NCBI GenBank assembly: GCA_964587195.1
Contig: CAZPKN010000003.1
Span: 1-61,277, forward strand
Reading direction: 5' to 3'
Length of the DNA: 61,277 nt
Origin: an uncultured Gammaproteobacteria bacterium
GTDB lineage: Bacteria; Patescibacteriota; Patescibacteriia; Patescibacteriales; UBA12465
The translations under genes were made by a program, and so were the position numbers. Each line of letters begins with the position of its first letter. The stretch's first letter is position 1. A model generated the notes under the pieces. That model did not search any database. It saw only the letters and a program-made list of their open reading frames with translations, and was not told the DNA's origin. Below, piece after piece: positions 1 to 61,277 of the stretch.

Positions 1-107
1 CGGCTATCCGCGCTTTAAATGCCAATGGCTTAGAAGTTAGCTCCATTAAAGATACTACGCCGATTCCTCATAACGGCTGCCGTCCTAAGAAACCAAGACG
101 CGTCTAA
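1..107 (+). CDS. rpsK: 30S ribosomal protein S11, 3' part only
   Basis: Read by hand from base 3: [34 protein letters not shown], the S11 C-terminal [12 protein letters not shown] motif; directly upstream of rpsD. Confidence 0.96.
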
Positions 108-118
108 ATTATAATTAT

Positions 119-748
119 ATGGGAAGAAACATTGATAATAAATGCAAACAATGCCGTCGTGTCGGTGAAAAGCTTTTTCTAAAAGGCGATCGTTGTTCGA
201 CTCCGAAATGCGCGATGGTTAAGCGTAATTATGCTCCTGGCTTCCATGGCCCTAAAGGACATAAGCGTTTAAGCGGCTACGGTTTGCAATTACAAGAGAA
301 ACAGAAGGCAAAGAAGTATTACGGCTTGCTAGAAAAGCAATTTCGTTTGACTTATTCCAAGGCTTCAAAACAACAGGGTGATGCCGGTAAGAATTTCTTA
401 AAACTTTTAGAGATGCGCTTAGATAATGTTATTTATCGCTTAGGTTGGGCTTCGTCTCGCTCACAAGCGCGTCAATTAGTTAATCACGGACATTTTACTG
501 TTAATAATCGAAAAACTGATATTCCCTCATTCTCGGTTAAAATCGGTCAAGTTATTAAAATTAGAAAATCCAGTCAAAATAATCGCTTTTTCAAAGGTTT
601 AGATGAAAAATTAAAGAAAGCGGAAAGACCGAGCTGGCTAAATTTTGATGTTAAAGATTTAAGCGCTAAGGCTCTTCATGATCCGAAAGAAACCGATCTG
701 CCACAAAACATCAACGTTCAAATGATTATTGAGTATTACTCAAAATAA
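119..748 (+). CDS. rpsD: 30S ribosomal protein S4
   Basis: LEMRLDNVIYRLG and ARQLVNHGH motifs; N-terminal Cys zinc site. Confidence 0.98.
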   Translation: MGRNIDNKCKQCRRVGEKLFLKGDRCSTPKCAMVKRNYAPGFHGPKGHKRLSGYGLQLQEKQKAKKYYGLLEKQFRLTYSKASKQQGDAGKNFLKLLEMRLDNVIYRLGWASSRSQARQLVNHGHFTVNNRKTDIPSFSVKIGQVIKIRKSSQNNRFFKGLDEKLKKAERPSWLNFDVKDLSAKALHDPKETDLPQNINVQMIIEYYSK

Positions 749-796
749 ATTAATTGCCCGCTGGCAGACTATTATCTCCAGTGAGCCGCATTATCT

Positions 797-1615
797 ATGC
801 AAAATATCGCTTTACCTAAAAAAATCGACTTTAAGGCAGGAGCCGGGAACAATGAAGGCATTATTACTATTGAGCCTTTATTTCCAGGCTACGGCATGAC
901 TTTAGGAAACTCTCTTCGCCGCGTCTTACTGTCGTCTTTACCAGGGGCGGCCGTTATCGGCGCTAAGATTAAGGGGGCGAGCCATGAATTTATGGCTTTA
1001 CCTCATATCAAAGAAGACGTTTTAGAAATTATTTTAAACCTCAAGCAGCTGCGCTTAAAAGTGTTTACTGATGAGGAAATTCGTTTAGAGCTTAAGGTAA
1101 AGGGCAAGAAAGTAGTTAAGGCTTCTGATATTACGAAAAATAGCCAAGTAGAAATCAAAAATCCTGAACTGGTAATTGCTAACATTACTGATGAAGCTGG
1201 TAGTTTAGAAATTGAAATTGTCGTTAAAGAAGGCCGTGGTTATAAAATGCCTGAAGGCGCTAAAAAAGAAAATCGTGAGCTCGGCTATATTGAAATCGAT
1301 TCGATGTTTTCTCCGGTCATTTTGGTTTCTAGCAGCGTTGAAAGCGCTCGCGTCGGTAAGATGACTAACTGGGATAAACTAGTTCTTAACGTTAAAACTG
1401 ATGGAACTATTACTCCTGAAGAAGCGTTTAATGAATCAGTTAGAGTTTTAGTCGACCAGTATAGCGCTTTGCTTCCGGGAGCGATGTCTCAGGAAGTTGA
1501 AACTGAAGAAGAAGCCATTATGCCTGAAATTGAAGAAGAAGTTGTAGAAGCCGAAGAAGAAGTCGTGGAAGAGCCGACGGCTAAAAAAGAAACCAAAAAG
1601 AAAGCTAAAAAATAA
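797..1615 (+). CDS. rpoA: RNA polymerase alpha subunit, no recognisable alphaCTD
   Basis: EPLFPGYGMTLGNSLRRVLLSSLPG motif; ends in an E/K low-complexity tail instead of the CTD. Confidence 0.96.
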   Translation: MQNIALPKKIDFKAGAGNNEGIITIEPLFPGYGMTLGNSLRRVLLSSLPGAAVIGAKIKGASHEFMALPHIKEDVLEIILNLKQLRLKVFTDEEIRLELKVKGKKVVKASDITKNSQVEIKNPELVIANITDEAGSLEIEIVVKEGRGYKMPEGAKKENRELGYIEIDSMFSPVILVSSSVESARVGKMTNWDKLVLNVKTDGTITPEEAFNESVRVLVDQYSALLPGAMSQEVETEEEAIMPEIEEEVVEAEEEVVEEPTAKKETKKKAKK

Positions 1616-1642
1616 TTTGTAAATAATGTAAATCTAGTTGAT

Positions 1643-1993
1643 ATGCGTCACAGAAATAAAAACAAAATTTTAGATCGCCAGAAAGGACCAAGAGAGTTAA
1701 TGCTTCGCAACTTGGCTTCCAGTATTTTGCTGTACGAAAAGGTTAAGACAACCAAGGCTAAAGCTCAAGCTGTCCGACCTCTAGTTGAAAGAATGATTAC
1801 CGCTTCTAAGGCTGGTGATTTAGCAGCTCGCCGCGGTTTAATAAAGGTTCTTCTTCAGAAGAATGCTATAAAAAAAGCGATTGAAGTTTTGGGCGTCCGT
1901 TATAAGACTCGTCCGGGCGGTTATACTCGTATGACCAAATTAGGAAACAGAGCCGGCGATGGAGCGGAAATGGTCCAAATTGAATTAGTATAA
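1643..1993 (+). CDS. rplQ: 50S ribosomal protein L17
   Basis: MRHR start; RPGGYTR and RAGDGAEMVQIELV motifs. Confidence 0.97.
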   Translation: MRHRNKNKILDRQKGPRELMLRNLASSILLYEKVKTTKAKAQAVRPLVERMITASKAGDLAARRGLIKVLLQKNAIKKAIEVLGVRYKTRPGGYTRMTKLGNRAGDGAEMVQIELV

Positions 1994-1997
1994 AATT

Positions 1998-2354
1998 ATG
2001 AAAAATATCGAAAGAAAATTACATCAACTAGACGCCACTGATTTAACGGTCGGCCGTTTAGCGACTAAAATCGCGACTATGTTGCGCGGCAAGAATAAGC
2101 CTGAATATCAGCCCCATCTTGATTTAGGCGATATTGTTGAAGTGAAGAATGTTTCTAAAATGAAATTTACCGGCAATAAACTTGATCAGAAACAGTATAA
2201 GCATTATTCCGGTTATTTGGGCGGCTTAAAGAGCAAGAAGATGTCGACTGTTTTTACTGTTAATCCTGGCGATGTTTTATATCGTGCTGTTCGCGAAATG
2301 TTGCCCCCGACTAAATTACGTGTCGGTATGTTAAAAAGATTAATCATTAAATAA
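1998..2354 (+). CDS. rplM: 50S ribosomal protein L13, short C-terminus
   Basis: DATDLTVGRLATKIATMLRGKNKP, PHLDLGD and HYSGYLGGLK motifs. Confidence 0.96.
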   Translation: MKNIERKLHQLDATDLTVGRLATKIATMLRGKNKPEYQPHLDLGDIVEVKNVSKMKFTGNKLDQKQYKHYSGYLGGLKSKKMSTVFTVNPGDVLYRAVREMLPPTKLRVGMLKRLIIK

Positions 2355-2355
2355 T

Positions 2356-2853
2356 ATGGCGGTAAATAAGATACAAGATTCTCAGGAAAACGAAATCGAA
2401 ATTAAAGAAATCGATAATTTAGACGAAGCCAGAGAATGGACTAAGAACGAAGCGGCGGAATTTGTCGGCAAATATACAAAAGCCATTGGTCGCCGTAAAA
2501 AGGCAGTCGCTCAAGTTCGTTTATATGAAAATGGCAAAGGCGTAATTATTATCAACGGCCAAAGAGCCACTGAATATTTCCCAGGCGCCGGCTTTGGTTT
2601 AATCGTTCAACCTTTGAAAGTTACCGGCCATCTTCGTGATTTTAATTTTTCTATTCTAGTATCTGGCGGCGGAAAGATGGGTCAAGTCGATGCGGTTCGT
2701 TTAGGAATTTCCCGAGCTATTTTAGCCTTACACCCAGAAACCAAAGAGGCCTTGAAAGCTAATGATTTCCTAACTCGTGACCCTCGCCAAGTTGAAAGAA
2801 AGAAACCGGGTTTACGCAAAGCGAGAAAAGCCCCACAATGGTCAAAACGTTAA
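2356..2853 (+). CDS. rpsI: 30S ribosomal protein S9 with N-terminal extension
   Basis: GRRKKAVAQVRL motif; LTRDPRQVERKKPGLRKARKAPQWSKR C-terminus. Confidence 0.97.
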   Translation: MAVNKIQDSQENEIEIKEIDNLDEAREWTKNEAAEFVGKYTKAIGRRKKAVAQVRLYENGKGVIIINGQRATEYFPGAGFGLIVQPLKVTGHLRDFNFSILVSGGGKMGQVDAVRLGISRAILALHPETKEALKANDFLTRDPRQVERKKPGLRKARKAPQWSKR

Positions 2854-2877
2854 TATTTAATTTCAAAATAATAAAAG

Positions 2878-2904
2878 AGCATCTGGTTTTCCCGATGCTT
2901 TTTT
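2878..2904 (+). terminator. Intrinsic terminator after rpsI
   Basis: AGCATC / GATGCT stem followed by a T run. Confidence 0.6.
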
Positions 2905-2912
2905 GGTATAAT
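2904..2912 (+). promoter_or_regulatory. Extended -10 promoter for the zeta-like gene
   Basis: TGGTATAAT ending 7 nt upstream of ATG 2920. Confidence 0.5.
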
Positions 2913-2919
2913 TTACGAT

Positions 2920-3630
2920 ATGACACTTCTTCCTGATGAGGCCTATAGATTTATAAAAAAGAATAAAAATAAACTTATAGAACAGTTTATTTTTGATGGT
3001 ACGGAAAAGAATAAGCGCCCAATCTTTATTTTTATGGCTGGAGCGCCTGGAGCCGGTAAAACGGAATTCTCTAAAAACTTGATTAAAATATTGAAGGAAA
3101 ATATTTGTCGCAGTGGAATTGTGAGGATTGATGCCGATGAAATCAGGGAGAATCTAAAAAAATTCGGTTACGATGGTAGTAATTCAGATGTTTTTAAAAG
3201 GGCTTGCGGAAAAGGAGTGGAAGTTTTATTTGATTATTGTTTGAAAAATAAATTTCACACTGTTTTAGACGGTACGCTTTCTTCATTGGAGATTGCTGAG
3301 AGAAATATTAAGGCTGCGTTAAGTATTTCCGCCGAAGTGTTTGTTATATATATTTATCAAGAACCAGAAATTGCTTGGGGATTTACTAAGCTTAGAGAGA
3401 AAAAAGAGGGAAGACATATTTCTAAAAAATTGTTTATTGAATCACTTTTTCAATCAATACAAAATGTCAATTGGCTAAAAGTCGAGTATGGGAAAAAGAT
3501 TGAAGTCTGGTTAGTAGAAAAAACCATATCTCATAATGTAAAGAAAATAAGATTTAACATAAGCAATATTGACAAACATTTAAAAATAGATTATGCTAGT
3601 TCAGACTTAAATAATAAATTATATGAGTAA
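2920..3630 (+). CDS. Zeta-toxin-family P-loop kinase
   Basis: FMAGAPGAGKT Walker A, RIDADEIR and VLDGTLS motifs typical of the zeta toxin domain. Confidence 0.8.
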   Translation: MTLLPDEAYRFIKKNKNKLIEQFIFDGTEKNKRPIFIFMAGAPGAGKTEFSKNLIKILKENICRSGIVRIDADEIRENLKKFGYDGSNSDVFKRACGKGVEVLFDYCLKNKFHTVLDGTLSSLEIAERNIKAALSISAEVFVIYIYQEPEIAWGFTKLREKKEGRHISKKLFIESLFQSIQNVNWLKVEYGKKIEVWLVEKTISHNVKKIRFNISNIDKHLKIDYASSDLNNKLYE

Positions 3631-3787
3631 TACAAATAATGAAAAGAAATTCTTTGGGCTTGATTCTTCCGATAAGGCAAAAATAGTCCGTAAGGCCGCC
3701 GATTTGGCAAAGAAGGATCAGTTAAATTTGGTTAATAGATACGGAGGAATACAGGCGATTGGTAGTTATTGTAAAACTAATCAATAG
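3623..3787 (+). CDS. 54-aa ORF, candidate partner/antitoxin of the zeta-like kinase (not in ORF track)
   Basis: MSNTNNEKKFFGLDSSDKAKIVRKAADLAKKDQLNLVNRYGGIQAIGSYCKTNQ*; its start overlaps the zeta stop (ATGAGTAA); terminator follows. Confidence 0.6.
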   Translation: MSNTNNEKKFFGLDSSDKAKIVRKAADLAKKDQLNLVNRYGGIQAIGSYCKTNQ

Positions 3788-3798
3788 AAACTTTGATA

Positions 3799-3826
3799 AA
3801 AAACGCTTACCTATTTAGCGTTTTTT
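3799..3826. terminator. Bidirectional intrinsic terminator
   Basis: AAAAACGCT / AGCGTTTTT 9-bp stem. Confidence 0.7.
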
Positions 3827-3857
3827 ATTTTATAGAGAGTGTTATAATTAACTTATT

Positions 3858-4961
3858 ATGACTCAAGAAGCTAAAAAAATAAATGAACTTGCAGATAAAC
3901 TTCTGAAATTAGAGGTAGTTTTAGGATTATCTATAAAACGCGAAAAATTAGCGGATATAAAAAAGCTCCAAGAAAGTCCCGATTTCTGGAATAACAGAGA
4001 AAAGGCGATTTCAGTCGCTCAAGAAGTGGAAGCTGTGTCAGTACAGATTAAGCCTTTTGATAAGTTAAATGAAAATATAAAAGAAGCCAAGGAACTAATC
4101 AGCCTTTTAGAGGATGAAGCCTCAGAAGAACTTTTAAATGAGCTTAATTTGAAAATTATTGATTTAGAAAAGGAGTTAGCTGATTTGGAATTTTTTTCGC
4201 TACTTTCAGAAAAATATGATAATAACGCCGCTTTTATTTCGCTTCATTCCGGAACGGGCGGCGTTGATGCTCAGGATTGGACAGAAATGCTGGAGCGTAT
4301 GTACTTGCGGTTTGCAGAACGGCGCGGTTTTAAGGCCGAGATTTTAGATGTAAATTATGGTAATGAAGCCGGACTGAAAAGCGCTGATTTAAAACTTTCC
4401 GGGCCCTTTGCTTATGGTTATTTAAAGAGTGAAAACGGTACGCATCGACTACTGCGCAATTCGCCTTTTAATGCTGATGGCCTGCGTCAAACATCTTTTG
4501 CCCTAATTGAAGTTATTCCGGAAATACCCGAAAGCGAAGCGGGGGTTATTAAAAACGAAGATGTAAAAATAGACGTTTTTCGCTCTAGCGGTCCGGGCGG
4601 ACAAAGCGTTAATACAACGGACTCGGCTGTCCGTTTAACGCATCTTCCGACTGGCATTGTTGTGTCTTGTCAAAACGAGAGGTCCCAGCATCAGAACAAA
4701 GAAAATGCTTTTAAGATTCTACGGAGTAAATTAGCCCTTTTGGCCATGGAGAAAAGGGAAGAAGAGGAAAAAAATTTAAAAGGGGGCATTAGAAAAGCAG
4801 AGTGGGGAGCGCAGATTCGCTCGTATTGTCTGTATGGCAATAAATATGTTAAAGACCATCGAACTAATCAAGAGACTTCTAATGTTGAAGCGGTTTTAGA
4901 TGGTGATTTAGAAAAGTTTATGGAAGCCTATTTACGCTTTTTGAAAAACCAAACTTCTTAG
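3858..4961 (+). CDS. prfB: Peptide chain release factor 2
   Basis: SPF stop-recognition motif and GPGGQ motif; continuous ORF with no frameshift. Confidence 0.96.
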   Translation: MTQEAKKINELADKLLKLEVVLGLSIKREKLADIKKLQESPDFWNNREKAISVAQEVEAVSVQIKPFDKLNENIKEAKELISLLEDEASEELLNELNLKIIDLEKELADLEFFSLLSEKYDNNAAFISLHSGTGGVDAQDWTEMLERMYLRFAERRGFKAEILDVNYGNEAGLKSADLKLSGPFAYGYLKSENGTHRLLRNSPFNADGLRQTSFALIEVIPEIPESEAGVIKNEDVKIDVFRSSGPGGQSVNTTDSAVRLTHLPTGIVVSCQNERSQHQNKENAFKILRSKLALLAMEKREEEEKNLKGGIRKAEWGAQIRSYCLYGNKYVKDHRTNQETSNVEAVLDGDLEKFMEAYLRFLKNQTS

Positions 4962-5054
4962 AAAAAATTTTTTCTAAATATTTTCTTTATTATCTTTAAC
5001 TAAAATTTAGGTTAATTATTTTAAAATATCCTTATTATCTAAGGGTGTTTTTTT

Positions 5055-6473
5055 ATGGATAAAATTTTTGTTTGGCGTCAGTTTTTCTCGAGGCGTTCTA
5101 ATATTTTTTTAGTCTTTAACCTTTTATTTATCGTAATAATTTTTTTAATCGGTTTGAAGCCGGAAAATCTACGGCGCCAGCTTGGGCCGAAGGATATTGC
5201 TTATTATAACGATAAAACTTTAACTATTAAGGGGTTAGTTTGCGAAGAAGCGGATGTGGATTATAAAAGCCGGCGTCTAACGGTTTGCGCTGACAGTCCA
5301 GTTCAAGGCCGAGTTTTAGTTAGCAGCAATTTATATCCAGTTTACGATTATGGCGACTATTTAGAGATTTCCGGGAAGCTACAAGCCCCGCCCGAGATAG
5401 ATGGTTTCGATTATGATGCTTATTTGGCGCGCTATGATATTTATTCGGTCATGTATTTTGCTCGTCTGAAAAAAATTAGTGGCCCAGCTTTATCATTGAG
5501 TCAGCTTATTTATAAACATTTAATTAATATTAAACAATCATTAGTTCATATTTTAAATTGCTATCTTCCCGAACCGGAAGCGGGACTGGCCAACGCGATT
5601 TTATTCGGTTATCGGCGAACGGTTTTGCGTTCTGATCTGGATGTTTTCGCCCGTGTCGGCTTAAGCCATATGATTGCTATTTCCGGCTCGCACATTACGA
5701 TTTTAAGCGCCATGATTATTAATTTTTTTCTGTTTCTCGGTTTATCGCGGCGGCGCGCCCTGCAGTCCGTTTTTTTGTTTTTATTTATTTATCCTTTAAT
5801 TACCGGATTATCGGCTTCGGCTGTTCGTTCGGCAATTATGGGCGCCCTCGCTTTTTTAGCGGTTTATTATCAACGTTTTAGCTCGTTTATTAAAGCGCTG
5901 ATTTTTTCCGCCGCTTTAATGCTCGCCTTTAATCGCCAACTACTTGCCTCGGATATTGGTTTCCAATTATCATTTTTAGCTATCTTAGGAATTATTTATC
6001 TTTATCCGATTGGCGAGGAGAAAACACGGCTCTGGCTTAATAAGCGAAAACTGCGCCGCGGTGTTTATAATTTTTGGAAAGTAATTTTTGATACCGTTAA
6101 CTTAACGGTAGTTTCACAAATTGTTATTCTGCCGATTGCGTTAATAAATTTTAAGCAATTATCTATTATTGCGCCTCTTGCTAATGTTCTGGTGCTTTGG
6201 ACATTTCCGCCGCTTTTAGCCGCTCTGATAATTGCCATCGCTCTAGCGGCTATTTGTCCTCTCGCCGGTACTTTATTTTTTCTGCCGGCTTATGGATTAT
6301 TAAAATATATTTTTGTTTTGTCGCAGTGGTTATCTAGGCCAAGCTGGGCGGCGGTCAATATTACGGGTTTTAATTGGATTTTGGGGGCAGGGTATTACTT
6401 AGTTTTAATTTGGCTAATATATCGCTATAAAAGAAAAAAGGGGTCGAGCGCATCACTGCGACCGAACCCCTAA
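5055..6473 (+). CDS. comEC: ComEC/Rec2 competence protein (OB-like plus Competence domain, no beta-lactamase domain)
   Basis: GLSHMIAISGSH, SASAVRSAIM and DIGFQLSF motifs; multiple TM segments. Confidence 0.9.
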   Translation: MDKIFVWRQFFSRRSNIFLVFNLLFIVIIFLIGLKPENLRRQLGPKDIAYYNDKTLTIKGLVCEEADVDYKSRRLTVCADSPVQGRVLVSSNLYPVYDYGDYLEISGKLQAPPEIDGFDYDAYLARYDIYSVMYFARLKKISGPALSLSQLIYKHLINIKQSLVHILNCYLPEPEAGLANAILFGYRRTVLRSDLDVFARVGLSHMIAISGSHITILSAMIINFFLFLGLSRRRALQSVFLFLFIYPLITGLSASAVRSAIMGALAFLAVYYQRFSSFIKALIFSAALMLAFNRQLLASDIGFQLSFLAILGIIYLYPIGEEKTRLWLNKRKLRRGVYNFWKVIFDTVNLTVVSQIVILPIALINFKQLSIIAPLANVLVLWTFPPLLAALIIAIALAAICPLAGTLFFLPAYGLLKYIFVLSQWLSRPSWAAVNITGFNWILGAGYYLVLIWLIYRYKRKKGSSASLRPNP

Positions 6474-6542
6474 CATAAATGTTTCGTGATTATTGGGAGC
6501 AATAATCAAGTTAATTAAATCACTAGTTCTTCTTTTAGTCAA
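6433..6542 (-). ncRNA. Candidate ~75-nt small RNA with its own promoter, antisense to the comEC 3' end
   Basis: Minus strand TTGACT(6542-6537)-N17-TTTAAT(6519-6514) with TGn extension, then hairpin GATTATTG-CTCC-CAATAATC and a GUGA-capped stem followed by a U run. Confidence 0.4.
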
Positions 6543-6570
6543 TACCCGGTAAAAGTGGAGCGGCAATACA

Positions 6571-6600
6571 AAAAACCACCTCGATAAAGAGGTGGTTTTT
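6571..6600. terminator. Terminator of rpmB (bidirectional)
   Basis: AAAAACCACCTC / GAGGTGGTTTTT 12-bp stem. Confidence 0.8.
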
Positions 6601-6617
6601 AAATTGAGATTGATCAA

Positions 6618-6920
6618 TTATTTCTTTTTAGCAGTTTTTGGAGTAACTACTTTAACTCTTTTAGGAGCACTTTTAGCGCCAGCCTTCTTTGCTTTTAGGG
6701 CTTTTGCTTCGCCTTCCTTTAAAGCCGGTTTTCTCTTGGCCTTAACGCGCTTCGGTTTATCCATAGTTCTGATGCAAGAAGTACAGAGGCGCAATTTCAA
6801 ACCTTCAACCATTTTAGTCTGTAAGTTGATATTCTGTCTTTTGAGAGTTTTGATTTTAGAGTGGGAACGAGAAGCGCCTTTAGTCGCGCTGCGGCCGCAT
6901 AAATCGCATTTTTTTGCCAT
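6618..6920 (-). CDS. rpmB: 50S ribosomal protein L28 with Lys/Ala-rich C-terminal extension
   Basis: KKCDLCGR, RSHSKIKTLKRQNINLQ and LRLCTSCIRT motifs. Confidence 0.93.
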   Translation of the reverse strand: MAKKCDLCGRSATKGASRSHSKIKTLKRQNINLQTKMVEGLKLRLCTSCIRTMDKPKRVKAKRKPALKEGEAKALKAKKAGAKSAPKRVKVVTPKTAKKK

Positions 6921-7048
6921 ATTATCGCTTGCTTATTTTTAGCTTAATTAATGACTTAATCTTAACAGCCTTTTTAAAATTAATCAAGATATGGTAAAAT
7001 AAAGTCAGATTTGAGTTAATTTTTTATTACCTTTTATTTCAACGGAAT

Positions 7049-7648
7049 ATGATTTATGTCTTTCAAATTATTGTGCTTGTCTTTTCAGCCGTTATCCATG
7101 AATATATGCATGGTTGGGTAGCGCATCGTTTAGGAGATATGACCGCTAAGAATGCTGGCCGTTTAACCCTCAACCCTTTTAAGCATCTAGAATGGTTCGG
7201 CTCTTTTTTTCTGCCGCTCGTGATGCTAATCAGTAATATGCCTTTTCTGTTTGCCTGGGCGAAGCCAGTCCCTTATAATCCTTATCATTTAAAGGATAAA
7301 AAATATGGGGAGGCGAAAGTGGCCATTGCCGGATCCCTGGGAAATTTAGCGATTGCTCTTTTTTTTGGCTTATTCTTAAGGGTTTTCTCTCCCGGAGGAA
7401 TAGTTTTTTTTGGCTTGGTAAGCCTGATAGTTTATATCAACTTAATCTTAGCAACTTTTAATTTAGTTCCTTTGCCGCCGCTGGACGGCTCCAAAGTTCT
7501 AGCCGCCTTTTTGCCGGCTAAAGCGCGTGAGAAATTCTTATCGCTCGAACGCTTCGGATTTGTACTAGTAATTCTCTTTGTAATGCTGGCCGGAAGCGCA
7601 ATTATCCCAGTGGTTAATTTTCTCTTTAACGTTATTGTTGGGAGCTAA
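7049..7648 (+). CDS. Site-2 protease family (M50) membrane metalloprotease
   Basis: HEYMH, RLTLNPFKHL and FNLVPLPPLDGS motifs. Confidence 0.92.
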   Translation: MIYVFQIIVLVFSAVIHEYMHGWVAHRLGDMTAKNAGRLTLNPFKHLEWFGSFFLPLVMLISNMPFLFAWAKPVPYNPYHLKDKKYGEAKVAIAGSLGNLAIALFFGLFLRVFSPGGIVFFGLVSLIVYINLILATFNLVPLPPLDGSKVLAAFLPAKAREKFLSLERFGFVLVILFVMLAGSAIIPVVNFLFNVIVGS

Positions 7649-7691
7649 GAGAGTCTAAGCTATTTTTAGCCGGTTTTCTGGTTATCCTGTC

Positions 7692-7720
7692 TTGACTTAT
7701 CTTTTTGATTTTGTTAAATT
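7692..7720 (+). promoter_or_regulatory. Sigma70 promoter of the str operon
   Basis: TTGACT-N17-TAAATT with TGn extension upstream of rpsL. Confidence 0.55.
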
Positions 7721-7836
7721 ATATTAGTGTCAAAAATTAGGTAAATCCATCCTGAATTATCAGGATATTTTTAATATATCGTAAAAGTATTATAAAAATA
7801 GCACAGGTTTTATCCTGGCTAAAATTAACAGAAATT

Positions 7837-8256
7837 ATGCCAACCATTAATCAATTGGTCCGTCACGGCCGCCAGAAAGTTGCCGCTCGCAAGAACGCTA
7901 TCGCTTTACACAGCAGCCTAGACTCCTTACACCGCAAGAAAAAAGAAACCGCTAAAGGCGCTCCTTTTAAGCAAGGCGTCTGCTTAAAGGTAACCACGAC
8001 TACTCCTAAAAAGCCGAACTCCGCTTTACGTAAAATTGCTCGCGTCCGCTTATCTAACGGCATGGAAGTTACTGCTTATATTCCAGGCATGGGCCATAAT
8101 CTTCAGGAACACTCCATTGTTCTTGTTAAAGGAGGAAAGACTAAAGATTTGCCGGGCGTTCGCTATAAAGTCGTCCGCGGCGTTTTTGACGCTTCCGGCG
8201 TTGAAGCGCGCCGCCAGGGAAGAAGCTGCTACGGCGCTAAGAAACCGAAAAAATAA
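7837..8256 (+). CDS. rpsL: 30S ribosomal protein S12
   Basis: MPTINQLVR start; [17 protein letters not shown] and KDLPGVRY motifs. Confidence 0.98.
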
Positions 8257-8268
8257 TTTTAAAATAAT

Positions 8269-8748
8269 ATGAGAGGCAAACCAGCTCCTAAAAGAGTCAT
8301 TGAAGGCGATTCTAAATATAATGATTTAAATATCGCTAAGTTCATCAATTACGTCATGGAAAGAGGTAAGAAAGCGACGGCCGAGTCCATTGTCTATAAG
8401 GCGTTTGATATTTTAAAGGAAAAAACTAAGCAAGATCCGCGCCATATTTTTAATAAGGCGATTAAGAAAGTTTCTCCGCTCGTAGAAGTTCGCGGTAAGC
8501 GCGTCGGCGGAGCGAATTATCAGGTCCCTTTCCAGGTTAGAGGCGAAAGACGCTATTTCTTGGGCTGTAATTGGATTATTAAGGCGGCTAACGATAGAAA
8601 GGGCCGTTCGACTGCTGAAAAGTTAGCGACGGAGATTTTAGACGCTTCTAATGGCGAAGGCGTGGCGGTTAAGAAAAGAGAAGCGGTGCATAAGATGGCT
8701 GAAGCTAATAAAGCGTTTGCCCATTTTTCTCGCTCCAGATCTAAGTAA
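8269..8748 (+). CDS. rpsG: 30S ribosomal protein S7
   Basis: RVGGANYQVP and HKMAEANKAFAHF motifs. Confidence 0.98.
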   Translation: MRGKPAPKRVIEGDSKYNDLNIAKFINYVMERGKKATAESIVYKAFDILKEKTKQDPRHIFNKAIKKVSPLVEVRGKRVGGANYQVPFQVRGERRYFLGCNWIIKAANDRKGRSTAEKLATEILDASNGEGVAVKKREAVHKMAEANKAFAHFSRSRSK

Positions 8749-8775
8749 TTTAATTTTTAAACATTTTTATAATTT

Positions 8776-10854
8776 ATGTCTCGTGACTACTCTCTAGACC
8801 ATATCCGCAACATCGGAATCATGGCGCACATTGATGCCGGTAAAACAACTTTTACTGAGCGCGTTTTGTTTTATACCGGTAAGAAGCATAAAATAGGTGA
8901 AACCCATGAAGGGCAGGCTGATATGGACTGGATGGAGCAGGAAAAAGAAAGAGGAATTACGATTACTTCCGCAGCGACGACTTGTTTTTGGAAGAACAAT
9001 AAAATCAATATTATTGATACCCCGGGGCACGTCGATTTTACGGTTGAAGTAGAACGTTCTTTGCGTGTTTTAGACGGTGCGGTAGCTGTTTTTGATGGAC
9101 AAGCCGGCGTAGAGCCTCAATCAGAGACTGTTTGGCGCCAAGCCGACAAGTATCATGTTCCACGTCTTTGTTTTGTTAATAAGATGGATAAGATGGGGGC
9201 GGATTTTTACATGAGCTTAAAGTCTATTCGTGATCGCTTAAGCCCTAAAGCCGTTGCCATCCAATTACCGATTGGCGCTGAAGACACTTTAAGCGGCGTT
9301 ATTGATATTTTAGAAAAGAAAGCTTATACCTTTTCTGGTTTTAATGGCTTAGAGATTAAAGAGATTGCAATTCCTGAAGACATGAAGGATAAGGTTGATC
9401 AATATCACAACGAACTTGTAGAAAGAGCAGTTGAATGCGATGAAGCCGCTATGGAAAAATATTTAGGCGGGCAGGAGGTTTCTCTTGAGGAACTGAAGAA
9501 GGCGATCAGAAAAGGGGTAATTGCTAACCAGCTTTATCCAGTTATGTGCGGAACAGCTTTGCAGAATATCGGCGTTCAGTTAGTTTTAGATGCTGTTAAT
9601 GAATATTTACCATCCCCGATTGATTTACCAGAAATCGAGGCAACCGATGCGCATGATCCAGAAAAAACATTTTTAATCACGGCTGACGACGGCAAGCCTT
9701 TTGTTGGTTTAGCTTTTAAAATCGCGACCGACCCTTTTGTCGGGAAGCTCTGTTTCGTGCGTGTTTATCAGGGGGTTTTAACTTCTGGCTCATATATTGT
9801 TAATTCTTCTAAAGATACTAAAGAGAGAGTCGGACGTTTAGTTCGGATGCACGCTCAGCATCGTGAAGAAATCAAGGAAATTTGTGCTGGCGATATCGCT
9901 GCGATTATTGGTCTTAAAAATACTACTACCGGTAATACTTTGTGCGACGAAAGTAATCCTGTTTTAATGGAATCGATTATTTTCCCAGAGCCAGTTATTA
10001 AGATTGCGGTTGAGCCGAAAACTAAAGCTGATCAAGAAAAAATGGGGGTCGCTCTGCAGCGTTTAGCCGAGGAAGATCCGACTTTCCGGGTGGAAACTGA
10101 TGCGGAAACTAACCAAGTTTTGATTTCCGGTATGGGTGAATTACATCTTGATATTATCGTTGACCGCATGAAGCGCGAATTCAGCGTTGAAGCTAATGTC
10201 GGCAATCCGCAAGTATCATATCGTGAAACTATCACTAGAGTAGCTGAAGCAGAGCACAAGTATGCTAAACAGTCCGGCGGACGCGGTCAATACGGCCATT
10301 GTTCTTTGCGCATTGAACCGATGGAGACTGGCAAGGGTCTAGAATTTGCCGATGAAGTTAAGGGCGGTGTTATTCCTAAAGAATACATTCCCGCGATTGA
10401 AAAAGGTTTCCGCGAAGCAGTTCTTAGCGGTACGGTTGCCGGCTATCCAATGGTTGACGTGAAGTGTGCGGTTTTCTATGGTTCTTATCATGAAGTTGAC
10501 TCTTCGGAAATTGCCTTTAAATTAGCCGCTATTCACGCCTTTAGAGATGCCTGCCAGAAAGCCGGTGCTGTTCTTTTGGAGCCAATCATGAAAGTTGAAG
10601 TTACTACCCCTGAGGAATATATGGGTAATATTATTGGCGACTTAAGCAGTAAGCGCGGTCAAGTTGAAGAAATGTCTGATAGGGCCAATGTTAAAGTGGT
10701 GCGCGCTAAAGTGCCGCTCGCGGAAATGTTTGGTTATTCGACTGGCCTGCGTTCTATGTCTCAAGGTCGTGCTAACTATGTTATGGAATTTTCCAATTAC
10801 GCTGAAGTCCCGAAAAACATTTTAGAAGCGATTAAAGAGAAGAAGGGAAGGTAG
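8776..10854 (+). CDS. fusA: Elongation factor G
   Basis: [27 protein letters not shown] and [10 protein letters not shown] motifs. Confidence 0.99.
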
Positions 10855-10889
10855 CCTGTTAGTTGCTTATTAATTTAAGTTTTAATTTT

Positions 10890-11294
10890 ATGTTCCCCGA
10901 ACAATTAAAAAGAATTCTTAACTTAATAAAAAAGACCGGAGATAAGGTAGTTGTTTTTGATGCTAGCGCGTCTGATGATTCCTATGTTTTAATGAATTTC
11001 AATTCTTATGAAGGTCTGGTCGCAGATGAAACTTTAACAACAATATCTCCTAAAACAGAACCAGTTAATCCGCTAGTTGAATTAGCAAAAAAAGAGGAAT
11101 TTAAGCCAGAAAAAAGCGATTTATCGACTGTCAGTGAAAATTTGACAGAAGAAGATTTAACTGATAAAATAAATCGCGAAATATCTGTGTGGAAAAATAG
11201 CCAAAACGCAGAGTCTTTGGCTGCCGATGATAGGTCAAAAAAAGCTTGGTCGATTCCGCCGCAGGTAAAAAATAAAGCACAGGAAGTTGAGTAA
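10890..11294 (+). CDS. Hypothetical protein between fusA and tuf
   Basis: 134-aa ORF from ATG 10890; N-terminal ILNLIKKTGDKVVVFD...YVLMNFNSYE segment, then a charged tail. Confidence 0.7.
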   Translation: MFPEQLKRILNLIKKTGDKVVVFDASASDDSYVLMNFNSYEGLVADETLTTISPKTEPVNPLVELAKKEEFKPEKSDLSTVSENLTEEDLTDKINREISVWKNSQNAESLAADDRSKKAWSIPPQVKNKAQEVE

Positions 11295-11413
11295 TTTAGT
11301 TTAAAAATTTGTAAAAATTTTATTAATAAATAATTAATTTAGTTTGGCTGGTTTCCTTAGGGAAAGAAACTCCGTTAACCTTTTGGTCTAAACGGGGGCC
11401 CAACACAAAAAAC

Positions 11414-12604
11414 ATGGCTGCAGAAAAATTTGAGAGATTAAAATCCCATGTCAACGTCGGCACTATCGGCCACGTCGATCATGGAAAAACTACGTTAACC
11501 GCTGCGATGTTAGCCGTTTTCGCTGCTAAAGGAATGAAGGCGTCTCAAAAGGACGTTGGCGAAATCGATGCTGCTCCAGAGGAAAAGGCTCGCGGTATTA
11601 CTATTGCGACTGCTCACGTTGAATACGAATCAGAATCAAGACACTATGCCCACGTCGATTGTCCGGGTCACGCCGATTATGTTAAGAACATGATCACCGG
11701 TGCTGCTCAGATGGATGGTTCTATTTTAGTTGTAGCGGCGACTGATGGCCCTATGCCTCAGACTCGCGAACACATCTTGTTAGCTCGCCAAGTTGGCGTT
11801 CCTTACATTATCGTTTTCTTGAACAAATGCGATATGGTTGAGGATAAAGAATTAATCGACTTAGTTGAAGAAGAAATTCGTGACTTATTAAAGAAATATG
11901 AATTCCCTGGTGATACTACCCCGATTATTCGCGGTTCTGCTTTAAAGGCTTTAGAAAACCCAACTGGACCAGATGCTGAGCCATTAATGAAGTTGATGGA
12001 AGCTTTGGATACTTATATCCCAGAACCTGCTCGTGATGTTGATCATCCTTTCTTAATGCCGATTGAAGATATTTTCTCAATCGAAGGTCGTGGTACCGTT
12101 GTTACTGGTCGTATCGAAAGAGGCATTATCAAAGTTGGAGAAGAAGTTGAAATCGTTGGTTTGATGGATACTAAGAAAACTACTGTTACTGGCGTAGAAA
12201 TGTTCAACAAGTCTTTAGACCAAGGACAGGCTGGGGACAACGCCGGTATCTTACTTCGCGGTACTAAGAAAAATGAAGTTGAAAGAGGTCAGGTTCTTTG
12301 CAAACCAGGCTCCATTACTCCTCATACTGAATTCTCCGCTGAAGTATACGTTTTAACTAAAGAAGAAGGTGGTCGCCATAAACCTTTTTTCAATGGCTAC
12401 AAGCCACAATTCTACTTTAAGACCACTGATGTTACTGGTGATATTACTTTACCAGCAGGAACTGAAATGGTTATGCCGGGCGACACTATTAATTTAGATA
12501 TTAAATTAATTGCTCCAATTGCTTTGGAAGACAAGCAGAAGTTCACTATCCGCGAAGGCGGTAGAACTGTTGGCGCTGGTGTTGTTACCAAGATCATGAA
12601 ATAA
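11414..12604 (+). CDS. tuf: Elongation factor Tu
   Basis: [22 protein letters not shown] and [10 protein letters not shown] motifs. Confidence 0.99.
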
Positions 12605-12673
12605 GTAAATACTTTGCCTCGTTCTTTCTGAAAGGGAAGGACGAGGTTGTAGTGTTAATTTAAGAATTTAATT

Positions 12674-13009
12674 ATGTCCGAAAACAAAAAAGAAGCTAAT
12701 GAATTCAAGCAGCGTATCAGAATCAAGATCAAAGCTTTTGATCACAAGATTATTGATCAGTCGACGAAAACGATTATCGAAACAATAGAACGTTCCGATG
12801 CTCAGTTTTTTGGACCTATCCCGCTGCCGACAGAAAAAAGAAAGTATACCGTCAATCGCTCAACTTTCGTTCACAAAGATGCGCGCGATCAGTATGAAAT
12901 GCGCGTTCATAAGAGGATGATTGATATTATCGACCCGACGGCTAAAACCATCGAGGATTTGACGAACCTAAGCCTACCAGCCGGGGTTGACGTCGAGATT
13001 AAAATGTAG
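12674..13009 (+). CDS. rpsJ: 30S ribosomal protein S10
   Basis: [18 protein letters not shown] and [10 protein letters not shown] motifs. Confidence 0.98.
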
Positions 13010-13214
13010 TAATATTACCAAGTAATATATTAAATTTGCTAAGGCTCGCCTGAACAACTCTAGGTACTAGAAAGTATTTAAGCGAAAATTAGTCAAAATT
13101 TGGAGGTAAATCAGCCAGAAACAATATAATCTAAATAATAACTAATCAAGGTTATTTTTATAGTTTGTATTCCTAGCTGGTTTTGGACCAGTTTTTTGTT
13201 AAATATAGACAAAT

Positions 13215-14033
13215 ATGAAATTTATTTTAGGGAACAAATTAAGCATGACCCAGGTTTGGAAGGGTGATAGGGTAATCGCCGTTACTCCGGTTTTAGCTGG
13301 GCCTTGTGTTATCACCCAGGTAAAAAACCAGTCTAAGGATGGTTATGAAGCTTTACAGTTAGCGAGCGGAACTAGAAAAGAAAAAAATATTAATAAACCG
13401 CAAATTGGCCATTTTAAGTCCGCTGGAGTTAAACCGGCTCATGTGCGTGAATTCCGTTTAGGAAAAACAGCTGATTTTAAAGTTGGTGATGTTATCAGTG
13501 TTGAAGCTTTTACTGAAGGCGATATTATTAATGTTACCGGCACTTCTAAGGGTAAAGGTTTCCAAGGTGTTGTGAAGCGTCACGGTTTTCATGGTTTTAG
13601 AAAAACTCATGGTAATAAAGATCAGGAAAGAATGCCCGGCTCTATCGGCCCTAAGGGTCCAGCCCATGTTTTTAAAGGAACGAGAATGGCCGGACGTATG
13701 GGCGGCGATAGAGTTACTACTACTAATTTAGAGGTTGTTTCCGTTAATCCAGCCGAAAATATCATTTATGTTAAAGGCTCTGTTCCCGGTGCTATCAATG
13801 GCTTAGTGATGATTACTGGTCGTGGCGATTTGCAAGTTAACTTAAAGAAAGCCGCTACTCAAGTTCAAGAAGTCACAGAGGAGACCTCAGCTCCAGAAGA
13901 AGCGGCCGCAGAAGTTAGTGAGATTAAAGAAGAGGTTGCCGCTGTAGAAGTTAAAGAAGAAACTAAAGAAGAAACTAAAGAAAAAACTAAAGAAGCAGCC
14001 CTAGAAGAAGTCAAAGAAGAGGCCCAAGCTTAA
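13215..14033 (+). CDS. rplC: 50S ribosomal protein L3 with acidic C-terminal extension
   Basis: GTSKGKGFQGVVKRHGF and MAGRMGG motifs. Confidence 0.98.
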   Translation: MKFILGNKLSMTQVWKGDRVIAVTPVLAGPCVITQVKNQSKDGYEALQLASGTRKEKNINKPQIGHFKSAGVKPAHVREFRLGKTADFKVGDVISVEAFTEGDIINVTGTSKGKGFQGVVKRHGFHGFRKTHGNKDQERMPGSIGPKGPAHVFKGTRMAGRMGGDRVTTTNLEVVSVNPAENIIYVKGSVPGAINGLVMITGRGDLQVNLKKAATQVQEVTEETSAPEEAAAEVSEIKEEVAAVEVKEETKEETKEKTKEAALEEVKEEAQA

Positions 14034-14057
14034 TAAAAAAAGTAATTGATTTATTAT

Positions 14058-14708
14058 ATGTCATTAAAGATAAAAGTTTACAACCAATCTATTGAGCCTC
14101 TTAAAGATTTAGAGTTGCCAGTTAAAATTTTTGGCGTCGAGCCGAATCATGAATTACTACATCAGGCCATTGTTACTCAAATGGCTAATACTCGTCAGGT
14201 TTTAGCGGATACTAAAGGACGGGCTGAAGTTTCAGGTGGTGGTAAAAAGCCTTGGAAACAAAAGGGAACAGGCCGCGCTCGCGCTGGGTCTAGCCGTTCG
14301 CCGATTTGGATTGGCGGTGGCGTCACTTTTGGTCCGACTAGCGATCGAAATTTTAAAAAGAAAATTAACCAAAAAATGAAGCAGAAAGCTTTATTTATGG
14401 TCTTAAGCGATAAGCTAGCGATGGAATCTTTAGTGGTTTTAGAAAATTTAGATTTTTCTGACTATAAGACTAAGAAATTTAATGAGATCTTAACTAAGGT
14501 AGAAAAGAATATCTTAAAAAATGAACGCCGCAATGTTTTAGTTGTTAATGAGGCTAAAGAAGAAAAAGCTAAATATTCCGGACGCAACCTACAGGGAGTT
14601 AAGATAATCAATGCGGAAAACATTAATCTACTCGATCTCTTAAATTATAAGAACTTGATCATTACTGAAAGCGTAGTACAGTCCCTAATAGATCGTTATA
14701 ATAAATAA
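14058..14708 (+). CDS. rplD: 50S ribosomal protein L4
   Basis: GGGKKPWKQKGTGRARAGS and GGGVTFGP motifs; ATG at 14058 preferred. Confidence 0.98.
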   Translation: MSLKIKVYNQSIEPLKDLELPVKIFGVEPNHELLHQAIVTQMANTRQVLADTKGRAEVSGGGKKPWKQKGTGRARAGSSRSPIWIGGGVTFGPTSDRNFKKKINQKMKQKALFMVLSDKLAMESLVVLENLDFSDYKTKKFNEILTKVEKNILKNERRNVLVVNEAKEEKAKYSGRNLQGVKIINAENINLLDLLNYKNLIITESVVQSLIDRYNK

Positions 14709-14731
14709 ATCGTTTAATCATTTTGAAAAAT

Positions 14732-15178
14732 ATGGCGTTATTTGGCAAAAAACCAGCAGCCGCAACCGATAAGAAGGCTTCCTCGAAAGAAGAAAAATCC
14801 GAAAAAGCCGTGAGCATGAAGGACTTGTATTCTGAGGCGGCGGTTAAAACTGTTAAATCAGCTGACGGAAAGACAAAAAAAGCTAGCAAGGTTAGTGATG
14901 CTTATCAGGTATTAGTTAAACCTTTAGTTACCGAAAAAGCGACTAATTTAGCGGCGAGCAATAAATATGTTTTTGTTGTTTCTGATAAAGCCAATAAGAT
15001 TTCCGTTGCTAAGGCAATTGAAGCTTTATATGGTGTTAAGCCGCTGAAAGTAAATATGGCCAATATTTCCGGCAAGAGAGTGGCTCGTGGTCGTATTCGC
15101 GGCCAAAGAAAAGACTGGCGCAAGGCGGTGGTTACTTTAGCCGCCGGCCAATCGATTAAGATTTACGAAGGCGTTTAA
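14732..15178 (+). CDS. rplW: 50S ribosomal protein L23 with N-terminal extension
   Basis: PLVTEKA, KYVFVV and WRKAVVTL motifs. Confidence 0.96.
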   Translation: MALFGKKPAAATDKKASSKEEKSEKAVSMKDLYSEAAVKTVKSADGKTKKASKVSDAYQVLVKPLVTEKATNLAASNKYVFVVSDKANKISVAKAIEALYGVKPLKVNMANISGKRVARGRIRGQRKDWRKAVVTLAAGQSIKIYEGV

Positions 15179-15201
15179 TTTGAATACATTAATTGAACAA
15201 T

Positions 15202-16041
15202 ATGGGAATTAAAAAAGTAAAAGCAAATACCCCGGGACGACGCGAAGCAACTTTTGATGATTTCAAGGATATTACCAAAAAGACTCCGGAAAAAAACTTG
15301 ATTGTCATTAAAAAGAAAAGAGGCGGCCGTAACAGCCAAGGAAAAATTACCGTTCGTCATCGTGGCGGCGGCACCAAGCGTTTTGTCCGTTTGATTGATT
15401 TCAAGCGTGATAAGTTCGATATTCCGGCTACAGTAGCGGCGATTGAATACGATCCGAATCGCGGCGCTCGCTTAGCCTTATTAAATTACGCTGATGGGGA
15501 AAAGAGATATATTATCGCTCCAGTTGATATGAAAGTCGGCGATCAGGTCATGAGCTCTAAGAATTTAATTGAAATTAAAACCGGTAACGCTTTACCGCTT
15601 CAGTTTATCCCTGCCGGCATGGCCGTTAGCGCCGTTGAACTTGAACCTGGTCAGGGGGCAAAAATTGCTCGCGGGGCCGGTAATCTAGTTTATGTCATGG
15701 GTGTCGAAGGAAAATATGCTCAAGTAAAAATGCCATCGGGCGAAATTCGCAAGATTAAAAAAGATTGTCTCTGTACTGTTGGCCAAGCTAGTAATCCTGA
15801 TAAGCGCCATATTACCTTAGGTAAAGCGGGTAGAATGCGTTACTTAGGTTTCCGTCCGACTGTCCGCGGTACCGCTATGAATCCGGTTGATCATCCACAC
15901 GGTGGTGGTGAAGGCAAGCAATCTATCGGTTTACGTCATCCTAAGACTCCTTGGGGCAAGCCAGCTCTAGGGGTTAAGACTAGACGCAAACATCCGTCTG
16001 ATAAGTTAATTGTCAAACGTCGCTCCAAGAGAAGAAAATAA
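15202..16041 (+). CDS. rplB: 50S ribosomal protein L2
   Basis: [11 protein letters not shown] and [14 protein letters not shown] motifs. Confidence 0.99.
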
Positions 16042-16065
16042 TTTGTAATTAGTTAATAAACAAAT

Positions 16066-16353
16066 ATGTCCAGAAGTTTAAAAAAAGGACCATACGTCAA
16101 TTTACGCCTCCTCAATAAAGTTAAAGATTTAAAAGCAGGCGAAAAGACTGTTATCAAGGTTTGGGATAGAGCGGCCACAATTACTCCAGAAATGGTTGGC
16201 CATACCTTCGGTGTTCATAACGGTAAGACTCATGTTCCGGTTTATGTTGTTGAAAATATGGTCGGCCATCGTCTTGGCGAGTTTTCTCCGACTAAGAAGT
16301 TTGTCAGTCATGGCGGTAAGATGGCTAAGTCACAGGCCGCTGCTAAAAAATAA
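16066..16353 (+). CDS. rpsS: 30S ribosomal protein S19
   Basis: MSRSLKKGP and HNGK...[12 protein letters not shown] motifs. Confidence 0.98.
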
Positions 16354-16375
16354 TTCGTACTAATTTCCTAATAAT

Positions 16376-16939
16376 ATGGAAGTAAAAGCCAGTTTAAAAC
16401 ATTTAAGAATGTCTCCACGCAAAGCTCGCTTGGTTATTGATGTTATTCGTAAAATGCCGGTTAATACCGCTTTGGACCAATTAAAATTCATCAATAAAAA
16501 AGCTGCTGAACCGATTGCCGGTTTGATTAAAAGTGCGATTGCTAACGGTGTTAATACCTATAGTTTGGAGGCAGACAATTTATATATCAAAGAGATTCGT
16601 TCTGATGAGGGCGTGATGTTAAAGCGTTGGATGCCTCGTGCTCACGGACGAGCGACTTCCATCCGCAAACGCGGCTGCCATTTGAATGTTGTTCTAGCTG
16701 AAATCAAGGAAAGCGGCCAGAAAGAGAAAAAAGTGGTTAAAGTGGCCGATCCGGTTAAATTAGAAAAATTAGCCGCTGACAGCGCTAAGGCCGTTAAAGG
16801 CGATAAGGTTAAGAAGGAAGCTAAAACCAAGGAAAAGACAGTTGAAGCCGCTGACCCAAGAATGGAAAACCAGCACGCTCCGGCTAAAGCCGAGGGTAAA
16901 GGCTTCTCTGCTAAGATGTTTAGACGTAAAGCTGGTTAA
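16376..16939 (+). CDS. rplV: 50S ribosomal protein L22 with C-terminal extension
   Basis: RMSPRKARLV and PRAHGRAT motifs. Confidence 0.97.
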   Translation: MEVKASLKHLRMSPRKARLVIDVIRKMPVNTALDQLKFINKKAAEPIAGLIKSAIANGVNTYSLEADNLYIKEIRSDEGVMLKRWMPRAHGRATSIRKRGCHLNVVLAEIKESGQKEKKVVKVADPVKLEKLAADSAKAVKGDKVKKEAKTKEKTVEAADPRMENQHAPAKAEGKGFSAKMFRRKAG

Positions 16940-16972
16940 TATATATTGGTAATAAATGATTTTTAAATACAT

Positions 16973-17650
16973 ATGGGTAAAAAAGTAAATCCAAAAATCC
17001 TCCGCATGGGCATCACTAAAACTTGGGCTTCGGTCTGGTTTGAAAGCGGCGAAAAATATATCAAGAACGTTCGCCAGGATGTTTTAATCCGTAAATACTT
17101 AATTCGCGAGTTCAAGGAAGCCGGCGTTGATAAGGTTGAGATAATCCGCAGCTTGAATAAGATTGAGGTCACGGTGACTACCGCTAAGCCAGGTTTAATT
17201 ATTGGTCGCGGCGGTAATGGCGTTGAGGATTTGAAGAAAAAAATCCATGACAAATTCTTAAAGAATTTCCGTTTGGGCGAAATCAATTTGAATATCAAGG
17301 AAGCTAGTCGTCCCGGGTTAAGCGCTCAGATTATTGTTCAGTCAATGATTATGGATATTGAAAAAAGAATGCCTTTTCGTAAAGTAATGAAGCAGACTAT
17401 TTCTAAAGTAGAGAGAGCTGGGGCCTTAGGAGTTAAAGTGGTTGTCTCTGGACGCTTGAATGGCGCAGAAATTGCTAGAACTGAGAAGTTGGTTTCCGGA
17501 AAAGTTCCTCTCCAGACCTTAAGAGCGGATATTGATTATGCTCGCGGTGCTGCTAATACTACTTATGGTACTATCGGCATCAAAGTCTGGATTTATAAAG
17601 GTGAAGTTTTTGAAAAAGAATCGCAAAAAGGCGAAGTGATCGCCAGCTAA
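16973..17650 (+). CDS. rpsC: 30S ribosomal protein S3
   Basis: MGKKVNP, KPGLIIGRGG and PLQTLRADIDY motifs. Confidence 0.98.
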   Translation: MGKKVNPKILRMGITKTWASVWFESGEKYIKNVRQDVLIRKYLIREFKEAGVDKVEIIRSLNKIEVTVTTAKPGLIIGRGGNGVEDLKKKIHDKFLKNFRLGEINLNIKEASRPGLSAQIIVQSMIMDIEKRMPFRKVMKQTISKVERAGALGVKVVVSGRLNGAEIARTEKLVSGKVPLQTLRADIDYARGAANTTYGTIGIKVWIYKGEVFEKESQKGEVIAS

Positions 17651-17675
17651 GAATATAAAATAAAGTTTTTTCTAT

Positions 17676-18083
17676 ATGTTAATGCCAAAGAAAACCAAAT
17701 GGAGAAAAGATCATAAGCGGCGTCGTGGCGGTCAAGCGACTCGTAACTTAAATATTAGTTTCGGCAGCTATGGCTTAAAAGCTTTGACTCCTTGCTGGGT
17801 ATCCGCTCGTCAGATTGAATCGGCTCGTCGCGTTATGACTAAATATGTTAAGAAGACTGGCCGCATTTGGATTAGAATTTTTCCTGATAAACCGGTGACT
17901 GCTCATGGTGGCGAAATTCCGATGGGTAAAGGTAAGGGGGCCGTTGATTATTATGTAGCAATCATTAAGCCGGGCATGATTATGTTTGAAATGGAAGGTA
18001 TTGATAAAGAAACTGCTAAGAAAGCGATGGAACTGGCTGGTTATAAGTTACCGGTTAAATGCCAGTTTATCAGCAAAGAGTAA
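17676..18083 (+). CDS. rplP: 50S ribosomal protein L16
   Basis: RQIESARR, IRIFPDKPVT and MGKGKG motifs. Confidence 0.98.
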   Translation: MLMPKKTKWRKDHKRRRGGQATRNLNISFGSYGLKALTPCWVSARQIESARRVMTKYVKKTGRIWIRIFPDKPVTAHGGEIPMGKGKGAVDYYVAIIKPGMIMFEMEGIDKETAKKAMELAGYKLPVKCQFISKE

Positions 18084-18105
18084 TTTATTAGTTCGTAGCA
18101 AAAAT

Positions 18106-18291
18106 ATGGAATTTAAAGAATTAAAAACTAAGGATAAAAAGGATTTACAGACTCTCTTGAATGTTAATCGTGAGAAATTACGCGAATTGCGTTTTAAGGA
18201 TTCTAATAAGCAATTGAAAAATATTCGCGAAATCCGGGCAACTAGAAATTTAATTGCCCAAACCTTAACTTTATTAAATAACCAAGAATAA
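18106..18291 (+). CDS. rpmC: 50S ribosomal protein L29
   Basis: True start MEFKELK at 18106; ELRF...KNIREIR...IAQTLT; lies between rplP and rpsQ. Confidence 0.92.
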   Translation: MEFKELKTKDKKDLQTLLNVNREKLRELRFKDSNKQLKNIREIRATRNLIAQTLTLLNNQE

Positions 18292-18292
18292 T

Positions 18293-18571
18293 ATGCCCGC
18301 CAAAAAGACACAACCAGAGGTTAAAATAGAAAAACCGGCGACCATTATTAAAAAGTTCAACGGCGTAGTGGTAAGCGATAAAAACGATAAAACGATTGTC
18401 GTTAAGGTTGAAACTGTTAAAGTGCATCCGAAGTATAAGAAAAGATACGTTGTTAGCCGTCGCTACAAAGTTCATGATGAACAGAATGAGTTTAAGGTTG
18501 GCGATAAAGTTGTTTTTATCGAATGCCGCCCTTTAAGCCGCGACAAGCGCTGGAGAGTCATTAAGAAATAA
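18293..18571 (+). CDS. rpsQ: 30S ribosomal protein S17
   Basis: GVVVSDKNDKTIVV, HPKYKK and ECRPLSRDKRW motifs. Confidence 0.98.
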   Translation: MPAKKTQPEVKIEKPATIIKKFNGVVVSDKNDKTIVVKVETVKVHPKYKKRYVVSRRYKVHDEQNEFKVGDKVVFIECRPLSRDKRWRVIKK

Positions 18572-18596
18572 GAGAAGCTAGGAGTTTTATAAATAT

Positions 18597-18971
18597 ATGA
18601 TACAAGTTCAAACTTATCTGAAAGTAGCCGATAATTCTGGTGCCAAAGAAGTTATGTGCATCAGAGTATTAGGCGGATACAAGAAGCGCTATGGGCACGT
18701 CGGCGATATTATTGTCGCGGCAGTAAAAAGCGCGGCGCCTCACGCGGCTATCAAGAAAGGCGATGTTGTTAAAGCGGTTATTGTTCGCACGGCGAAAGAA
18801 ATTAGACGCGCTGACGGTTCTTACCTGCGTTTTAGCGATAATGCGGCGGTTGTGATTAATGATATCAAGAAAAAGGAGCCGAAGGGAACTCGTATTTTTG
18901 GGCCGGTGGCTCGTGAAATCAGACGCGCTGGTTTTACAAAAATTGCTTCTTTAGCGCCTGAGGTTTTGTAA
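18597..18971 (+). CDS. rplN: 50S ribosomal protein L14
   Basis: VADNSGAK and [11 protein letters not shown] motifs. Confidence 0.98.
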
Positions 18972-18986
18972 TCAATCAAGTAAGTG

Positions 18987-19001
18987 TCCGCCCAAGGCGG
19001 A
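18987..19001. repeat. Short GC-rich intergenic palindrome (REP-like)
   Basis: TCCGCC-CAA-GGCGGA in an AT-rich rplN-rplX spacer; no U tract. Confidence 0.4.
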
Positions 19002-19011
19002 ATAAACAAAT

Positions 19012-19335
19012 ATGAATATCAAAAAGAACGACAAAGTACAAATTTTAACCGGCAAGGATAAAGGTAAGACTGGCAAGGTTTTACAAGTCTTAGCGAGTCA
19101 AGGACGGGTCAGCATTGAAGGTTTAAATTTGTTAATTAAACACTTGCGCCCGAATCGCAATAATGAAAAGGGCCAAAGAATAGAATTTCCTGGTTTTATC
19201 AATATTTCTAATGTCGCTTTAGTTTGTCCGAAATGCGGGAAGAATACTAAAGTTGCTCATAAAATCGTCAAAGTCGAAGGCGGTAAGGATAAAAAATTCC
19301 GAACTTGTAAAAAGTGTCAGGAAACAATCGATTAA
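19012..19335 (+). CDS. rplX: 50S ribosomal protein L24
   Basis: KOW motif GKDKGKTGKV; INISNVALVCPKC. Confidence 0.97.
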   Translation: MNIKKNDKVQILTGKDKGKTGKVLQVLASQGRVSIEGLNLLIKHLRPNRNNEKGQRIEFPGFINISNVALVCPKCGKNTKVAHKIVKVEGGKDKKFRTCKKCQETID

Positions 19336-19345
19336 TTTTAAATCT

Positions 19346-19891
19346 ATGAGACTAAAAGATAAGTATAAAAAAGAAATCGTACCGGCTTTGTCTGAGAAGT
19401 TTTCCTATGCCAATCCTTTTCTGATTCCACGTCTGGAAAAAGTCGTTCTCAATGTTGGCTTTGGCCGCCATTTTAAGGAAAAGGAATATATTGCTAGCGT
19501 GGAAAAGGGCTTAACTAAGTTAAGCGGCCAGAAAATTGTTTTTACTAAGGCTAAGAAATCAATCTCCGCTTTCAAAATTCGTGATGGATTAGTGATTGGC
19601 GCTAAGGTAAGTTTACGTGGCGATAGAATGTATGATTTTGTCGAGAAGCTAGTTAACATAACTTTTCCTCGTGTTCGCGACTTCCGCGGTATTAGCGAAA
19701 AAGCGGTCGATCGCAGCGGAAACTTAACGGTTGGTTTCAAGGAGTATGTTTGTTTCCCGGAAATCCATGTTGAAGATATCGAACATGTTTTCGGCTTGGA
19801 AGTTTGTTTAGCGTCTAGCGCTAAGAACAGGGAAGAAGGTCTGGAATTATTCCGCCTCCTCGGCTTCCCGTTTAAAAAAGAAAGCAAATAA
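19346..19891 (+). CDS. rplE: 50S ribosomal protein L5
   Basis: True start MRLKDKY at 19346; PRLEKVVLNVG and PRVRDFRG motifs. Confidence 0.97.
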   Translation: MRLKDKYKKEIVPALSEKFSYANPFLIPRLEKVVLNVGFGRHFKEKEYIASVEKGLTKLSGQKIVFTKAKKSISAFKIRDGLVIGAKVSLRGDRMYDFVEKLVNITFPRVRDFRGISEKAVDRSGNLTVGFKEYVCFPEIHVEDIEHVFGLEVCLASSAKNREEGLELFRLLGFPFKKESK

Positions 19892-19902
19892 TTTAAATAT
19901 CT

Positions 19903-20088
19903 ATGGCAAGAACTGCATTAATCGTAAAAGCAAACAGAAAACCGAAATTTTCTACCCGGAAAATCAATCGTTGTTGGCGTTGTGGCCGCAACCACGGATT
20001 TATCGGTGATTTCAAATTATGCCGTATCTGTTTTCGAGAATTAGCCGATAACGGCGATTTGCCGGGCATCACCAAGTCTAGCTGGTAA
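19903..20088 (+). CDS. rpsN: 30S ribosomal protein S14, zinc-binding type
   Basis: RCWRCGR...[10 protein letters not shown]...LPGITKSSW. Confidence 0.97.
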
Positions 20089-20129
20089 TTAAGTTATTGG
20101 TAATAAGTTATTAAGAATTCACTAAAAAT

Positions 20130-20540
20130 ATGATGGATCCCATCGCAGACATGTTCACAAGAATTAGAAACGCTTCGGCCGTTAAGAAAACGGAGTTGGT
20201 TTTGCCTATGAGCAAGCTTAAATACGAAGTGGCCAAGATTTTAGAGCAAGAGTCTTGGATTAAAAAAGCGGAGATTGTTCCCGGCGGCCTCAATGGCAAG
20301 CACTCTAGTTTTGATGAACTAAAAATCTATTTGAAGTACCATAAAAACGGCAAGCCTCAGATTACCTCGATTAAGAAGATTAGTCGCCCGGGTTTGAAGA
20401 TTTATGTTAATAAGGATGAAATCCCGACGGTTTTGAATAATTTCGGCATGGCTATTATTTCGACTTCCAAGGGGCTGATGACTGGAAAAGAAGCTAGAAA
20501 GCAGAAGATAGGCGGAGAGGTTTTGGGAGAAATTTTTTAA
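20130..20540 (+). CDS. rpsH: 30S ribosomal protein S8
   Basis: DPIADMFTRIRNA, ISRPGLKIY and STSKGLMT motifs. Confidence 0.98.
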   Translation: MMDPIADMFTRIRNASAVKKTELVLPMSKLKYEVAKILEQESWIKKAEIVPGGLNGKHSSFDELKIYLKYHKNGKPQITSIKKISRPGLKIYVNKDEIPTVLNNFGMAIISTSKGLMTGKEARKQKIGGEVLGEIF

Positions 20541-20562
20541 TAATCACTAAGCATAATTTCAT

Positions 20563-21108
20563 ATGTCACGTTTAGGAAAATTACCAATTAAATTACCAGC
20601 CGGTATTCAGGTCACGATTAAGGACAAAGAGATATTATTCAAGGGGCCGAAAGGCGAACTGAAAATCGCTCAGAATCCTCTAGTAGAAGTTAAGCTGGAA
20701 AACGATGCCTTAATTATCGCTCCTTTTGATAAGGCGGCTAAAAATGCCAGCGCGATGTGGGGGTTGATTTGGAGTTTAGCGAGGAATTCCGTCCTGGGAG
20801 TAAGCGAGGGTTTTGTTAAAAAACTGGAAATCAATGGGGTTGGTTATCGCGCAGCGGTGGCTGGAGCTAAATTGAATTTAAACCTCGGCTATTCTCACCC
20901 GATTGAGTTCAAATTACCGGAAGGAATCGTTGCTGCCGTTGAAGCTAATACCATTACCATTAGCGGTGCAGATAAATGCTTAGTCGGTGAAACAGCTGCT
21001 CAGATTAGAAAACTACGTAAGCCGGAGCCATATAAAGGCAAAGGCGTTAAGTATTCCGATGAAGTAATTAGACGCAAGGCCGGTAAAGCCGCGGCTAAAG
21101 GTAAATAA
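20563..21108 (+). CDS. rplF: 50S ribosomal protein L6
   Basis: MSRLGKLPI, GYSHP and RKPEPYKGKG motifs. Confidence 0.98.
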   Translation: MSRLGKLPIKLPAGIQVTIKDKEILFKGPKGELKIAQNPLVEVKLENDALIIAPFDKAAKNASAMWGLIWSLARNSVLGVSEGFVKKLEINGVGYRAAVAGAKLNLNLGYSHPIEFKLPEGIVAAVEANTITISGADKCLVGETAAQIRKLRKPEPYKGKGVKYSDEVIRRKAGKAAAKGK

Positions 21109-21130
21109 TCACTAGCATAGATTTAATTAT

Positions 21131-21484
21131 ATGGATAAAAATAAGGCAAAAATTCAGAAAAATGCGCGTCGCCATGCTAAGGTCCGTTCAACTATTTCCG
21201 GAACGGCCGAGCGTCCACGCTTAAGCGTTTTTCGTTCTAATCGCGGCATGTTTATTCAATTAGTCGACGACTTAGCTGGAAAAACTTTAGTGAGCGCTTC
21301 TAGTTTAGAAATTAAGACTAAAGCGGCTAAAATAGATTTAGCTAAAGAGTTAGGCGTATTGATTGCGAAGAAGGCAAAAGAACTGAAAATTGCGCAGATT
21401 GTCTTTGACCGCAGTTCTTATAAATATCATGGTCGCGTTAAAGCTTTGGCTGATGGTGCCCGTGAAGGCGGTTTAGATTTTTAA
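21131..21484 (+). CDS. rplR: 50S ribosomal protein L18
   Basis: RPRLSVFRSN and YKYHGRVKALADGAREGGL motifs. Confidence 0.98.
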   Translation: MDKNKAKIQKNARRHAKVRSTISGTAERPRLSVFRSNRGMFIQLVDDLAGKTLVSASSLEIKTKAAKIDLAKELGVLIAKKAKELKIAQIVFDRSSYKYHGRVKALADGAREGGLDF

Positions 21485-21523
21485 TATTATATTTCCGCTA
21501 GCCGGATAATTAAACATTGTAAT

Positions 21524-22195
21524 ATGTCTGACATTAAAAAAACTACAAGTGAAAATATCTCTTCCGAAGCGCCTAGCGCTGCCAAAACCGTCGCTTCCGA
21601 TATTTATGGCGAGAAGAAGAAAGAGCGCTCCGGCGGTTTCCGTGGTCCGCGTCGTGGCGGCCGCGACGACAAGCCTAAGGACGATATGGAACAGCGTATT
21701 CTTGAGGTCGCGCGCGTTACTCGTGTTATGGCCGGCGGAAAAAGAATGAATTTTCGGGCTTGTGTAGCGATTGGCGACAAGAAGGGAACAGTTGGCGTCG
21801 GTTTAGGTAAAGGAGCTGATGTTACTATGGCGGTTAATAAAGCGGTGAATAAAGCCAAAAAAACCTTAGTTAAGGTCTCTATGGTTAATGAGACTATTCC
21901 ACATGAGGTAACCTTGAAATTAGGAGCGGCTCGCCAAATCATCAAGCCAGCTAAAAAAGGGCGCGGTGTTATTGCCGGCGGAGTCAGCCGTATTATTTTC
22001 GAATTAGCCGGAGTTAAGAATATTACCAGTAAAACCCTAGGCTCGAATAATAAAGTAAATAATGCTCGCTGTACGATAGAAGCTTTAAGACGTCTCCATA
22101 AAGTCGAAGCCAAGGAGACAAAAACTGAAGAAAAATCAGCGACTACCAAAAAAACTGTCGCAGATAAAACCGAGAAAAAAGCTAGCCACAAATAA
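21524..22195 (+). CDS. rpsE: 30S ribosomal protein S5 with N- and C-terminal extensions
   Basis: RVTRVMAGGKRMNF and GRGVIAGG motifs. Confidence 0.97.
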   Translation: MSDIKKTTSENISSEAPSAAKTVASDIYGEKKKERSGGFRGPRRGGRDDKPKDDMEQRILEVARVTRVMAGGKRMNFRACVAIGDKKGTVGVGLGKGADVTMAVNKAVNKAKKTLVKVSMVNETIPHEVTLKLGAARQIIKPAKKGRGVIAGGVSRIIFELAGVKNITSKTLGSNNKVNNARCTIEALRRLHKVEAKETKTEEKSATTKKTVADKTEKKASHK

Positions 22196-22217
22196 TTTGC
22201 AATAATTGCCTATATAT

Positions 22218-22631
22218 ATGCTATCACTTAATACTCTAAAAAAAGCCAAAGGTTCGGCTAAAAAAATCAAGCGCGTTGGTCGCGGTAATGCTTCTGGCCA
22301 TGGTACTTATAGTACCCGTGGTTTAAAGGGGCAGAAGGCTCGCTCCGGCGTTAGCAATCTAAAGCGTTTAGGGATGCGCAAACAATTGTTGGCAATTCCT
22401 AAAGCCCGGGGTTTTAAATCTTTAAAACCGAAGAATCAGATTGTGAGCGTCAAGGCAATTAATAGCAATTTCCAAGATAACGAAATTGTTAGCCCCGCTA
22501 CTTTATTTGCCAAAAAACTCATTTCTTCAGCTAACCTACCAGTTAAAGTGCTTGGCAAGGAGAAGCTAACCGTTAAAGTAACTTTTGAAAAGGTTTTAAC
22601 CAGTGCATCAGTGCAGAACCAAATCAAATAA
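22218..22631 (+). CDS. rplO: 50S ribosomal protein L15
   Basis: RVGRGNASGHGTYSTRGLKGQKARSG motif; ATG 22218 preferred. Confidence 0.95.
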   Translation: MLSLNTLKKAKGSAKKIKRVGRGNASGHGTYSTRGLKGQKARSGVSNLKRLGMRKQLLAIPKARGFKSLKPKNQIVSVKAINSNFQDNEIVSPATLFAKKLISSANLPVKVLGKEKLTVKVTFEKVLTSASVQNQIK

Positions 22632-22660
22632 TCGAGATTTTATTAAATAATCGAGATTCT

Positions 22661-23932
22661 ATGTTTAATAAATTGGAACAAATTTGGAAAGCGAAGGATT
22701 TACGTAACAATATTCTTTTTGTTTTGGGAATGTTGGTCGTTTTCCGTTTTGCCGCCCATATTCCTATTCCAGGAGTTGACGCGGTCGCTTTAAAGAATTT
22801 ATTCGCTTCTAACCAGATTTTTGGCTTAATGAATTTGTTTTCCGGCGGCGGCATGGAGAATTTCTCTATTGTCATGATGGGAGTTGCTCCATATATCACT
22901 TCATCGATTATTTTCCAATTATTAGGCATGATAGTTCCGAAAATCGAAGAAATGCAGAAGGAGGAGGATGGTCGCCAAAAGATTAATATGTGGACCCGTT
23001 GGTTAACTGTGCCTTTAGCGGCTATGCAGGCTTACGGTATGATTACCTTATTGCGCCGTGGCGCTACAGGAATTCTAGGAGACATCAGTACTTTTGACTT
23101 TACAGTCGTTATTATTACTATCAGCGCTGGTACGATCTTGTTAATGTGGATTGGTGAATTAATATCCGAAAAGAAAGTCGGTAACGGCATTTCTTTATTG
23201 ATTTTTGCTGGTATTATTTCCGGACTACTGCAGACTGTCAGACAAGTGTTTATCACTTTCGATGTTTCCCAATTATTCATGTTAATCGGTTTTGCGGCCA
23301 TTACTATTATTACCGTTGTCGGTGTCGTTATCATCAACGAAGGACAGCGCAATATTCCAGTCCAATATGCTCGTCAAATCAGAGGCAATCGTGCTTTCGG
23401 CGGAACCAGTACCCATTTGCCTTTACGGGTTAATATGGCCGGCGTTATCCCGATTATTTTTGCTATTTCGGTTGTTTTATTCCCATCGATGATTGCCCAG
23501 TTTTTAATTCATGCGAAAAGCTTGTGGTTGGTTAATCTTGCCAATTGGACCATAGAGATGTTTAACAATCAGTTGTTTTACGGTATCACTTATTTCATCT
23601 TGGTTTTTGCTTTTACTTATTTTTATACCGAAGTGGTTTTTCATCCGAAAAGAATTTCCGAAAATCTCCAAAAGCAAGGCGGTTTTATCCCTGGTATCCG
23701 ACCGGGACAAGCGACTAGTGATTACTTGTCTGATACAACTCATAAAATCATTCTAGTCGGCGCGCTTTTCTTAGGCATTATTGCTGTTTTACCTTTAATT
23801 ATGCAATATATAACCGGCATGCAGTCCTTTGCCATCGGCGGCACTAGTTTGTTAATTGTTGTTGCAGTAGTCATTGAGACGGTTAAGCAAATCGAGGCTC
23901 AACTAACGATGCGTGAGTATGACGGCCTCTAA
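22661..23932 (+). CDS. secY: Preprotein translocase SecY
   Basis: GVAPYITSSII, GNGISLLIF, AGVIPIIFA and GGTSLLIVV motifs. Confidence 0.99.
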   Translation: MFNKLEQIWKAKDLRNNILFVLGMLVVFRFAAHIPIPGVDAVALKNLFASNQIFGLMNLFSGGGMENFSIVMMGVAPYITSSIIFQLLGMIVPKIEEMQKEEDGRQKINMWTRWLTVPLAAMQAYGMITLLRRGATGILGDISTFDFTVVIITISAGTILLMWIGELISEKKVGNGISLLIFAGIISGLLQTVRQVFITFDVSQLFMLIGFAAITIITVVGVVIINEGQRNIPVQYARQIRGNRAFGGTSTHLPLRVNMAGVIPIIFAISVVLFPSMIAQFLIHAKSLWLVNLANWTIEMFNNQLFYGITYFILVFAFTYFYTEVVFHPKRISENLQKQGGFIPGIRPGQATSDYLSDTTHKIILVGALFLGIIAVLPLIMQYITGMQSFAIGGTSLLIVVAVVIETVKQIEAQLTMREYDGL

Positions 23933-24027
23933 TTTCCCAATTATTTTCTGATTTTTAAAAAAAGCGGCTTTCTTGCCGTCTTTTTTTATGTTATAATTTG
24001 AATAAATTGTTAAATCTTCTAAATTAT

Positions 24028-24321
24028 ATGGGGTTATTCAATATTGCTGCTAATGCTAAAAAAATGACGGATTATCGTCTCGATCAGAAATTAGACGAGT
24101 TTTTTCGCCGGAATCCATCTTTTAAGAATCTCCGTGATAATCAAGAATTGGTTTTTGATATCATTAAAAAATATAAGGATAAAAGTCGGCGCGGAATCGC
24201 CACTTCACGTCTAACAGTTAAACGGGATATGTATAAGCTGTATAAAGACAGAACTAAATTAGGGCTTAGCTTGAGCGATTTAGACGATTTGCGCGATTTG
24301 TTATCGTCTTTTAAATCTTAA
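24028..24321 (+). CDS. Hypothetical protein between secY and map
   Basis: 97-aa basic ORF preceded by TGTTATAAT at 23989-23997. Confidence 0.65.
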   Translation: MGLFNIAANAKKMTDYRLDQKLDEFFRRNPSFKNLRDNQELVFDIIKKYKDKSRRGIATSRLTVKRDMYKLYKDRTKLGLSLSDLDDLRDLLSSFKS

Positions 24322-24324
24322 CTT

Positions 24325-25155
24325 ATGATTTACATAAAAACAAAAGAGGAAATCCGCATTATTAAAGAAGGCGGCCGCCGTTTGGCGGCTATTTTGCGTC
24401 GCCTTAAAGAAGAGATGAAGCCGGGAACTAGTACAGCTTACTTGGAGGAGTTGTCAGAAACGATGATAAAAGAAGTCGGCGGACGGGCCGCTTTTAAGAA
24501 TTATCCAATGGGTGGGGGGCTGTTTTTCCCATCAGCCCTCTGTGTCTCTATTAACGACGAAGTTGTTCATGGCGCCTCTTTGCCGGATCGAATTTTAAAA
24601 GAAGGCGACATTGTCGACTTAGATATTGGCATGGAATGGCCGGTAGATGAATCTTTACGGGAAAAATTTCAGGCACCCCTCAATCCTCACTCTAAAGATG
24701 GCGGCTTTTTTACCGATATGTGCATGACTTTCCCGGTCGGAAAAATAAGTAAAGAAAATCAAAAACTGTTACGGATTACCGAAGAATGTTTAAACAAAGC
24801 GATTAAAGTCATAAAACCTGGTAAACGCATTAATGATATCGCCCGCGTCATCGAGCGTCACGCCGAAAATCATGGTTATGGAGTTGTTCGTGATTTAGTC
24901 GGTCACGGCGTCGGTTATTATGCTCATGAAGAGCCGGATGTTTTTAACTTTTCTATTAATCCAGAAGCACGAGAAAATATCGTTCTAAAAGCGGGAATGG
25001 TGATTGCGGTTGAGCCGATGATCAATGCCGGTGATTGGCGGGTAAAAATGCATCCCAATGGCTATACTATTCTAACCGAAGATGCTTCCTATAGCGCCCA
25101 CTTTGAACACACGATTGCCATCACAGAAGATGGTTGTGAAGTACTGACTAAATAG
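24325..25155 (+). CDS. map: Methionine aminopeptidase type I
   Basis: CVSINDEVVHG, GHGVG, EPM and SAHFEHT motifs. Confidence 0.96.
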   Translation: MIYIKTKEEIRIIKEGGRRLAAILRRLKEEMKPGTSTAYLEELSETMIKEVGGRAAFKNYPMGGGLFFPSALCVSINDEVVHGASLPDRILKEGDIVDLDIGMEWPVDESLREKFQAPLNPHSKDGGFFTDMCMTFPVGKISKENQKLLRITEECLNKAIKVIKPGKRINDIARVIERHAENHGYGVVRDLVGHGVGYYAHEEPDVFNFSINPEARENIVLKAGMVIAVEPMINAGDWRVKMHPNGYTILTEDASYSAHFEHTIAITEDGCEVLTK

Positions 25156-25168
25156 CTAACAATATTCT

Positions 25169-25549
25169 ATGGATAGCAAAAGGTATTTAGGAGTAGATTG
25201 GGGAGAAAAACGAATAGGATTAGCGCTCGCTGAGGAGGAGACTTCTTTAGCTTTACCTTTTAAGACGGCTGCTAATCTTCAAGAACTTTTGACTATTATC
25301 AATTCCGAAGAAATTACCGACATTGTTATTGGTTCGCCGCGCAAGATGAGCGGGGAATCAGCCAGTAACCCTCTTTGGCTTGATTTTGTTGAAAAGCTAA
25401 AGGCCAGTACGAAGATAAATGTCCATTTCATTGATGAGCGTTTAACTAGTTTAGCGGCTGATGCGCGTGGCGGGAGAGACAAGAATAAGGCTAGCCGAGA
25501 TGAAATTGCTGCAAGTATAATTTTACAAGATTTTTTAGATAGTCATTAG
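25169..25549 (+). CDS. ruvX: YqgF/RuvX family pre-16S rRNA nuclease
   Basis: LGVDWGEKRIGLA, DERLTS and AASIILQDFL motifs. Confidence 0.92.
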   Translation: MDSKRYLGVDWGEKRIGLALAEEETSLALPFKTAANLQELLTIINSEEITDIVIGSPRKMSGESASNPLWLDFVEKLKASTKINVHFIDERLTSLAADARGGRDKNKASRDEIAASIILQDFLDSH

Positions 25550-25563
25550 AATGAGAATTATTA

Positions 25564-25696
25564 TCATATAGAATAGTTTTTCGGAGCGCATATGATTTCG
25601 TAAAGCAAAAATGAGTTTCAATAAATTAAAAGAATTAACTATTTACGAATTTTTGCCCCAGAAATCATCTAAGCGCAGGAAAACTATTCTATATGA
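25564..25696. ncRNA. Candidate structured RNA or long imperfect hairpin
   Basis: 17-bp perfect terminal inverted repeat enclosing nested 4-, 8- and 8-bp stems. Confidence 0.4.
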
Positions 25697-25739
25697 GATG
25701 CGCTAATAGCTATGAGATATATCTCTTATAGTTGACTAT

Positions 25740-26498
25740 ATGGATGAAACTAAGAATTCACAGGCCATTATTTTGAATCGCTCCGACTATCGCGAGAGCG
25801 ATTCTTTGATTACCGTTTATACTAAGGATTACGGGAAATTATCTTTAATTGCCCGGGGAGCTAAAAAATTAAGCTCTAAGTTAAGCGGCCATTTAGAACC
25901 GCTGAGCCTAGTTGATATTTTAATTATAAAAGGAAAAGGTTTTGATTATATTGGGAGCGCTTTAGGTCGTCAAGCTTTTTTAGGGATTAAAGATGATTTA
26001 AACAAGCTTTATTTTGCCGGCTTGGCTCTAAGAAATTTTAATCTTTTAGTGCGTGACAATCAGCCTGATGAAAGGCTTTTTTTCTTGTTACAGCGATTTT
26101 TGGAAGTTTTAGACAACTATTCAGGAGATGAGTTTACCAGGGAAAATGGTGACTTGCTCTATGTCTTTTTTGCCCTAAAACTTCTCTCAGAGTTGGGCTA
26201 TAGACCGGAAATGCACGAATGTCTATCATGTCGAAGCCAGATAAAATCTGGAAAAAATTATTTTAACTTAAAGAATGGCGGCCTGGTCTGTGAGAATTGT
26301 TTTAAGAAAGAGTTTTCTATTTATGAAAAAGAGGGGATACGTCCAGCAGAAATATTGACAATATCAGATAATTGTATCAAACTGATGCGTTTTATGACGG
26401 ATAATAAGTTAGAGACAGCTTCAAAGCTACGGCTCGATAAAAAGTTTATCAAAGAATTGTCAATTTTAGTTAATAATTTTATTAGCTTTAGATCTTAA
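25740..26498 (+). CDS. recO: DNA repair protein RecO
   Basis: YRESDSLITVYTKDYGKL N-terminal OB motif; CxxC...CxxC zinc site. Confidence 0.94.
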   Translation: MDETKNSQAIILNRSDYRESDSLITVYTKDYGKLSLIARGAKKLSSKLSGHLEPLSLVDILIIKGKGFDYIGSALGRQAFLGIKDDLNKLYFAGLALRNFNLLVRDNQPDERLFFLLQRFLEVLDNYSGDEFTRENGDLLYVFFALKLLSELGYRPEMHECLSCRSQIKSGKNYFNLKNGGLVCENCFKKEFSIYEKEGIRPAEILTISDNCIKLMRFMTDNKLETASKLRLDKKFIKELSILVNNFISFRS

Positions 26499-26551
26499 AG
26501 TAATCCTGCGCGGACAGTCTAAATCGCTCATTTTTTGGGGCGATTTTTTTC

Positions 26552-26580
26552 TTGCTAAAAGGGTTAAAATGCGTTAATAT
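26552..26580 (+). promoter_or_regulatory. Sigma70 promoter of aspS-asnS
   Basis: TTGCTA-N17-TAATAT just after a terminator hairpin at 26521-26550. Confidence 0.5.
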
Positions 26581-26646
26581 TTAGATAGTTTAATAAAAAT
26601 TTTTTAAATAAATCCGAGTTATTGCAACTTGGGCTTAGTTTATTTT

Positions 26647-28440
26647 ATGTTAAGAACGCATACTTGCGGAGAGCTTAGCGCTTCCCATGCTGGCCAGGAA
26701 ACATCTTTAGCGGGTTGGGTAAATAGCGCTCGTAATTTGGGCGGTTTGATATTTATTGATTTGCGCGACCGCTACGGGATAACTCAAGTAAAAATTGACC
26801 CTCAGGCTAGGCCGGATTTAGCTGAGATTGCTAGTGAGTTTCGCTCAGAATGGGTTATTGGTGTTAGGGGTCAGGTGATTGCTCGGCCGGAAGAAATGAA
26901 GAACACGAAAATGGCGACGGGAGAAATCGAAGTAATAGCTTCAAGTTTAGAAGTTTTTAGTCGCGCTCAAGTCATGCCGTTTGAAATTAGCGATGAAAAA
27001 AACGGGGAAGCGAATGAGGCCTTGCGCCTTAAATATCGTTTTCTCGATTTGCGCCGCCCGAAATTACAGAAAATGTTAGAGAGTAAGGATAAGTTTATTC
27101 GCCACATGCGAACTTATTTTCATAACCAAGGTTTTACCGAAATTCAGACTCCAATTTTAGCCAATTCATCTCCAGAGGGAGCGCGTGACTTTTTAGTTCC
27201 ATCACGTCTATATCCCGGTAAATTCTATGCCTTACCGCAGGCACCACAACAATTCAAACAACTTTTAATGGTTGGCGGGCTTGATAAGTATTTCCAGATT
27301 GCGCCTTGCTTTCGTGATGAGGATCCGCGTATGGATAGGCATTATGGCGAGTTCTATCAACTGGATATGGAAATGAGTTTTGTTGAACAAGAAGATGTTT
27401 TCAAAATAATGGAGCCTTTAATGATAGAGCTGACGGAAAAATTTAGTGAAAAGAAAATCATTAATCTCTTGCCAGATGGCCGTTTTGTTAAAATTTCTTG
27501 GACAGAATCCATGAATAAATACGGTGTTGATAAGCCAGACTTGCGCTTTGGATTGGAGATTAAGAACATCAGTGACTCGGTTAAAGATTGCGGTTTCAGC
27601 GTCTTTGAAGAGGCGATAAAAAACAAGGGGGTTGTTCATGCTTTGAAAATTGACGGCGGGGCGAAATTCACTAGACGTGAGATTGATGAGTTTGCAGAGT
27701 TAGCCAAGAAAAAAGGCGCTAAAGGTTTAGCCTATTTATCTAAAAAAGATAGTGTTTTGAATTCTCCTTTTGCTAAATTTTTAAGTCCGGAAAAATTGGA
27801 AGCCATTGCTTTAGAGTGTGAAGTTCAGGAGGGTGATATTGTATTTTTTGCCGCCGATGCTTGGCGAACGGTCTGCGCTGTTTTAGGGGCTATTCGCAAC
27901 GATGCAGCGAGCAGGCTGGGATTAAAAGACAATAATAAAGCGGCCTGGGCCTGGATCGTTGATTTCCCGATGTATGATTATTCTGATATTGAAGAAGGTC
28001 GTATTGATTTTGGTCACAATCCTTTTTCTATGCCCCAGGGAGGAATGAAGGCACTAATGGAAAAAGATCCGCTTGATATTTTAGCCTATCAATACGATTT
28101 AGTTTTAAACGGTTTTGAAGTTTCAAGTGGAGCCATTCGTAATCATGAGCCAGAAATAATGTATAAAGCTTTTGAGATTGCTGGCTACCCGCACGAAGAA
28201 GTTGATAAGCGTTTCGGAGCAATGATTAAAGCTTTTTCCTATGGCGCTCCACCCCATGGCGGCAATGCCCCCGGATTAGATCGATTGCTTATGGTTTTAA
28301 ATGATTGGGATTCGATTCGTGATATCTATGCTTTCCCTAAAGATGGACAAGGACGCGATTTAATGACTGATTCTCCGGGAGAAGTGTACCCCAAACAGCT
28401 TGATGAGCTTAATCTTTCACTGAAAGAAATTAAAAAATAA
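26647..28440 (+). CDS. aspS: Aspartyl-tRNA synthetase
   Basis: [33 protein letters not shown] and PPHGG motifs; Leu at the RNLGG position, as in discriminating enzymes. Confidence 0.98.
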
Positions 28441-28465
28441 TTTTGTTCTACTTAAGATTAATAAT

Positions 28466-29857
28466 ATGCTTAAAACTTTAATTAAACCGCTTTATAGAGA
28501 CACGGCTAATTATCTCGGAAAAAATATTATCGTTTCCGGTTGGGTTAGAACTTCAAGAAGTTCTAAAGACTTTGGTTTTATTGAGCTTAATGACGGTTCG
28601 TTCTTTAAGGGGTTGCAAATTTTTTTTGATAACAGTTTAGATAACTTTTCTGAAGTCGAAAAAATAAATATTGGTTCATCCTTAGAAATTGAAGGCGAGC
28701 TAGTTGAATCACCAGCCGCTGGACAAGTATTTGAGCTTAAAGCTAGTAAAATAACCGTTCTTAACGAAGCAGATGAAGATTTCCCCTTACAAAAGAAAAA
28801 ACATAGTTTTGAATTTTTAAGAACCATCGCTCATCTTCGTGGGCGCAGTAATACCTTCTCAGCTGTTTTCAGATTGCGTTCTGCCTTAAGTCAATCAATA
28901 CATAAATTTTTTCAAGAAGAAGGTTTTGCTTATATTCAAACACCAATAATTTCTACTTCCGACGCGGAAGGGGCCGGAGAAATGTTTCCAGTTACTAGTT
29001 TAGATTTAAAAAATCCGCCCTTGGATGAAAGAGGGGAGATAGACTATAAAGAGGATTTCTTTGGCAAGAAGGTTGGTCTAACTGTTACCGGCCAGTTAAA
29101 TGCTGAAGCTTTGATTTTCGGTCTTGATAAAGTTTATACATTTGGTCCAGCGTTTAGGGCCGAGAATTCTTATACCACTCGCCATGCTTCAGAGTTTTGG
29201 ATGATGGAGCCAGAAATGGCCTTTGCTGATATTAATGATAATATGGATCTTGAAGAAAAAATGCTTAAATATTTAATTAACTACATTTTAAAAGAAATTC
29301 CTGAGGAGATGGAATTTTTCGATAGGTTCATTGAAAACGGCTTAATAGAGCGTTTAAAAAAACTAGCTAATTCGACTTTCAGACGCATGACCTATACCGA
29401 GGGAATAGAGCTGCTCGAAAAATCGGGCAAGAAATTTGAGTACCCAGTGAAGTGGGGAATTGATTTACAAACTGAACACGAGCGTTATCTTTGTGAAGAA
29501 GTAGTTGGCGGTCCGGTCTTTTTAACCGACTATCCTAAGGAAATTAAAGCTTTCTATATGCGCGTCAATGATGACGGCAAAACTGTAGCAGCAGTTGACT
29601 TACTAGTCCCCGGCATCGGTGAAATTATCGGCGGCAGTCAGAGAGAAGAGCGCTTGGATGTTTTAGAAAAGAGAATGGAGGAAATGGGTCTTAAGAAGGA
29701 AGATTATGATTGGTATCTTGATTTGCGCCGCTTCGGCTCAGTTAAGCACTCCGGATTTGGCTTAGGCTTTGAGAGATTAGTTATGTATTTATCGGGGATG
29801 GCCAATATCCGTGATGTTATTCCTTTCCCACGTACGCCTAAGAACGCGGAATTTTAA
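28466..29857 (+). CDS. asnS: Asparaginyl-tRNA synthetase
   Basis: [28 protein letters not shown] and GFGLGFER motifs. Confidence 0.97.
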
Positions 29858-29860
29858 ATT

Positions 29861-30907
29861 ATGAGCGCCTTACCTGCGGGAATGCTACTAACTTTTATTA
29901 TTCTGCCTCTGCCGGTCATTTTAATAATTTCTATTGTGATGGCCGTCTTAGACAATAAAAAAAATATGAACAACAAACACAACGCCAAGTATGCTTTTTA
30001 TTATCTCCTGTCTCTAGCGGCTTTGATTTTTATGGCGATTTCTATCGGCATGATTGCCTTTAGTATTATCGATAGAACTATTCCCGATATACTGGCTTAC
30101 AATAATTATTATTCCATTGATGGCCGTTTGAAATTTGCCATTTCCGCGCTATTAATCTCCGGGCCGATTTTCTACTGGATGTCATATCTGATTAATCGCG
30201 GTTTGCGCAGAGGCGAACTGGAAAAAGAATCGGGCATACGCCGCTGGTTAACTTATTTTATTATTTTAGTTTCTTCCTTAATTATCTTAGGATCTTTTGT
30301 CAGTCTGATTAATAGCTTTCTGTCAGGCGAATTAACGACTCGTTTTATCTTTAAAGCGCTAACCGTGATGATTATTGCCGGCGTTTCATTCTCTTTTTAT
30401 CTCTATGATATTAAAAGAGCTAATCCTGAACAGCCGGATAAAGTCGTTAAAATTTTTCTACTAGCTACCTTAACTTTAGCTTTAGCCGCTTTTATTTCTG
30501 CCTGGTTTTTTGTTGAATCGCCTAGTGAGGCGCGTGCCCGTCGTTTAGACGAAATGGTTTTAAATAATATTTCTAGTTTAGAGAATGCTGTTAATAGCTA
30601 TTATAGCCATAGTGAAGTATTACCAGAAAACTTGAGCGCTTTAACAGCTGACAGTCGTCTTTATTATTTGGATGCTAATAATTTGCTGGATCCGGAAACC
30701 AAGGAGCCGATTGTTTATAATCGTTTAAGCGAAACAGAGTTTGAATTTTGTGCGACTTTTAGAATCGATAATCGAAACAAACAGACCGAAGCAGGCTATA
30801 GGCCGATTAACCAAAATCGGGAGCATGATAAAGGTTACCAATGTTTATCTGGCGTTCTGTGGGAGACGGTTAAGGCTACGCCGGCTGATAAGGTATTAAT
30901 TGATTAA
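29861..30907 (+). CDS. Membrane protein, DUF5671-like, with a C-terminal periplasmic domain
   Basis: Several TM helices; IRRWLTYFII and DPET...Y...FEFCATF motifs. Confidence 0.7.
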   Translation: MSALPAGMLLTFIILPLPVILIISIVMAVLDNKKNMNNKHNAKYAFYYLLSLAALIFMAISIGMIAFSIIDRTIPDILAYNNYYSIDGRLKFAISALLISGPIFYWMSYLINRGLRRGELEKESGIRRWLTYFIILVSSLIILGSFVSLINSFLSGELTTRFIFKALTVMIIAGVSFSFYLYDIKRANPEQPDKVVKIFLLATLTLALAAFISAWFFVESPSEARARRLDEMVLNNISSLENAVNSYYSHSEVLPENLSALTADSRLYYLDANNLLDPETKEPIVYNRLSETEFEFCATFRIDNRNKQTEAGYRPINQNREHDKGYQCLSGVLWETVKATPADKVLID

Positions 30908-30909
30908 TT

Positions 30910-31638
30910 ATGGTAGACGTGACGACCGAAAAATTCTCTGGTCCTTTAGGCTTGCTTTTGAGCTTAATAGAAAGCGAGGAAATGGATATTACCGAGATTT
31001 CTCTAGCAAAGATTGCTGATGAGTATGTTGCTTATATTCGCTCAGCCGCCGATATTGATCCTGATGAAATGGCAGATTTTTTAGTCGTAGCCGCCAAATT
31101 ACTGTTTATTAAGTCAAAAGCGCTGCTTCCATATCTTTATACCAAAGAAGATGAAGAAGAGGTTAATGATTTAGAAAGACAGCTCAGGATGTATAAAGAG
31201 TTTATTACAGCGAGTGAAAAGATTAAGGATTCTTTAGCCGCTAAGCGCTTTCAGTTTTTGCCGCCATTAATTAAAAATCGTCGTCAACAATTTAATCTGC
31301 CTGTTTTTACCGCACCCCTTAAGGTTAATCCAGATGTGCTTAAGGAGGTTTTGAATAATCTCTTAAAAGCTTTAGCCAAGAAGGTGGAAGAAAAACTGCC
31401 GGAAGCCAGGCTGGAGCCGAAAATTAATATTGAAGACAGAATCGCTTCAATTAGACAGATGTTATTTGAAAAAATAAAAGTTAATTTTTCAAAATTATTA
31501 GCCACTTCGCAAACTAAGACTGAGCTGATTGTTAATTTTTTGGCAGTTCTAGAATTAGCCAAGCAAAAAGAGCTTAACTTTGAACAGGATGAGCTGTTTG
31601 GCGAAATCCATGTTACTCGCTTTGAACATCAAAATTAG
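30910..31638 (+). CDS. scpA: Segregation and condensation protein A
   Basis: FSGPLGLLLSLI, FLVVAAKLL and FLAVLEL...QDELFGEI motifs. Confidence 0.93.
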   Translation: MVDVTTEKFSGPLGLLLSLIESEEMDITEISLAKIADEYVAYIRSAADIDPDEMADFLVVAAKLLFIKSKALLPYLYTKEDEEEVNDLERQLRMYKEFITASEKIKDSLAAKRFQFLPPLIKNRRQQFNLPVFTAPLKVNPDVLKEVLNNLLKALAKKVEEKLPEARLEPKINIEDRIASIRQMLFEKIKVNFSKLLATSQTKTELIVNFLAVLELAKQKELNFEQDELFGEIHVTRFEHQN

Positions 31639-31647
31639 TATTAATAT

Positions 31648-32193
31648 ATGTCTTTACAATCACAACTCGAATCATTATTATTTGTCGCCATTAAACCGCT
31701 ATCCGTTAAAGAACTAGCCATACTAACAAACTCTAAAACTAAAGAGGTTGAAGAAGTGCTGGAAGCATTGGGAAAAGAATATGCCGCTCGCGGAGCAGGC
31801 TTGGCGTTGATAAAAAATAACGGGCAATACCAGTTAACGACGGCGCCGGATAACGCCGCTTTAATTCAGGAATTTTTAAAGGACGAAACTAGCGGGGAAT
31901 TATCGCAGCCAAGCTTAGAGGCGCTAACTATTATCGCCTATCGCGGACCGATAGGGAAGTTAGAGTTAGAAAGGATACGCGGCGTTAATTGCAGTTTAAT
32001 TATCCGCAATCTTTTGTTGCGCGGGTTAATTGAAGAAAAATATCATAAAATGACGGATGAAAATCAGTATACAGTTACTCATGATTTTATTCGCTTTTTA
32101 GGTCTAGGCAGCTTAGAAGAATTGCCTGATTATGAAAAATTAAAAAGCAATGCCATTTTAGGAGAAGCGGCTCTTCCGGAAATTAATTTGTAA
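31648..32193 (+). CDS. scpB: Segregation and condensation protein B
   Basis: LESLLFVA and LSQPSLEALTIIAYRGP...IRGVN motifs. Confidence 0.94.
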   Translation: MSLQSQLESLLFVAIKPLSVKELAILTNSKTKEVEEVLEALGKEYAARGAGLALIKNNGQYQLTTAPDNAALIQEFLKDETSGELSQPSLEALTIIAYRGPIGKLELERIRGVNCSLIIRNLLLRGLIEEKYHKMTDENQYTVTHDFIRFLGLGSLEELPDYEKLKSNAILGEAALPEINL

Positions 32194-32197
32194 ACAA

Positions 32198-33082
32198 ATG
32201 TTCCATTTTCTGATAAATATATTTTTAACCCTAATATTAACACAAGCAGGCGGATTAGCTAACCAAACCTTGCCGATTTCTCTTGAGGCGGATTTGATTA
32301 GTTTTAATACTGAAGCGGCCGAGCTGACGCTGGCGGCTGATAAAGCGTATGTTCAGTCGCTGGATAATAGAGCCTTCTTCTACACTAAGAAAGCCGATGA
32401 GGTTCAGCCCATTGCCAGCATTACTAAGCTCATGACCGCTTTAGTTTTTTTAGATCATAATCCGGGCTGGGAAGAAGTTTATACGATTACTAAAGACGAT
32501 AGCATAGAAGGGGGGCGTTTAAATTTGTTCTTGGGCGAGAAAGTTAAAATTAAGGATATTTTAGCCACAGCTTTAATCGCTTCTGATAACGGAGCGACTT
32601 TGGCGCTAGTGAGCGCGAGCGGTCTTAGTCGGGCAGAGTTTGTTTCAGAAATGAATCTTAAAGCTAGCGCTCTCGGTTTAAAACAGACGAAGTTTTTTGA
32701 TCCGACCGGACTTGATGATGCTAACGTTTCAACTGCCAGAGAAGTAGCACTCTTAGCTAAAGAAGCCTTGCCGCGGCCAGAAATTCAAGAACTAGTCCGC
32801 CTGAAAGAATATCATTTCACAACTGAAAACGGCCGGGAGAAAAAAATCGAGTCGACTAATTATCTTTTATTTGATACGGAGGAAAATGACTTTACTGTCT
32901 TGGGAGCAAAAACGGGCTATACGGATAGAGCGGGGTATTGTTTTGTCGGGCGCTTTGCCGATAAGGATGGTCGGGAAATAATTTCGGTGGTTCTAAATAG
33001 CGATGGTCGTAATGAGCGTTTTCGTGAAAGTAAACAGCTTATCAATTGGGTTTTTAATAATTATCATTGGGCGGCCCGTTAA
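32198..33082 (+). CDS. D-Ala-D-Ala carboxypeptidase (peptidase S11)
   Basis: ASITK (SxxK), SDN and KTG motifs; N-terminal signal. Confidence 0.9.
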   Translation: MFHFLINIFLTLILTQAGGLANQTLPISLEADLISFNTEAAELTLAADKAYVQSLDNRAFFYTKKADEVQPIASITKLMTALVFLDHNPGWEEVYTITKDDSIEGGRLNLFLGEKVKIKDILATALIASDNGATLALVSASGLSRAEFVSEMNLKASALGLKQTKFFDPTGLDDANVSTAREVALLAKEALPRPEIQELVRLKEYHFTTENGREKKIESTNYLLFDTEENDFTVLGAKTGYTDRAGYCFVGRFADKDGREIISVVLNSDGRNERFRESKQLINWVFNNYHWAAR

Positions 33083-33091
33083 ATTTTATTT

Positions 33092-33607
33092 ATGACCTTA
33101 GTTAACAATTCTTATTTCCGTTTCCGTAATTGGTTTGCTTATCATTGTCCTCGTTTGTATCATCTTTGCGAGCGCAAAAAATCGGCTGTTAAATTCTTTT
33201 TAGCTGGTTGTTTTGCTGGGACGGCTAATTTAGTTTTCTTAGCCTTATTTTATGACTTGTTGAACTGGCCGATAGTTCTATCGACTAGCTTAGCCTTCAT
33301 CGCCTCATTTTTAGTTAGTTTTTCGATGCAGAAGCTTTGGACTTTCCGTAATTTTAGTAAAAAAAAGACCATAGGACAATTCAGCCTTTATATTCTCAAT
33401 GCCTTCATTACCTTAAATATCAATGGTTTCTTGATGCATTTGCTGGTTAATGAGTACGAGGTTTGGTATCTTTTTTCCCAGATTATTGTTAATGTTTCAA
33501 TAGGGATATACAATTTTTTTATTTATAGCTTTATAGTTTTTCGCAAACCAAATGAAACTGATAGTCAAAAAGAAGAGATTGGATCAGGCGCCGGAGATGT
33601 GGCTTAG
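33092..33607 (+). CDS. GtrA-family flippase-like membrane protein
   Basis: KFFLAG...VSFSMQKLWTFR...YNFF pattern, four TM segments. Confidence 0.85.
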   Translation: MTLVNNSYFRFRNWFAYHCPRLYHLCERKKSAVKFFLAGCFAGTANLVFLALFYDLLNWPIVLSTSLAFIASFLVSFSMQKLWTFRNFSKKKTIGQFSLYILNAFITLNINGFLMHLLVNEYEVWYLFSQIIVNVSIGIYNFFIYSFIVFRKPNETDSQKEEIGSGAGDVA

Positions 33608-33881
33608 ACGAGCCGGCTATGCCTTTATTCCTGAAAGGGAGGACGGCCAGCCGAGCTTTGCGCGTCGTTTTTCACGCGATTTTTATCCGCGCTTCCATAT
33701 TTATTTTGTCGAACAGAAGTCGCCGAGCGGTGAGGATTTGGTAGTTTTTAATCTACATCTCGATCAGAAGCGTCCAGGTTATGCCGGTTATAACCGCCAT
33801 AACGCCGAATATGACGGAGAGGTAGTTGAAAGGGAAATAGCTCGTTTAGAATCGCTCTTACTTCCAGATTTTTTCGCTTAA
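33552..33881 (+). CDS. Hypothetical protein upstream of dnaG
   Basis: 109-aa ORF overlapping the GtrA end; YPRFHIY...LHLDQK...HNAEYDG. Confidence 0.65.
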   Translation: MKLIVKKKRLDQAPEMWLRRAGYAFIPEREDGQPSFARRFSRDFYPRFHIYFVEQKSPSGEDLVVFNLHLDQKRPGYAGYNRHNAEYDGEVVEREIARLESLLLPDFFA

Positions 33882-33899
33882 AATTATCATTAATTAACT

Positions 33900-35717
33900 A
33901 TGGGTCAAGCCGAGGAAATAAAATCTAAATTAGACATTGTCGAAGTTATCCGAGAATATGTTCCGGTTAAAGCGGTCGGGGCTAATTTCCAAGCCTTGTG
34001 TCCTTTTCATAACGAGAAGACCCCGTCTTTTGTAATTTCGCCGGACAAACAGATTTGGCATTGTTTTGGCTGTGGTAAAGGGGGTGATGTTTTTTCCTTC
34101 GTCATGGAAAAAGAAAGTTTAAGCTTTGGCGAGACTCTGCGCCTCTTGGCTCCTAAAGCGGGCGTAGTTTTAAAATATGAAAATAAAGAAGAATATTCTA
34201 AACGTAATCGCTTATTAGATATTTTAGAATTAGCCGGTAAATATTATGCTCATGTTCTAAGCAGCTCCACCGGCCAAGCCGCTTTACGCTATTTAAAAGA
34301 CAGGCGCCTTAAAGAAGAAACAGTTAGTGATTGGCAGCTAGGTTATAGCCCAGATTCTTGGGATAGTTTATATAAATTCCTCAAAGCCCGTCCTTTAACC
34401 GGGCCTAAATATACCGATGAAGAGATTATGGCCGCCGGACTGATTATCAAAAAAGACAGGGCCAGCGGGGGAACTGGCTATTATGATCGTTTCCGCGATC
34501 GTATCATGTTTCCGATTTGGGATGTTAATAATAATTTAATTGCCTTTACGGCGCGTATTAATCCTGAGAAGGAGGCGACGGAAAAAATGGGCAAGTATAT
34601 TAATAGCCCGCAGACCGATGTTTATGATAAAAGTCGAGTATTATTTGCTCTTAATAAAGCGAAATCAGAAATTAGAAAACAGGATTTAGCGATTGTCGTT
34701 GAAGGGCAGATGGATGCGATTTCCTGCCATCAGCAGGGAATAAAGAATGTCGTTGCTTCTAGCGGCACGGCGCTGACAACTGAGCAGGTCACGCTTATTA
34801 AAAGATTTACCAGTAATGTTGCCTTAGCTTTTGATATGGATGCTGCTGGGCAAATGGCGGCTGACAGGGGGATAAAAGAAGTATTGGCTCAAGACTTGAA
34901 TTTACAGGTTATTGTTTTACCGGGAGGCAAGGATCCGGACGAATGTTTGAAGACTGATCCTGATGGCTTTAAAAAAGCTGTCGCCGAAGCTAAGCCGATG
35001 CTTGAATATTATTTTGAAAAAATCAGCACGCCGCTTGATTTAACTAAATTCGATAATAAGACTAAAGTACGTGATCAGATGTTTGCGATGATAGATTTGG
35101 TTAGTAATCAGACCGAGCAGGGGCACTGGCTTAAAAAGCTGGCCGAGGAATTAGATTTTGTTGAAGAAGATGTGCGTAGCGAATTTAAATCCTGGAAGGG
35201 AAAACAGAAAAGCGCTCCGGTTAAGCAGTCTGATAGTCCCCAAATAAAAACCGAGTATCGGTCGCGTGAAGAGAGGTTATCGGAACTGCTCCTGTCTTTA
35301 ATAATTAAATTCCCGGAATTAATAGGATATACTTTAAGCAATTTGGAGCCGGAATATCTAGCCGGCGATGAAGATGTCCGGTTTTACAAGAACCTGATTA
35401 TCTATTATAATAAGACTGCTAGTTTAGATTATGATAATTTTCGGGAGTATTTGGAAGAACAAGGCGAATCAGACGAAAAACTGCTTGATAAGCTAATCCT
35501 TTTAGGCGAAAAGGATTTTTATGATTTTGAGGCTGGTCGGGCTAAAATTGAAACTATTAAAATTATTGTTGAGCTAAAAAAATACGGTTTACAGAAGAAA
35601 ATCAAGAAATTAGAGAAAGAAATTTCTTTAGCGGAAAAAGAGGACCGCCAAGCTGATTTAGAAGTTCTAATGATAGAGCTCAAAACTTTAATGGAAGAAG
35701 TTAAAAAATTAATTTAA
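33900..35717 (+). CDS. dnaG: DNA primase
   Basis: CPFHNEKTPSF zinc finger, KYINSP, VEGQMD and DMDAAG motifs. Confidence 0.98.
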   Translation: MGQAEEIKSKLDIVEVIREYVPVKAVGANFQALCPFHNEKTPSFVISPDKQIWHCFGCGKGGDVFSFVMEKESLSFGETLRLLAPKAGVVLKYENKEEYSKRNRLLDILELAGKYYAHVLSSSTGQAALRYLKDRRLKEETVSDWQLGYSPDSWDSLYKFLKARPLTGPKYTDEEIMAAGLIIKKDRASGGTGYYDRFRDRIMFPIWDVNNNLIAFTARINPEKEATEKMGKYINSPQTDVYDKSRVLFALNKAKSEIRKQDLAIVVEGQMDAISCHQQGIKNVVASSGTALTTEQVTLIKRFTSNVALAFDMDAAGQMAADRGIKEVLAQDLNLQVIVLPGGKDPDECLKTDPDGFKKAVAEAKPMLEYYFEKISTPLDLTKFDNKTKVRDQMFAMIDLVSNQTEQGHWLKKLAEELDFVEEDVRSEFKSWKGKQKSAPVKQSDSPQIKTEYRSREERLSELLLSLIIKFPELIGYTLSNLEPEYLAGDEDVRFYKNLIIYYNKTASLDYDNFREYLEEQGESDEKLLDKLILLGEKDFYDFEAGRAKIETIKIIVELKKYGLQKKIKKLEKEISLAEKEDRQADLEVLMIELKTLMEEVKKLI

Positions 35718-35729
35718 GCTTAAATATCT

Positions 35730-37118
35730 ATGGCCATAAAAAAGCCGAAAAAAAATAGCCCTGCTTCTAAAAAGCCAGTTAAAAAACCGACTAGCAAGAA
35801 AGTCGTTGCTAAGACAGCTAAGAAAATTGTAAAAAAGACGCCGGCTAAAGTTGTTAAGAAAACAGTTAAAAAGCTTATTAAAAAAGCGCCGGTTAAAGCT
35901 GCTAAGAAGCCGGTTAAAAAAACAACAAAAAAAGTTTCGGCGAAGAAGTCGACCTTGAAATTAGTTAAAGTTGTTAAAAAAGTAAAAGAAACTGCCCCTT
36001 TGAAAGAAGTTCCTAAGCCGAGTGAGGAGGCAATGAAGCGCTTGATTGATAAGGGTCGGATGCGCGGTTTTGTGACTGAAACTGAATTATTATATCTTTT
36101 TCCGCAAATTGAGGAGTATGTTTATGAGTATGATGTTTTTTTGGGAGAGCTGCAAAAAAACGGCATCCGTATTGCTGAAGACTCGGGAAGAATTTTAGAT
36201 ATGGCTGAAAAGAAGGCCAATGAAGCTCCTTTGACCGGCAAAGCGCTTGCTCAGCAAAATGCGATGAGCGTTGACCTGTCTAAATTAAGCGCTGACTCTA
36301 TCCAGATGTATCTGAAGGAAATTGGGAAAGTTCCGCTATTATCTGGAGAAGAGGAAGTGGAGCTAGCTAAGAGAAAAGAGAAGGGTGATAAAGAGGCGGA
36401 AAAAAGAATTATTGAGGCTAACTTGCGTTTAGTTGTTTCTATCGCCAAGAAATTCGCCGGCGCTAAGGGAATGAGTCTTTTAGATTTAATTCAGGAAGGG
36501 AACATTGGTTTATTTAGAGCGGTTGAGAAATTTGAATATCGCAAAGGCTTTAAATTCTCAACTTACGCTACTTGGTGGATACGCCAGGCAATTACTCGCG
36601 CTTTAGCCGACCAGTCTAGAACGATTAGAATCCCGGTCCATATGGTCGAGACTATTAATAAATTTCAACAGGTGCAAAGAAATTTAATTCAAGAATTAGG
36701 CCGTGAACCGCTTGCCGACGAGATTGCTGCTGAGATGGGGGAAGAAATTGATAAAGTGAGATATATTATGAAGATATCTCAGGATACTATTTCTCTAGAA
36801 ACGACTATTGGCGACGATGAAGAAGATTCAACGCTAGAAGATTTTATTGAAGATGTTAAAAATGTTACCCCTGATCATGCCGCCGCCTTGCAGCTGCTGC
36901 GTGATTACGTCAAGAATATTGTTTCTCAGCTTTCGCCGCGCGAACAGAAAATTCTCGAGATGCGTTTCGGGCTCGTTGATGGCGTCGCTCATACTTTAGA
37001 AGAGGTCGGCCAGGAGTTTGAGGTTACTCGCGAACGTATTCGTCAGATCGAATCTAAGGCCTTAGAGAAGATTAGAAAGTTTAAGGGACTCGAGAAGTTA
37101 AGGGATTTTGCGGGCTAA
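35730..37118 (+). CDS. rpoD: Primary sigma70 factor with Lys-rich N-terminal extension
   Basis: [23 protein letters not shown] and [10 protein letters not shown] motifs. Confidence 0.97.
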
Positions 37119-37124
37119 TATTAT

Positions 37125-37598
37125 ATGGATAATGCCCATAAGATAGGAATAAGCTTTGGTCTAACTTCGGCTGTTATTACCACTCTCGGCTTAATGGCCG
37201 GCTTAGAGGCCGGCACTGGTTCCAAGGGGGCGGTAGTGGCTGGCATACTAACAATTGCCATCGCTGATGCCTTTTCTGACGCTCTAGGAGTCCACCTAGC
37301 TAAAGAATCAGAAGGTAACTTTAAATCCGGTCAAGTTTGGCAAGCAACTTTAGCCACCTTTGGCTATAAGCTGCTTTTTGCCTTAACCTTCCTAGTTCCG
37401 GCTATTTTCCTTGAATCCCCTTGGTCGCTATATGTGGCTATTGCTTGGGGAGCGCTTATCTTAACCGTCTTGAATATTAATATAGCTAAAACAAACGGCG
37501 AAAGAATTGCTAAGGTTTTAGGAGAACATCTAGGCATAGCGGCGGCTGTTGTGATAATTAGTCATCTAGCCGGAAAGGCGATTGCCAGCTTGTTTTAG
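37125..37598 (+). CDS. VIT1/CCC1-like membrane protein
   Basis: FGLTSAVITTLG and IADAFSDALG motifs. Confidence 0.8.
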   Translation: MDNAHKIGISFGLTSAVITTLGLMAGLEAGTGSKGAVVAGILTIAIADAFSDALGVHLAKESEGNFKSGQVWQATLATFGYKLLFALTFLVPAIFLESPWSLYVAIAWGALILTVLNINIAKTNGERIAKVLGEHLGIAAAVVIISHLAGKAIASLF

Positions 37599-37604
37599 GC
37601 CTTA

Positions 37605-37632
37605 TTGACAGACAGGCTGTTTCTGGTAAAAT
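37605..37632 (+). promoter_or_regulatory. Sigma70 promoter for the GIY-YIG/tRNA-Asn unit
   Basis: TTGACA-N16-TAAAAT with TGn extension. Confidence 0.65.
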
Positions 37633-37679
37633 AAGGATATAAAATGTTTTAAGACATTTTTGTTTTTTGGAGACAATTT

Positions 37680-37984
37680 AATATTCCCGGGCACCTGCCT
37701 GCCCTGCCTACCGGCAGGCAGGCGGCAGGCAGGGCGCAATTATAATGTATTTTGTTTACGCCATTCAAAGTTCAAAGGATAGCAGAATATATGTAGGTTT
37801 GAGTTGTGATTATGTCAGAAGAATAAATGAACATAATTTAGGTAGAACTCAATCTACTAAGCCCTATAGACCCTGGGTATTAGTATATTCTGAGCAGTGC
37901 AATTCTAGAAGAGAGGCGAGAAAAAGAGAAAAATATTTCAAGAGTGGTTGTGGTAAAGAGTTTTTAAAATCAAATATTCCCGGG
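37680..37984 (+). mobile_element. 293-bp GIY-YIG/palindrome cassette between 12-bp direct repeats of the tRNA 5' end
   Basis: AATATTCCCGGG at 37680-37691 and 37973-37984 flanks a nested palindrome and a GIY-YIG ORF. Confidence 0.6.
37694..37733. repeat. Nested 20-nt palindromic unit
   Basis: CCTGCCTGC[CCTGCCTACCGGCAGGCAGG]CGGCAGGCAGG. Confidence 0.85.
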
Positions 37985-37987
37985 TAG
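37745..37987 (+). CDS. Small GIY-YIG nuclease
   Basis: YFVYAI...IYVG...RRINEHN...EARKRE; the stop codon lies inside the tRNA. Confidence 0.9.
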   Translation: MYFVYAIQSSKDSRIYVGLSCDYVRRINEHNLGRTQSTKPYRPWVLVYSEQCNSRREARKREKYFKSGCGKEFLKSNIPG

Positions 37988-38052
37988 CGCAGCGGTAGCG
38001 CAGTTGGCTGTTAACCAATTGGTCGTGGGTTCGAATCCCACCCCGGGAGCCA
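37978..38052 (+). tRNA. tRNA-Asn (GTT)
   Basis: Acceptor TCCCGGG/CCCGGGA, anticodon arm GTTGG-CTGTTAA-CCAAT, T arm GTGGG-TTCGAAT-CCCAC, encoded CCA. Confidence 0.97.
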
Positions 38053-39645
38053 ACGTAGATTAAGCGAGGTTAAAGCCTCGTTTTTTCTTTTATTTTCGCC
38101 AAAATATGTCGGTTCGAACCTTGCCATTTCGGCATTAAATTTTTCGACGCTATTTCGGAGCGGAATAAGCCAATTATGATAAGAAATGCTAATGTTTTTA
38201 CCAATTATTGCTTGGTTCGAACCTAACTTCTTAATGATGTTATTTCGTGTTTCTTTGTCTCCTTTATCAAACTCTTTTCGAGCTTGAGCACAGAAAATAA
38301 AATTTTCTTTGGTAAGCTCTATTAATTCTGCCTTGCTTGGTTTTGTCTTAACTTCATTTTGGCTTAAAGCTTCAATCTCGGCTTTTAATTTAGTGCGCTC
38401 AGTTAAATAATCAGCATCGTCAAGCATTTTCTTCATTCTCATACTGTTAAGTTCAGATAGTTGATCTTCTAAATCTTTTATTTGCTTTTCTATATCTAGC
38501 TTAGCTGGTTTTTCTGTTTTATCTTCTTCTGTTTTATTCTTTTCTAAATAATCTAAGGCTAAGCTTAAAAACTGGGGATGCATTTCCAGTCTTTTAAGAT
38601 CGTTTTTAACTTGTTTTTCTAATTCTTCTTCTTGAATAGAACCTTCTTTACAGTCAATTTCTTTTTTCTTATGGGTGCAGTGATAGTAGTGATAGGTTTT
38701 AACTTCATTATCTTCTTTAATATATTTTCTTTTTCTCTCAGCGGTAATAGCACAACCACAAAAACCACAGGTAAAAGTGCCTGAGTACATAAAGTCTAGT
38801 TTTTTAACATTTCTTTTATTGCCTCTTAAGCCTAATAATTCTTGAATACGATTATAGTCTTCAAGACTGATTATCGGCTTATGTTTACCAGGGCTTTCTT
38901 TGCCGTTATAAGTGATAATACCGGCATAAAATGAACTAGTTAGCATTTTATACCAAGTACTTCGAGCCAGTGGCCTGCCGCCAGTTTTAGCCTTAGCTCT
39001 AGTTGTGTATTTCCATTCATTATTTAATTTATCGAGCACCTCTTGGGCGGTATAATTGCCAGTTAAAAAGAGCTTAAAAGCCTCTTTTAGAAGCGGTGCA
39101 CGTTTTTTATCGATAATTAGTGTTCTTTGACCTTTCTCAAGCCTCATATCGTTTAAATAGCCCTCAGGAGCCACTCCAGGAAGCCATCCGAGAGATACTT
39201 TCTTCTCTAAACCACGTTTTACATCCTTACCTAGTTTAGAGGAGAAATATTGAGATTGACTAAGAGCTAGTTGAAGCATCATTATACCTTCCGGAGAATT
39301 GTCAAAATTATATGATCCGAATTTTAAGTCTTTAATAATGCCAGTACGCACCAAATAGGTAATAGTTGAGGCATCTATTTCGTTTCTTGATAATCTATCA
39401 GGATGCCAGGCAATAATACCATGCGCTTCACCCTTTCTTATCCTTTTAATCATATCAGCGAAAACTGGCCGATTGTATGGCGAAAAAGCGCTATGTTTTT
39501 CTTCCATAACTTCAACAATTTCTAAGCCGCTAAAAAACTCGCGCACTTTATCCATTTGACTTTCAATGGATAAAGCTTGTCTTTCATCGCCTTCGGTTGA
39601 TTTGCGGACATAGGCAAAATATTTAATTGGATTTTCGCTGTTCAT
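38011..39645 (-). CDS. Large serine recombinase (integrase)
   Basis: AYVRKST catalytic Ser, recombinase domain, CGFCG...YYHC zinc ribbon, coiled coil; start MNSENP at 39645; C-terminus reads through the tRNA antisense. Confidence 0.95.
   Translation of the reverse strand: MNSENPIKYFAYVRKSTEGDERQALSIESQMDKVREFFSGLEIVEVMEEKHSAFSPYNRPVFADMIKRIRKGEAHGIIAWHPDRLSRNEIDASTITYLVRTGIIKDLKFGSYNFDNSPEGIMMLQLALSQSQYFSSKLGKDVKRGLEKKVSLGWLPGVAPEGYLNDMRLEKGQRTLIIDKKRAPLLKEAFKLFLTGNYTAQEVLDKLNNEWKYTTRAKAKTGGRPLARSTWYKMLTSSFYAGIITYNGKESPGKHKPIISLEDYNRIQELLGLRGNKRNVKKLDFMYSGTFTCGFCGCAITAERKRKYIKEDNEVKTYHYYHCTHKKKEIDCKEGSIQEEELEKQVKNDLKRLEMHPQFLSLALDYLEKNKTEEDKTEKPAKLDIEKQIKDLEDQLSELNSMRMKKMLDDADYLTERTKLKAEIEALSQNEVKTKPSKAELIELTKENFIFCAQARKEFDKGDKETRNNIIKKLGSNQAIIGKNISISYHNWLIPLRNSVEKFNAEMARFEPTYFGENKRKNEALTSLNLRWLPGWDSNPRPIG
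38034..38054 (+). repeat. tRNA 3'-end direct repeat, left copy (contains the inferred attL core GAGC at 38047-38050)
   Basis: AATCCCACCCCGGGAGCCAAC, identical to 59803-59823. Confidence 0.9.
38062..38086 (+). terminator. Element-supplied terminator for tRNA-Asn
   Basis: CGAGG / CCTCG stem plus T run, lying antisense inside the recombinase CDS. Confidence 0.65.
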
Positions 39646-39808
39646 ATGATTATTTTTACATAACAAAAAGGGACGGTCCTGAGCACCCAACTAAATATCG
39701 TCAAGAAGACAATACTCGTCGGCAGAACCATCCCTTTTTGGGGGCGAGTATAAAAAAACTTCTTGACTCATTGTATTCAGTTGGGTGCTACTTATATATT
39801 ACTACATT

Positions 39809-39994
39809 TTAGATTTTTTTCAAGTTTCTATGGTATTGCTTATGCTGAGATTTAGTCATCGGCTTATAAGTCTGCTTCACTAGCCATAATAAGTCAGCCG
39901 TCTGTTTATAGGCCTCATCGTCACTTATTTCGATTTTAAAGATCTTCTGATAAAGCTTCTTGAATTCTTTCATGAAGCTTGGCGTAATCTCCAT
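39809..39994 (-). CDS. 61-aa helical protein upstream of the recombinase, possible directionality factor or regulator
   Basis: Compact ORF co-oriented between rep and the recombinase; function inferred from position only. Confidence 0.65.
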   Translation of the reverse strand: MEITPSFMKEFKKLYQKIFKIEISDDEAYKQTADLLWLVKQTYKPMTKSQHKQYHRNLKKI

Positions 39995-40032
39995 ACAAGA
40001 GCGGGAACTATGTTTATTTTACAAAGGATAAT

Positions 40033-40821
40033 TTAGAAACCGTATAAACGGTATTGAATCTTGCCTAACCAGTCGGAACGATATGATTTTTCAAACAATG
40101 GTGGAATATTACCAATAGCGTTAGTTATAAATTCTTTTACTTCTTTAAAGACGGTAATAATAATTGGCTGCTCGAGATTTTTAGAGGCTAATATTTTTCT
40201 CATTCCAAAATAGCGGATATCAAATAAATTTTTGCCAACATATTTAGAAACATATAAGCCTAAATGATTAACATGTTTTATTCTATTTATTTTTACAAAT
40301 CCATTTTGCCAAATAGTTTTTAATTCATCAGAAGCCATTTCAAAATTGACTAATAAATGATAATGAACGGCTCCGCCATTTGGTTTTGGTCTGCCGTAAT
40401 AGTCGTTATCTGATTGAAATTCAGGAATAGCAATATATTTTAAATTTGGTCTTTTTCTCTTTAGTCTTTTAATAAACTTTTTAAATATGGGGTTAGCTTC
40501 AACTAAGCTAGGCACATCAGAATCAAAGGTTAAGGTGATAAATACTTTTAAATCAGGATTAGCGTTTATTAAACGAACAATTCTTGATCTAGTGCGGCGA
40601 AGGGAAAAGTCTCGCATTACTTCAACTTGAAAAGCTTTATTGGCGCATTCTTTAATCTGCTTCATTATCTCTTCTTTTGTGCGACGTTTGGCAGCTTTCT
40701 TCTTTTTCTTCTTTTGGCCAACATGAATAGGCGTCTCGTATTGGTAGAGCTCCACCTTCTTCCCGGATATTATCAATTTGTTCTGATATGTGGCCATCTT
40801 TGAGGAGGGAATATAACTCAT
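40033..40821 (-). CDS. HUH rolling-circle replication initiator (pII functional equivalent)
   Basis: Motif I FITLTF, motif II VHYHLLVN, motif III YVSKYVGK. Confidence 0.9.
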   Translation of the reverse strand: MSYIPSSKMATYQNKLIISGKKVELYQYETPIHVGQKKKKKKAAKRRTKEEIMKQIKECANKAFQVEVMRDFSLRRTRSRIVRLINANPDLKVFITLTFDSDVPSLVEANPIFKKFIKRLKRKRPNLKYIAIPEFQSDNDYYGRPKPNGGAVHYHLLVNFEMASDELKTIWQNGFVKINRIKHVNHLGLYVSKYVGKNLFDIRYFGMRKILASKNLEQPIIITVFKEVKEFITNAIGNIPPLFEKSYRSDWLGKIQYRLYGF

Positions 40822-40993
40822 TAATGACGGAGCTATATTCTTGCTGATATGAATTAAGTTTTCGAACTAAAAGCTCGAAATCAGTAGTTGAGTCAGTTTT
40901 TATTCTTCTAGTAATTCCAAATTTTAAGGTTTTAATTCTTTCTCGAAGCCAAAGGATGTAATCAAATTCTTTTTTAATGTTTTTATATATCAT
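40652..40993 (-). CDS. Hypothetical protein overlapping the rep 5' end
   Basis: 113-aa ORF in a different frame from rep; coding status uncertain. Confidence 0.4.
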   Translation of the reverse strand: MIYKNIKKEFDYILWLRERIKTLKFGITRRIKTDSTTDFELLVRKLNSYQQEYSSVINELYSLLKDGHISEQIDNIREEGGALPIRDAYSCWPKEEKEESCQTSHKRRDNEAD

Positions 40994-41020
40994 ATATTTT
41001 TATCTAATATTCGTAGTGAC

Positions 41021-41155
41021 GGCCCGGTGTGTGCGTATGGTCAAGTTAATTATATTAGGGAAGGGCCGGGCCTCATTTCTAGTCTTAACTCTCATTTACC
41101 GTCTGCCATTTTTCTTTTTTGGCTCCCCCAAGGGGATGCCGCCAAAAAAGAAAAA
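41021..41155 (-). promoter_or_regulatory. Candidate phage intergenic region: plus-strand origin and packaging-type hairpin
   Basis: Minus-strand AACTTG/A at 41047-41041 inside a GGCCCGG/CCGGGCC inverted repeat; 15+5-bp hairpin at 41109-41155. Confidence 0.55.
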
Positions 41156-41368
41156 AACTGCAGCAGCCGGTCGGATCTTTAAATTTTAAAGGGAGCGGAT
41201 TGTCTATCTGTGGCTTTTCATTTTAGCGTCAGCTTATCACCCTTCAAGGTAGTACAAGTCTCCACCTTGACTGTCGCAAGCAATCAGACGCTGTCTTATG
41301 CCTCGCCGATAGATAATCTAAGGCGACATTATCCGGCAATTTAAAAATCAGTCGCCAATTTAATTTTT

Positions 41369-41665
41369 ATGACAATATCAGTCAAATCAAATTGGACAGG
41401 TTCAGAAAATACTTCTGATCTTGTTAGAAAACAGATTGCCGAACGTTGGGGTGAAGATGAAGCCAAACGTTATAATCCGTTTGTTAATTGCTTCACTTTC
41501 AACGGCTGGCTCAAAAACGGCTATGTCGTTCGTAAGGACGAAAAGGCACTCAAGTCTTTCATCATCGTTGAAAAGAAAGACAAGAAAACTGGAGCCGTTA
41601 TTGAGAGACGGCCGAAAACGATTTACCTTTTCTATGAAAGGCAAGTCGAGCCTCAACAGGCTTAA
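41369..41665 (+). CDS. ArdC-N-like ssDNA-binding protein
   Basis: FTFNGWLKNGYVVRKDEKA...IYLFYERQVE resembles the ArdC N-terminal signature. Confidence 0.6.
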   Translation: MTISVKSNWTGSENTSDLVRKQIAERWGEDEAKRYNPFVNCFTFNGWLKNGYVVRKDEKALKSFIIVEKKDKKTGAVIERRPKTIYLFYERQVEPQQA

Positions 41666-41726
41666 ACAATTCAAGGAATCAATCCTTCGGGATTGGTTCC
41701 TTTTTTTGTATAGACAATTTAAAGAA

Positions 41727-42578
41727 CTATCTAACTATTAATTCTTTTTGTTTTAAGAACTCCTCCTCACTTAAAACCCCTCTATATCCGGATTTATGTT
41801 CACGACCACAATCAGAGCAAATGCTAATTGGTCGCCAATAATGTTTTTTGGGGCGAAGCTTAATGTCATAACAACTGTCATAAATTCCCGTTGGCTTAAT
41901 AATTAGACCTTGCTTACATTTCGGACAATTGTCTAAGTCATAGTCATGTCTTTCATGACATTTCTCACAAAATTTATGCTCAAGCTCTAATTTATATTCA
42001 TTCCATTTCTTAAATAGAAGTTTTGATTTAAGAAAAAATCTAAGCTCTGATAACCAGGAGAAAAAACCATTATCTTTTGGATCCGGTTCTTCTTTTAGCA
42101 TTTGCGTTCTATCAATTGAACGTTCTCGAAAAATTATTACTCCGGGAATAAGTCGTAAAATACGAAAACAATCAGTCCATTCATCGATAACTATGCGAGC
42201 ACTTTTGGCGACAAGCGTGATATTTTGGGTTGTGCCATAAATATCAACGTGATGATGTCGATGTTGCTGAAAAAATCTTCTAATCGCTCCGCTTTCATTT
42301 TCCCAGTTTCTTGGATCAAGCGGTTCGGCAATTTCATCACAAATTACAATACAATTTCTTACATCAACAATATCTTCCATTTCTTGATAATAGTGAAGAT
42401 TATTTTCTTCTTTATTCCATTCGCCTAAAACGTCATACCGTTTCCAGTTAATCCACAAATTAGAATAGACTTGATAACCAGCGATAAGATAAGGATAGAC
42501 AAAAGTCGCCATCATCAATGATTTACCGCTTCCCGGGAGTCCAGTTATTAGTTTAAACTTTGAACCATCTAGCGCCAT
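41727..42578 (-). CDS. Zot-like assembly ATPase (pI-like)
   Basis: ITGLPGSGKS Walker A, ICDEI Walker B, FFQQHRH and GTTQ motifs; C-terminal CxxC pairs. Confidence 0.9.
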   Translation of the reverse strand: MALDGSKFKLITGLPGSGKSLMMATFVYPYLIAGYQVYSNLWINWKRYDVLGEWNKEENNLHYYQEMEDIVDVRNCIVICDEIAEPLDPRNWENESGAIRRFFQQHRHHHVDIYGTTQNITLVAKSARIVIDEWTDCFRILRLIPGVIIFRERSIDRTQMLKEEPDPKDNGFFSWLSELRFFLKSKLLFKKWNEYKLELEHKFCEKCHERHDYDLDNCPKCKQGLIIKPTGIYDSCYDIKLRPKKHYWRPISICSDCGREHKSGYRGVLSEEEFLKQKELIVR

Positions 42579-42582
42579 ATAA

Positions 42583-42858
42583 TTATTCTCTTAAACCAGA
42601 ATTATTAATTAATATTTTTATAGCCATAATTGACCATAAGAAAGGATAAACTGAAAATATAAGACCAACTATTTGCCATAAGGTGTCTGTTGGAAAAATA
42701 AAATCTATCAGGCTAGACCACTGTCGAATCATTCCGAAGAAGATTGTAATGTTAGACCAGGGAATCAGGCTATTAACCGCTTGTCCGATAGCGTAAAGCA
42801 GCCCTGATATAAAAGAAGTGACTAAAACTACTTTGATAAATTGAATTATTGCATTCAT
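42583..42858 (-). CDS. pVI-like minor coat protein
   Basis: 91-aa hydrophobic protein between the pIII-like and pI-like genes. Confidence 0.7.
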   Translation of the reverse strand: MNAIIQFIKVVLVTSFISGLLYAIGQAVNSLIPWSNITIFFGMIRQWSSLIDFIFPTDTLWQIVGLIFSVYPFLWSIMAIKILINNSGLRE

Positions 42859-42862
42859 ATGT

Positions 42863-44650
42863 TTATTGTCCGCCTGTCATCTTGTCGATGAAGGCTTTAC
42901 CATTTTTAATTACCCAAAAACCAAAAAGTCCCCACAAAGCCCATTTAATAATTGTTTTAATGGCGAAGAATAATTGATTAGTTTTTTCGGCATTAACTGT
43001 TCCCAGAGTTGAGCTAGAAGTAAAAATATCTTTACCCCATAAAACAACCGTGGCGGTCGAGGTCCCTGTAGTTGGAATTTGAGCGGTTAAATTTCCATTT
43101 ACCGGCGAAAGAAAAGCAAGTTCCGACATAACATCTTTATTAGCACTTGCTTTCCAGGCATCATTTAAATTAGTGTAAATATTAAAAGGGAAGACATTTT
43201 TTAATATGTTTCCTGCTTTATATATTCCGTCAGTTGCCATGGTTGTGAATTTATTTCCGGCAATAATAAAACCTAATTTAAACTTACAGCCAATAACTGT
43301 TAAATTAAGAGCCGGCACATCAACGCCAAATATTTCTGGCGGCGGTGTATTCCAATCTTCTTCACTACAAGCCGCCTCATACATAACCGCATCATCATAA
43401 AAAGGATTAGTTGAGCTAGCGGCTAAAATATCAGCCACAGTAGGAATTTCAGTCGGTTGCCAATTAACCGTTACTACATGAGGAATAGTTGTTGTCGCTT
43501 CTACGTCTCCTAAAGTAGGCGACCAATATGCTGCCAAATGTCCAATTACCTCGTAATGAACATAACCAGTCGTTGAAGCGTTTCCCGTTAAAGTAAAATA
43601 ACTGTTGCCGTTTGATTTGCTTGTGAAAAAGCCTGTTGTATCGATAATTGTGCTAGTAGCAATAAATGTGCTGGTAGACCAATCGGGGCTAATTTCTTTT
43701 ATTTCAATATAATCATAAGGGGTAAAAACATCTTCGTTATATAGATAACGAACAATAGCGGTTGATTGATTAGAAAAATTATAAGGATTAGAGAAAAAGA
43801 ATAAACTGATATTATTAGCGTTTGGGTTGCTAGCACATTCACCGCAATCAACTGGGCAAGTAGAGCAATTTTCTATTTCTGTATGACATAAAGTGTCACC
43901 GCAATAATATGGCGAAACATATTCGCCATAATTTAAAACTACAATTCCTAAAACAGAAATATAGCCAGGATTACCATCAGACCAAGAAAAAGATTGTCCC
44001 GGTAAATCTTGGATTTTATAAGCCGAGGAAACGCCAACTCCAAAATTCCAACCTTGACCGACAGCGCCGTTGGTAAGAGTAAATCCTGACGGAGGTGTTA
44101 CTGATTCATTGCCTGACCAAAACCAAGAAACCACCATTGAATTATCATTTGTAAGAGATATATAACTAGAATCTTTTGAATAACCATTATTGTATGGAGT
44201 CGTTACCCAGGGATTATTTTGATCAACATTGCAATAAACTTGAATTTGAGCCGCTTGGTCATTTGATCCGTTCCAATTAAAATTTAAGTAATGCGTGCCT
44301 GCTTCTGGACTTAATAATGAAAAAACATATCCGCCCATATTGCTTTTAATCGGACCACTTGACCAAGTGTTTAATTGTTGAGTCATTGATGTGCCCCCAT
44401 AATCTATTGTCACAGAATCTGAATACCAGCCTTGTGTCGCCACTAAAAGTAGGGAATTGTAGCAATCCGTCGGTACTGTAAAAGGAATAGAACGAACATT
44501 ACCATTTAAGTTTCCCGGGTTAGTGCTGTCTATGTATGTACTAGCTCCTAAATAAATATTTTCTTGAGCGTGAGTTATTTTACTCATGCCAATAAAAGAA
44601 AAGAAAACAATAAATAAGAAGACAGTAATTTGTAGTAATTTATTTTTCAT
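42863..44650 (-). CDS. pIII-like adsorption protein
   Basis: Signal peptide ending THA, beta-rich domains, Cys-rich linker, C-terminal TM anchor; canonical gene position. Confidence 0.75.
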   Translation of the reverse strand: MKNKLLQITVFLFIVFFSFIGMSKITHAQENIYLGASTYIDSTNPGNLNGNVRSIPFTVPTDCYNSLLLVATQGWYSDSVTIDYGGTSMTQQLNTWSSGPIKSNMGGYVFSLLSPEAGTHYLNFNWNGSNDQAAQIQVYCNVDQNNPWVTTPYNNGYSKDSSYISLTNDNSMVVSWFWSGNESVTPPSGFTLTNGAVGQGWNFGVGVSSAYKIQDLPGQSFSWSDGNPGYISVLGIVVLNYGEYVSPYYCGDTLCHTEIENCSTCPVDCGECASNPNANNISLFFFSNPYNFSNQSTAIVRYLYNEDVFTPYDYIEIKEISPDWSTSTFIATSTIIDTTGFFTSKSNGNSYFTLTGNASTTGYVHYEVIGHLAAYWSPTLGDVEATTTIPHVVTVNWQPTEIPTVADILAASSTNPFYDDAVMYEAACSEEDWNTPPPEIFGVDVPALNLTVIGCKFKLGFIIAGNKFTTMATDGIYKAGNILKNVFPFNIYTNLNDAWKASANKDVMSELAFLSPVNGNLTAQIPTTGTSTATVVLWGKDIFTSSSTLGTVNAEKTNQLFFAIKTIIKWALWGLFGFWVIKNGKAFIDKMTGGQ

Positions 44651-44804
44651 CTTTTTGGTTCGTTATTTCTCGCCAATTTTTATAAATTTCATCTAGCTTA
44701 AGCCGGTCGTGATAAAGCCTAGGCTCGGTAAAAGATTTATAGAATTGATAATTTAGATAAACGAGAATAACTATTAAAATCACGAGTAAAATATTGGTAA
44801 GCAT
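44640..44804 (-). CDS. 54-aa single-TM protein (not in ORF track)
   Basis: MLTNILLVILIVILVYLNYQFYKSFTEPRLYHDRLKLDEIYKNWREITNQKDEK*; overlaps the pIII start. Confidence 0.6.
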   Translation of the reverse strand: MLTNILLVILIVILVYLNYQFYKSFTEPRLYHDRLKLDEIYKNWREITNQKDEK

Positions 44805-44858
44805 AAAATTATTTTAAGAAGGGAGTTTTCGCCCCGCCGGTTAAAGCGGGGCGATAAA

Positions 44859-45107
44859 CTATTTGATCGTGCCCCTGATTTTCTTTACGCCCCACATAAT
44901 ACCCTTGATAATCAAAGTTAAAGTGATGACGGCGCCGAACACTCCGAGGATATAAGGGATAAACGCATAAGCGTTATCCTTTAATAAATCGGTGGTGCTA
45001 GCTAAAGAATTAGTCAGGTCCGGATCGGCGGCCGCATGAGCGAAATTAGTACTTAAACCAAGTGCGCCTATGAAAGCCATAAATCCGAGTCCAATCTTCT
45101 TAAACAT
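44859..45107 (-). CDS. Major coat protein (pVIII-like)
   Basis: Signal peptide ending AHA, acidic N-terminus, one TM helix, basic tail KKIRGTIK; SD-like GGGGGTG 6 nt before ATG 45107. Confidence 0.85.
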   Translation of the reverse strand: MFKKIGLGFMAFIGALGLSTNFAHAAADPDLTNSLASTTDLLKDNAYAFIPYILGVFGAVITLTLIIKGIMWGVKKIRGTIK

Positions 45108-45130
45108 ATTTTTCACCCCCTTTCTAGTCT

Positions 45131-45232
45131 TTATTTATTTTTGTTAATAAAGAACGGAATAAGAATAAGACCGAGAAATCCAGCCCATAGGCACCATTTT
45201 AATAATTCATTTACTGCTTCAAATTCGGTCAT
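45131..45232 (-). CDS. 33-aa pIX/pVII-like minor coat protein (not in ORF track)
   Basis: MTEFEAVNELLKWCLWAGFLGLILIPFFINKNK*. Confidence 0.7.
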   Translation of the reverse strand: MTEFEAVNELLKWCLWAGFLGLILIPFFINKNK

Positions 45233-45236
45233 ATAA

Positions 45237-45335
45237 TTACAAACTATCTTTTATCTTTTTAAGCCCCCAAATTATCAAAAGGATGATAATTAAAGGCGTG
45301 TAGATCTGAACGAATTCAATGCCATTTATTTCCAT
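45237..45335 (-). CDS. 32-aa pVII/pIX-like minor coat protein (not in ORF track)
   Basis: MEINGIEFVQIYTPLIIILLIIWGLKKIKDSL*. Confidence 0.7.
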   Translation of the reverse strand: MEINGIEFVQIYTPLIIILLIIWGLKKIKDSL

Positions 45336-45493
45336 ATTTTTTTAGCTACATAAATTATGATAATTGCCCCTAAGGCTATTTTTACGAAGAAAAATAAGCC
45401 GGCAATTGGCAATACGAAAGTCGCGCTTAAATTAACAATATTGTCAGCGCTGTCTAAAACTTGGTAATGGAATAAAATTTCATTGAAATTCAT
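45326..45493 (-). CDS. 55-aa single-TM protein (not in ORF track)
   Basis: MNFNEILFHYQVLDSADNIVNLSATFVLPIAGLFFFVKIALGAIIIIYVAKKIWK*; overlaps the next start. Confidence 0.65.
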   Translation of the reverse strand: MNFNEILFHYQVLDSADNIVNLSATFVLPIAGLFFFVKIALGAIIIIYVAKKIWK

Positions 45494-45560
45494 ATAATAA
45501 TTAATTTAGAAATCGGAGCGGACTTACAGGATAAAAATATTTCCTTGCCGCCCCATATTT

Positions 45561-45857
45561 CTATTTCTTATCGTTTTCATTCTCAGACACGTAAATAGAA
45601 AGATAAGCTCTTTGCCTTACCCCATCGACATAGCTAAAAGGGAAGACATTAACCTCAAGCTCTACTTCTGAGCCGACTGCGCCAAAATCTCGGTCCAGTG
45701 GCACATTTACCTTTATTGGGTAAATACTGCCTAATGGGTCGATAAATAATGAGCGGACAACGCCGGGGACTCCGTCTTTACTGACGAAATCTTTTGTTTT
45801 ATCATCTTTGATTTTTCCTTTTAAAATAAACATAGTTTTATTGTTATTTTTATTCAT
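45561..45857 (-). CDS. pV-like ssDNA-binding protein
   Basis: 98-aa beta-rich protein from ATG 45857 (GGGGG upstream), first gene of the structural cassette; assignment mainly positional. Confidence 0.6.
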   Translation of the reverse strand: MNKNNNKTMFILKGKIKDDKTKDFVSKDGVPGVVRSLFIDPLGSIYPIKVNVPLDRDFGAVGSEVELEVNVFPFSYVDGVRQRAYLSIYVSENENDKK

Positions 45858-45951
45858 TGTTCTGCCCCCGACCTTTATCCGGCAGTTTACGCTCATATCA
45901 TAGATAAAGAGGGTTCTGAAAAGTTCCGGTACCATTTTTCAGAACAACAAA

Positions 45952-45977
45952 AAAAGACCTGTTTTACAGGTCTTTTT
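45952..45977. terminator. Bidirectional terminator, copy 1
   Basis: AAAAGACCTGT-TTT-ACAGGTCTTTT. Confidence 0.8.
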
Positions 45978-45997
45978 AGCGATATTTTTTCAGAACT

Positions 45998-46807
45998 TTA
46001 GAGGTATTTTTTGTTTAACTTAACTTTTCCTTTTCTTCCAGTATTGAAAATTAGGAAGTCTTTAATTTTTATAGCATCTTCAATTTTCTTATTAACTTCA
46101 AAGCAAATATTATGATATCTTTTCCAGCGCCTTCTGTTTTCCTTGTATTCATCAAAGTCATCAAACTCATCTTCGGCTATTTCTGAGTAAAAGAAATCAT
46201 CATCTAAATTATCTTTATTATCAATAAAGACATATTTTAGTAATTTATGGGCATTTCCAATTTTATCTTGCTTGCCAATAGACACTTTTTGCGCTTTTAT
46301 CCAGAGAATGCTTCTTTTTGGGTCAAAATAGGTTTTTTTATCATCCTCATCTTCGCTCAAAAAACTCTTTTGGTCTAATTGCTCAAAAATGTTGCTATTT
46401 ATTACCTTAAAAGACAGCTTAAGGGAGTCTTTAGAATAGGGTTTAGAGAAAAGACGGCATAAATCATCAAATTCTTGTTTATCAGCTATATTACAATCCT
46501 TAATCTTTTTCATCCGGCTATATATTATTTTAAGGTTTGAATAATATACCCAAAATTCATTAGTGTGAATAACCTCGCTTTTAACGTTAAGGAATTTATC
46601 CTCATTAAGCTCTTGGCCGGCTTCGCCCATTGCTTTGACGGTGTTATCAAAAATGCCTTGTAAAACCTCTTTAGTGACCGGGTCTTTATCGATGAGAGTA
46701 ATGTATTTATAGACGATAACAAAGCGCTGAAAAATGTTATTTTCTATACAAAAAAGCCTAGTTAATTCCAGCATTTTTTCTTTCACTGCTGAGCAATAGG
46801 CTTTCAT
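45998..46807 (-). CDS. Hypothetical protein with possible C-terminal winged helix
   Basis: 269 aa; the C-terminal YSEIAEDEF...INKK-like helix plus GKVKLNKKYL hairpin pattern suggests a wHTH (inference). Confidence 0.6.
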   Translation of the reverse strand: MKAYCSAVKEKMLELTRLFCIENNIFQRFVIVYKYITLIDKDPVTKEVLQGIFDNTVKAMGEAGQELNEDKFLNVKSEVIHTNEFWVYYSNLKIIYSRMKKIKDCNIADKQEFDDLCRLFSKPYSKDSLKLSFKVINSNIFEQLDQKSFLSEDEDDKKTYFDPKRSILWIKAQKVSIGKQDKIGNAHKLLKYVFIDNKDNLDDDFFYSEIAEDEFDDFDEYKENRRRWKRYHNICFEVNKKIEDAIKIKDFLIFNTGRKGKVKLNKKYL

Positions 46808-46982
46808 ATGATTTCTACTTTTAAAATATTCCCGCCTTTTGAGCAGGGAATATTTGCTATTCTATATAAATTTGTCAATAAGTCATGGTTTTAGGGAAAT
46901 TTTAGATTCATATTATTCTTATTATAAATTAAATTTAGAATCAAAACAAGTTGATAAATATTAGCCTATTTATGGACTTTTC

Positions 46983-47043
46983 AAATATTTACAAAATATT
47001 TACAAAATTAAAAATAATTGTTAAAGTAGAAGTAAAGTTTTAC
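46983..47043 (+). promoter_or_regulatory. Promoter/operator region of the XRE-glycosylation operon
   Basis: AAATATTTACA x2 (11-bp period), TTTACA-N17-TAAAGT with TGn, palindrome GTAAA-GT-TTTAC. Confidence 0.45.
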
Positions 47044-47064
47044 TAGAAAATAGTTAAACAAGAT

Positions 47065-47265
47065 ATGAAATCAAAAATCGGAGAGAATCTAAAAAAGTAT
47101 CGATTAGGTTGCGGTTTGTCACAGGAAGAATTAGCCTCTAAAGCTAATGTAACTTTTCATACTATTTCAAAAATAGAAACAGGTGCGACTAATGACCCAA
47201 GGGCCTTAACTCTTGAGAAGCTAGTTAAAGTTTTAGATATTAAAATTGATGATTTATTAAAATAA
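47065..47265 (+). CDS. XRE-family HTH repressor
   Basis: LKKYRLGCGLSQEELASKANVTFHTISKIETG pattern. Confidence 0.92.
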   Translation: MKSKIGENLKKYRLGCGLSQEELASKANVTFHTISKIETGATNDPRALTLEKLVKVLDIKIDDLLK

Positions 47266-47269
47266 AAAT

Positions 47270-48211
47270 ATGGATAATTTATATTTATCAGTTATTGTTC
47301 CTGTATATAATGAAGAGGGGGCAGCAGCTAATCTTTATCAGGAAATTTTAAATGTTTGCCAAAAAATTAATAAACCATTTGAAATTATTTTTGTTAACGA
47401 TGGTTCAACCGACAAAACTCTTGAAGTCTTAAAAACCCTATCACCGATTAAAATTGTTAATTTACGTGGCAATTTTGGACAAACAGCAGCCATGGATGCT
47501 GGAATTAAAGCCGCTTCCGGCTTCTATTTAGCCACTTTAGACGGTGACGGGCAAAATGATCCAGCTGACATTCCTAATCTAATAGCTGAACTGGAGAAAA
47601 ATGATTTAGATGTAGTTTCTGGTTGGAGAAAGAATAGAAAGGATACTTTTATGAAAAAGCTTTCTTCTAAATGTGCCGCTTATGTTAGAAAGCGCTTAAT
47701 TAACGATGGGATTCATGACTCAGGTTGTTCGCTTAAAGTTTATAAAAAAGAGTGTTTTAAGGGAGTAACGCTTTATGGCGAAATGCATCGTTTTATTCCG
47801 GCTGTTTTAAAAATTAAAGGCTTTAAAATTGGAGAGTTAGTAGTTAATCATCGTTCAAGGAAGACTGGTAGAACAAAATATAATTGGAAACGAGGAATAA
47901 AAGGAATTTTAGATATGTTTTCCGTTTGGTTCTGGAAAAAATATGCTAATCGCCCCCTACATTTATTTGGGGGATGGGGGGTTATATTGATCACGATTTC
48001 ATTTTTTTCTGGACTTTTAGCAATGTATAAAAAAATATTTTCAGGTCAAGATTTATCTGACACGGCTTTAACCGATTTATCAATGTTTGGGTTTTTTGTT
48101 GGCATAATGTTTTTTATTTTTGGTCTTTTAGCTGATATTCTTTCTAAAAACTATTATGCTACTCATAAAGAAGAGGCCTATAGTGTTAAAGAAGTAATTG
48201 ATAATAAGTAA
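47270..48211 (+). CDS. GT2 polyprenyl-phosphate glycosyltransferase (ArnC/DPM-like)
   Basis: VIVPVYNEE, VNDGSTD, LDGDGQNDP, GEMHRFIP motifs; two C-terminal TM helices. Confidence 0.92.
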   Translation: MDNLYLSVIVPVYNEEGAAANLYQEILNVCQKINKPFEIIFVNDGSTDKTLEVLKTLSPIKIVNLRGNFGQTAAMDAGIKAASGFYLATLDGDGQNDPADIPNLIAELEKNDLDVVSGWRKNRKDTFMKKLSSKCAAYVRKRLINDGIHDSGCSLKVYKKECFKGVTLYGEMHRFIPAVLKIKGFKIGELVVNHRSRKTGRTKYNWKRGIKGILDMFSVWFWKKYANRPLHLFGGWGVILITISFFSGLLAMYKKIFSGQDLSDTALTDLSMFGFFVGIMFFIFGLLADILSKNYYATHKEEAYSVKEVIDNK

Positions 48212-48212
48212 T

Positions 48213-49076
48213 ATGAAAAAGAATTTATTAATTGGTTTCATTGGTCAGGGATTCATTGGTAAAAACATGGCAGATGATTTTTCTGATCGTGGATATCAAG
48301 TTGTTCGCTACGATAAAAATCATAACTCCAGCAACAGAGATAAAATAAAAGAATGTGATTTTGTTTTTATAGCCGTACCGACTCCTTCAACCCCGGATGG
48401 TTTTGATGATAGTATTTTACAGGAAGTTCTGGCTTTAGTAGGAGAGGATAAAACTGCCATTATTAAATCAACGATTAAAATTGGCACTACGGAAAAATTA
48501 CAAAAATTATATCCTAACAAATATATTTTACATTCCCCAGAATTTTTGACAGAAAAAAACGCCGCTAATGATACTAAATTTCCCCCTCGAAATGTCATAG
48601 GTTTTACTGAAAAATCTAAAGATAAATCTCAGGATGTTTTAAATCTTTTACCACCAGCACAACATAATTTCATAGTTGAGAGTAAAGAGGCGGAATTAGT
48701 AAAATACATGGGCAATAATTTTTTATTTCTTAAGGTTATTTTTGCTAATTTAATTTATAGTCTAGCTGATAAAAAAGGTGTTGATTATCAAAAAGTTGCA
48801 GAAATTGTTGGCTTTGATCCAAGAATTGGACATAGTCATTTACAGATTAATCATCAAAGCGGTCACAGCAATAAAGCGGGAAGAGGAGCTGGTGGGCATT
48901 GTTTTATTAAAGATATGGCAGCTCTAGTAGAAATGTTTAAAGAAGATGATTTAAATAATAAAGCAGACCACTTGGCGGTCGAGGTTTTAGAAAAAGTGGT
49001 TGATTTTAATAAACAATTATTAATAGATAGCAATAAAGACTTAGATTTATTGCAAGGAGTATATGGAAATGAATAA
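48213..49076 (+). CDS. UDP-glucose/GDP-mannose dehydrogenase family protein, lacking the C-terminal domain
   Basis: GFIGQGFIG, IKSTI, HSPEFL, AELVKY and GAGGHCFIKD motifs; only ~287 aa. Confidence 0.85.
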   Translation: MKKNLLIGFIGQGFIGKNMADDFSDRGYQVVRYDKNHNSSNRDKIKECDFVFIAVPTPSTPDGFDDSILQEVLALVGEDKTAIIKSTIKIGTTEKLQKLYPNKYILHSPEFLTEKNAANDTKFPPRNVIGFTEKSKDKSQDVLNLLPPAQHNFIVESKEAELVKYMGNNFLFLKVIFANLIYSLADKKGVDYQKVAEIVGFDPRIGHSHLQINHQSGHSNKAGRGAGGHCFIKDMAALVEMFKEDDLNNKADHLAVEVLEKVVDFNKQLLIDSNKDLDLLQGVYGNE

Positions 49077-50037
49077 TAAAAAAACAATTTTAGTTACCGG
49101 TTCGGCTGGTTTTATCGGTTTTCACACGGCTAAAAGACTGTTGGAAGACGGCAATATTGTAATTGGTGCCGATAACTTCAACGACTACTATAATCCGAGC
49201 CTTAAGGAGGCTAGAAATGCTATTTTAGAGGGTTTTGAGGGCTATAAGCTATATCGGGGAGACCTTAGTGATGAGAACCTAGTAGAGCAGATTTTTACCG
49301 AAAATAAAATAGATCAAGTTTGCCATTTAGCCGCTCAAGCTGGTGTGCGCTATAGTTTAGAAAATCCTAGAGTTTATATTAAATCAAATATCAATGCTTT
49401 TCTTAATATCTTAGAAGCAGCTAGAAATTATAATATTAAAGATTTAGTCTATGCTTCTTCTAGTTCGGTTTATGGCAGTAATCAGAAAGTACCATTTTCA
49501 GTTAATGACTCAGTAGATAATCCAATTTCTTTATATGCAGCCACTAAAAAAGCCGATGAACTTATGGCTCATACGTACTCTCATTTATTTGATATAAATA
49601 CTACCGGTTTACGCTTTTTTACAGTTTTTGGTCCTTATGGTCGCCCTGATATGGCCCTTTTTTTATTTACCCACGCTATTGCAAATGAAGAAGAAATAAA
49701 AGTCTTTAATTTTGGTAAGATGAAACGAGACTTTACCTATATAGATGATATCGTTGATGGTGTATTATTAGCCCTAGAAAAAACTAATGGCTATCAAATA
49801 TTTAACTTAGGCAATAATAAACCAGTTGAGTTAGAATATTTTATAAGTTGTATAGAGAAAGAAATAGGGAAGAGTGCTAAGAAGAAATATATGGAACTAC
49901 AGCCAGGGGATGTTTTAGAAACATTCGCTGATATTGAACATACTAAAGAAGTATTAGGCTGGGAGCCAAAAACAAGCACCGAAGAAGCAATTAAAGCTTT
50001 TATTGGATGGTACAAAGAATACTATGGAGACAAATAA
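49063..50037 (+). CDS. NAD-dependent epimerase, UDP-glucuronate 4-epimerase-like
   Basis: TGSAGFIG, HLAAQAGVRYSLENP, YAATK and YGRPDMA motifs. Confidence 0.9.
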   Translation: MEMNNKKTILVTGSAGFIGFHTAKRLLEDGNIVIGADNFNDYYNPSLKEARNAILEGFEGYKLYRGDLSDENLVEQIFTENKIDQVCHLAAQAGVRYSLENPRVYIKSNINAFLNILEAARNYNIKDLVYASSSSVYGSNQKVPFSVNDSVDNPISLYAATKKADELMAHTYSHLFDINTTGLRFFTVFGPYGRPDMALFLFTHAIANEEEIKVFNFGKMKRDFTYIDDIVDGVLLALEKTNGYQIFNLGNNKPVELEYFISCIEKEIGKSAKKKYMELQPGDVLETFADIEHTKEVLGWEPKTSTEEAIKAFIGWYKEYYGDK

Positions 50038-51151
50038 GAAAAAAAGAATCTTAGTTTTAAATTACGAATTTCCGCCTTTGGGAGGAGGGGCAAGTCCGGT
50101 GAGCTACGAAATTGCAGAGCGTCTGTCAGAAACGGGTGATTTTGATATTGATGTGGTGACTATGGGCTATAAAGATTTACCAAAATATGAAGAAATAAAT
50201 AGTAATTTTAGAATACATAGAGTTAAATGTTTAAGAAATAAAAAAGAGATTTGTCATCCTTGGGAGCAGGCTAGTTATCTATTAAGTGGATATTTTAAAT
50301 GCAAACAATTATTAAAGAAAAGCAAATACGATATTTGTCATTGTCACTTTATTATTCCGACAGGAGTATTAGCAATAAAACTAAAAAATAAATTTGATTT
50401 ACCTTATATTATTACTAGTCATGGGAGCGATGTCTTGGGATATAATGCTAGATTTAAATTATTATATCCTTTTTTAGTAAAAACTTGGAAAAATATTTTA
50501 GATAATGCTAATAAAATAATATCTCCATCTAATTTTCTTAAGACAGAAATATTAAAAGTTTACCCACAATTTAATAATGAAAAAATAGAAGTGATTCCTA
50601 ACGGTTTTGATACTAGTAAATTTAAGCCACAAGAAAAGAAAAAATATATTTTTTCATCTGGCAGATTATTGGTTAACAAAGGTTTTCAATACTTAATTCA
50701 GGCAGTTTCTGATTTTAATATTGATTACGAGGTCCATATTGCTGGTGACGGACCAATGAGGGCAGAGCTACAAAAGTTAGCAGAAAAATCAAAGACAAAA
50801 ATAATTTTTCATGGCTGGCTTGATAATAACGGCCAAGAGTACAAAAATTTATTAGAGCAAGCCGCAATATACGTTTTAGCTTCAGAGAAAGAAAATGCTA
50901 GTATAGCTTTACTAGAAGCTATGAGTGCTGGTTGCACAGTAATCACAACAAATGTATCTGGATGCCCAGAAACAGTTGGAAATGCTGGATTATTAATAAA
51001 TCCTAGATATGCTAATGATTTAAAAATAAAATTGAATACCATTGTTAATGATGAAAATAAGTTAATTGAACTGCAGAAAAAAGCACAAGATAGAGTAAAA
51101 AATATTTACGACTGGAATATTGTTTTAAAAGAATTTATAAAAGTATTATGA
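50024..51151 (+). CDS. GT4 glycosyltransferase
   Basis: EFPPLGGGA, SHGSD, GDGP and ALLEAMSAG motifs. Confidence 0.9.
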   Translation: METNKKKRILVLNYEFPPLGGGASPVSYEIAERLSETGDFDIDVVTMGYKDLPKYEEINSNFRIHRVKCLRNKKEICHPWEQASYLLSGYFKCKQLLKKSKYDICHCHFIIPTGVLAIKLKNKFDLPYIITSHGSDVLGYNARFKLLYPFLVKTWKNILDNANKIISPSNFLKTEILKVYPQFNNEKIEVIPNGFDTSKFKPQEKKKYIFSSGRLLVNKGFQYLIQAVSDFNIDYEVHIAGDGPMRAELQKLAEKSKTKIIFHGWLDNNGQEYKNLLEQAAIYVLASEKENASIALLEAMSAGCTVITTNVSGCPETVGNAGLLINPRYANDLKIKLNTIVNDENKLIELQKKAQDRVKNIYDWNIVLKEFIKVL

Positions 51152-52245
51152 GCAAAGAAATAAAAATTTTACATATAATAGATTCCCTTGGACTTGGTGG
51201 CGCCCAAACTATTGTTAAAGGTATTTTTGAATATCAATTAAATAACCAAAATATATTTTTATTTGCATTAAGAAATAGAAATATTTTAATAGAAGTTAAG
51301 CACACTAATGTTCAGATCTTTAATTCATCTAAAAAATATTCTTTTAGACCTCTTTTTGCGTTAAAAGATCTAATTAAACGTGAAGAAATTACAATTTTAC
51401 ATTGCCATCTTTTTAAATCTCAGATTTTTGGCTTTCTTTTAAAAAAAATATGGTTTAAGAATGTGAAATTAATATTTCATGAACATGGTGAGATATTCCA
51501 AGGTTATATCACGTATAATTTATTTATGAGAGATGTCAAAAGTACTATAAATAAAATTATTGCCGTATCTAATGCCACAAAAGAAAAATTAATAGCTAAG
51601 GCCGGCATAGAAGAAAATAAGATAACCGTTTTATCAAATTTTGTTGATTTAAATAAATTTAATAGGAAAAATATTACTTGGAATATGGAAGGGGAAAGAG
51701 AAAAATTAGGTATTAAAAAGGGTGAATATGTAATAGGTTTTGTTGGCAGACTTGCAAAAGTTAAGGGTTGTGAGTATTTGTTGAAAGCGCTACCTTATTT
51801 AAACTTTTCCTATAAGGTTTTAATTGCTGGTGATGGCCCAGAAAGAAAAAAGCTTGAAAAATTGGCAGTAGAATTAAAAATTACTGAAAGAATTATATTT
51901 TTAGGTTATAGAAGTGATACGGTCTTTATTTATTCCTTGTTAGATGTTTTAATTATGCCCTCTTTGAGCGAGTCTTTCGGTTTGTCTGTTATTGAAGCAC
52001 AGTCTATGGGCACTCCAGTTATATCGTCTAATATTCCTGCATTAAATGAAATTATTATTAATAACGAAAACGGCTTGATGTTTGAGGTTAAAAAATCTCT
52101 AGATCTTTCTCTGAAGATAGAGCTGATGTATAAGGATGAAAAAGCTAGAAATAGGTTTACAAAAAATGGATTAGAAAGTGTCAAAAAGTATGATTTAGAA
52201 AATTATATTAATAATTTGAATAAAATTTATGAAGATATTAAATAA
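51148..52245 (+). CDS. GT4 glycosyltransferase
   Basis: LGLGGAQ, VGRL, GYRSD and ESFGLSVIEA motifs. Confidence 0.92.
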   Translation: MSKEIKILHIIDSLGLGGAQTIVKGIFEYQLNNQNIFLFALRNRNILIEVKHTNVQIFNSSKKYSFRPLFALKDLIKREEITILHCHLFKSQIFGFLLKKIWFKNVKLIFHEHGEIFQGYITYNLFMRDVKSTINKIIAVSNATKEKLIAKAGIEENKITVLSNFVDLNKFNRKNITWNMEGEREKLGIKKGEYVIGFVGRLAKVKGCEYLLKALPYLNFSYKVLIAGDGPERKKLEKLAVELKITERIIFLGYRSDTVFIYSLLDVLIMPSLSESFGLSVIEAQSMGTPVISSNIPALNEIIINNENGLMFEVKKSLDLSLKIELMYKDEKARNRFTKNGLESVKKYDLENYINNLNKIYEDIK

Positions 52246-53050
52246 TATTAAACATAATCAGATACAACACGACAAATTAGCTTCAACTTATAATATTAAA
52301 CATTCCGAAATTTATAATATATACGAACAAAGTAGGTTAAAAAAAAGTATAGATTTTTGTATCAAATCTGTAAATTCTAATTCTTCAGTAAAGGTTTTAG
52401 ATTTTGGCGCTGGAACTGGAAATCTTTCCCATATATTTCTGGAAAAAGGTTGCACTGTTACTGCCTGTGATGTATCGCAAAAGTCTCTAAATATTCTAAA
52501 AGATAAATTGCCTTCTAATAATCTTGATACTGTTTTATACAACGGTCTTAAATTGCCGTTTGAGGATAATACTTTTGATATTACTGCAACGTATTCAGTT
52601 TTACATCATATACCTAATTATATAAGTGCCGTAAAGGAAATGATTAGAGTCACAAAGAAAGGTGGATTGATTTGTATTGATCATGAAGCAAATGAAAATA
52701 AATGGAATCCATCAATTGAATTAATAGAGTATAATAATTTAACTAAACAAACTATATTTGAACATATTACAAAATTATTAATTGCCAAGGAATTATTAAC
52801 CTTTGATTTTATTAAAACTGTTTTTATCAAATTTTTTATAAATAAAAAATATCAAAGAGAAGGTGATATTCATGTTTGGAGGGATGATCATGTAGAATGG
52901 AAAAAGGTTAATGAGCTTATTAAAAAAGAAAAATGTGAGATTTTTAAGGAAGAAGATTATTTAATGTATAAACCCAAGGGAGGATTAGAAATATATGAAA
53001 AATATAGTAAGTTAACAAATGATACTAAATTAATTGTAATAAAGAAATGA
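52229..53050 (+). CDS. Class I SAM-dependent methyltransferase
   Basis: VLDFGAGTG, LPFEDNTFD and SVLHH motifs. Confidence 0.9.
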   Translation: MKILNNIKHNQIQHDKLASTYNIKHSEIYNIYEQSRLKKSIDFCIKSVNSNSSVKVLDFGAGTGNLSHIFLEKGCTVTACDVSQKSLNILKDKLPSNNLDTVLYNGLKLPFEDNTFDITATYSVLHHIPNYISAVKEMIRVTKKGGLICIDHEANENKWNPSIELIEYNNLTKQTIFEHITKLLIAKELLTFDFIKTVFIKFFINKKYQREGDIHVWRDDHVEWKKVNELIKKEKCEIFKEEDYLMYKPKGGLEIYEKYSKLTNDTKLIVIKK

Positions 53051-53988
53051 AAAAAATAATTATTACTTTAACTAAAACAATAATAGCAATATCGCTATTA
53101 GGATATTTGTTTTCACTAGTTGATTGGGATACTTTTTTAAGTGCAATTAAAAATGCTAATATTTTTTATATTTTAGTTTCTGCCTTTATGGCATATTTTG
53201 GTATTTATATTAGTATATTAAAATGGAGTATTTTTTTAAAAAATTATGGAATTGTTATTTCTAAATTAAAACTTTATTCTATTTATTCAATAAGCGCTTT
53301 TTTTAATAATTTTTTACCAACTACTGTAGGAGGTGATTTTTATAGAATTATTAGTTTAAATAAACAAATTCCAGTCAAGAAGAAAGAAATTATTTCATCT
53401 ATTATTTTAGAAAGAGGATTTGGTTTTTTGTCTTTATTCCCAATTAACTTTTTATTAGCACCTTTTTATTATAAATTTTTATTAAATAAGAGCTTTCTAT
53501 TAATTCAGGTGCTTATTGTAATAGGTTTTATTTCAATAATTTTTTTAATTTTTAAATATAATTTACTAATTAGATTAAAAAATAAACTAATAAAAAAAGA
53601 ATTTATTATATTAAACAAATTTCATAGCTTAGTTATTTCTATTTCAAATATAAAGAGTAAAAAAACGTTGATATACGGATTCTTGAACTCAATTGTTTTT
53701 TGTTTGACTATTGCTACTGCGAGATATATTTTATTTTTAGCATTCAATATTCAAGTAGATTTTTTTTATATATTGCTAGTTAGTTCTATAGCGCAAATTA
53801 TAGGAATACTTCCAATATCTCTTAACTCAATAGGTGTAAATGAAGGATTGAGCGTTTTTTTATTCAGTCTCGTTGGCGTTCCTATAGAAATATCTTTAGT
53901 TGTCGCATTAGTTGGAAGAGTATCTCTAATAGCGACTAGTTCTCTGGGGGGATTATTTTATTTTTTTGATAATAAAATTAAATTTTAA
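53047..53988 (+). CDS. Flippase-like membrane protein (LPG synthase TM / UPF0104 family)
   Basis: FFNNFLPTTVGGD and LPISLNSIGVNE motifs; multi-TM. Confidence 0.85.
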   Translation: MKKIIITLTKTIIAISLLGYLFSLVDWDTFLSAIKNANIFYILVSAFMAYFGIYISILKWSIFLKNYGIVISKLKLYSIYSISAFFNNFLPTTVGGDFYRIISLNKQIPVKKKEIISSIILERGFGFLSLFPINFLLAPFYYKFLLNKSFLLIQVLIVIGFISIIFLIFKYNLLIRLKNKLIKKEFIILNKFHSLVISISNIKSKKTLIYGFLNSIVFCLTIATARYILFLAFNIQVDFFYILLVSSIAQIIGILPISLNSIGVNEGLSVFLFSLVGVPIEISLVVALVGRVSLIATSSLGGLFYFFDNKIKF

Positions 53989-53999
53989 AAAATATTTGC

Positions 54000-56180
54000 T
54001 TAATTTAACCTTATTAACGTTAAAATAGGGTAAATATTTAATTTAGATTTTTGGTCATTAAATAAATTTTTCTTTGGATAAAATTGTTGAACTATTTCTC
54101 CATTTTCAATTATACTTCTTAGAACAGGATTAGAGTCTTTATGTTTATAGGAGTCATAGGTCAAAATAGCATATACATTTTTTTCTTTTAATAAAATATT
54201 GTCAAGATGATCATCATTCATTATGACAGGAGATCCGGTATAAATATCCCAATCTTGATTCTCTTCTATTATATATTTATTGTTATTCCATGCTATATAG
54301 TTCTTAAAAAAATCAATCTGATCTTCAGTGTAATTGTATTTTGGGTATTGAAAAGATCCATTAGAACTAATAATCTCTGTGTCCCTTAGATGATATTTAG
54401 CCTTATAAATTCTAGAAAAATTAAATAGTTTGCCAACCAAAGGATATTCTATAATAACCGTGCTTTCTTTAGGTATATATGCTACTAAATTATTCCACGG
54501 AACCGATGCTTCTATGGTCCACCCAAGATAGCCAGTTTTCATTAAATTTAAGTTATATAAATTGCTAATAATAAATACTATGAATATAAAATAAAATATT
54601 ATTTTAGATACTTGAAGTCTAACGAAATAAAAGCCATAAGCCATAATCGCTACCAACATAAAACTAATGGGAAATAGATATCTTACGTCAAGTATGTTTT
54701 TACCAAAAACGTAACCCAATAAAATTATTAAACCGACAATCCACGCCAATAATATTTTTAAAAATTTATCTTTTTTAAATAAATTAATAATTGTTATTAG
54801 TATAATAATTATTAATCCAATATTTTTTTGATAATAAAAAATGTTTATAATATTTTGCAGATGATTACTTAATTTAAATGTGATATTTCTTATAATAAAA
54901 TTATAAATTGAATTATCATAAAATATTATGTAAACTAGAAATAGAGATAGTATTAACAACAATGAAATAGTAATATAAAAAACATTTTTTCGGTCTCTAA
55001 TTAGTTTATTGAATACTAGCATTGAATAAAGAAGTATTAACGAGAAGAGTCCAATATTGTGTCCAATAAAGATATTTGAGAAAGTTATTAATAGAAACAG
55101 TAAAGAGCTGATTAAAAAATCCTTCAAATTATTAGATTCGTATATTTTTTTACCTATTAAAATGCCCGTTATTAGGATGATTGCAGAAATAACATATTCT
55201 CTCGCTATCATGGAATATAATATAAAATACCAATTAAGCCCAAATAAAAAAACCCCTAACAATGCTATTTTTTTTAGTTTAAATATATTTTTTATCAATA
55301 TATATATTAAAAAGGATAGTAATATTTTTAGTACTACATTAAAAAATCTTAATTGATAAAAAATATCATCAAAAATTCTATAAAAAAAAGACTCTATCAA
55401 TGAATATACTATATTTCGATTATATGCTATTCCCGTACTTGTTTCGCCATAAAATTTCTGGTGATCTATAATATTTGAAACAGATAAATTCGTGTAGGCC
55501 TCATCTATATGGAATGGTACTTTATTTATAAAATATAGAGTTAAAATTGAAGACATTATTATAATAATGAGTAACAAAAAACTATAAATCACGCCTTCCT
55601 TGTAAAAAAAACATACCATTTTTTTTATAATAGGAATCTTATTTATCCTTGGAAACTTATCGGCAAATTCAGTTTTTCTTTTATCCTCAGCTATTTGTTC
55701 AGTTATTTGTTCTCGGTCTATCTCTTTTTCCACCCTCTCTCTATTATGCCAAAAAGTTAAGCCACCACTTAAAATCGCTAGTACTGTTATAATAACTTGA
55801 TATTTATTTATCCAAGCTAAATCAATAAACTTTTCTAAATAACTAAATTGCCCCAGCGCTATTATCAGCAAAAGAAAAAGAAAAAGATAGGAAATAATAT
55901 CCCACCTTTTTTCAACAATGAAATTTAAAACATTAATTAATATCTTTTTTGTCTGACCGTGAAATGGCCATTTGATATTTAGAATAAAACCTTTTATTTT
56001 TATAATTATGTCCCTCTCAAAGTTAACAAAATAAAATATCGCTAGAAATATAGCTAGGGAATTAGTAATTACCGTAAAAGCATCTTGTATATTTTGGCCA
56101 ATATTAAATAGACAAAAAATAGCTACTATTAATAATAATATTGATATTCCGTATTGTTTTATAACTCTTATCATAATCAT
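54000..56180 (-). CDS. GT-C fold glycosyltransferase (ArnT/PMT-like) with extra N-terminal TM region
   Basis: FHIDEAY, FGLNWYFILYSMIAREY and RYLFP motifs; start coupled to the upstream stop (TAATG). Confidence 0.8.
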   Translation of the reverse strand: MIMIRVIKQYGISILLLIVAIFCLFNIGQNIQDAFTVITNSLAIFLAIFYFVNFERDIIIKIKGFILNIKWPFHGQTKKILINVLNFIVEKRWDIISYLFLFLLLIIALGQFSYLEKFIDLAWINKYQVIITVLAILSGGLTFWHNRERVEKEIDREQITEQIAEDKRKTEFADKFPRINKIPIIKKMVCFFYKEGVIYSFLLLIIIIMSSILTLYFINKVPFHIDEAYTNLSVSNIIDHQKFYGETSTGIAYNRNIVYSLIESFFYRIFDDIFYQLRFFNVVLKILLSFLIYILIKNIFKLKKIALLGVFLFGLNWYFILYSMIAREYVISAIILITGILIGKKIYESNNLKDFLISSLLFLLITFSNIFIGHNIGLFSLILLYSMLVFNKLIRDRKNVFYITISLLLILSLFLVYIIFYDNSIYNFIIRNITFKLSNHLQNIINIFYYQKNIGLIIIILITIINLFKKDKFLKILLAWIVGLIILLGYVFGKNILDVRYLFPISFMLVAIMAYGFYFVRLQVSKIIFYFIFIVFIISNLYNLNLMKTGYLGWTIEASVPWNNLVAYIPKESTVIIEYPLVGKLFNFSRIYKAKYHLRDTEIISSNGSFQYPKYNYTEDQIDFFKNYIAWNNNKYIIEENQDWDIYTGSPVIMNDDHLDNILLKEKNVYAILTYDSYKHKDSNPVLRSIIENGEIVQQFYPKKNLFNDQKSKLNIYPILTLIRLN

Positions 56181-57664
56181 TAAAAAGCAAATACCCAAAT
56201 AGGATCTTGTTGCCCGGTTTTATTATAAAAAATTAATTTTTGTTGATTAATTAAATCATTAATCTCTCTATCTAACCTAATTCCAGTCATATTGTCAACT
56301 ATAATATAGCCAGTCTTTGTTTCTGTTAACTCTTTTAACTGCTCCGCAGTTTTAATAGTAATAGCATTATTATAATATTCTCTTTCGGCCAACTTGCTTT
56401 TATTTAATTTGCGTCCATCTAAGCCAATTGCTAGCCAATAATCACTTCTGCCTAAATAGACTTTATCAAGTTGTGTAAAAGCAGAAACAATTACCTTATC
56501 TTCGCTCCAACCCTGATCTGCAATCGCTTGATAGGCACTTTTGAAATCTGGTTGAGGAGTATGAGGCTCTAAGTAATAATAAGTAATCGGTTTTAAAACA
56601 AAAGTATTGGTCTGTAAATAATTAGAAGCAGTAATTACTAAGATTAAAATACCTAAACCAAGTAGCCAGGAATATTTAAATTTTTTGCTTACTATATTAA
56701 TTACATAAGCTGTTAGGATAAATAGGATGGGTAGGATGAAAAATAAATAACGAAAATGTAAAGTATCAGCGCTAAAAGTTATTATTAAATAGGGAAGTAA
56801 ATAAGCAACAATTAGACCAATTTTGGTTTTTATGTTTTTTTCTTTTAAAACTATAATAACTGTCCCCGCTAAAGCCATAACTACAATTAGGGGTAAATAA
56901 TCAATTAGAAAATTCTGATAATTATGACCAATAAAAAAATTATTAGTGCTAGCTTTTCTAAAAAAGTCTAAAAATAATTTAACTAATAGAGAGATTATTC
57001 CTAAGCCGCTTAAAGCAATTACTATTAATTTGTTTTTGTCTTGAATTATTTTTCGCAACTCTTCTTTTTTAGTATTAAATAAATTAATGAGTAGTATAAG
57101 GGCATAAATACCAATTAATAAATAACCAAAATAATGGCTTAAAATAGCCGCTAAGGTAACTAGTACCAATAAGACTAGTTTTTTATAGGAAAATTTATTG
57201 AGCAGGGAATTAAAAAGGTAGAGAGCGAGAAGAAAGAAGAACTGTAGTTGGATATACATTCTCGCCTGCCTGCTCCAGGCTATTTCCCAATAAGATAAAG
57301 TGGTTAAAATAGCGGCGAAGAAGCCTACTTGTTTATTAAAATATTGACGCCCTAAGAAATAAATCATTAATATAACCCCGATTCCAAAAATGACTGCCGG
57401 TAATCTTGTGGCTATTGGATTAAAACCGCCTAGCTTAACCGCCCCAGTAATTAAATAATTATTAAGAAGATAATGAGGTCCATAAATTTTGTCTGAGTCA
57501 AGTATGGGGTAGCCTTTTTCTAGAGTGCTCAACACTGCATTTAAGGTATAGCCTTCGTCTATCCAGTAAGACTGTTGGTCAATTTTATAGAATCGCAAAA
57601 ACAAACCATAAATAATAATTATAGAAAAAAAAGAAAATATTAAAATTTTATGATATTTTTGCAT
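56180..57664 (-). CDS. GT-C fold glycosyltransferase (ArnT/PMT-like)
   Basis: SYWIDEGYT, RLPAVIFG, SRQARMY and RYLFF motifs; ~11 TM segments. Confidence 0.85.
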   Translation of the reverse strand: MQKYHKILIFSFFSIIIIYGLFLRFYKIDQQSYWIDEGYTLNAVLSTLEKGYPILDSDKIYGPHYLLNNYLITGAVKLGGFNPIATRLPAVIFGIGVILMIYFLGRQYFNKQVGFFAAILTTLSYWEIAWSRQARMYIQLQFFFLLALYLFNSLLNKFSYKKLVLLVLVTLAAILSHYFGYLLIGIYALILLINLFNTKKEELRKIIQDKNKLIVIALSGLGIISLLVKLFLDFFRKASTNNFFIGHNYQNFLIDYLPLIVVMALAGTVIIVLKEKNIKTKIGLIVAYLLPYLIITFSADTLHFRYLFFILPILFILTAYVINIVSKKFKYSWLLGLGILILVITASNYLQTNTFVLKPITYYYLEPHTPQPDFKSAYQAIADQGWSEDKVIVSAFTQLDKVYLGRSDYWLAIGLDGRKLNKSKLAEREYYNNAITIKTAEQLKELTETKTGYIIVDNMTGIRLDREINDLINQQKLIFYNKTGQQDPIWVFAF

Positions 57665-57871
57665 GTGGATAACTTTTTACTTATTAATATTTTATCATAT
57701 TTTTAGCCAAAATATAAGGGTATTTTAAATAATTTAAAAAATATGAAAAATAACCTTGTTTTTTATCATTTATAGTATTATAATAAATATATTAAATAGT
57801 AAATAGAGCTAATTTAATTTTGCTGTATTTGCTGCAAAAATTTTAAAATATTTTATAATTAATTTGAGTCT

Positions 57872-59467
57872 ATGAAAAAGTTTAAAAACTACTTTTCCAA
57901 AATCTTCAAAACTAAAGCGGTATTAGCAATGTTGATTATTGGTCTCGCCATCTCTCCGACGGTTTTTGCTCAGTTTGCTCGTCAAACTGGAGGTCCCGAT
58001 TGGGGCTATGGTTACGGTTACGGTTACGGCTATGGCTACGGCTTTGACGGTGGCACTATTGCTGGTTATCGTACAACGGGAGCTGCATCTTCAACTTATG
58101 CTTATGGCTACGGCTATGGTTATAAAGCTGATGGTGTGACATATGATGCAAGTAATGGGTTTGAAGTTACGCCAGCTACTATGAGTAGTTTGGTCCAAGC
58201 AGGTATTATGATTCCTAGCGGATCAAACCCTTCTAATACTAGTGCAATTACTTTCGCGCAACAAGTCGCTCTTGCACCAGTAACTGGAGTTTCTGTTGTT
58301 ATTCCGCAAGGGGTTGTTATGACATCCAATTCTGGAAATTTTGATATGGCTGATTTAGCAGCTGGGGCAGCGAGTTTAACCGGCTTATCTACTGATGTTG
58401 ATCTTGCTGGTTCGCTTTCGTTTGGTGTGCCTAGTGTAGGGTTAACACTTAATCCAGCTATTCAAATTTCTATCGCAGTTGATTCTGCTTTAGAAGGTAA
58501 AACATTAAAAATTTACAGAAAGGATGCCGGCGGTTCATGGGTTGAAAGTCCTTCCGGAACAGATGCAACTTGTACTGTAACTAGTGGTGTTTGTACTTTT
58601 AGTACTACTCATCTATCATCTTTTGGTGCCGGTGATGTTTATACTTGGAATTATGGATCATATGGGTCTTGTAGCGTTTCTTGTGGTGGAGGAACACAAA
58701 CCAGAACTGCTACTTGTAAAAATTCTAGCGCTGAAACCGTAGCTAACTCTTTCTGTTCTGGAACAGCAGTAACATCTCAATCTTGCAATACTCAAGCTTG
58801 TAGCTCTGGCGGAGGAGGAGGCGCAATTGTTAATAATTGTAGCTCTGTCGTTTATGCAGATTGGGGTTCTTGTGTTAATGGTTTTCAATTTAGATCAGTT
58901 TTAAGTCAAACTCCAGCTGGTTGTTCATTAACTGCTCAACAGCAAATAGATTCTTCTAGAGCCTGTGTCTTAGGCGAAGAGCCTATCGTTGTTACCCCTC
59001 CAGTTGTTACTCCAGGTAGTTCTGAAGCTAGAGCTGATGTAAAACAAGTGATGAATAATGAAAGATCATTAGTTTCTAAGATTAATACCGCTCTAACTAA
59101 TCGCTTAGCTGGTCGTATTTTGCTTCAGGTTGAAGAAAAAGGACAAGCTTGGTATATTGAGCCAGTTAGTAAGCAAAAACATTTCATGGGACGTCCAGCT
59201 GACGCCTTTGATATGATGCGTCGCTTTGGTCTTGGTATTAGTGAAGCTAATTTTTCTAAGTTCGAAAAATCAGGCGTTCCAGCTCGTTTTGCTGGTCGCA
59301 TATTCTTAAGAGTTAAAAGCAAAGGTGAAGCCTACTATATTAATCCAGTTGATATGAAAATGCATTACTTAGGTCGTCCAGCTGATGCCTTTAACTTAAT
59401 GAGAAGTAAAGCTTTGGGAATTTCTAACGCAAATATCAGACAAATCCCAGTGGGTGAAGTTAAATAA
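57872..59467 (+). CDS. Secreted surface protein with (GY)n tracts, a TSP1 repeat and a duplicated C-terminal domain
   Basis: Signal peptide; WGYGYGYGYGYGYG; WNYGSYGSCSVSCGGGTQTRTATC; two copies of (RL/RF)AGRI(L/F)L.V..KG.A(W/Y)YI.PV. Confidence 0.85.
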   Translation: MKKFKNYFSKIFKTKAVLAMLIIGLAISPTVFAQFARQTGGPDWGYGYGYGYGYGYGFDGGTIAGYRTTGAASSTYAYGYGYGYKADGVTYDASNGFEVTPATMSSLVQAGIMIPSGSNPSNTSAITFAQQVALAPVTGVSVVIPQGVVMTSNSGNFDMADLAAGAASLTGLSTDVDLAGSLSFGVPSVGLTLNPAIQISIAVDSALEGKTLKIYRKDAGGSWVESPSGTDATCTVTSGVCTFSTTHLSSFGAGDVYTWNYGSYGSCSVSCGGGTQTRTATCKNSSAETVANSFCSGTAVTSQSCNTQACSSGGGGGAIVNNCSSVVYADWGSCVNGFQFRSVLSQTPAGCSLTAQQQIDSSRACVLGEEPIVVTPPVVTPGSSEARADVKQVMNNERSLVSKINTALTNRLAGRILLQVEEKGQAWYIEPVSKQKHFMGRPADAFDMMRRFGLGISEANFSKFEKSGVPARFAGRIFLRVKSKGEAYYINPVDMKMHYLGRPADAFNLMRSKALGISNANIRQIPVGEVK

Positions 59468-59491
59468 TCTAGTTATAAAATAGAATATTAC

Positions 59492-59518
59492 AAAAGACCT
59501 GTGTTTACAGGTCTTTTT
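59492..59518. terminator. Bidirectional terminator, copy 2
   Basis: AAAAGACCTGT-GTTT-ACAGGTCTTTT, differing from 45952-45976 by one loop base. Confidence 0.8.
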
Positions 59519-59579
59519 GTATATTAGAGTGTAGTTAAAAATATTATTATAATAGTGTTTAGGATTGAGGCCTTATATT

Positions 59580-59628
59580 TTAACTATTATTAGCCACACT
59601 AGTTCGAACTTTGTCCACGACCCCGAGC
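59580..59628 (-). other. Inferred attR P-arm encoding the alternative recombinase C-terminus
   Basis: Minus strand reads LGVVDKVRTSVANNS* in frame from the shared GAGC; contains GTTCGAA. Confidence 0.6.
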
Positions 59629-59667
59629 TAATAAAAAAATGGCTAATTTTAGCCATTTTTTTATTAG
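59628..59667. terminator. Long A/T-rich hairpin, probable original tRNA terminator (B' arm)
   Basis: CTAATAAAAAAATGGCTA-ATTT-TAGCCATTTTTTTATTAG, perfect 18-bp stem. Confidence 0.65.
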
Positions 59668-59670
59668 TTT

Positions 59671-59823
59671 GTGGGTAAGAATGAGAACCCTCGGGTTCGC
59701 ACTGCCGAGGATAGCGAGGAATCGCCAGCCTGCCTGCCGGTAGGCGGGCTTGCTGGCAGTTCCGAGCGGCGCAGGCAGAATAGGGCGGCTTTGCCGCCCT
59801 ATAATCCCACCCCGGGAGCCAAC
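59671..59823 (+). repeat. tRNA-Asn 3' fragment with a T loop interrupted by GC-rich hairpins
   Basis: GTGGGT / GGGTTCG ... AATCCCACCCCGGGAGCCAAC; includes the 20-nt palindromic unit at 59729-59748. Confidence 0.7.
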
Positions 59824-59879
59824 AAATTTTTTGTGCTGTAGACCGACATATTTGTAATAATATTAGCCAAAAAACAAAG

Positions 59880-59906
59880 AAACTCAGTTTACGCTGAGTT
59901 TTTTTG
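59880..59906. terminator. Intrinsic terminator
   Basis: AAACTCAG / CTGAGTTT stem followed by a T run. Confidence 0.7.
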
Positions 59907-60024
59907 TTGGAGTCAAACGAGTGAAAATAGGCGTAAATAAAGAAGTTCTTTGGTTCTAATCCGATTCTTAGTTTTTACTCTATATGTTTTGGTGTATAAT
60001 TAAATTGAAAATAAAGTATAAATT

Positions 60025-61277
60025 ATGATTGAAGAAATAAATTGGAATAATTTCAAAGCAAAATTCAACGGTCGCGAGCAGGTAGCTTTTGAGCGGCTTT
60101 GCTATCTTTTGTTCTGTAAAGAGCATAACAAGGATTTGGGGATATTTCGTTTTAAAAACCATGCAGGAATCGAGACGAACCCAGTAGAGAAGGATGGGAA
60201 GGTTATAGGATGGCAAGCAAAATTTTATGATACCCGCCTTTCAGAACATAAGGACGATTTCATCCAATCGATTGATACGACCAATACAAGACACCCAGAG
60301 GTGAACAAGATCATTTTTTATACTAATCAAGAATTCGGACAAGATAAGGAAAAAACCGATCCTCAATATAAGATCAAAACAGAAAACTACGCGAAAGAAA
60401 AAGGAATAGAAGTCGAATGGAGAACAGGAAGCTATTTTGAGTCGCCCTTCGTTTGCGAACATAATTTCAGCATAGCCCAGCATTTTTTTAGTCTAAAGAA
60501 AGGCATCCTCGATTCAATCACTGAATTGGCTCTTTATACAGAGTCTATTTTGAAGGCCATTCGAACGGCAATTACATATGATGGTAAGACTATAAAGTTG
60601 GATAGATCTCAAATAACAAAAGACATATCCGATGTGGCTGATAGTGGCTTGCCGGTGATTTTGAGTGGAGGCGCTGGGGTTGGCAAGACAGCGGTAATTA
60701 AAGATTTTTACGAAGCTATAAAAGACCATTCATCACTATTCGTGTTCAAGGCAACGCAGTTCAGGAATATCACTCATATCAATCAGTTGTTCAAAGATTA
60801 TGGCGAGATTACCGCGACGGATTTCATTAGTGAGCACAAAGACATCAAGATCAAATTTATAGTAATTGATTCAGCCGAGCGTCTTGCTGAAATCGAAGAC
60901 CAAGATGTTTTCAGGATGTTCCTCTCCTCTTTAATTGAAAACGGCTGGACCATAATTTTTACGGTGCGTTACAGCTATCTTGATGATCTTCGCTTTCAGT
61001 TGAAAGAGGTATATGGAATCGGCTTTACTTCTCTTAACATACCAGACCTGACCCGAGAAGAGGTTGAAAAGATTGCCACCGACAATAGTTTTGAGTTGCC
61101 TAAAAATGAAAGATTAGCCGCGTTGCTGGGGATCCCTATCTATCTCAATGAATATTTGCAAAATTACACTAGTGTCGGAGAAAACGCGAGCTATGGAGAT
61201 TTCCGCGAGATTATATGGAAAAAGCAAATTCAAGATTCCACGAAGCAGTCAGAAAATATACATAGGCGCAGAGAAGA
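60025..61277 (+). CDS. avs4: AVAST type 4-like anti-phage STAND NTPase with N-terminal nuclease; partial, not in ORF track
   Basis: Open frame from ATG 60025 to the window end: NWNNFKAKF...FERLCYLLFC...GIETNPV...GWQAKFY nuclease region; GGAGVGKT Walker A at 60667-60690; IVIDSAE Walker B. Confidence 0.75.
   Translation, partial: MIEEINWNNFKAKFNGREQVAFERLCYLLFCKEHNKDLGIFRFKNHAGIETNPVEKDGKVIGWQAKFYDTRLSEHKDDFIQSIDTTNTRHPEVNKIIFYTNQEFGQDKEKTDPQYKIKTENYAKEKGIEVEWRTGSYFESPFVCEHNFSIAQHFFSLKKGILDSITELALYTESILKAIRTAITYDGKTIKLDRSQITKDISDVADSGLPVILSGGAGVGKTAVIKDFYEAIKDHSSLFVFKATQFRNITHINQLFKDYGEITATDFISEHKDIKIKFIVIDSAERLAEIEDQDVFRMFLSSLIENGWTIIFTVRYSYLDDLRFQLKEVYGIGFTSLNIPDLTREEVEKIATDNSFELPKNERLAALLGIPIYLNEYLQNYTSVGENASYGDFREIIWKKQIQDSTKQSENIHRRRE

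Follow-up and report, generated by a model that had tools for sequence, protein, structure and literature searches.

The window, by which we mean the whole stretch of 61,277 nucleotides analyzed here, contains an AT-rich block of ten genes directly beside an inovirus-like prophage. A preliminary description had read this block as a complete lipid-linked uronic-acid glycosylation module, transcribed behind the phage repressor. This raises the question of what the genes make and whether they belong to the phage. Judged from sequence comparisons, we give roughly even chances to the block being a module for a cell-surface glycan that varies by strain, with a tRNA-Asn island of 21.8 kb carrying it as cargo.

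The ten genes constitute an operon pair for surface-sugar attachment in a CPR bacterium, with an eight-gene forward arm running from XRE to the flippase-like gene and a convergent arm of two GT-C genes:

46955-47265, plus strand: predicted portable controller cassette, a promoter/operator region with the XRE gene
47065-47265, plus strand: XRE HTH gene, 66 aa (HTH_3, 1.7e-14)
47270-48211, plus strand: GT2 polyprenyl-phosphate glycosyltransferase, GtrB/ArnC/DPMS type (Pfam, NCBIfam, PDB, TM scan)
48213-49076, plus strand: short UDP-glucose/GDP-mannose dehydrogenase-family (Ugd-like) protein, 287 aa
49063-50037, plus strand: SDR nucleotide-sugar 4-epimerase-like enzyme (Pfam Epimerase, 9.4e-58)
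50003-53050, plus strand: variable middle of GT4, GT4 and SAM methyltransferase (Pfam/NCBIfam)
50003 or 50024-51151, plus strand: GT4 glycosyltransferase
51148-52245, plus strand: GT4 glycosyltransferase
52229-53050, plus strand: class I SAM methyltransferase
53047-53988, plus strand: polytopic "flippase-like" membrane protein (LPG_synthase_TM / TIGR00374; Pfam, NCBIfam, TM scan)
54000-56180 or 56198, minus strand: large GT-C, 726 or 732 aa (homologs, profile search, motif)
56180-57664, minus strand: conserved GT-C (PMT_2), 494 aa, WIDEGY loop motif (PF13231, 2.2e-12)

Gene content, tight coupling and AT-rich composition all match what had been described. The XRE stop codon (47263-47265) is separated from the ATG of GT2 (47270) by 4 nt. 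The same gap is found in all six clade loci with an intact pair (the window, L089, L090, L171, L172 and L173), and co-transcription is its natural reading. In a seventh clade locus, L091, an XRE pseudogene precedes an intact GT2. The Ugd-like gene, as placed by the gene caller, starts 1 nt past GT2 and is overlapped by 14 nt by the epimerase gene; the two GT4 genes overlap by 4 nt, and the GT-C genes as called have 1 nt in common. The GC fraction lies at 0.31-0.32 between 46 and 51 kb and drops to 0.22-0.28 between 51 and 57 kb, compared with 0.39-0.42 in the ribosomal/core part, 0.34-0.37 in the prophage and about 0.40 in the gene for a TSP1-domain protein. A promoter scan returned 78 sites against 83 expected, the AT-rich DNA making such a scan uninformative.

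The proposed lipid-linked route is represented by a GT2, a flippase-like protein, two GT-C enzymes and a nucleotide-sugar arm. The GT2 ends in two TM helices and aligns over its full length with ArnC (9bhc, 1.3e-36), GtrB (5ekp, 5e-25) and DPMS (5mlz) structures. Its NCBIfam matches are also full length, at 150 bits for ArnC (cut-off 529) and 124 bits for PgfS (cut-off 500). The best PDB match of the epimerase is 5u4q (380 bits), followed by GalE, the UDP-GlcA 4-epimerases 6zl6 and MoeE5, and WbgU/WbpP; its sequence places it closest to 4-epimerases, UDP-GlcA 4-epimerases among them. Both proteins score far under the NCBIfam equivalog cut-offs, which we count against our preferred explanation. 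The Ugd-like protein has the NAD-binding and central domains and the catalytic Cys (GGHCF), so its dehydrogenase family stands as named earlier; at only 287 aa, however, it lacks the C-terminal UDP-binding domain. Truncation was considered and rejected, the gene belonging to a real and widespread short family: 174 representative clusters reach E<=1e-30, most of them 255-300 aa long and some fused to GT4, ATP-grasp or SDR domains. The gene is missing from four related loci (L089, L173, L091 and L137), leaving a fixed uronic acid chemistry unsupported. The cluster contains no priming phosphoglycosyltransferase, which also counts against our preferred explanation; the module is therefore complete only in the sense of a three-component GT2, flippase and GT-C route.

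Both GT-C proteins carry an IDE(G/A)Y motif following a TM helix. The 494-aa enzyme is conserved, with 92-94% nucleotide identity across strains. The large one is extended at its N-terminus, its loop motif reads HIDEAY, and its C-terminal half varies by strain; different strains can be aligned over just 20-55% of its length. The preliminary description had two coupled GT-C genes, and both can be assigned this fold, although the 732-aa protein has no Pfam match of its own: it is placed there through its homologs, which carry PF13231 and are named GT39, and through family profile matches to Pmt1, STT3, PIG-M, TMEM260 and ArnT. Strain variation extends to the middle of the forward arm: in L089, L090, L172 and L173 it gives way to different sets of GT4, GT2, Wzx-like or methyltransferase genes, while the flanks are 90-97% identical.

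From these families the following scheme can be proposed. A nucleotide sugar would come from the 4-epimerase together with the short dehydrogenase-like protein; it may be a uronic acid and would vary by strain. The GT2 would load one sugar on polyprenyl phosphate at the inner membrane face, the flippase-like protein would carry it outward, and the two PMT_2-type GT-Cs, with their DE loop motif, would transfer it outside the cell. The GT4s and the methyltransferase would build or decorate a strain-specific part of the glycan. Swapping of the middle genes, together with the variable large GT-C, would then yield a different glycan in each strain, as expected of a structure recognised by phages or host cells. 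The host, a CPR bacterium, is not known to have LPS or lipid A. A surface protein is the most likely acceptor, candidates being pilins and the TSP1-domain protein, whose gene points away from the GT-C pair and is kept with the module (orthologs in L089, L090 and L171).

The same genes in the same genomic setting could instead make a membrane-anchored lipoglycan or teichoic-acid-like polymer. Cytoplasmic GT4s would build a glycolipid; once flipped, it would be lengthened on the outside by the GT-Cs with polyprenyl-P-sugar as donor, much as in mycobacterial PIM/LM/LAM or in the glycosylation of lipoteichoic acid. The GT4s do match MGlcDAG synthase (1.5e-23), GlcN-PG synthase (4.6e-20), IagA/BgsA and TuaC, but every NCBIfam score is far under its cut-off. 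The missing priming enzyme, the membership of the flippase-like protein in the MprF lipid-flippase family and the Wzx-type flippase of L089, which suggests a polymer, also favor such a product. On the other hand, protein O-mannosyltransferases are the closest matches of the PMT_2/GT39 family profile, and a secreted protein gene is co-conserved beside the GT-C pair, like the adhesin substrates of the Pgf locus (PMC12041528). We consider a lipoglycan a serious possibility, though one clearly short of even.

The relation of the module to the phage can be addressed from the limits of the island:

37978-38052, plus strand: tRNA-Asn(GTT) (ARAGORN; Rfam tRNA, 72.8 bits)
38011-39690, minus strand: large serine recombinase, the integrase (Resolvase + Recombinase + Zn_ribbon_recom; PHROG 95 integrase, 4.6e-76)
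40033-46933, minus strand: inovirus-like prophage body (Pfam REP_ORF2-G2P and Zot, PHROGs, syntenic IMG/VR relatives), which also holds p91, listed after Zot/pI, and p124, before p269
40033-40821, minus strand: RCR Rep
41727-42578, minus strand: Zot/pI
42863-44650, minus strand: 595-aa pIII-like protein
44859-45116, minus strand: 85-aa coat-like protein
45998-46807, minus strand: p269, with a 127-nt upstream region
46933-46934, no strand: phage backbone/cargo junction (L005 and L091 homology limits)
57872-59467, plus strand: secreted 531-aa protein (TSP531) with YG repeats and a thrombospondin type-1 domain (TSP1_ADAMTS, 3.6e-10)
59598-59631, plus strand: tRNA-Gln-3'-like remnant (TAGTTCGAACTTTGTCCACGACCCCGAGCTAA; compared with the L091 tRNA-Gln)
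59693-59823, plus strand: displaced tRNA-Asn T-arm remnant (GGGTTCG, a GC-rich insert of ~103 nt, AATCCCACCCCGGGAGCCAAC)

The 3' end of the tRNA-Asn recurs as a perfect 21-nt direct repeat (38034-38054 and 59803-59823; two exact copies, none expected), which brackets prophage, cluster and TSP1-domain protein as one island. The prophage adjoins the cluster, as the preliminary description implied, and both lie within this single tRNA-bounded unit; the prophage is 8.9 kb long and tRNA-proximal. The final codons of its integrase read through the 3' half of the tRNA, as do the C-terminal codons in L005, L008 and L010. Syntenic relatives of the prophage were found in IMG/VR (L005/L177, L006-L008 and L175). 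Homology to the phage relative L005 ends at 46934 and homology to the cluster relative L091 begins at 46933, which puts the break 130 nt ahead of XRE; past this point the related phages have other genes.

These limits could be explained by a single mobile element at 38055-59802, either an inovirus-like phage or an integrative element derived from such a phage, which is the mobile form of the preliminary reading. The element's serine integrase would move the glycan operon as lysogenic-conversion cargo, and the changed surface of the lysogen would block superinfection. Prophage bounds are usually set by a direct repeat that lies in a tRNA beside an integrase (PMC6813254), and on that criterion the entire 21.8 kb would count as one prophage. 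No copy of the repeat was found at the phage/cluster junction, the only integrase between the repeats is that of the phage, no empty insertion site was recovered, and every clade locus has the cluster beside the same phage family or its scars, including L091 at tRNA-Gln; all of this counts against our preferred explanation. A second bracket around phage and cluster is formed by the tRNA-Gln-like remnant, the right edge of the cluster and TSP1 module in four strains, and, on the left, the intact tRNA-Gln and phage scars of L091. Furthermore, XRE adjoins p269 in all p269-bearing contigs, the phage genes are intact in strains 6-10% diverged, the cargo lies at the prophage end, as gtrABC does in Shigella phages, and L005 has different genes at the equivalent position, consistent with a cargo slot. 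However, 21.8 kb exceeds typical inovirus sizes and far exceeds the 9.06 kb of the related prophage contig L175 (lexA to integrase). Neither XRE nor the cluster occurs in the IMG/VR phage relatives, and a viral scan with the GT2 found nothing. GC changes stepwise, from 0.35 in the phage through 0.22-0.32 in the cluster to about 0.40, a core-like value, in the TSP1 gene. The cluster also outlasts phage decay: L089 keeps it with the phage reduced to 43 codons of p269, and L091 with about 270 nt of phage. These loci bear on whether phage-free relatives have the cluster: they retain it beside mere phage scars, but as island cargo, not as a fixed core locus. Finally, att-like remnants and defence genes form a mosaic 3' of the tRNA, so accretion of separate elements explains the brackets too. 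Overall, we regard a single phage-based element, and with it co-mobilisation of the cluster with the phage, as a real possibility but less likely than not.

The control of the module can be judged from the start of the forward arm. The region upstream of XRE (46934-47064) is 100% identical in five strains and contains a tandem ATATTTACAAAAT x2 (46985-47008) and an invariant palindrome, AGTAAAGTTTTACT (47031-47044). PADLOC labels XRE as Control_protein and HTH_VI. Homologs with 71-88% identity lie 1-7 nt ahead of hsdM or hsdR on other CPR contigs, where they head type I RM operons that have no phage genes near and lie in non-phage surroundings. Upstream region and palindrome are conserved there, and homology in DNA alignments stops at the XRE stop codon. 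The surroundings of 80 more distant GT2 loci contain no XRE and no phage genes. On these alignments XRE is probably a portable operon controller, and its earlier reading as the phage repressor is not supported. It would be the module's own regulator, of the RM "C-protein" kind, most likely autoregulating through the conserved palindrome and co-transcribed with the seven genes downstream. That XRE is instead a prophage immunity repressor (RstR/CI type), divergent from the p269 early operon, with the glycan genes riding its transcript, is highly improbable: it does face p269 across a 257-nt intergenic region, related phages have a DNA-binding or small gene at the equivalent spot (LexA-like in L007 and L175, a 76-aa ORF in L005), in L091, whose phage decayed, it is a pseudogene ahead of intact GT2 and epimerase genes, and there is a weak RstR-family match, but this scores 33.9 bits where the cut-off is 80. 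Moreover, XRE and its upstream region fall outside the phage backbone, and the phage-side promoter has none of the repeat motifs present 5' of XRE. In L089 the gene is intact despite loss of the phage body, and the RM operons headed by its homologs have no phage genes nearby.

The arrangement of a GtrB-type GT2 that makes a lipid-linked monosaccharide, a flipping membrane protein and an outside GT-C is shared with the three-component polyprenyl-phosphate systems phage gtrABC, CsbB/GtcA/YfhO and streptococcal GtrB/PgtC2. Like this locus, gtrABC lies at the end of a tRNA-integrated prophage; unlike it, our cluster is outside the conserved phage backbone. There is no GtrA-family (PF04138) gene, the flippase candidate being of MprF/TIGR00374 type, and the GT-Cs are PMT_2 rather than Gtr(type) or YfhO; there are two of them, accompanied by GT4, methyltransferase and sugar-nucleotide genes. 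The Arn (ArnC/ArnT) and rhizobial Rgt GalA transferase systems were named in the preliminary description. ArnC is the best-scoring named GT2 family, though far under its cut-off, and ArnT shares a Pfam family with the 494-aa GT-C; however, ArnT (5ezm) is a marginal profile match (E 0.016), and the cluster has no ArnA, ArnB or ArnD genes. As with RM controller proteins, XRE is a small HTH protein whose gene comes first in a mobile operon, tightly coupled and below a conserved palindrome, but here the cassette heads a glycan operon and not a nuclease or methylase, the RM partners of its relatives are type I, and the operator is putative. Inovirus prophages with serine recombinases are known, some in CPR (Roux et al. 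2019, PMC6813254). The Zot/pI ATPase, RCR Rep, small coat-like proteins, serine recombinase and attachment repeat in a tRNA fit this group, whereas over half of the repeat-bounded unit is non-phage cargo absent from the closest phage relatives. The Streptococcus mutans Pgf O-glycosylation operon (PgfS, PgfE, PgfM1, PgfM2; PMC12041528, PMC5856776), with surface-protein (adhesin) substrates encoded adjacent (PMC12041528), likewise has a GT-A/GT2 synthase together with a 4-epimerase and a pair of GT-C transferases beside a surface-protein gene. It differs in that our GT2 falls well short of the PgfS cut-off, PgfM1/PgfM2 are YfhO-type and not PMT_2-type, and Pgf is part of the core genome, in contrast to the island cargo described here, whose middle is hypervariable. 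In P. aeruginosa, TfpW/TfpO glycosylates a phage receptor, the type IV pilin, in a strain-specific manner that serves phage defence (bioRxiv 10.1101/150227); although no pilin gene lies in or beside our cluster, the two have in common a GT-C-type enzyme, a polyprenyl-linked sugar and strain specificity.

The segment at 47065-57664 had been presented in the preliminary description as a block of ten tightly coupled, AT-rich genes for a lipid-linked glycosylation route. ORF, domain and GC analyses confirmed its gene content, coupling and AT-richness, and the route holds, with the GT2, flippase-like and GT-C families identified by searches. The features used in the analysis are listed below.

37978-38052, tRNA-Asn
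38034-38054 and 59803-59823, two copies of the last 21 nt of tRNA-Asn, AATCCCACCCCGGGAGCCAAC
45998-46807 (-), 269-aa prophage protein (p269)
46933/46934, border between phage backbone and cargo
47031-47044, palindrome AGTAAAGTTTTACT upstream of XRE
47065-47265 (+), XRE, the first gene of the cluster
47065-57664, cluster: XRE, GT2, short Ugd-like, SDR epimerase, GT4, GT4, methyltransferase and flippase-like genes (+); 732-aa and 494-aa GT-C genes (-)
57872-59467 (+), secreted TSP1-domain protein, 531 aa
59598-59631, tRNA-Gln-3'-like remnant
60022-61277 (+), start of an Avs4 defence gene, running off the window end

The claimed tight coupling of XRE to GT2 is real, the GT2 start lying 4 nt past the XRE stop. 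The six genes after GT2 are spaced by 1 nt or overlap by 4-17 nt, and the two GT-C genes on the opposite strand (726/732 aa and, with a PMT_2 match, 494 aa; 1 nt common to both) converge on this forward arm. GC content is about 0.40 in the core genome, 0.31-0.32 at 46-51 kb and 0.22-0.28 at 51-57 kb. The first 37.6 kb of the window are ordinary core genome, with genes for ribosomal proteins and elongation factors (judged by ORF sizes), aspartyl- and asparaginyl/lysyl-type tRNA synthetases, ScpA/B, DnaG and RpoD. The host is a CPR/Patescibacteria bacterium, as its RpoD shares 82% identity with the one from a Candidatus Falkowbacteria MAG. Between the D-Ala-D-Ala carboxypeptidase gene and dnaG the core also carries a 171-aa gene of the GtrA_DPMS_TM family (33092-33607, +), which could provide a flippase partner for lipid-linked sugars made elsewhere.

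GT2 aligned over its full length with the solved structures of ArnC (1.3e-36), GtrB/sll0501 (5ekp, ~5e-25) and DPMS, and its C-terminus has two TM helices, as in the polyprenyl-phosphate glycosyltransferase group. Its predicted product is a lipid-linked monosaccharide; the NCBIfam scores (150/529 bits for ArnC and 124/500 bits for PgfS) leave the sugar unspecified. The best PDB match of the epimerase was 5u4q (380 bits), followed at 130-165 bits by GalE, the UDP-glucuronate 4-epimerases 6zl6 and MoeE5, and UDP-HexNAc 4-epimerases. In view of these next-best matches too, 5u4q may be a UDP-GlcA 4-epimerase; a literature search for its identity gave no useful paper. Judged by its homologs, the enzyme can safely be called a predicted 4-epimerase, and UDP-GalA is a plausible product.

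The Ugd-like protein (287 aa) keeps the Rossmann and central domains; the C-terminal UDP-binding domain is absent. Its alignment to the 413-position TIGR03026 model is confined to positions 69-284 and scores 148 bits (cut-off 189.8), and its PDB Ugd matches end near residue 290 of 390-490. The catalytic cysteine motif is present, GGHCFIKD aligning to GGSCFPKD of 4a7p. An exhaustive search at E<=1e-30 returned 174 representative clusters of this short family, most of 255-300 aa with end-to-end alignments and occasionally fused to GT4, ATP-grasp or SDR epimerase domains; a broken gene is ruled out by this many clusters of mostly the same short length. Among the GT-C proteins, the 494-aa one matched PMT_2 (PF13231) directly. 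The 732-aa protein had no direct PMT_2 match; its homologs carry PF13231 and are named GT39, and its family profile matches Pmt1, STT3, PIG-M and TMEM260, and ArnT marginally. Both proteins are polytopic with a (W/H)IDE(G/A)Y motif just after a TM helix (WIDEGY, HIDEAY), and an acidic first-loop motif is expected of the GT-C fold. No priming phosphoglycosyltransferase is present in the cluster, and PADLOC gave only generic matches to the cluster proteins, namely to the methyltransferase (mad2, type I MTase models) and XRE.

XRE had been taken for the phage repressor. This was not borne out: it lies beyond the break in the phage backbone, the RstR model gives it 33.9 bits where the cut-off is 80, and its homologs head restriction-modification (RM) operons. 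A search found homologs at 71-92% identity, and each of the three looked up (loci L190, L193 and L196) is the first gene of a type I RM operon, 1-7 nt from hsdM or hsdR and with no phage genes nearby. DNA alignment of the window with the RM loci showed conservation of the XRE ORF and about 70-110 nt upstream, with the palindrome AGTAAAGTTTTACT invariant in all six aligned loci. Similarity stops at the XRE stop codon and is followed by GT2 (in the window and in L091, a related locus) or by hsd genes (in the other loci). PADLOC reported Control_protein matches for XRE. Five strains share the 131 nt before XRE (46934-47064) with 100% identity; in their flanking DNA the differences amount to 4-14%. 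No XRE was found in the prophage relatives L005, L007, L008, L175, L176 and L178, and among 80 more distant GT2 loci none had one before the GT2 gene, the L091 remnant excepted. Because of the RM homologs, the conserved upstream region, the end of homology at the stop codon and the low RstR score, we read XRE as a putative C-protein-like controller of whichever operon follows, and not as a phage immunity repressor. XRE and GT2 are likely to be co-transcribed, as the 4-nt gap has no space for a terminator; a promoter scan in this DNA performed no better than chance.

Comparison of six species-level versions of the locus located its variable part.

Genes between XRE-GT2 and the large GT-C in the window and five related loci
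Window, L171: short Ugd, epimerase, GT4, GT4, methyltransferase, flippase-like
L090, L172: short Ugd, epimerase, GT4, GT2, flippase-like
L173: epimerase, GT4, GT4, flippase-like, methyltransferase (without short Ugd)
L089: epimerase, 475-aa protein, GT4, GT4, GT2, Wzx-type flippase (without short Ugd)

Identity between strains is 94-97% for XRE-GT2, 91-94% for the 494-aa GT-C and 91-98% for the TSP1 gene, and the large GT-C aligns over only 20-55% of its length. The pairwise identities are mosaic along the locus, indicating recombination. The variation has the pattern of an O-antigen or capsule locus, with an exchangeable middle between conserved flanks and an outer transferase that varies along with it. 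The uronic acid proposed in the preliminary description is thus an optional part: the short Ugd is present in the window, L171, L090 and L172 and missing from L173 and L089.

The interval between tRNA-Asn and 46933 contains, all on the minus strand, a large serine recombinase, a G2P-type rolling-circle Rep, a Zot/pI ATPase, a 595-aa pIII-like protein, small coat-like proteins and p269. The pI/Zot ATPase, the Rep and the small coat proteins are inovirus hallmarks (the coat call is weak: PHROG 1109, 4.6e-5), and syntenic prophage relatives are present in IMG/VR. Inoviruses with serine recombinases are known, CPR included (PMC6813254). The integrase ORF runs in reverse into the 3' half of the tRNA and terminates there (38011-38052, ending LPGWDSNPRPIG and stop), with its stop codon formed by the anticodon loop. 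This read-through is kept in all relatives whatever the tRNA: Asn in L005 and L175, Trp in L008, and also in the more distant L010 element.

L005/L177, the closest full relative, matches the window in gene order with 73-78% DNA identity, and its homology to the window extends only up to 46934. From the other side, homology of L091, whose GT2 is 87% identical, begins at 46933. The phage-side and cluster-side breakpoints thus agree within one base, which marks a genuine boundary between modules, 130 nt before XRE. At the position beyond this junction L007 and L175 have a LexA-like gene. L005 has there, at 866-2853 (-), a 76-aa ORF, 12 nt, a 581-aa HATPase_c_3 protein and then a 287-aa protein; PADLOC had no match to these genes, which may be another cargo module. 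In L005/L177 (12722-12963, -), and also at the end of L175, the anticodon loop of tRNA-Asn is split by a group I intron (in L005/L177 Rfam RF00028, 92.4 bits, E 2e-24); the tRNA-Asn of the window is without an intron. The window, L005 and L089 all have a hairpin (TTCCCGCC...GGCAGGGAA-like; 46831-46847 in the window) shortly before the start codon of p269. Its loop and stem bases vary among the three, and it may serve the phage in regulation or packaging.

The window has exactly two copies of the last 21 nt of tRNA-Asn, against none expected by chance. They represent a canonical inovirus att, for which a direct repeat of 10 bp or more is required, within a tRNA or beside an integrase, and 12.9 kb of non-phage DNA is enclosed. 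The whole bracket holds the prophage, the glycan cluster, the secreted TSP1-domain protein and the tRNA-Gln-like remnant; no copy of the repeat is present at the 46934 junction. The right repeat is preceded by GGGTTCG and a GC-rich insert of about 103 nt, and is therefore a displaced, interrupted tRNA-Asn T-arm. This displaced copy, just 21 nt long and interrupted by the insert, was located by reading the sequence; searches for the displaced tRNA half with a 22-mer (<=3 mismatches) and a 34-mer (<=9 substitutions) matched nothing. Two terminator hairpins that resemble each other, at 45951-45977 and 59492-59517, were considered as att sites and dropped, as the gapped pattern was unmatched. The insert itself (59700-59802) has CTGCC/GGCAGG-type repeats, resembles a GC-rich stretch at 37692-37740 and may be a small mobile or structured element; Rfam found only tRNA in 37.5-61.3 kb and nothing at the insert. 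The stretch at 37692-37740 lies beside an 80-aa GIY-YIG ORF (37745-37987), which is preceded by GC-rich palindromic sequence and flanked by two copies of AATATTCCCGGG (37680-37691 and 37973-37984), the second extending into the first bases of tRNA-Asn. This unit (37680-37984) looks like a small insertion with target duplication.

Homology with three related strains stops exactly after the tRNA-Gln-like remnant. In L091 an intact tRNA-Gln is followed by about 270 nt of phage scars, consisting of remnants of the integrase 3' end and the p269 start, and then by the same XRE-side sequence. Directly right of the right repeat of the window, the ORF of at least 418 aa with the P-loop GGAGVGKT matches the Avs4 N-terminus (PADLOC, 8.4e-160). 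The roughly 150 nt after that repeat (59824-59975) are ~80% identical to DNA following tRNA-Gln in L193/L195. In the related CPR genome L193 (9710-17728), and in L195 too, the order is ftsX, tRNA-Gln(TTG), XRE-hsdR-hsdM-hsdS, DUF6602 and a serine recombinase, the last being 37% identical to that of the window. Past the tRNA-Gln-like remnant, L089 (1-6600) has an HTH_17 gene, an N6_N4 methyltransferase, a ResIII/DEAD restriction enzyme and a KAP NTPase, a defence cargo different from that of the window at the same boundary. The repeats, the remnants, Avs4 and the likeness to L193/L195 together indicate that the neighbourhood is a tRNA-linked mosaic of serine-recombinase elements and defence cargo.

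The cluster thus lies inside the tRNA-Asn repeats, outside the conserved phage backbone, and is absent from the phage relatives. Two explanations were weighed. We give about an even chance to the cluster being separate, accreted cargo. That phage and cluster form one co-mobilised element appears less likely, even though the Asn and Gln brackets each enclose both, no internal repeat is found, the sole integrase belongs to the phage, XRE stands beside p269 in every contig with p269, and the standard criterion (PMC6813254) would call all 21.8 kb one prophage. Against it, the related prophage contig L175 runs from lexA to integrase in 9.06 kb, no viral contig has a close GT2 relative, phage genes occur near none of 80 more distant GT2 loci, and GC steps separate the modules. 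Moreover, the cluster persists where the phage appears lost: in L089 just 43 codons of p269 are left before an unrelated gene, and L091 has an XRE pseudogene with intact GT2 and epimerase.

A direct joint of tRNA-Asn to TCAAAACAAGTTGATAAATATTAGCC would mark a site with the cluster and without the phage, and a joint to AAATTTTTTGTGCTGTAGACCGAC a site without the whole island. An empty site was sought via RpoD in the closest genomes, of which L009 ends at tRNA-Asn and L010 also has a serine integrase after it. Searches in the same population via p157, the GIY-YIG ORF (its product is not on record) and p269 yielded neither an empty site nor a phage-only circle. Viral contigs searched for exact matches to the right end of the phage gave none, and no circular junction was recovered in any of these searches. 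No homologs of the 861-aa neighbour in L089, used as a query to extend that contig, were found. Lysogenic conversion is kept as a minority reading. In its full form, an inovirus-like CPR element with a tRNA-targeting serine integrase would carry a strain-variable glycan operon of about 12 kb as conversion cargo under an RM-type controller cassette; we hold this only tentatively, as the less likely arrangement. If true, no conversion module known on a filamentous phage would come near it in size, and it would be the first case of a glycan switch carried by a phage in an LPS-less episymbiont; movement of the operon by the phage would mean a new scale of lysogenic conversion for filamentous phages.

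Whether accreted or phage-borne, the cluster can be given a working scheme, the steps of which we infer from the families identified by searches. XRE would autoregulate and head the transcript. The nucleotide-sugar arm would provide the donor, GT2 would put the sugar on polyprenyl phosphate, and the flippase-like protein would bring the lipid-linked sugar to the outer face, where the GT-C pair would move it onto a surface acceptor. The GT4 enzymes and the methyltransferase would build the strain-specific part.

The secreted TSP1-domain protein has (YG)n repeats, a TSP1 repeat (CSVSCGGG...) and two C-terminal repeats of ~50 aa; its conservation goes together with that of the GT-C pair in L089, L090 and L171. 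Eukaryotic TSP1 repeats are substrates of GT-C C-mannosyltransferases, which makes this protein a candidate acceptor. A protein acceptor is favoured because protein O-mannosyltransferases are the nearest matches to the GT-C profile, the gene next to the GT-C pair that is conserved with it encodes a secreted protein, and the Pgf system offers a precedent (PMC12041528). A serious rival is that the product may be a lipoglycan, built on a glycolipid made by the GT4 enzymes, and not a glycoprotein.

CPR/Patescibacteria attach to other cells, and their surface glycans and glycan variation are almost uncharted. Here a locus behaves as an O-antigen locus in an LPS-less organism, wired to a controller cassette that drives RM operons elsewhere and situated at a tRNA hot spot, with a filamentous prophage on one side and an Avs4 defence gene on the other. 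This make-up and setting suggest that CPR bacteria exchange surface glycosylation as a module for defence or recognition. From its variability, its defence-island setting and the precedent of pilin glycosylation (bioRxiv 10.1101/150227), we infer that the glycan might block phage adsorption or change host attachment. The putative XRE operator, the GT2 donor, the two GT-C enzymes and the TSP1-domain candidate substrate provide experimental handles.

Each known system resembles the locus in part. With gtrABC it shares a GtrB-type GT2 (GtrB 5ekp, 5e-25) with two C-terminal TM helices, but the GtrA flippase (PF04138) is in none of the ten cluster proteins, GtrA_DPMS_TM being found only in the core. 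The Pgf locus is alike in composition and has the genes of its substrates as neighbours (PMC12041528); here the TSP1-domain secreted protein, a candidate substrate, is co-conserved beside the GT-C pair. Unlike in Pgf, GT2 is below the PgfS equivalog cut-off (NF047588, 124 against 500 bits), and both GT-C proteins belong to the PMT_2/GT39 family, whereas the two of Pgf are YfhO-type. The Arn pathway (L-Ara4N lipid A) differs in the ArnC score (150 against 529 bits) and in its formyltransferase, aminotransferase and deformylase domains, none of which is present. The Ugd-like protein departs from Ugd in being without the C-terminal UDP-binding domain, although the catalytic cysteine motif is kept. 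Like RM C proteins, XRE is a small HTH protein encoded by the first gene of a tightly coupled operon (4-nt gap), but the downstream genes in the window and six related loci are glycosyltransferases and not RM genes. The finding combines known kinds of system: a three-component GT-C glycan locus under an RM-type controller cassette, as variable island cargo beside an inovirus in CPR.

Follow-up and report, generated by a model that had tools for sequence, protein, structure and literature searches.

Genomic islands and prophages integrate, as Williams is said to have described in 2002, at the 3' ends of tRNA genes, with the T loop as a sublocation. Islands of this kind and CIMEs, their derivatives without an integrase, are flanked on both sides by the tRNA 3' end, repeated directly from the T loop to the end of the gene; the tRNA is regenerated, elements accrete in tandem and displaced ends are reused as attachment sites. 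All of these features were found again in a family of gene-less, GC-rich inserts of Patescibacteria, called here tRNA-tail cassettes, and positions 59629-59823 of the window (the whole stretch of 61,277 nucleotides that was analysed) are one copy of it. Unlike islands and CIMEs, the cassettes are only about 150-240 bp long and gene-free, have a conserved, covarying single-strand fold and an arm in antisense to the T arm of the cognate tRNA, and in one genome follow a third of all tRNA genes. An autonomous parent with like ends was found neither in the 21 metagenome loci listed nor in the genus or in IMG/VR, a search that was non-exhaustive.

Three further groups of known sequences resemble the cassettes in part. 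With integron attC sites and the CTX-phage attP(+) site they share, as far as fold geometry alone was compared, a strand-specific fold that rebuilds a target-like duplex with an irregularity at the presumed crossover. The cassette core is highly conserved in sequence, whereas attC sites conserve structure only, and the cassettes have no known link to IntI or XerCD or to a single-stranded DNA (ssDNA) stage. Like tmRNA, viral TLS and YrlA domains, they contain a tRNA T-stem and acceptor 3' strand with CCA, and in some subfamilies a full acceptor stem; unlike these, the T loop is replaced by a core of 100 nt, Rfam gives no match, the window copy is without the acceptor 5' strand, and the tRNA that a cassette mimics is in each case the neighbouring one, not one fixed tRNA. 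A tmRNA or tRNA-like domain was rejected for the window copy, which has no acceptor stem and an interrupted T loop. A permuted tmRNA called by ARAGORN on contig 2 of the same genome overlaps tRNA-Gly(GCC) and adjoins a cassette, and the call therefore looks spurious. REP/BIME and MITE-like repeats are likewise gene-less, GC-rich, hairpin-forming, multi-copy and patchy, but the cassettes differ from them in lying strictly behind tRNA genes in fixed orientation, in having tRNA-specific ends and in helices maintained by compensatory changes across phyla. TIGR-Tas arrays, according to their published description, consist of 36-nt guides with variable spacers and are unlike the cassettes.

The features of the window to which the text refers are the following.

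37978..38052, plus strand: host gene tRNA-Asn(GTT) (ARAGORN; Rfam tRNA model, 72.8 bits)
38034..38054, plus strand: proximal copy of the 21-nt repeat, AATCCCACCCCGGGAGCCAAC, 100% identical to 59803-59823
~38051..59628, no strand assigned: serine-recombinase island of 21.6 kb, inserted after ...GGGAGC of tRNA-Asn (Pfam; prophage homology; junction comparison)
38011-39690, minus strand: gene of a large serine recombinase (559 aa), adjoining tRNA-Asn (Pfam)
40033-40821, minus strand: inovirus-type Rep (Pfam)
41727-42578, minus strand: Zot or Zot-like protein (Pfam)
47270-59467: cargo of glycosyltransferase, sugar-nucleotide and methyltransferase genes (Pfam)
59594..59628, plus strand: right junction of the island, its real attR (P arm and core ...CCCCGAGC; homology to the far-end junctions of the related islands in genomes G020 and G006)
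59629..59668, plus strand: 18-bp hairpin between an A-run and a T-run, of bidirectional-terminator type (sequence)
59671..59676, plus strand: T5 arm GTGGGT, whose complement in the displaced tail is CCCAC, the 3' strand of the T-stem
59685..59698, plus strand: P1 hairpin GAACCC-TC-GGGTTC (covariation)
59702..59778, plus strand: conserved core (25-sequence alignment A2; covariance model R1)
59702-59706 paired with 59774-59778, plus strand: helix P2 (alignment)
59707-59718 and 59763-59773, plus strand: invariant loop strands GAGGATAGCGAG and CGAGCGGCGCA (alignment)
59719-59729 paired with 59752-59762, plus strand: helix P3 (alignment)
59730..59751, plus strand: secondary insert at the tip of P3 (alignments; palindrome-derived hairpin)
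59780..59802, plus strand: P4 hairpin ATAGGGCGGC-TTT-GCCGCCCTAT (covariation)
59803..59823, plus strand: displaced 3' end of tRNA-Asn, from T-loop A58 to CCA plus AC (100% identity)

The only tRNA gene in the window is tRNA-Asn(GTT), and its final bases, from about position 38051, are now supplied by the island. The proximal repeat extends from T-loop A58 to 2 nt beyond CCA. The original prediction had described the distal repeat as a perfect 21-nt copy of a tRNA 3' end with CCA, which it is; by arithmetic, an exact 21-mer repeat is expected by chance about 3e-8 times in 61 kb. The 18-bp hairpin was likewise found where it had been predicted, and both proposed T-arm matches, GTGGGT at 59671 and GGGTTCG at 59693, fit the T arm of tRNA-Asn, GTGGGTTCGAATCCCAC. 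The 3' strand of P1 together with G59699 mimics the T-stem 5' strand plus TTCG, and the 5' strand of P1 is antisense to the same bases. The insert at the tip of P3 derives from a 20-nt palindrome family (CCTGCCTGCCGGyAGGCrGG) and is missing from minimal cassettes; a motif search placed this palindrome in 21 positional bins of the genome (about 15-20 distinct loci), at varying positions within cassettes. The displaced tail forms the right boundary of the cassette, with a like layout at 14 other tRNA genes of the genome. The fold of 59629-59823 has a predicted energy of -85.5 kcal/mol (z = -5.86 against shuffles). Inspection of open reading frames found none in the cassette (174 bp), hence no integrase of its own, and no promoter-like site was found in 59400-60050. 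In the window copy, T5/T3 pairing is poor (GTGGG/CCCAC, 5 bp), a 6-nt extra segment, AAGAAT, sets the T5 arm out of register with P1, and no complement to CCCGGGA, i.e. no acceptor 5' strand, was found upstream.

The history of the locus was reconstructed from the island boundaries. The closest orthologues of the island's recombinase, 92% and 80% identical, are encoded in G020 beside tRNA-Gln(TTG) and in G006 beside the 3' half of tRNA-Asn; both genomes are without the cassette core. DNA homology to these two prophages is limited to window positions 38027-43907 and 44630-47061; the cargo at 47.2-59.5 kb includes glycosyltransferases, UDP-glucose dehydrogenase, an epimerase, a methyltransferase and related genes. 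Positions 59574-59631 (GCCACACTAGTTCGAACTTTGTCCACGACCCCGAGC) are homologous to the far junctions of the G020 and G006 islands, which abut CCCCGAGCC and native tRNA flank and lack the hairpins. The junction alignment puts the crossover at or after GAGC; therefore the island spans about 38051-59628 with its attR at 59594-59628, which corrects the island limits in the window. Because the island's own right junction lies there, 175 nt upstream of the displaced 21-nt repeat, the repeat is not the attR of the phage, an objection that the original prediction had raised against itself.

The reconstructed pre-insertion site reads tRNA-Asn...GGGAGC|TAATAAAAAAATGG..., in outline GGGAGC|TAAT-hairpin-cassette. 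The junctions show that the 18-bp hairpin, the cassette and the tail once stood immediately behind tRNA-Asn, in the arrangement canonical for the family; the island then arrived after ...GGGAGC and moved the cassette 21.6 kb away from its tRNA. The true pre-island direct repeat was one of 17 nt, and the CAAC in the tRNA copy is derived from the island arm. The island junction arm and the reconstructed site thus agree with the earlier proposal of a small non-coding, tRNA-linked element that predates the phage. For the accompanying idea of a landing pad for further islands, contig 30 provides one concrete example. There, a 1.2-kb remnant that shares its left end (CCAAC|GTAGATTAAGCGA) with the island, flanked on both sides by GAGCCAAC, interrupts the displaced tail that belongs to a paralogous cassette, and a displaced tail can therefore act as a (secondary) attachment site; the island's right-junction arm also precedes this cassette. 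A tRNA intron or split tRNA was rejected for the window locus, as upstream of the cassette lie a terminator hairpin and, before the island, a complete tRNA.

The genome to which the window belongs (879 kb in 43 contigs, 98% complete) carries four copies of the core, each ending in the tail of its own tRNA. Beside the window copy on contig 3, now 21.6 kb from tRNA-Asn and ending in the tRNA-Asn tail, one lies about 60 nt behind tRNA-Ser(GCT) on contig 18 and ends in the tail of that gene, one about 70 nt behind tRNA-Ser(CGA) on contig 1 and ends likewise in the tRNA-Ser(CGA) tail, and one at the tRNA-Gln(TTG) locus on contig 30, where the tRNA-Gln(TTG) tail is 17/17 identical; this locus is present again, truncated, on contig 4. 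The tail on contig 18 reproduces the non-CCA trailer of its gene (CGA). When all 44 tRNA genes were scanned for downstream copies of their own last 13-15 nt, 14 had such a copy at a distance of 136-244 nt, and with tRNA-Asn the count is 15 of 44. Among them are Ser-CGA, Asp, Val-TAC, Gly-TCC, Ala-GGC, Gly-GCC, Ala-TGC, Glu-TTC, Ser-GGA, Ser-GCT, Trp, Gln-TTG and Cys; an apparent case at Pro-GGG was rejected, the 'copy' being a neighbouring tRNA gene. The exact tail repeats at 14 tRNA genes measure 16-21 nt, all these tRNAs are intact, and the copies begin at T-loop position 58/59. The DNA between tRNA and tail copy has a GC content of 43-60%, compared with about 38% for the genome. At least three cassette subfamilies with differing cores occur, one of which, at Asp and Ser-GGA, includes sequence complementary to the entire acceptor 3' strand (CGGAATGGA/TCCATTCCG and GCGGAGAGT/ACTCTCCGC). 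At tRNA-Asp a unit of 152 nt is exactly duplicated in tandem, and a second cassette stands behind the first at Ala-TGC, Ala-GGC and Cys.

The search for homologues beside other tRNA genes that the original prediction had called for found them there. Copies also occur elsewhere in the genus, in part at the orthologous tRNA-Ser(GCT) locus. Of 69 genus genomes, 10 had the core (six true cassettes, the rest a simpler related hairpin in 5' UTRs), as had 3 of 150 other genomes sampled evenly over the phylum. The pattern of the invariant core matched metagenome-assembled genomes labelled Falkow-, Kaiser-, Adler-, Kerfeld-, Portnoy-, Sacchari- and Peribacteria; matches outside Patescibacteria were mostly chance hits in GC-rich coding DNA. 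In Patescibacteria metagenomes, relatives were found behind at least 12 kinds of tRNA. Among the 80 metagenome matches listed, 21 were real cassettes, and 13 of these had a same-strand tRNA within 400 nt upstream (at 66-84 nt in 11), namely Tyr, Ser with several anticodons, Val, Leu, Arg, Gln or Lys; all of those with an upstream tRNA end in the tail of that tRNA, with identity running from T-loop position 58/59 to the discriminator base or CCA, or a few bases beyond. The cassette is absent from the tRNA-Ser(GCT) flank in genomes G077 and G085 and from the tRNA-Asn junction in G006, and other islands occupy these cassette-free sites. Related core hairpins in sense orientation occur in the 5' UTRs of rpsM, nusG and efp. 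Decayed or interrupted tails were also seen, on contig 18 and at loci L150 and L171. The 2.9 million viral contigs of IMG/VR contained no match, Rfam 15 gave no relevant match at the gathering score or at E <= 10 for the region and 18 related loci, and no relevant paper was found in the literature searched by sequence and topic. The family is thus apparently undescribed in Rfam 15 and in that literature.

The helices of the cassette were assessed in two alignments, and the covariation that had been proposed as a check was found in the alignments of the relatives. In the core alignment of 25 sequences, two helices surround an internal loop of invariant sequence (CCGAGGAUAGYGAG ... UUCCGAGCGRCGCAGG). 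Pairing is seen in 91.5% of cells; shuffling lowers this to 74.6% and sliding the partners to 27-50%. Double-sided changes affect 60 cells, compared with 16.6 after shuffling. In the full-length alignment of 16 sequences used for the remaining helices, the proportion of paired cells is 92.7% for P1 (two pairs changed on both sides), 100% for P2 and 89.6% for P4 (four such pairs), and just 68.5% across the family for the closing helix T5/T3, in which the upstream arm, T5, pairs with T3, the 3' strand of the T-stem within the tail; in total 14 pairs are changed on both sides, versus 7.2 in shuffles. Among the stems originally listed, GAACCC/GGGTTC (P1), GCCAGC/GCTGGC (part of P3) and ATAGGGCGGC/GCCGCCCTAT (P4) covary in relatives, and GCGA/TCGC had to be given up, its bases falling in the invariant loop strand GAGGATAGCGAG and the foot of P3. 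Helix P2 was absent from that list. G.U pairs outnumber A.C pairs by 23 to 6, and the folded strand is therefore the tRNA-sense strand. A kink-turn or L7Ae reading of the internal loop was rejected, the non-bulged strand having CA instead of GA and the L7Ae gene being absent; in a comparison by eye, hammerhead, twister and other ribozyme cores did not fit either.

The upstream arm is the reverse complement of the T arm, loop bases 59-60 included, and not a copy of the T-stem 5' strand. At locus L122, 16 of the 17 positions of the arm AAGGGACTTGAACCCTT agree with the reverse complement AAGGGACTCGAACCCTT, and at tRNA-Ala(TGC) the arm CTAAGGGATTCGAAC is the reverse complement of GTTCGAATCCCTTAG at all 15. 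The match of the arms to their cognate tRNAs had a mean score of 7.5, a value that none of 5000 permutations reached, compared with 6.46 for non-cognate tRNAs; in a simpler test of run length, p was about 0.004. According to the fold model, a single strand can fold back in such a way that the T-arm duplex is restored, both of its halves being supplied by P1 and T5/T3, and the mismatch and the protruding core fall at position 57/58, precisely where the repeat starts. The original picture, in which the T loop of a tRNA 3' half is split, is a fair description; the split loop is only one face of a wider architecture in which an element-encoded, T-arm-antisense arm pairs with the displaced tail.

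We give about even odds to the reading of the cassette as a site-specific, non-autonomous insertion by which the end of the tRNA is rebuilt. The layout of the family, i.e. tRNA gene, cassette and displaced copy of the last 16-21 nt of the tRNA, is that of a tRNA-gene integrative element, with the direct repeat on both sides and the tRNA regenerated, and the family shows insertion polymorphism of the kind described for tRNA-gene elements and CIMEs, the cassette-free sites at tRNA-Ser(GCT) and tRNA-Asn in relatives being, however, occupied by other islands. Each cassette is made up of a terminator-type hairpin, which was common to all cassettes examined, is the first part of the window copy and once stood directly 3' of tRNA-Asn, of an arm antisense to the T arm or 3' half of the cognate tRNA, and of the multi-hairpin conserved core. 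The insertion would enter the tRNA gene within the T loop and provide a replacement 3' end and a terminator, by which the tRNA would be kept intact and the old end left behind. The antisense arm may mask, or pair with, the displaced tail, and the core is predicted to project just at the start of the repeat when the tRNA-sense strand is folded as a single strand. The cassette is a real, structured element and is best filed as a gene-less variant of tRNA-targeting integrative DNA with a self-complementary, tRNA-specific design.

Against an insertion of this kind stand the weak T5/T3 helix, in the window copy and across the family, the acceptor 5' strand and promoter-like site that the window copy lacks, the core hairpin's relatives in 5' UTRs, and the results for candidate enzymes. 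No recombinase linked to the cassettes was found, and none co-varies with the cassette among the genomes of the genus. Serine recombinases occur in 47 of the 69 genus genomes irrespective of the core, and G015 has two cores and no such serine recombinase; the link was rejected, as co-occurrence does not support it. The three tyrosine recombinases of the window's genome are not close to any cassette. An IS110 bridge-RNA element was rejected since PF01548 (DEDD transposase) is absent from this 98% complete genome. A reverse transcriptase was rejected as well: the RT fragment near the contig 18 cassette is unclassified, below all cut-offs and 2.8 kb away. Retro-copying of the mature tRNA (the idea of an 18-nt, m1A58-limited copy) fails at the contig 18 tail, which follows the non-CCA trailer CGA and is therefore not derived from mature tRNA.

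It seems doubtful, yet worth weighing, that the cassette is instead a functional, tRNA-mimicking non-coding RNA, i.e. a read-through transcript with a T-arm-closed fold, which in some subfamilies also forms a full acceptor stem and acts as a tRNA-specific decoy or regulator; a stable small RNA would result from its processing by RNase P, RNase Z and the CCA-adding enzyme. The fold on the tRNA-sense strand with its G.U pairs, covariation in all helices, the complete complement to the acceptor 3' strand in the Asp and Ser(GGA) subfamily and the CCA on several tails are what such an RNA would have. The sense-oriented relatives of the core hairpin in the 5' UTRs of rpsM, nusG and efp point the same way, and since these are housekeeping leaders the hairpin is perhaps a general, host-recognised RNA motif and not a mobility signal. 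This reading is weakened by the patchy, strain-specific distribution and the tandem and nested arrays, by the tails that are decayed or interrupted, by the terminator-type hairpin that separates tRNA and cassette, by the failure to find a promoter-like site, by the missing acceptor 5' strand of the window copy, and by the tail on contig 18, which copies its gene's non-CCA trailer and so does not stem from mature tRNA.

That the cassette is a folded ssDNA attachment site or mini-replicon, comparable to integron attC or CTX-phage attP(+), appears improbable. The antisense arm and the tail would rebuild the double-stranded T-arm target, the core would be a single-strand origin or protein-binding site, and the cassettes could be satellites of ssDNA elements. 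Such a site would account for both T-arm duplex halves being reproduced by P1 and T5/T3, for the irregularity at position 57/58 and for the strand-specific fold; moreover, the genome carries an inovirus-type (ssDNA) prophage, and the loop motif TAGCGA looks similar to the CS-6 box of ssoA origins. The 2.9 million viral contigs without a match and the relatives of the prophage living in core-free genomes speak against it, and tolerance of G.T pairs does not discriminate between DNA and RNA.

Very improbable, in our judgement, is a homing passenger, for which GIY-YIG nucleases would cut cassette-free tRNA loci and repair from the filled locus would copy the cassette. An 80-aa GIY-YIG gene (PF01541, E = 8.5e-16) does lie in the 5' end of the window's tRNA-Asn, with a duplicated leader and first 7 nt of the tRNA and an adjacent 20-nt palindrome, a second one lies at tRNA-Ser(TGA), and the palindrome occurs inside cassettes too. 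However, genus-wide co-occurrence is weak (20 of all 69 genomes have GIY-YIG genes, and 3 of the 6 with cassettes do), the palindrome is missing from minimal cassettes and elsewhere sits at varying places as a secondary insert, and the tRNA-specific antisense arms at many tRNAs are left unexplained. Hardly credible is the reading of the 21-nt repeat as attR of the resident serine-recombinase prophage with the GC-rich hairpins as its attP arm: repeat and tRNA do bracket the island and the recombinase gene adjoins the tRNA, but the repeat does not abut the conserved island arm, whose counterparts in G020 and G006 have no hairpins, like cassettes stand 60-70 nt behind island-free tRNA-Ser genes, and the closest recombinase orthologues sit in core-free genomes.

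Returning to the site-specific insertion, a bolder version of it, which we put forward only tentatively, is that the cassettes are a new, protein-less class of mobile elements specialised for tRNA genes, in which the folded strand, RNA or ssDNA, would restore the double-stranded T-arm target from its own antisense arm and the tRNA tail, and would serve as a self-templated attachment site rewritten for each tRNA. If this were true, one family could occupy a third of a reduced genome's tRNA genes and leave them unharmed. If the insertion reading holds, the tRNA genes of these ultra-small bacteria bear an uncatalogued layer of gene-less structured inserts, here at 15 of 44. The cassettes duplicate tRNA tails and create additional attachment sites for islands, and they confuse the annotation of tRNAs, tmRNA and att sites. 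The tRNA-specific antisense arm implies that target sequence is copied into the element, which known integrases and transposases do not explain, and the invariant internal loop is a candidate binding site for a widely conserved factor.

In the source genome of the window (G000), a palindrome of 20 nt, CCTGCCTGCCGGCAGGCAGG, was found together with close variants in 21 positional bins, representing about 15-20 distinct loci, and almost all of these copies lie within tRNA-linked cassettes, the gene-less GC-rich folded inserts 3' of tRNA genes. Besides the window, contigs C1, C2, C4, C6, C18 and C30 carry copies. The palindrome occupies variable sites within cassettes, namely hairpin tips, loop strands and even the displaced tail, the copy of the tRNA's own 3' end that closes each cassette. 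Because the positions differ between cassettes, the palindrome is marked as a secondary mini-insertion. The following features of the window are considered here:

37693-37735: palindrome cluster near the GIY-YIG gene of tRNA-Asn
37703-37730 and 59730-59751: copies of the 20-nt palindrome
37745-37987: GIY-YIG nuclease gene, 80 aa (PF01541, E = 8.5e-16)
57872-59467: gene for a thrombospondin type-1 repeat protein, 531 aa (PF19030, E = 3.6e-10)
60025-61277: open frame up to the window edge, P-loop / NACHT-like NTPase region, weak Pfam matches

Relatives of the conserved cassette core were also detected away from tRNA genes. In related genomes the 5' UTRs of several genes, among them rpsM, nusG and efp, contain, in sense orientation, a simpler hairpin of the form AAGCGAGYGAG-stem-UUCCGAGCGAGCGC (L106, L107, L293, L295, L105, L108, L112), which is able to form two G.A pairs in tandem; possibly, this hairpin is a general leader motif of the lineage. 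One Patescibacteria MAG (JBAZXG01) harbours the same invariant core in a dispersed repeat of ~170 nt without a link to tRNA genes. The five copies (L040, L054, L074, L076, L086) have sharp ends with TTTATT at each of them, and the repeat looks MITE-like.

Several genes are found at or near the tRNAs or their cassettes. The 80-aa GIY-YIG gene is placed between promoter and tRNA of tRNA-Asn (within 37681-37987), and AATATTCCCGGG, comprising the tRNA-Asn leader and the first 7 nt, is present there in two copies (37681-37692 and 37973-37984). A second small GIY-YIG gene abuts tRNA-Ser(TGA) (G000:C20:6820-7041). A reverse-transcriptase gene split over two contig ends (G000:C18:2-523 and C20:2-649), showing similarity to group II and Drt2 reverse transcriptases that is weak and below cut-offs, is separated by 2.8 kb from the cassette of tRNA-Ser(GCT) and adjoins a beta-CASP nuclease gene. 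The NTPase frame is located just 3' of the displaced tRNA-Asn tail.

At the left end of the serine-recombinase island behind tRNA-Asn, the recombinase ORF extends into the tRNA gene (38011-38052, stop at 38011); therefore, its last codons span the left junction and would change upon excision. The thrombospondin-repeat protein, with an internal repeat of ~110 nt, is encoded by the final gene of the island cargo.

ARAGORN called a permuted tmRNA at G000:C2:10649-11271, which overlaps tRNA-Gly(GCC) and adjoins its tail cassette, with the real tmRNA beside it (11178-11566). This call is probably false and set off by the tRNA-like end of the cassette.

Behind tRNA-Asp (G000:C1, about 24200-24730, minus strand) a 152-nt unit consisting of tail, terminator and cassette is exactly duplicated in tandem, followed by a third tail copy. 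In relatives, the right ends of unrelated islands adjoin displaced tRNA tails, before or in place of a cassette (L023, L159, L165, L258, L259, L126, L149), with junctions such as ...CAGTTCGGATATAG/TCCC..., ...ACGTTCCCACTACG/TCCC... and ...GAAGGACAGCCA/. The tRNA tails of this lineage are stacked integration sites.
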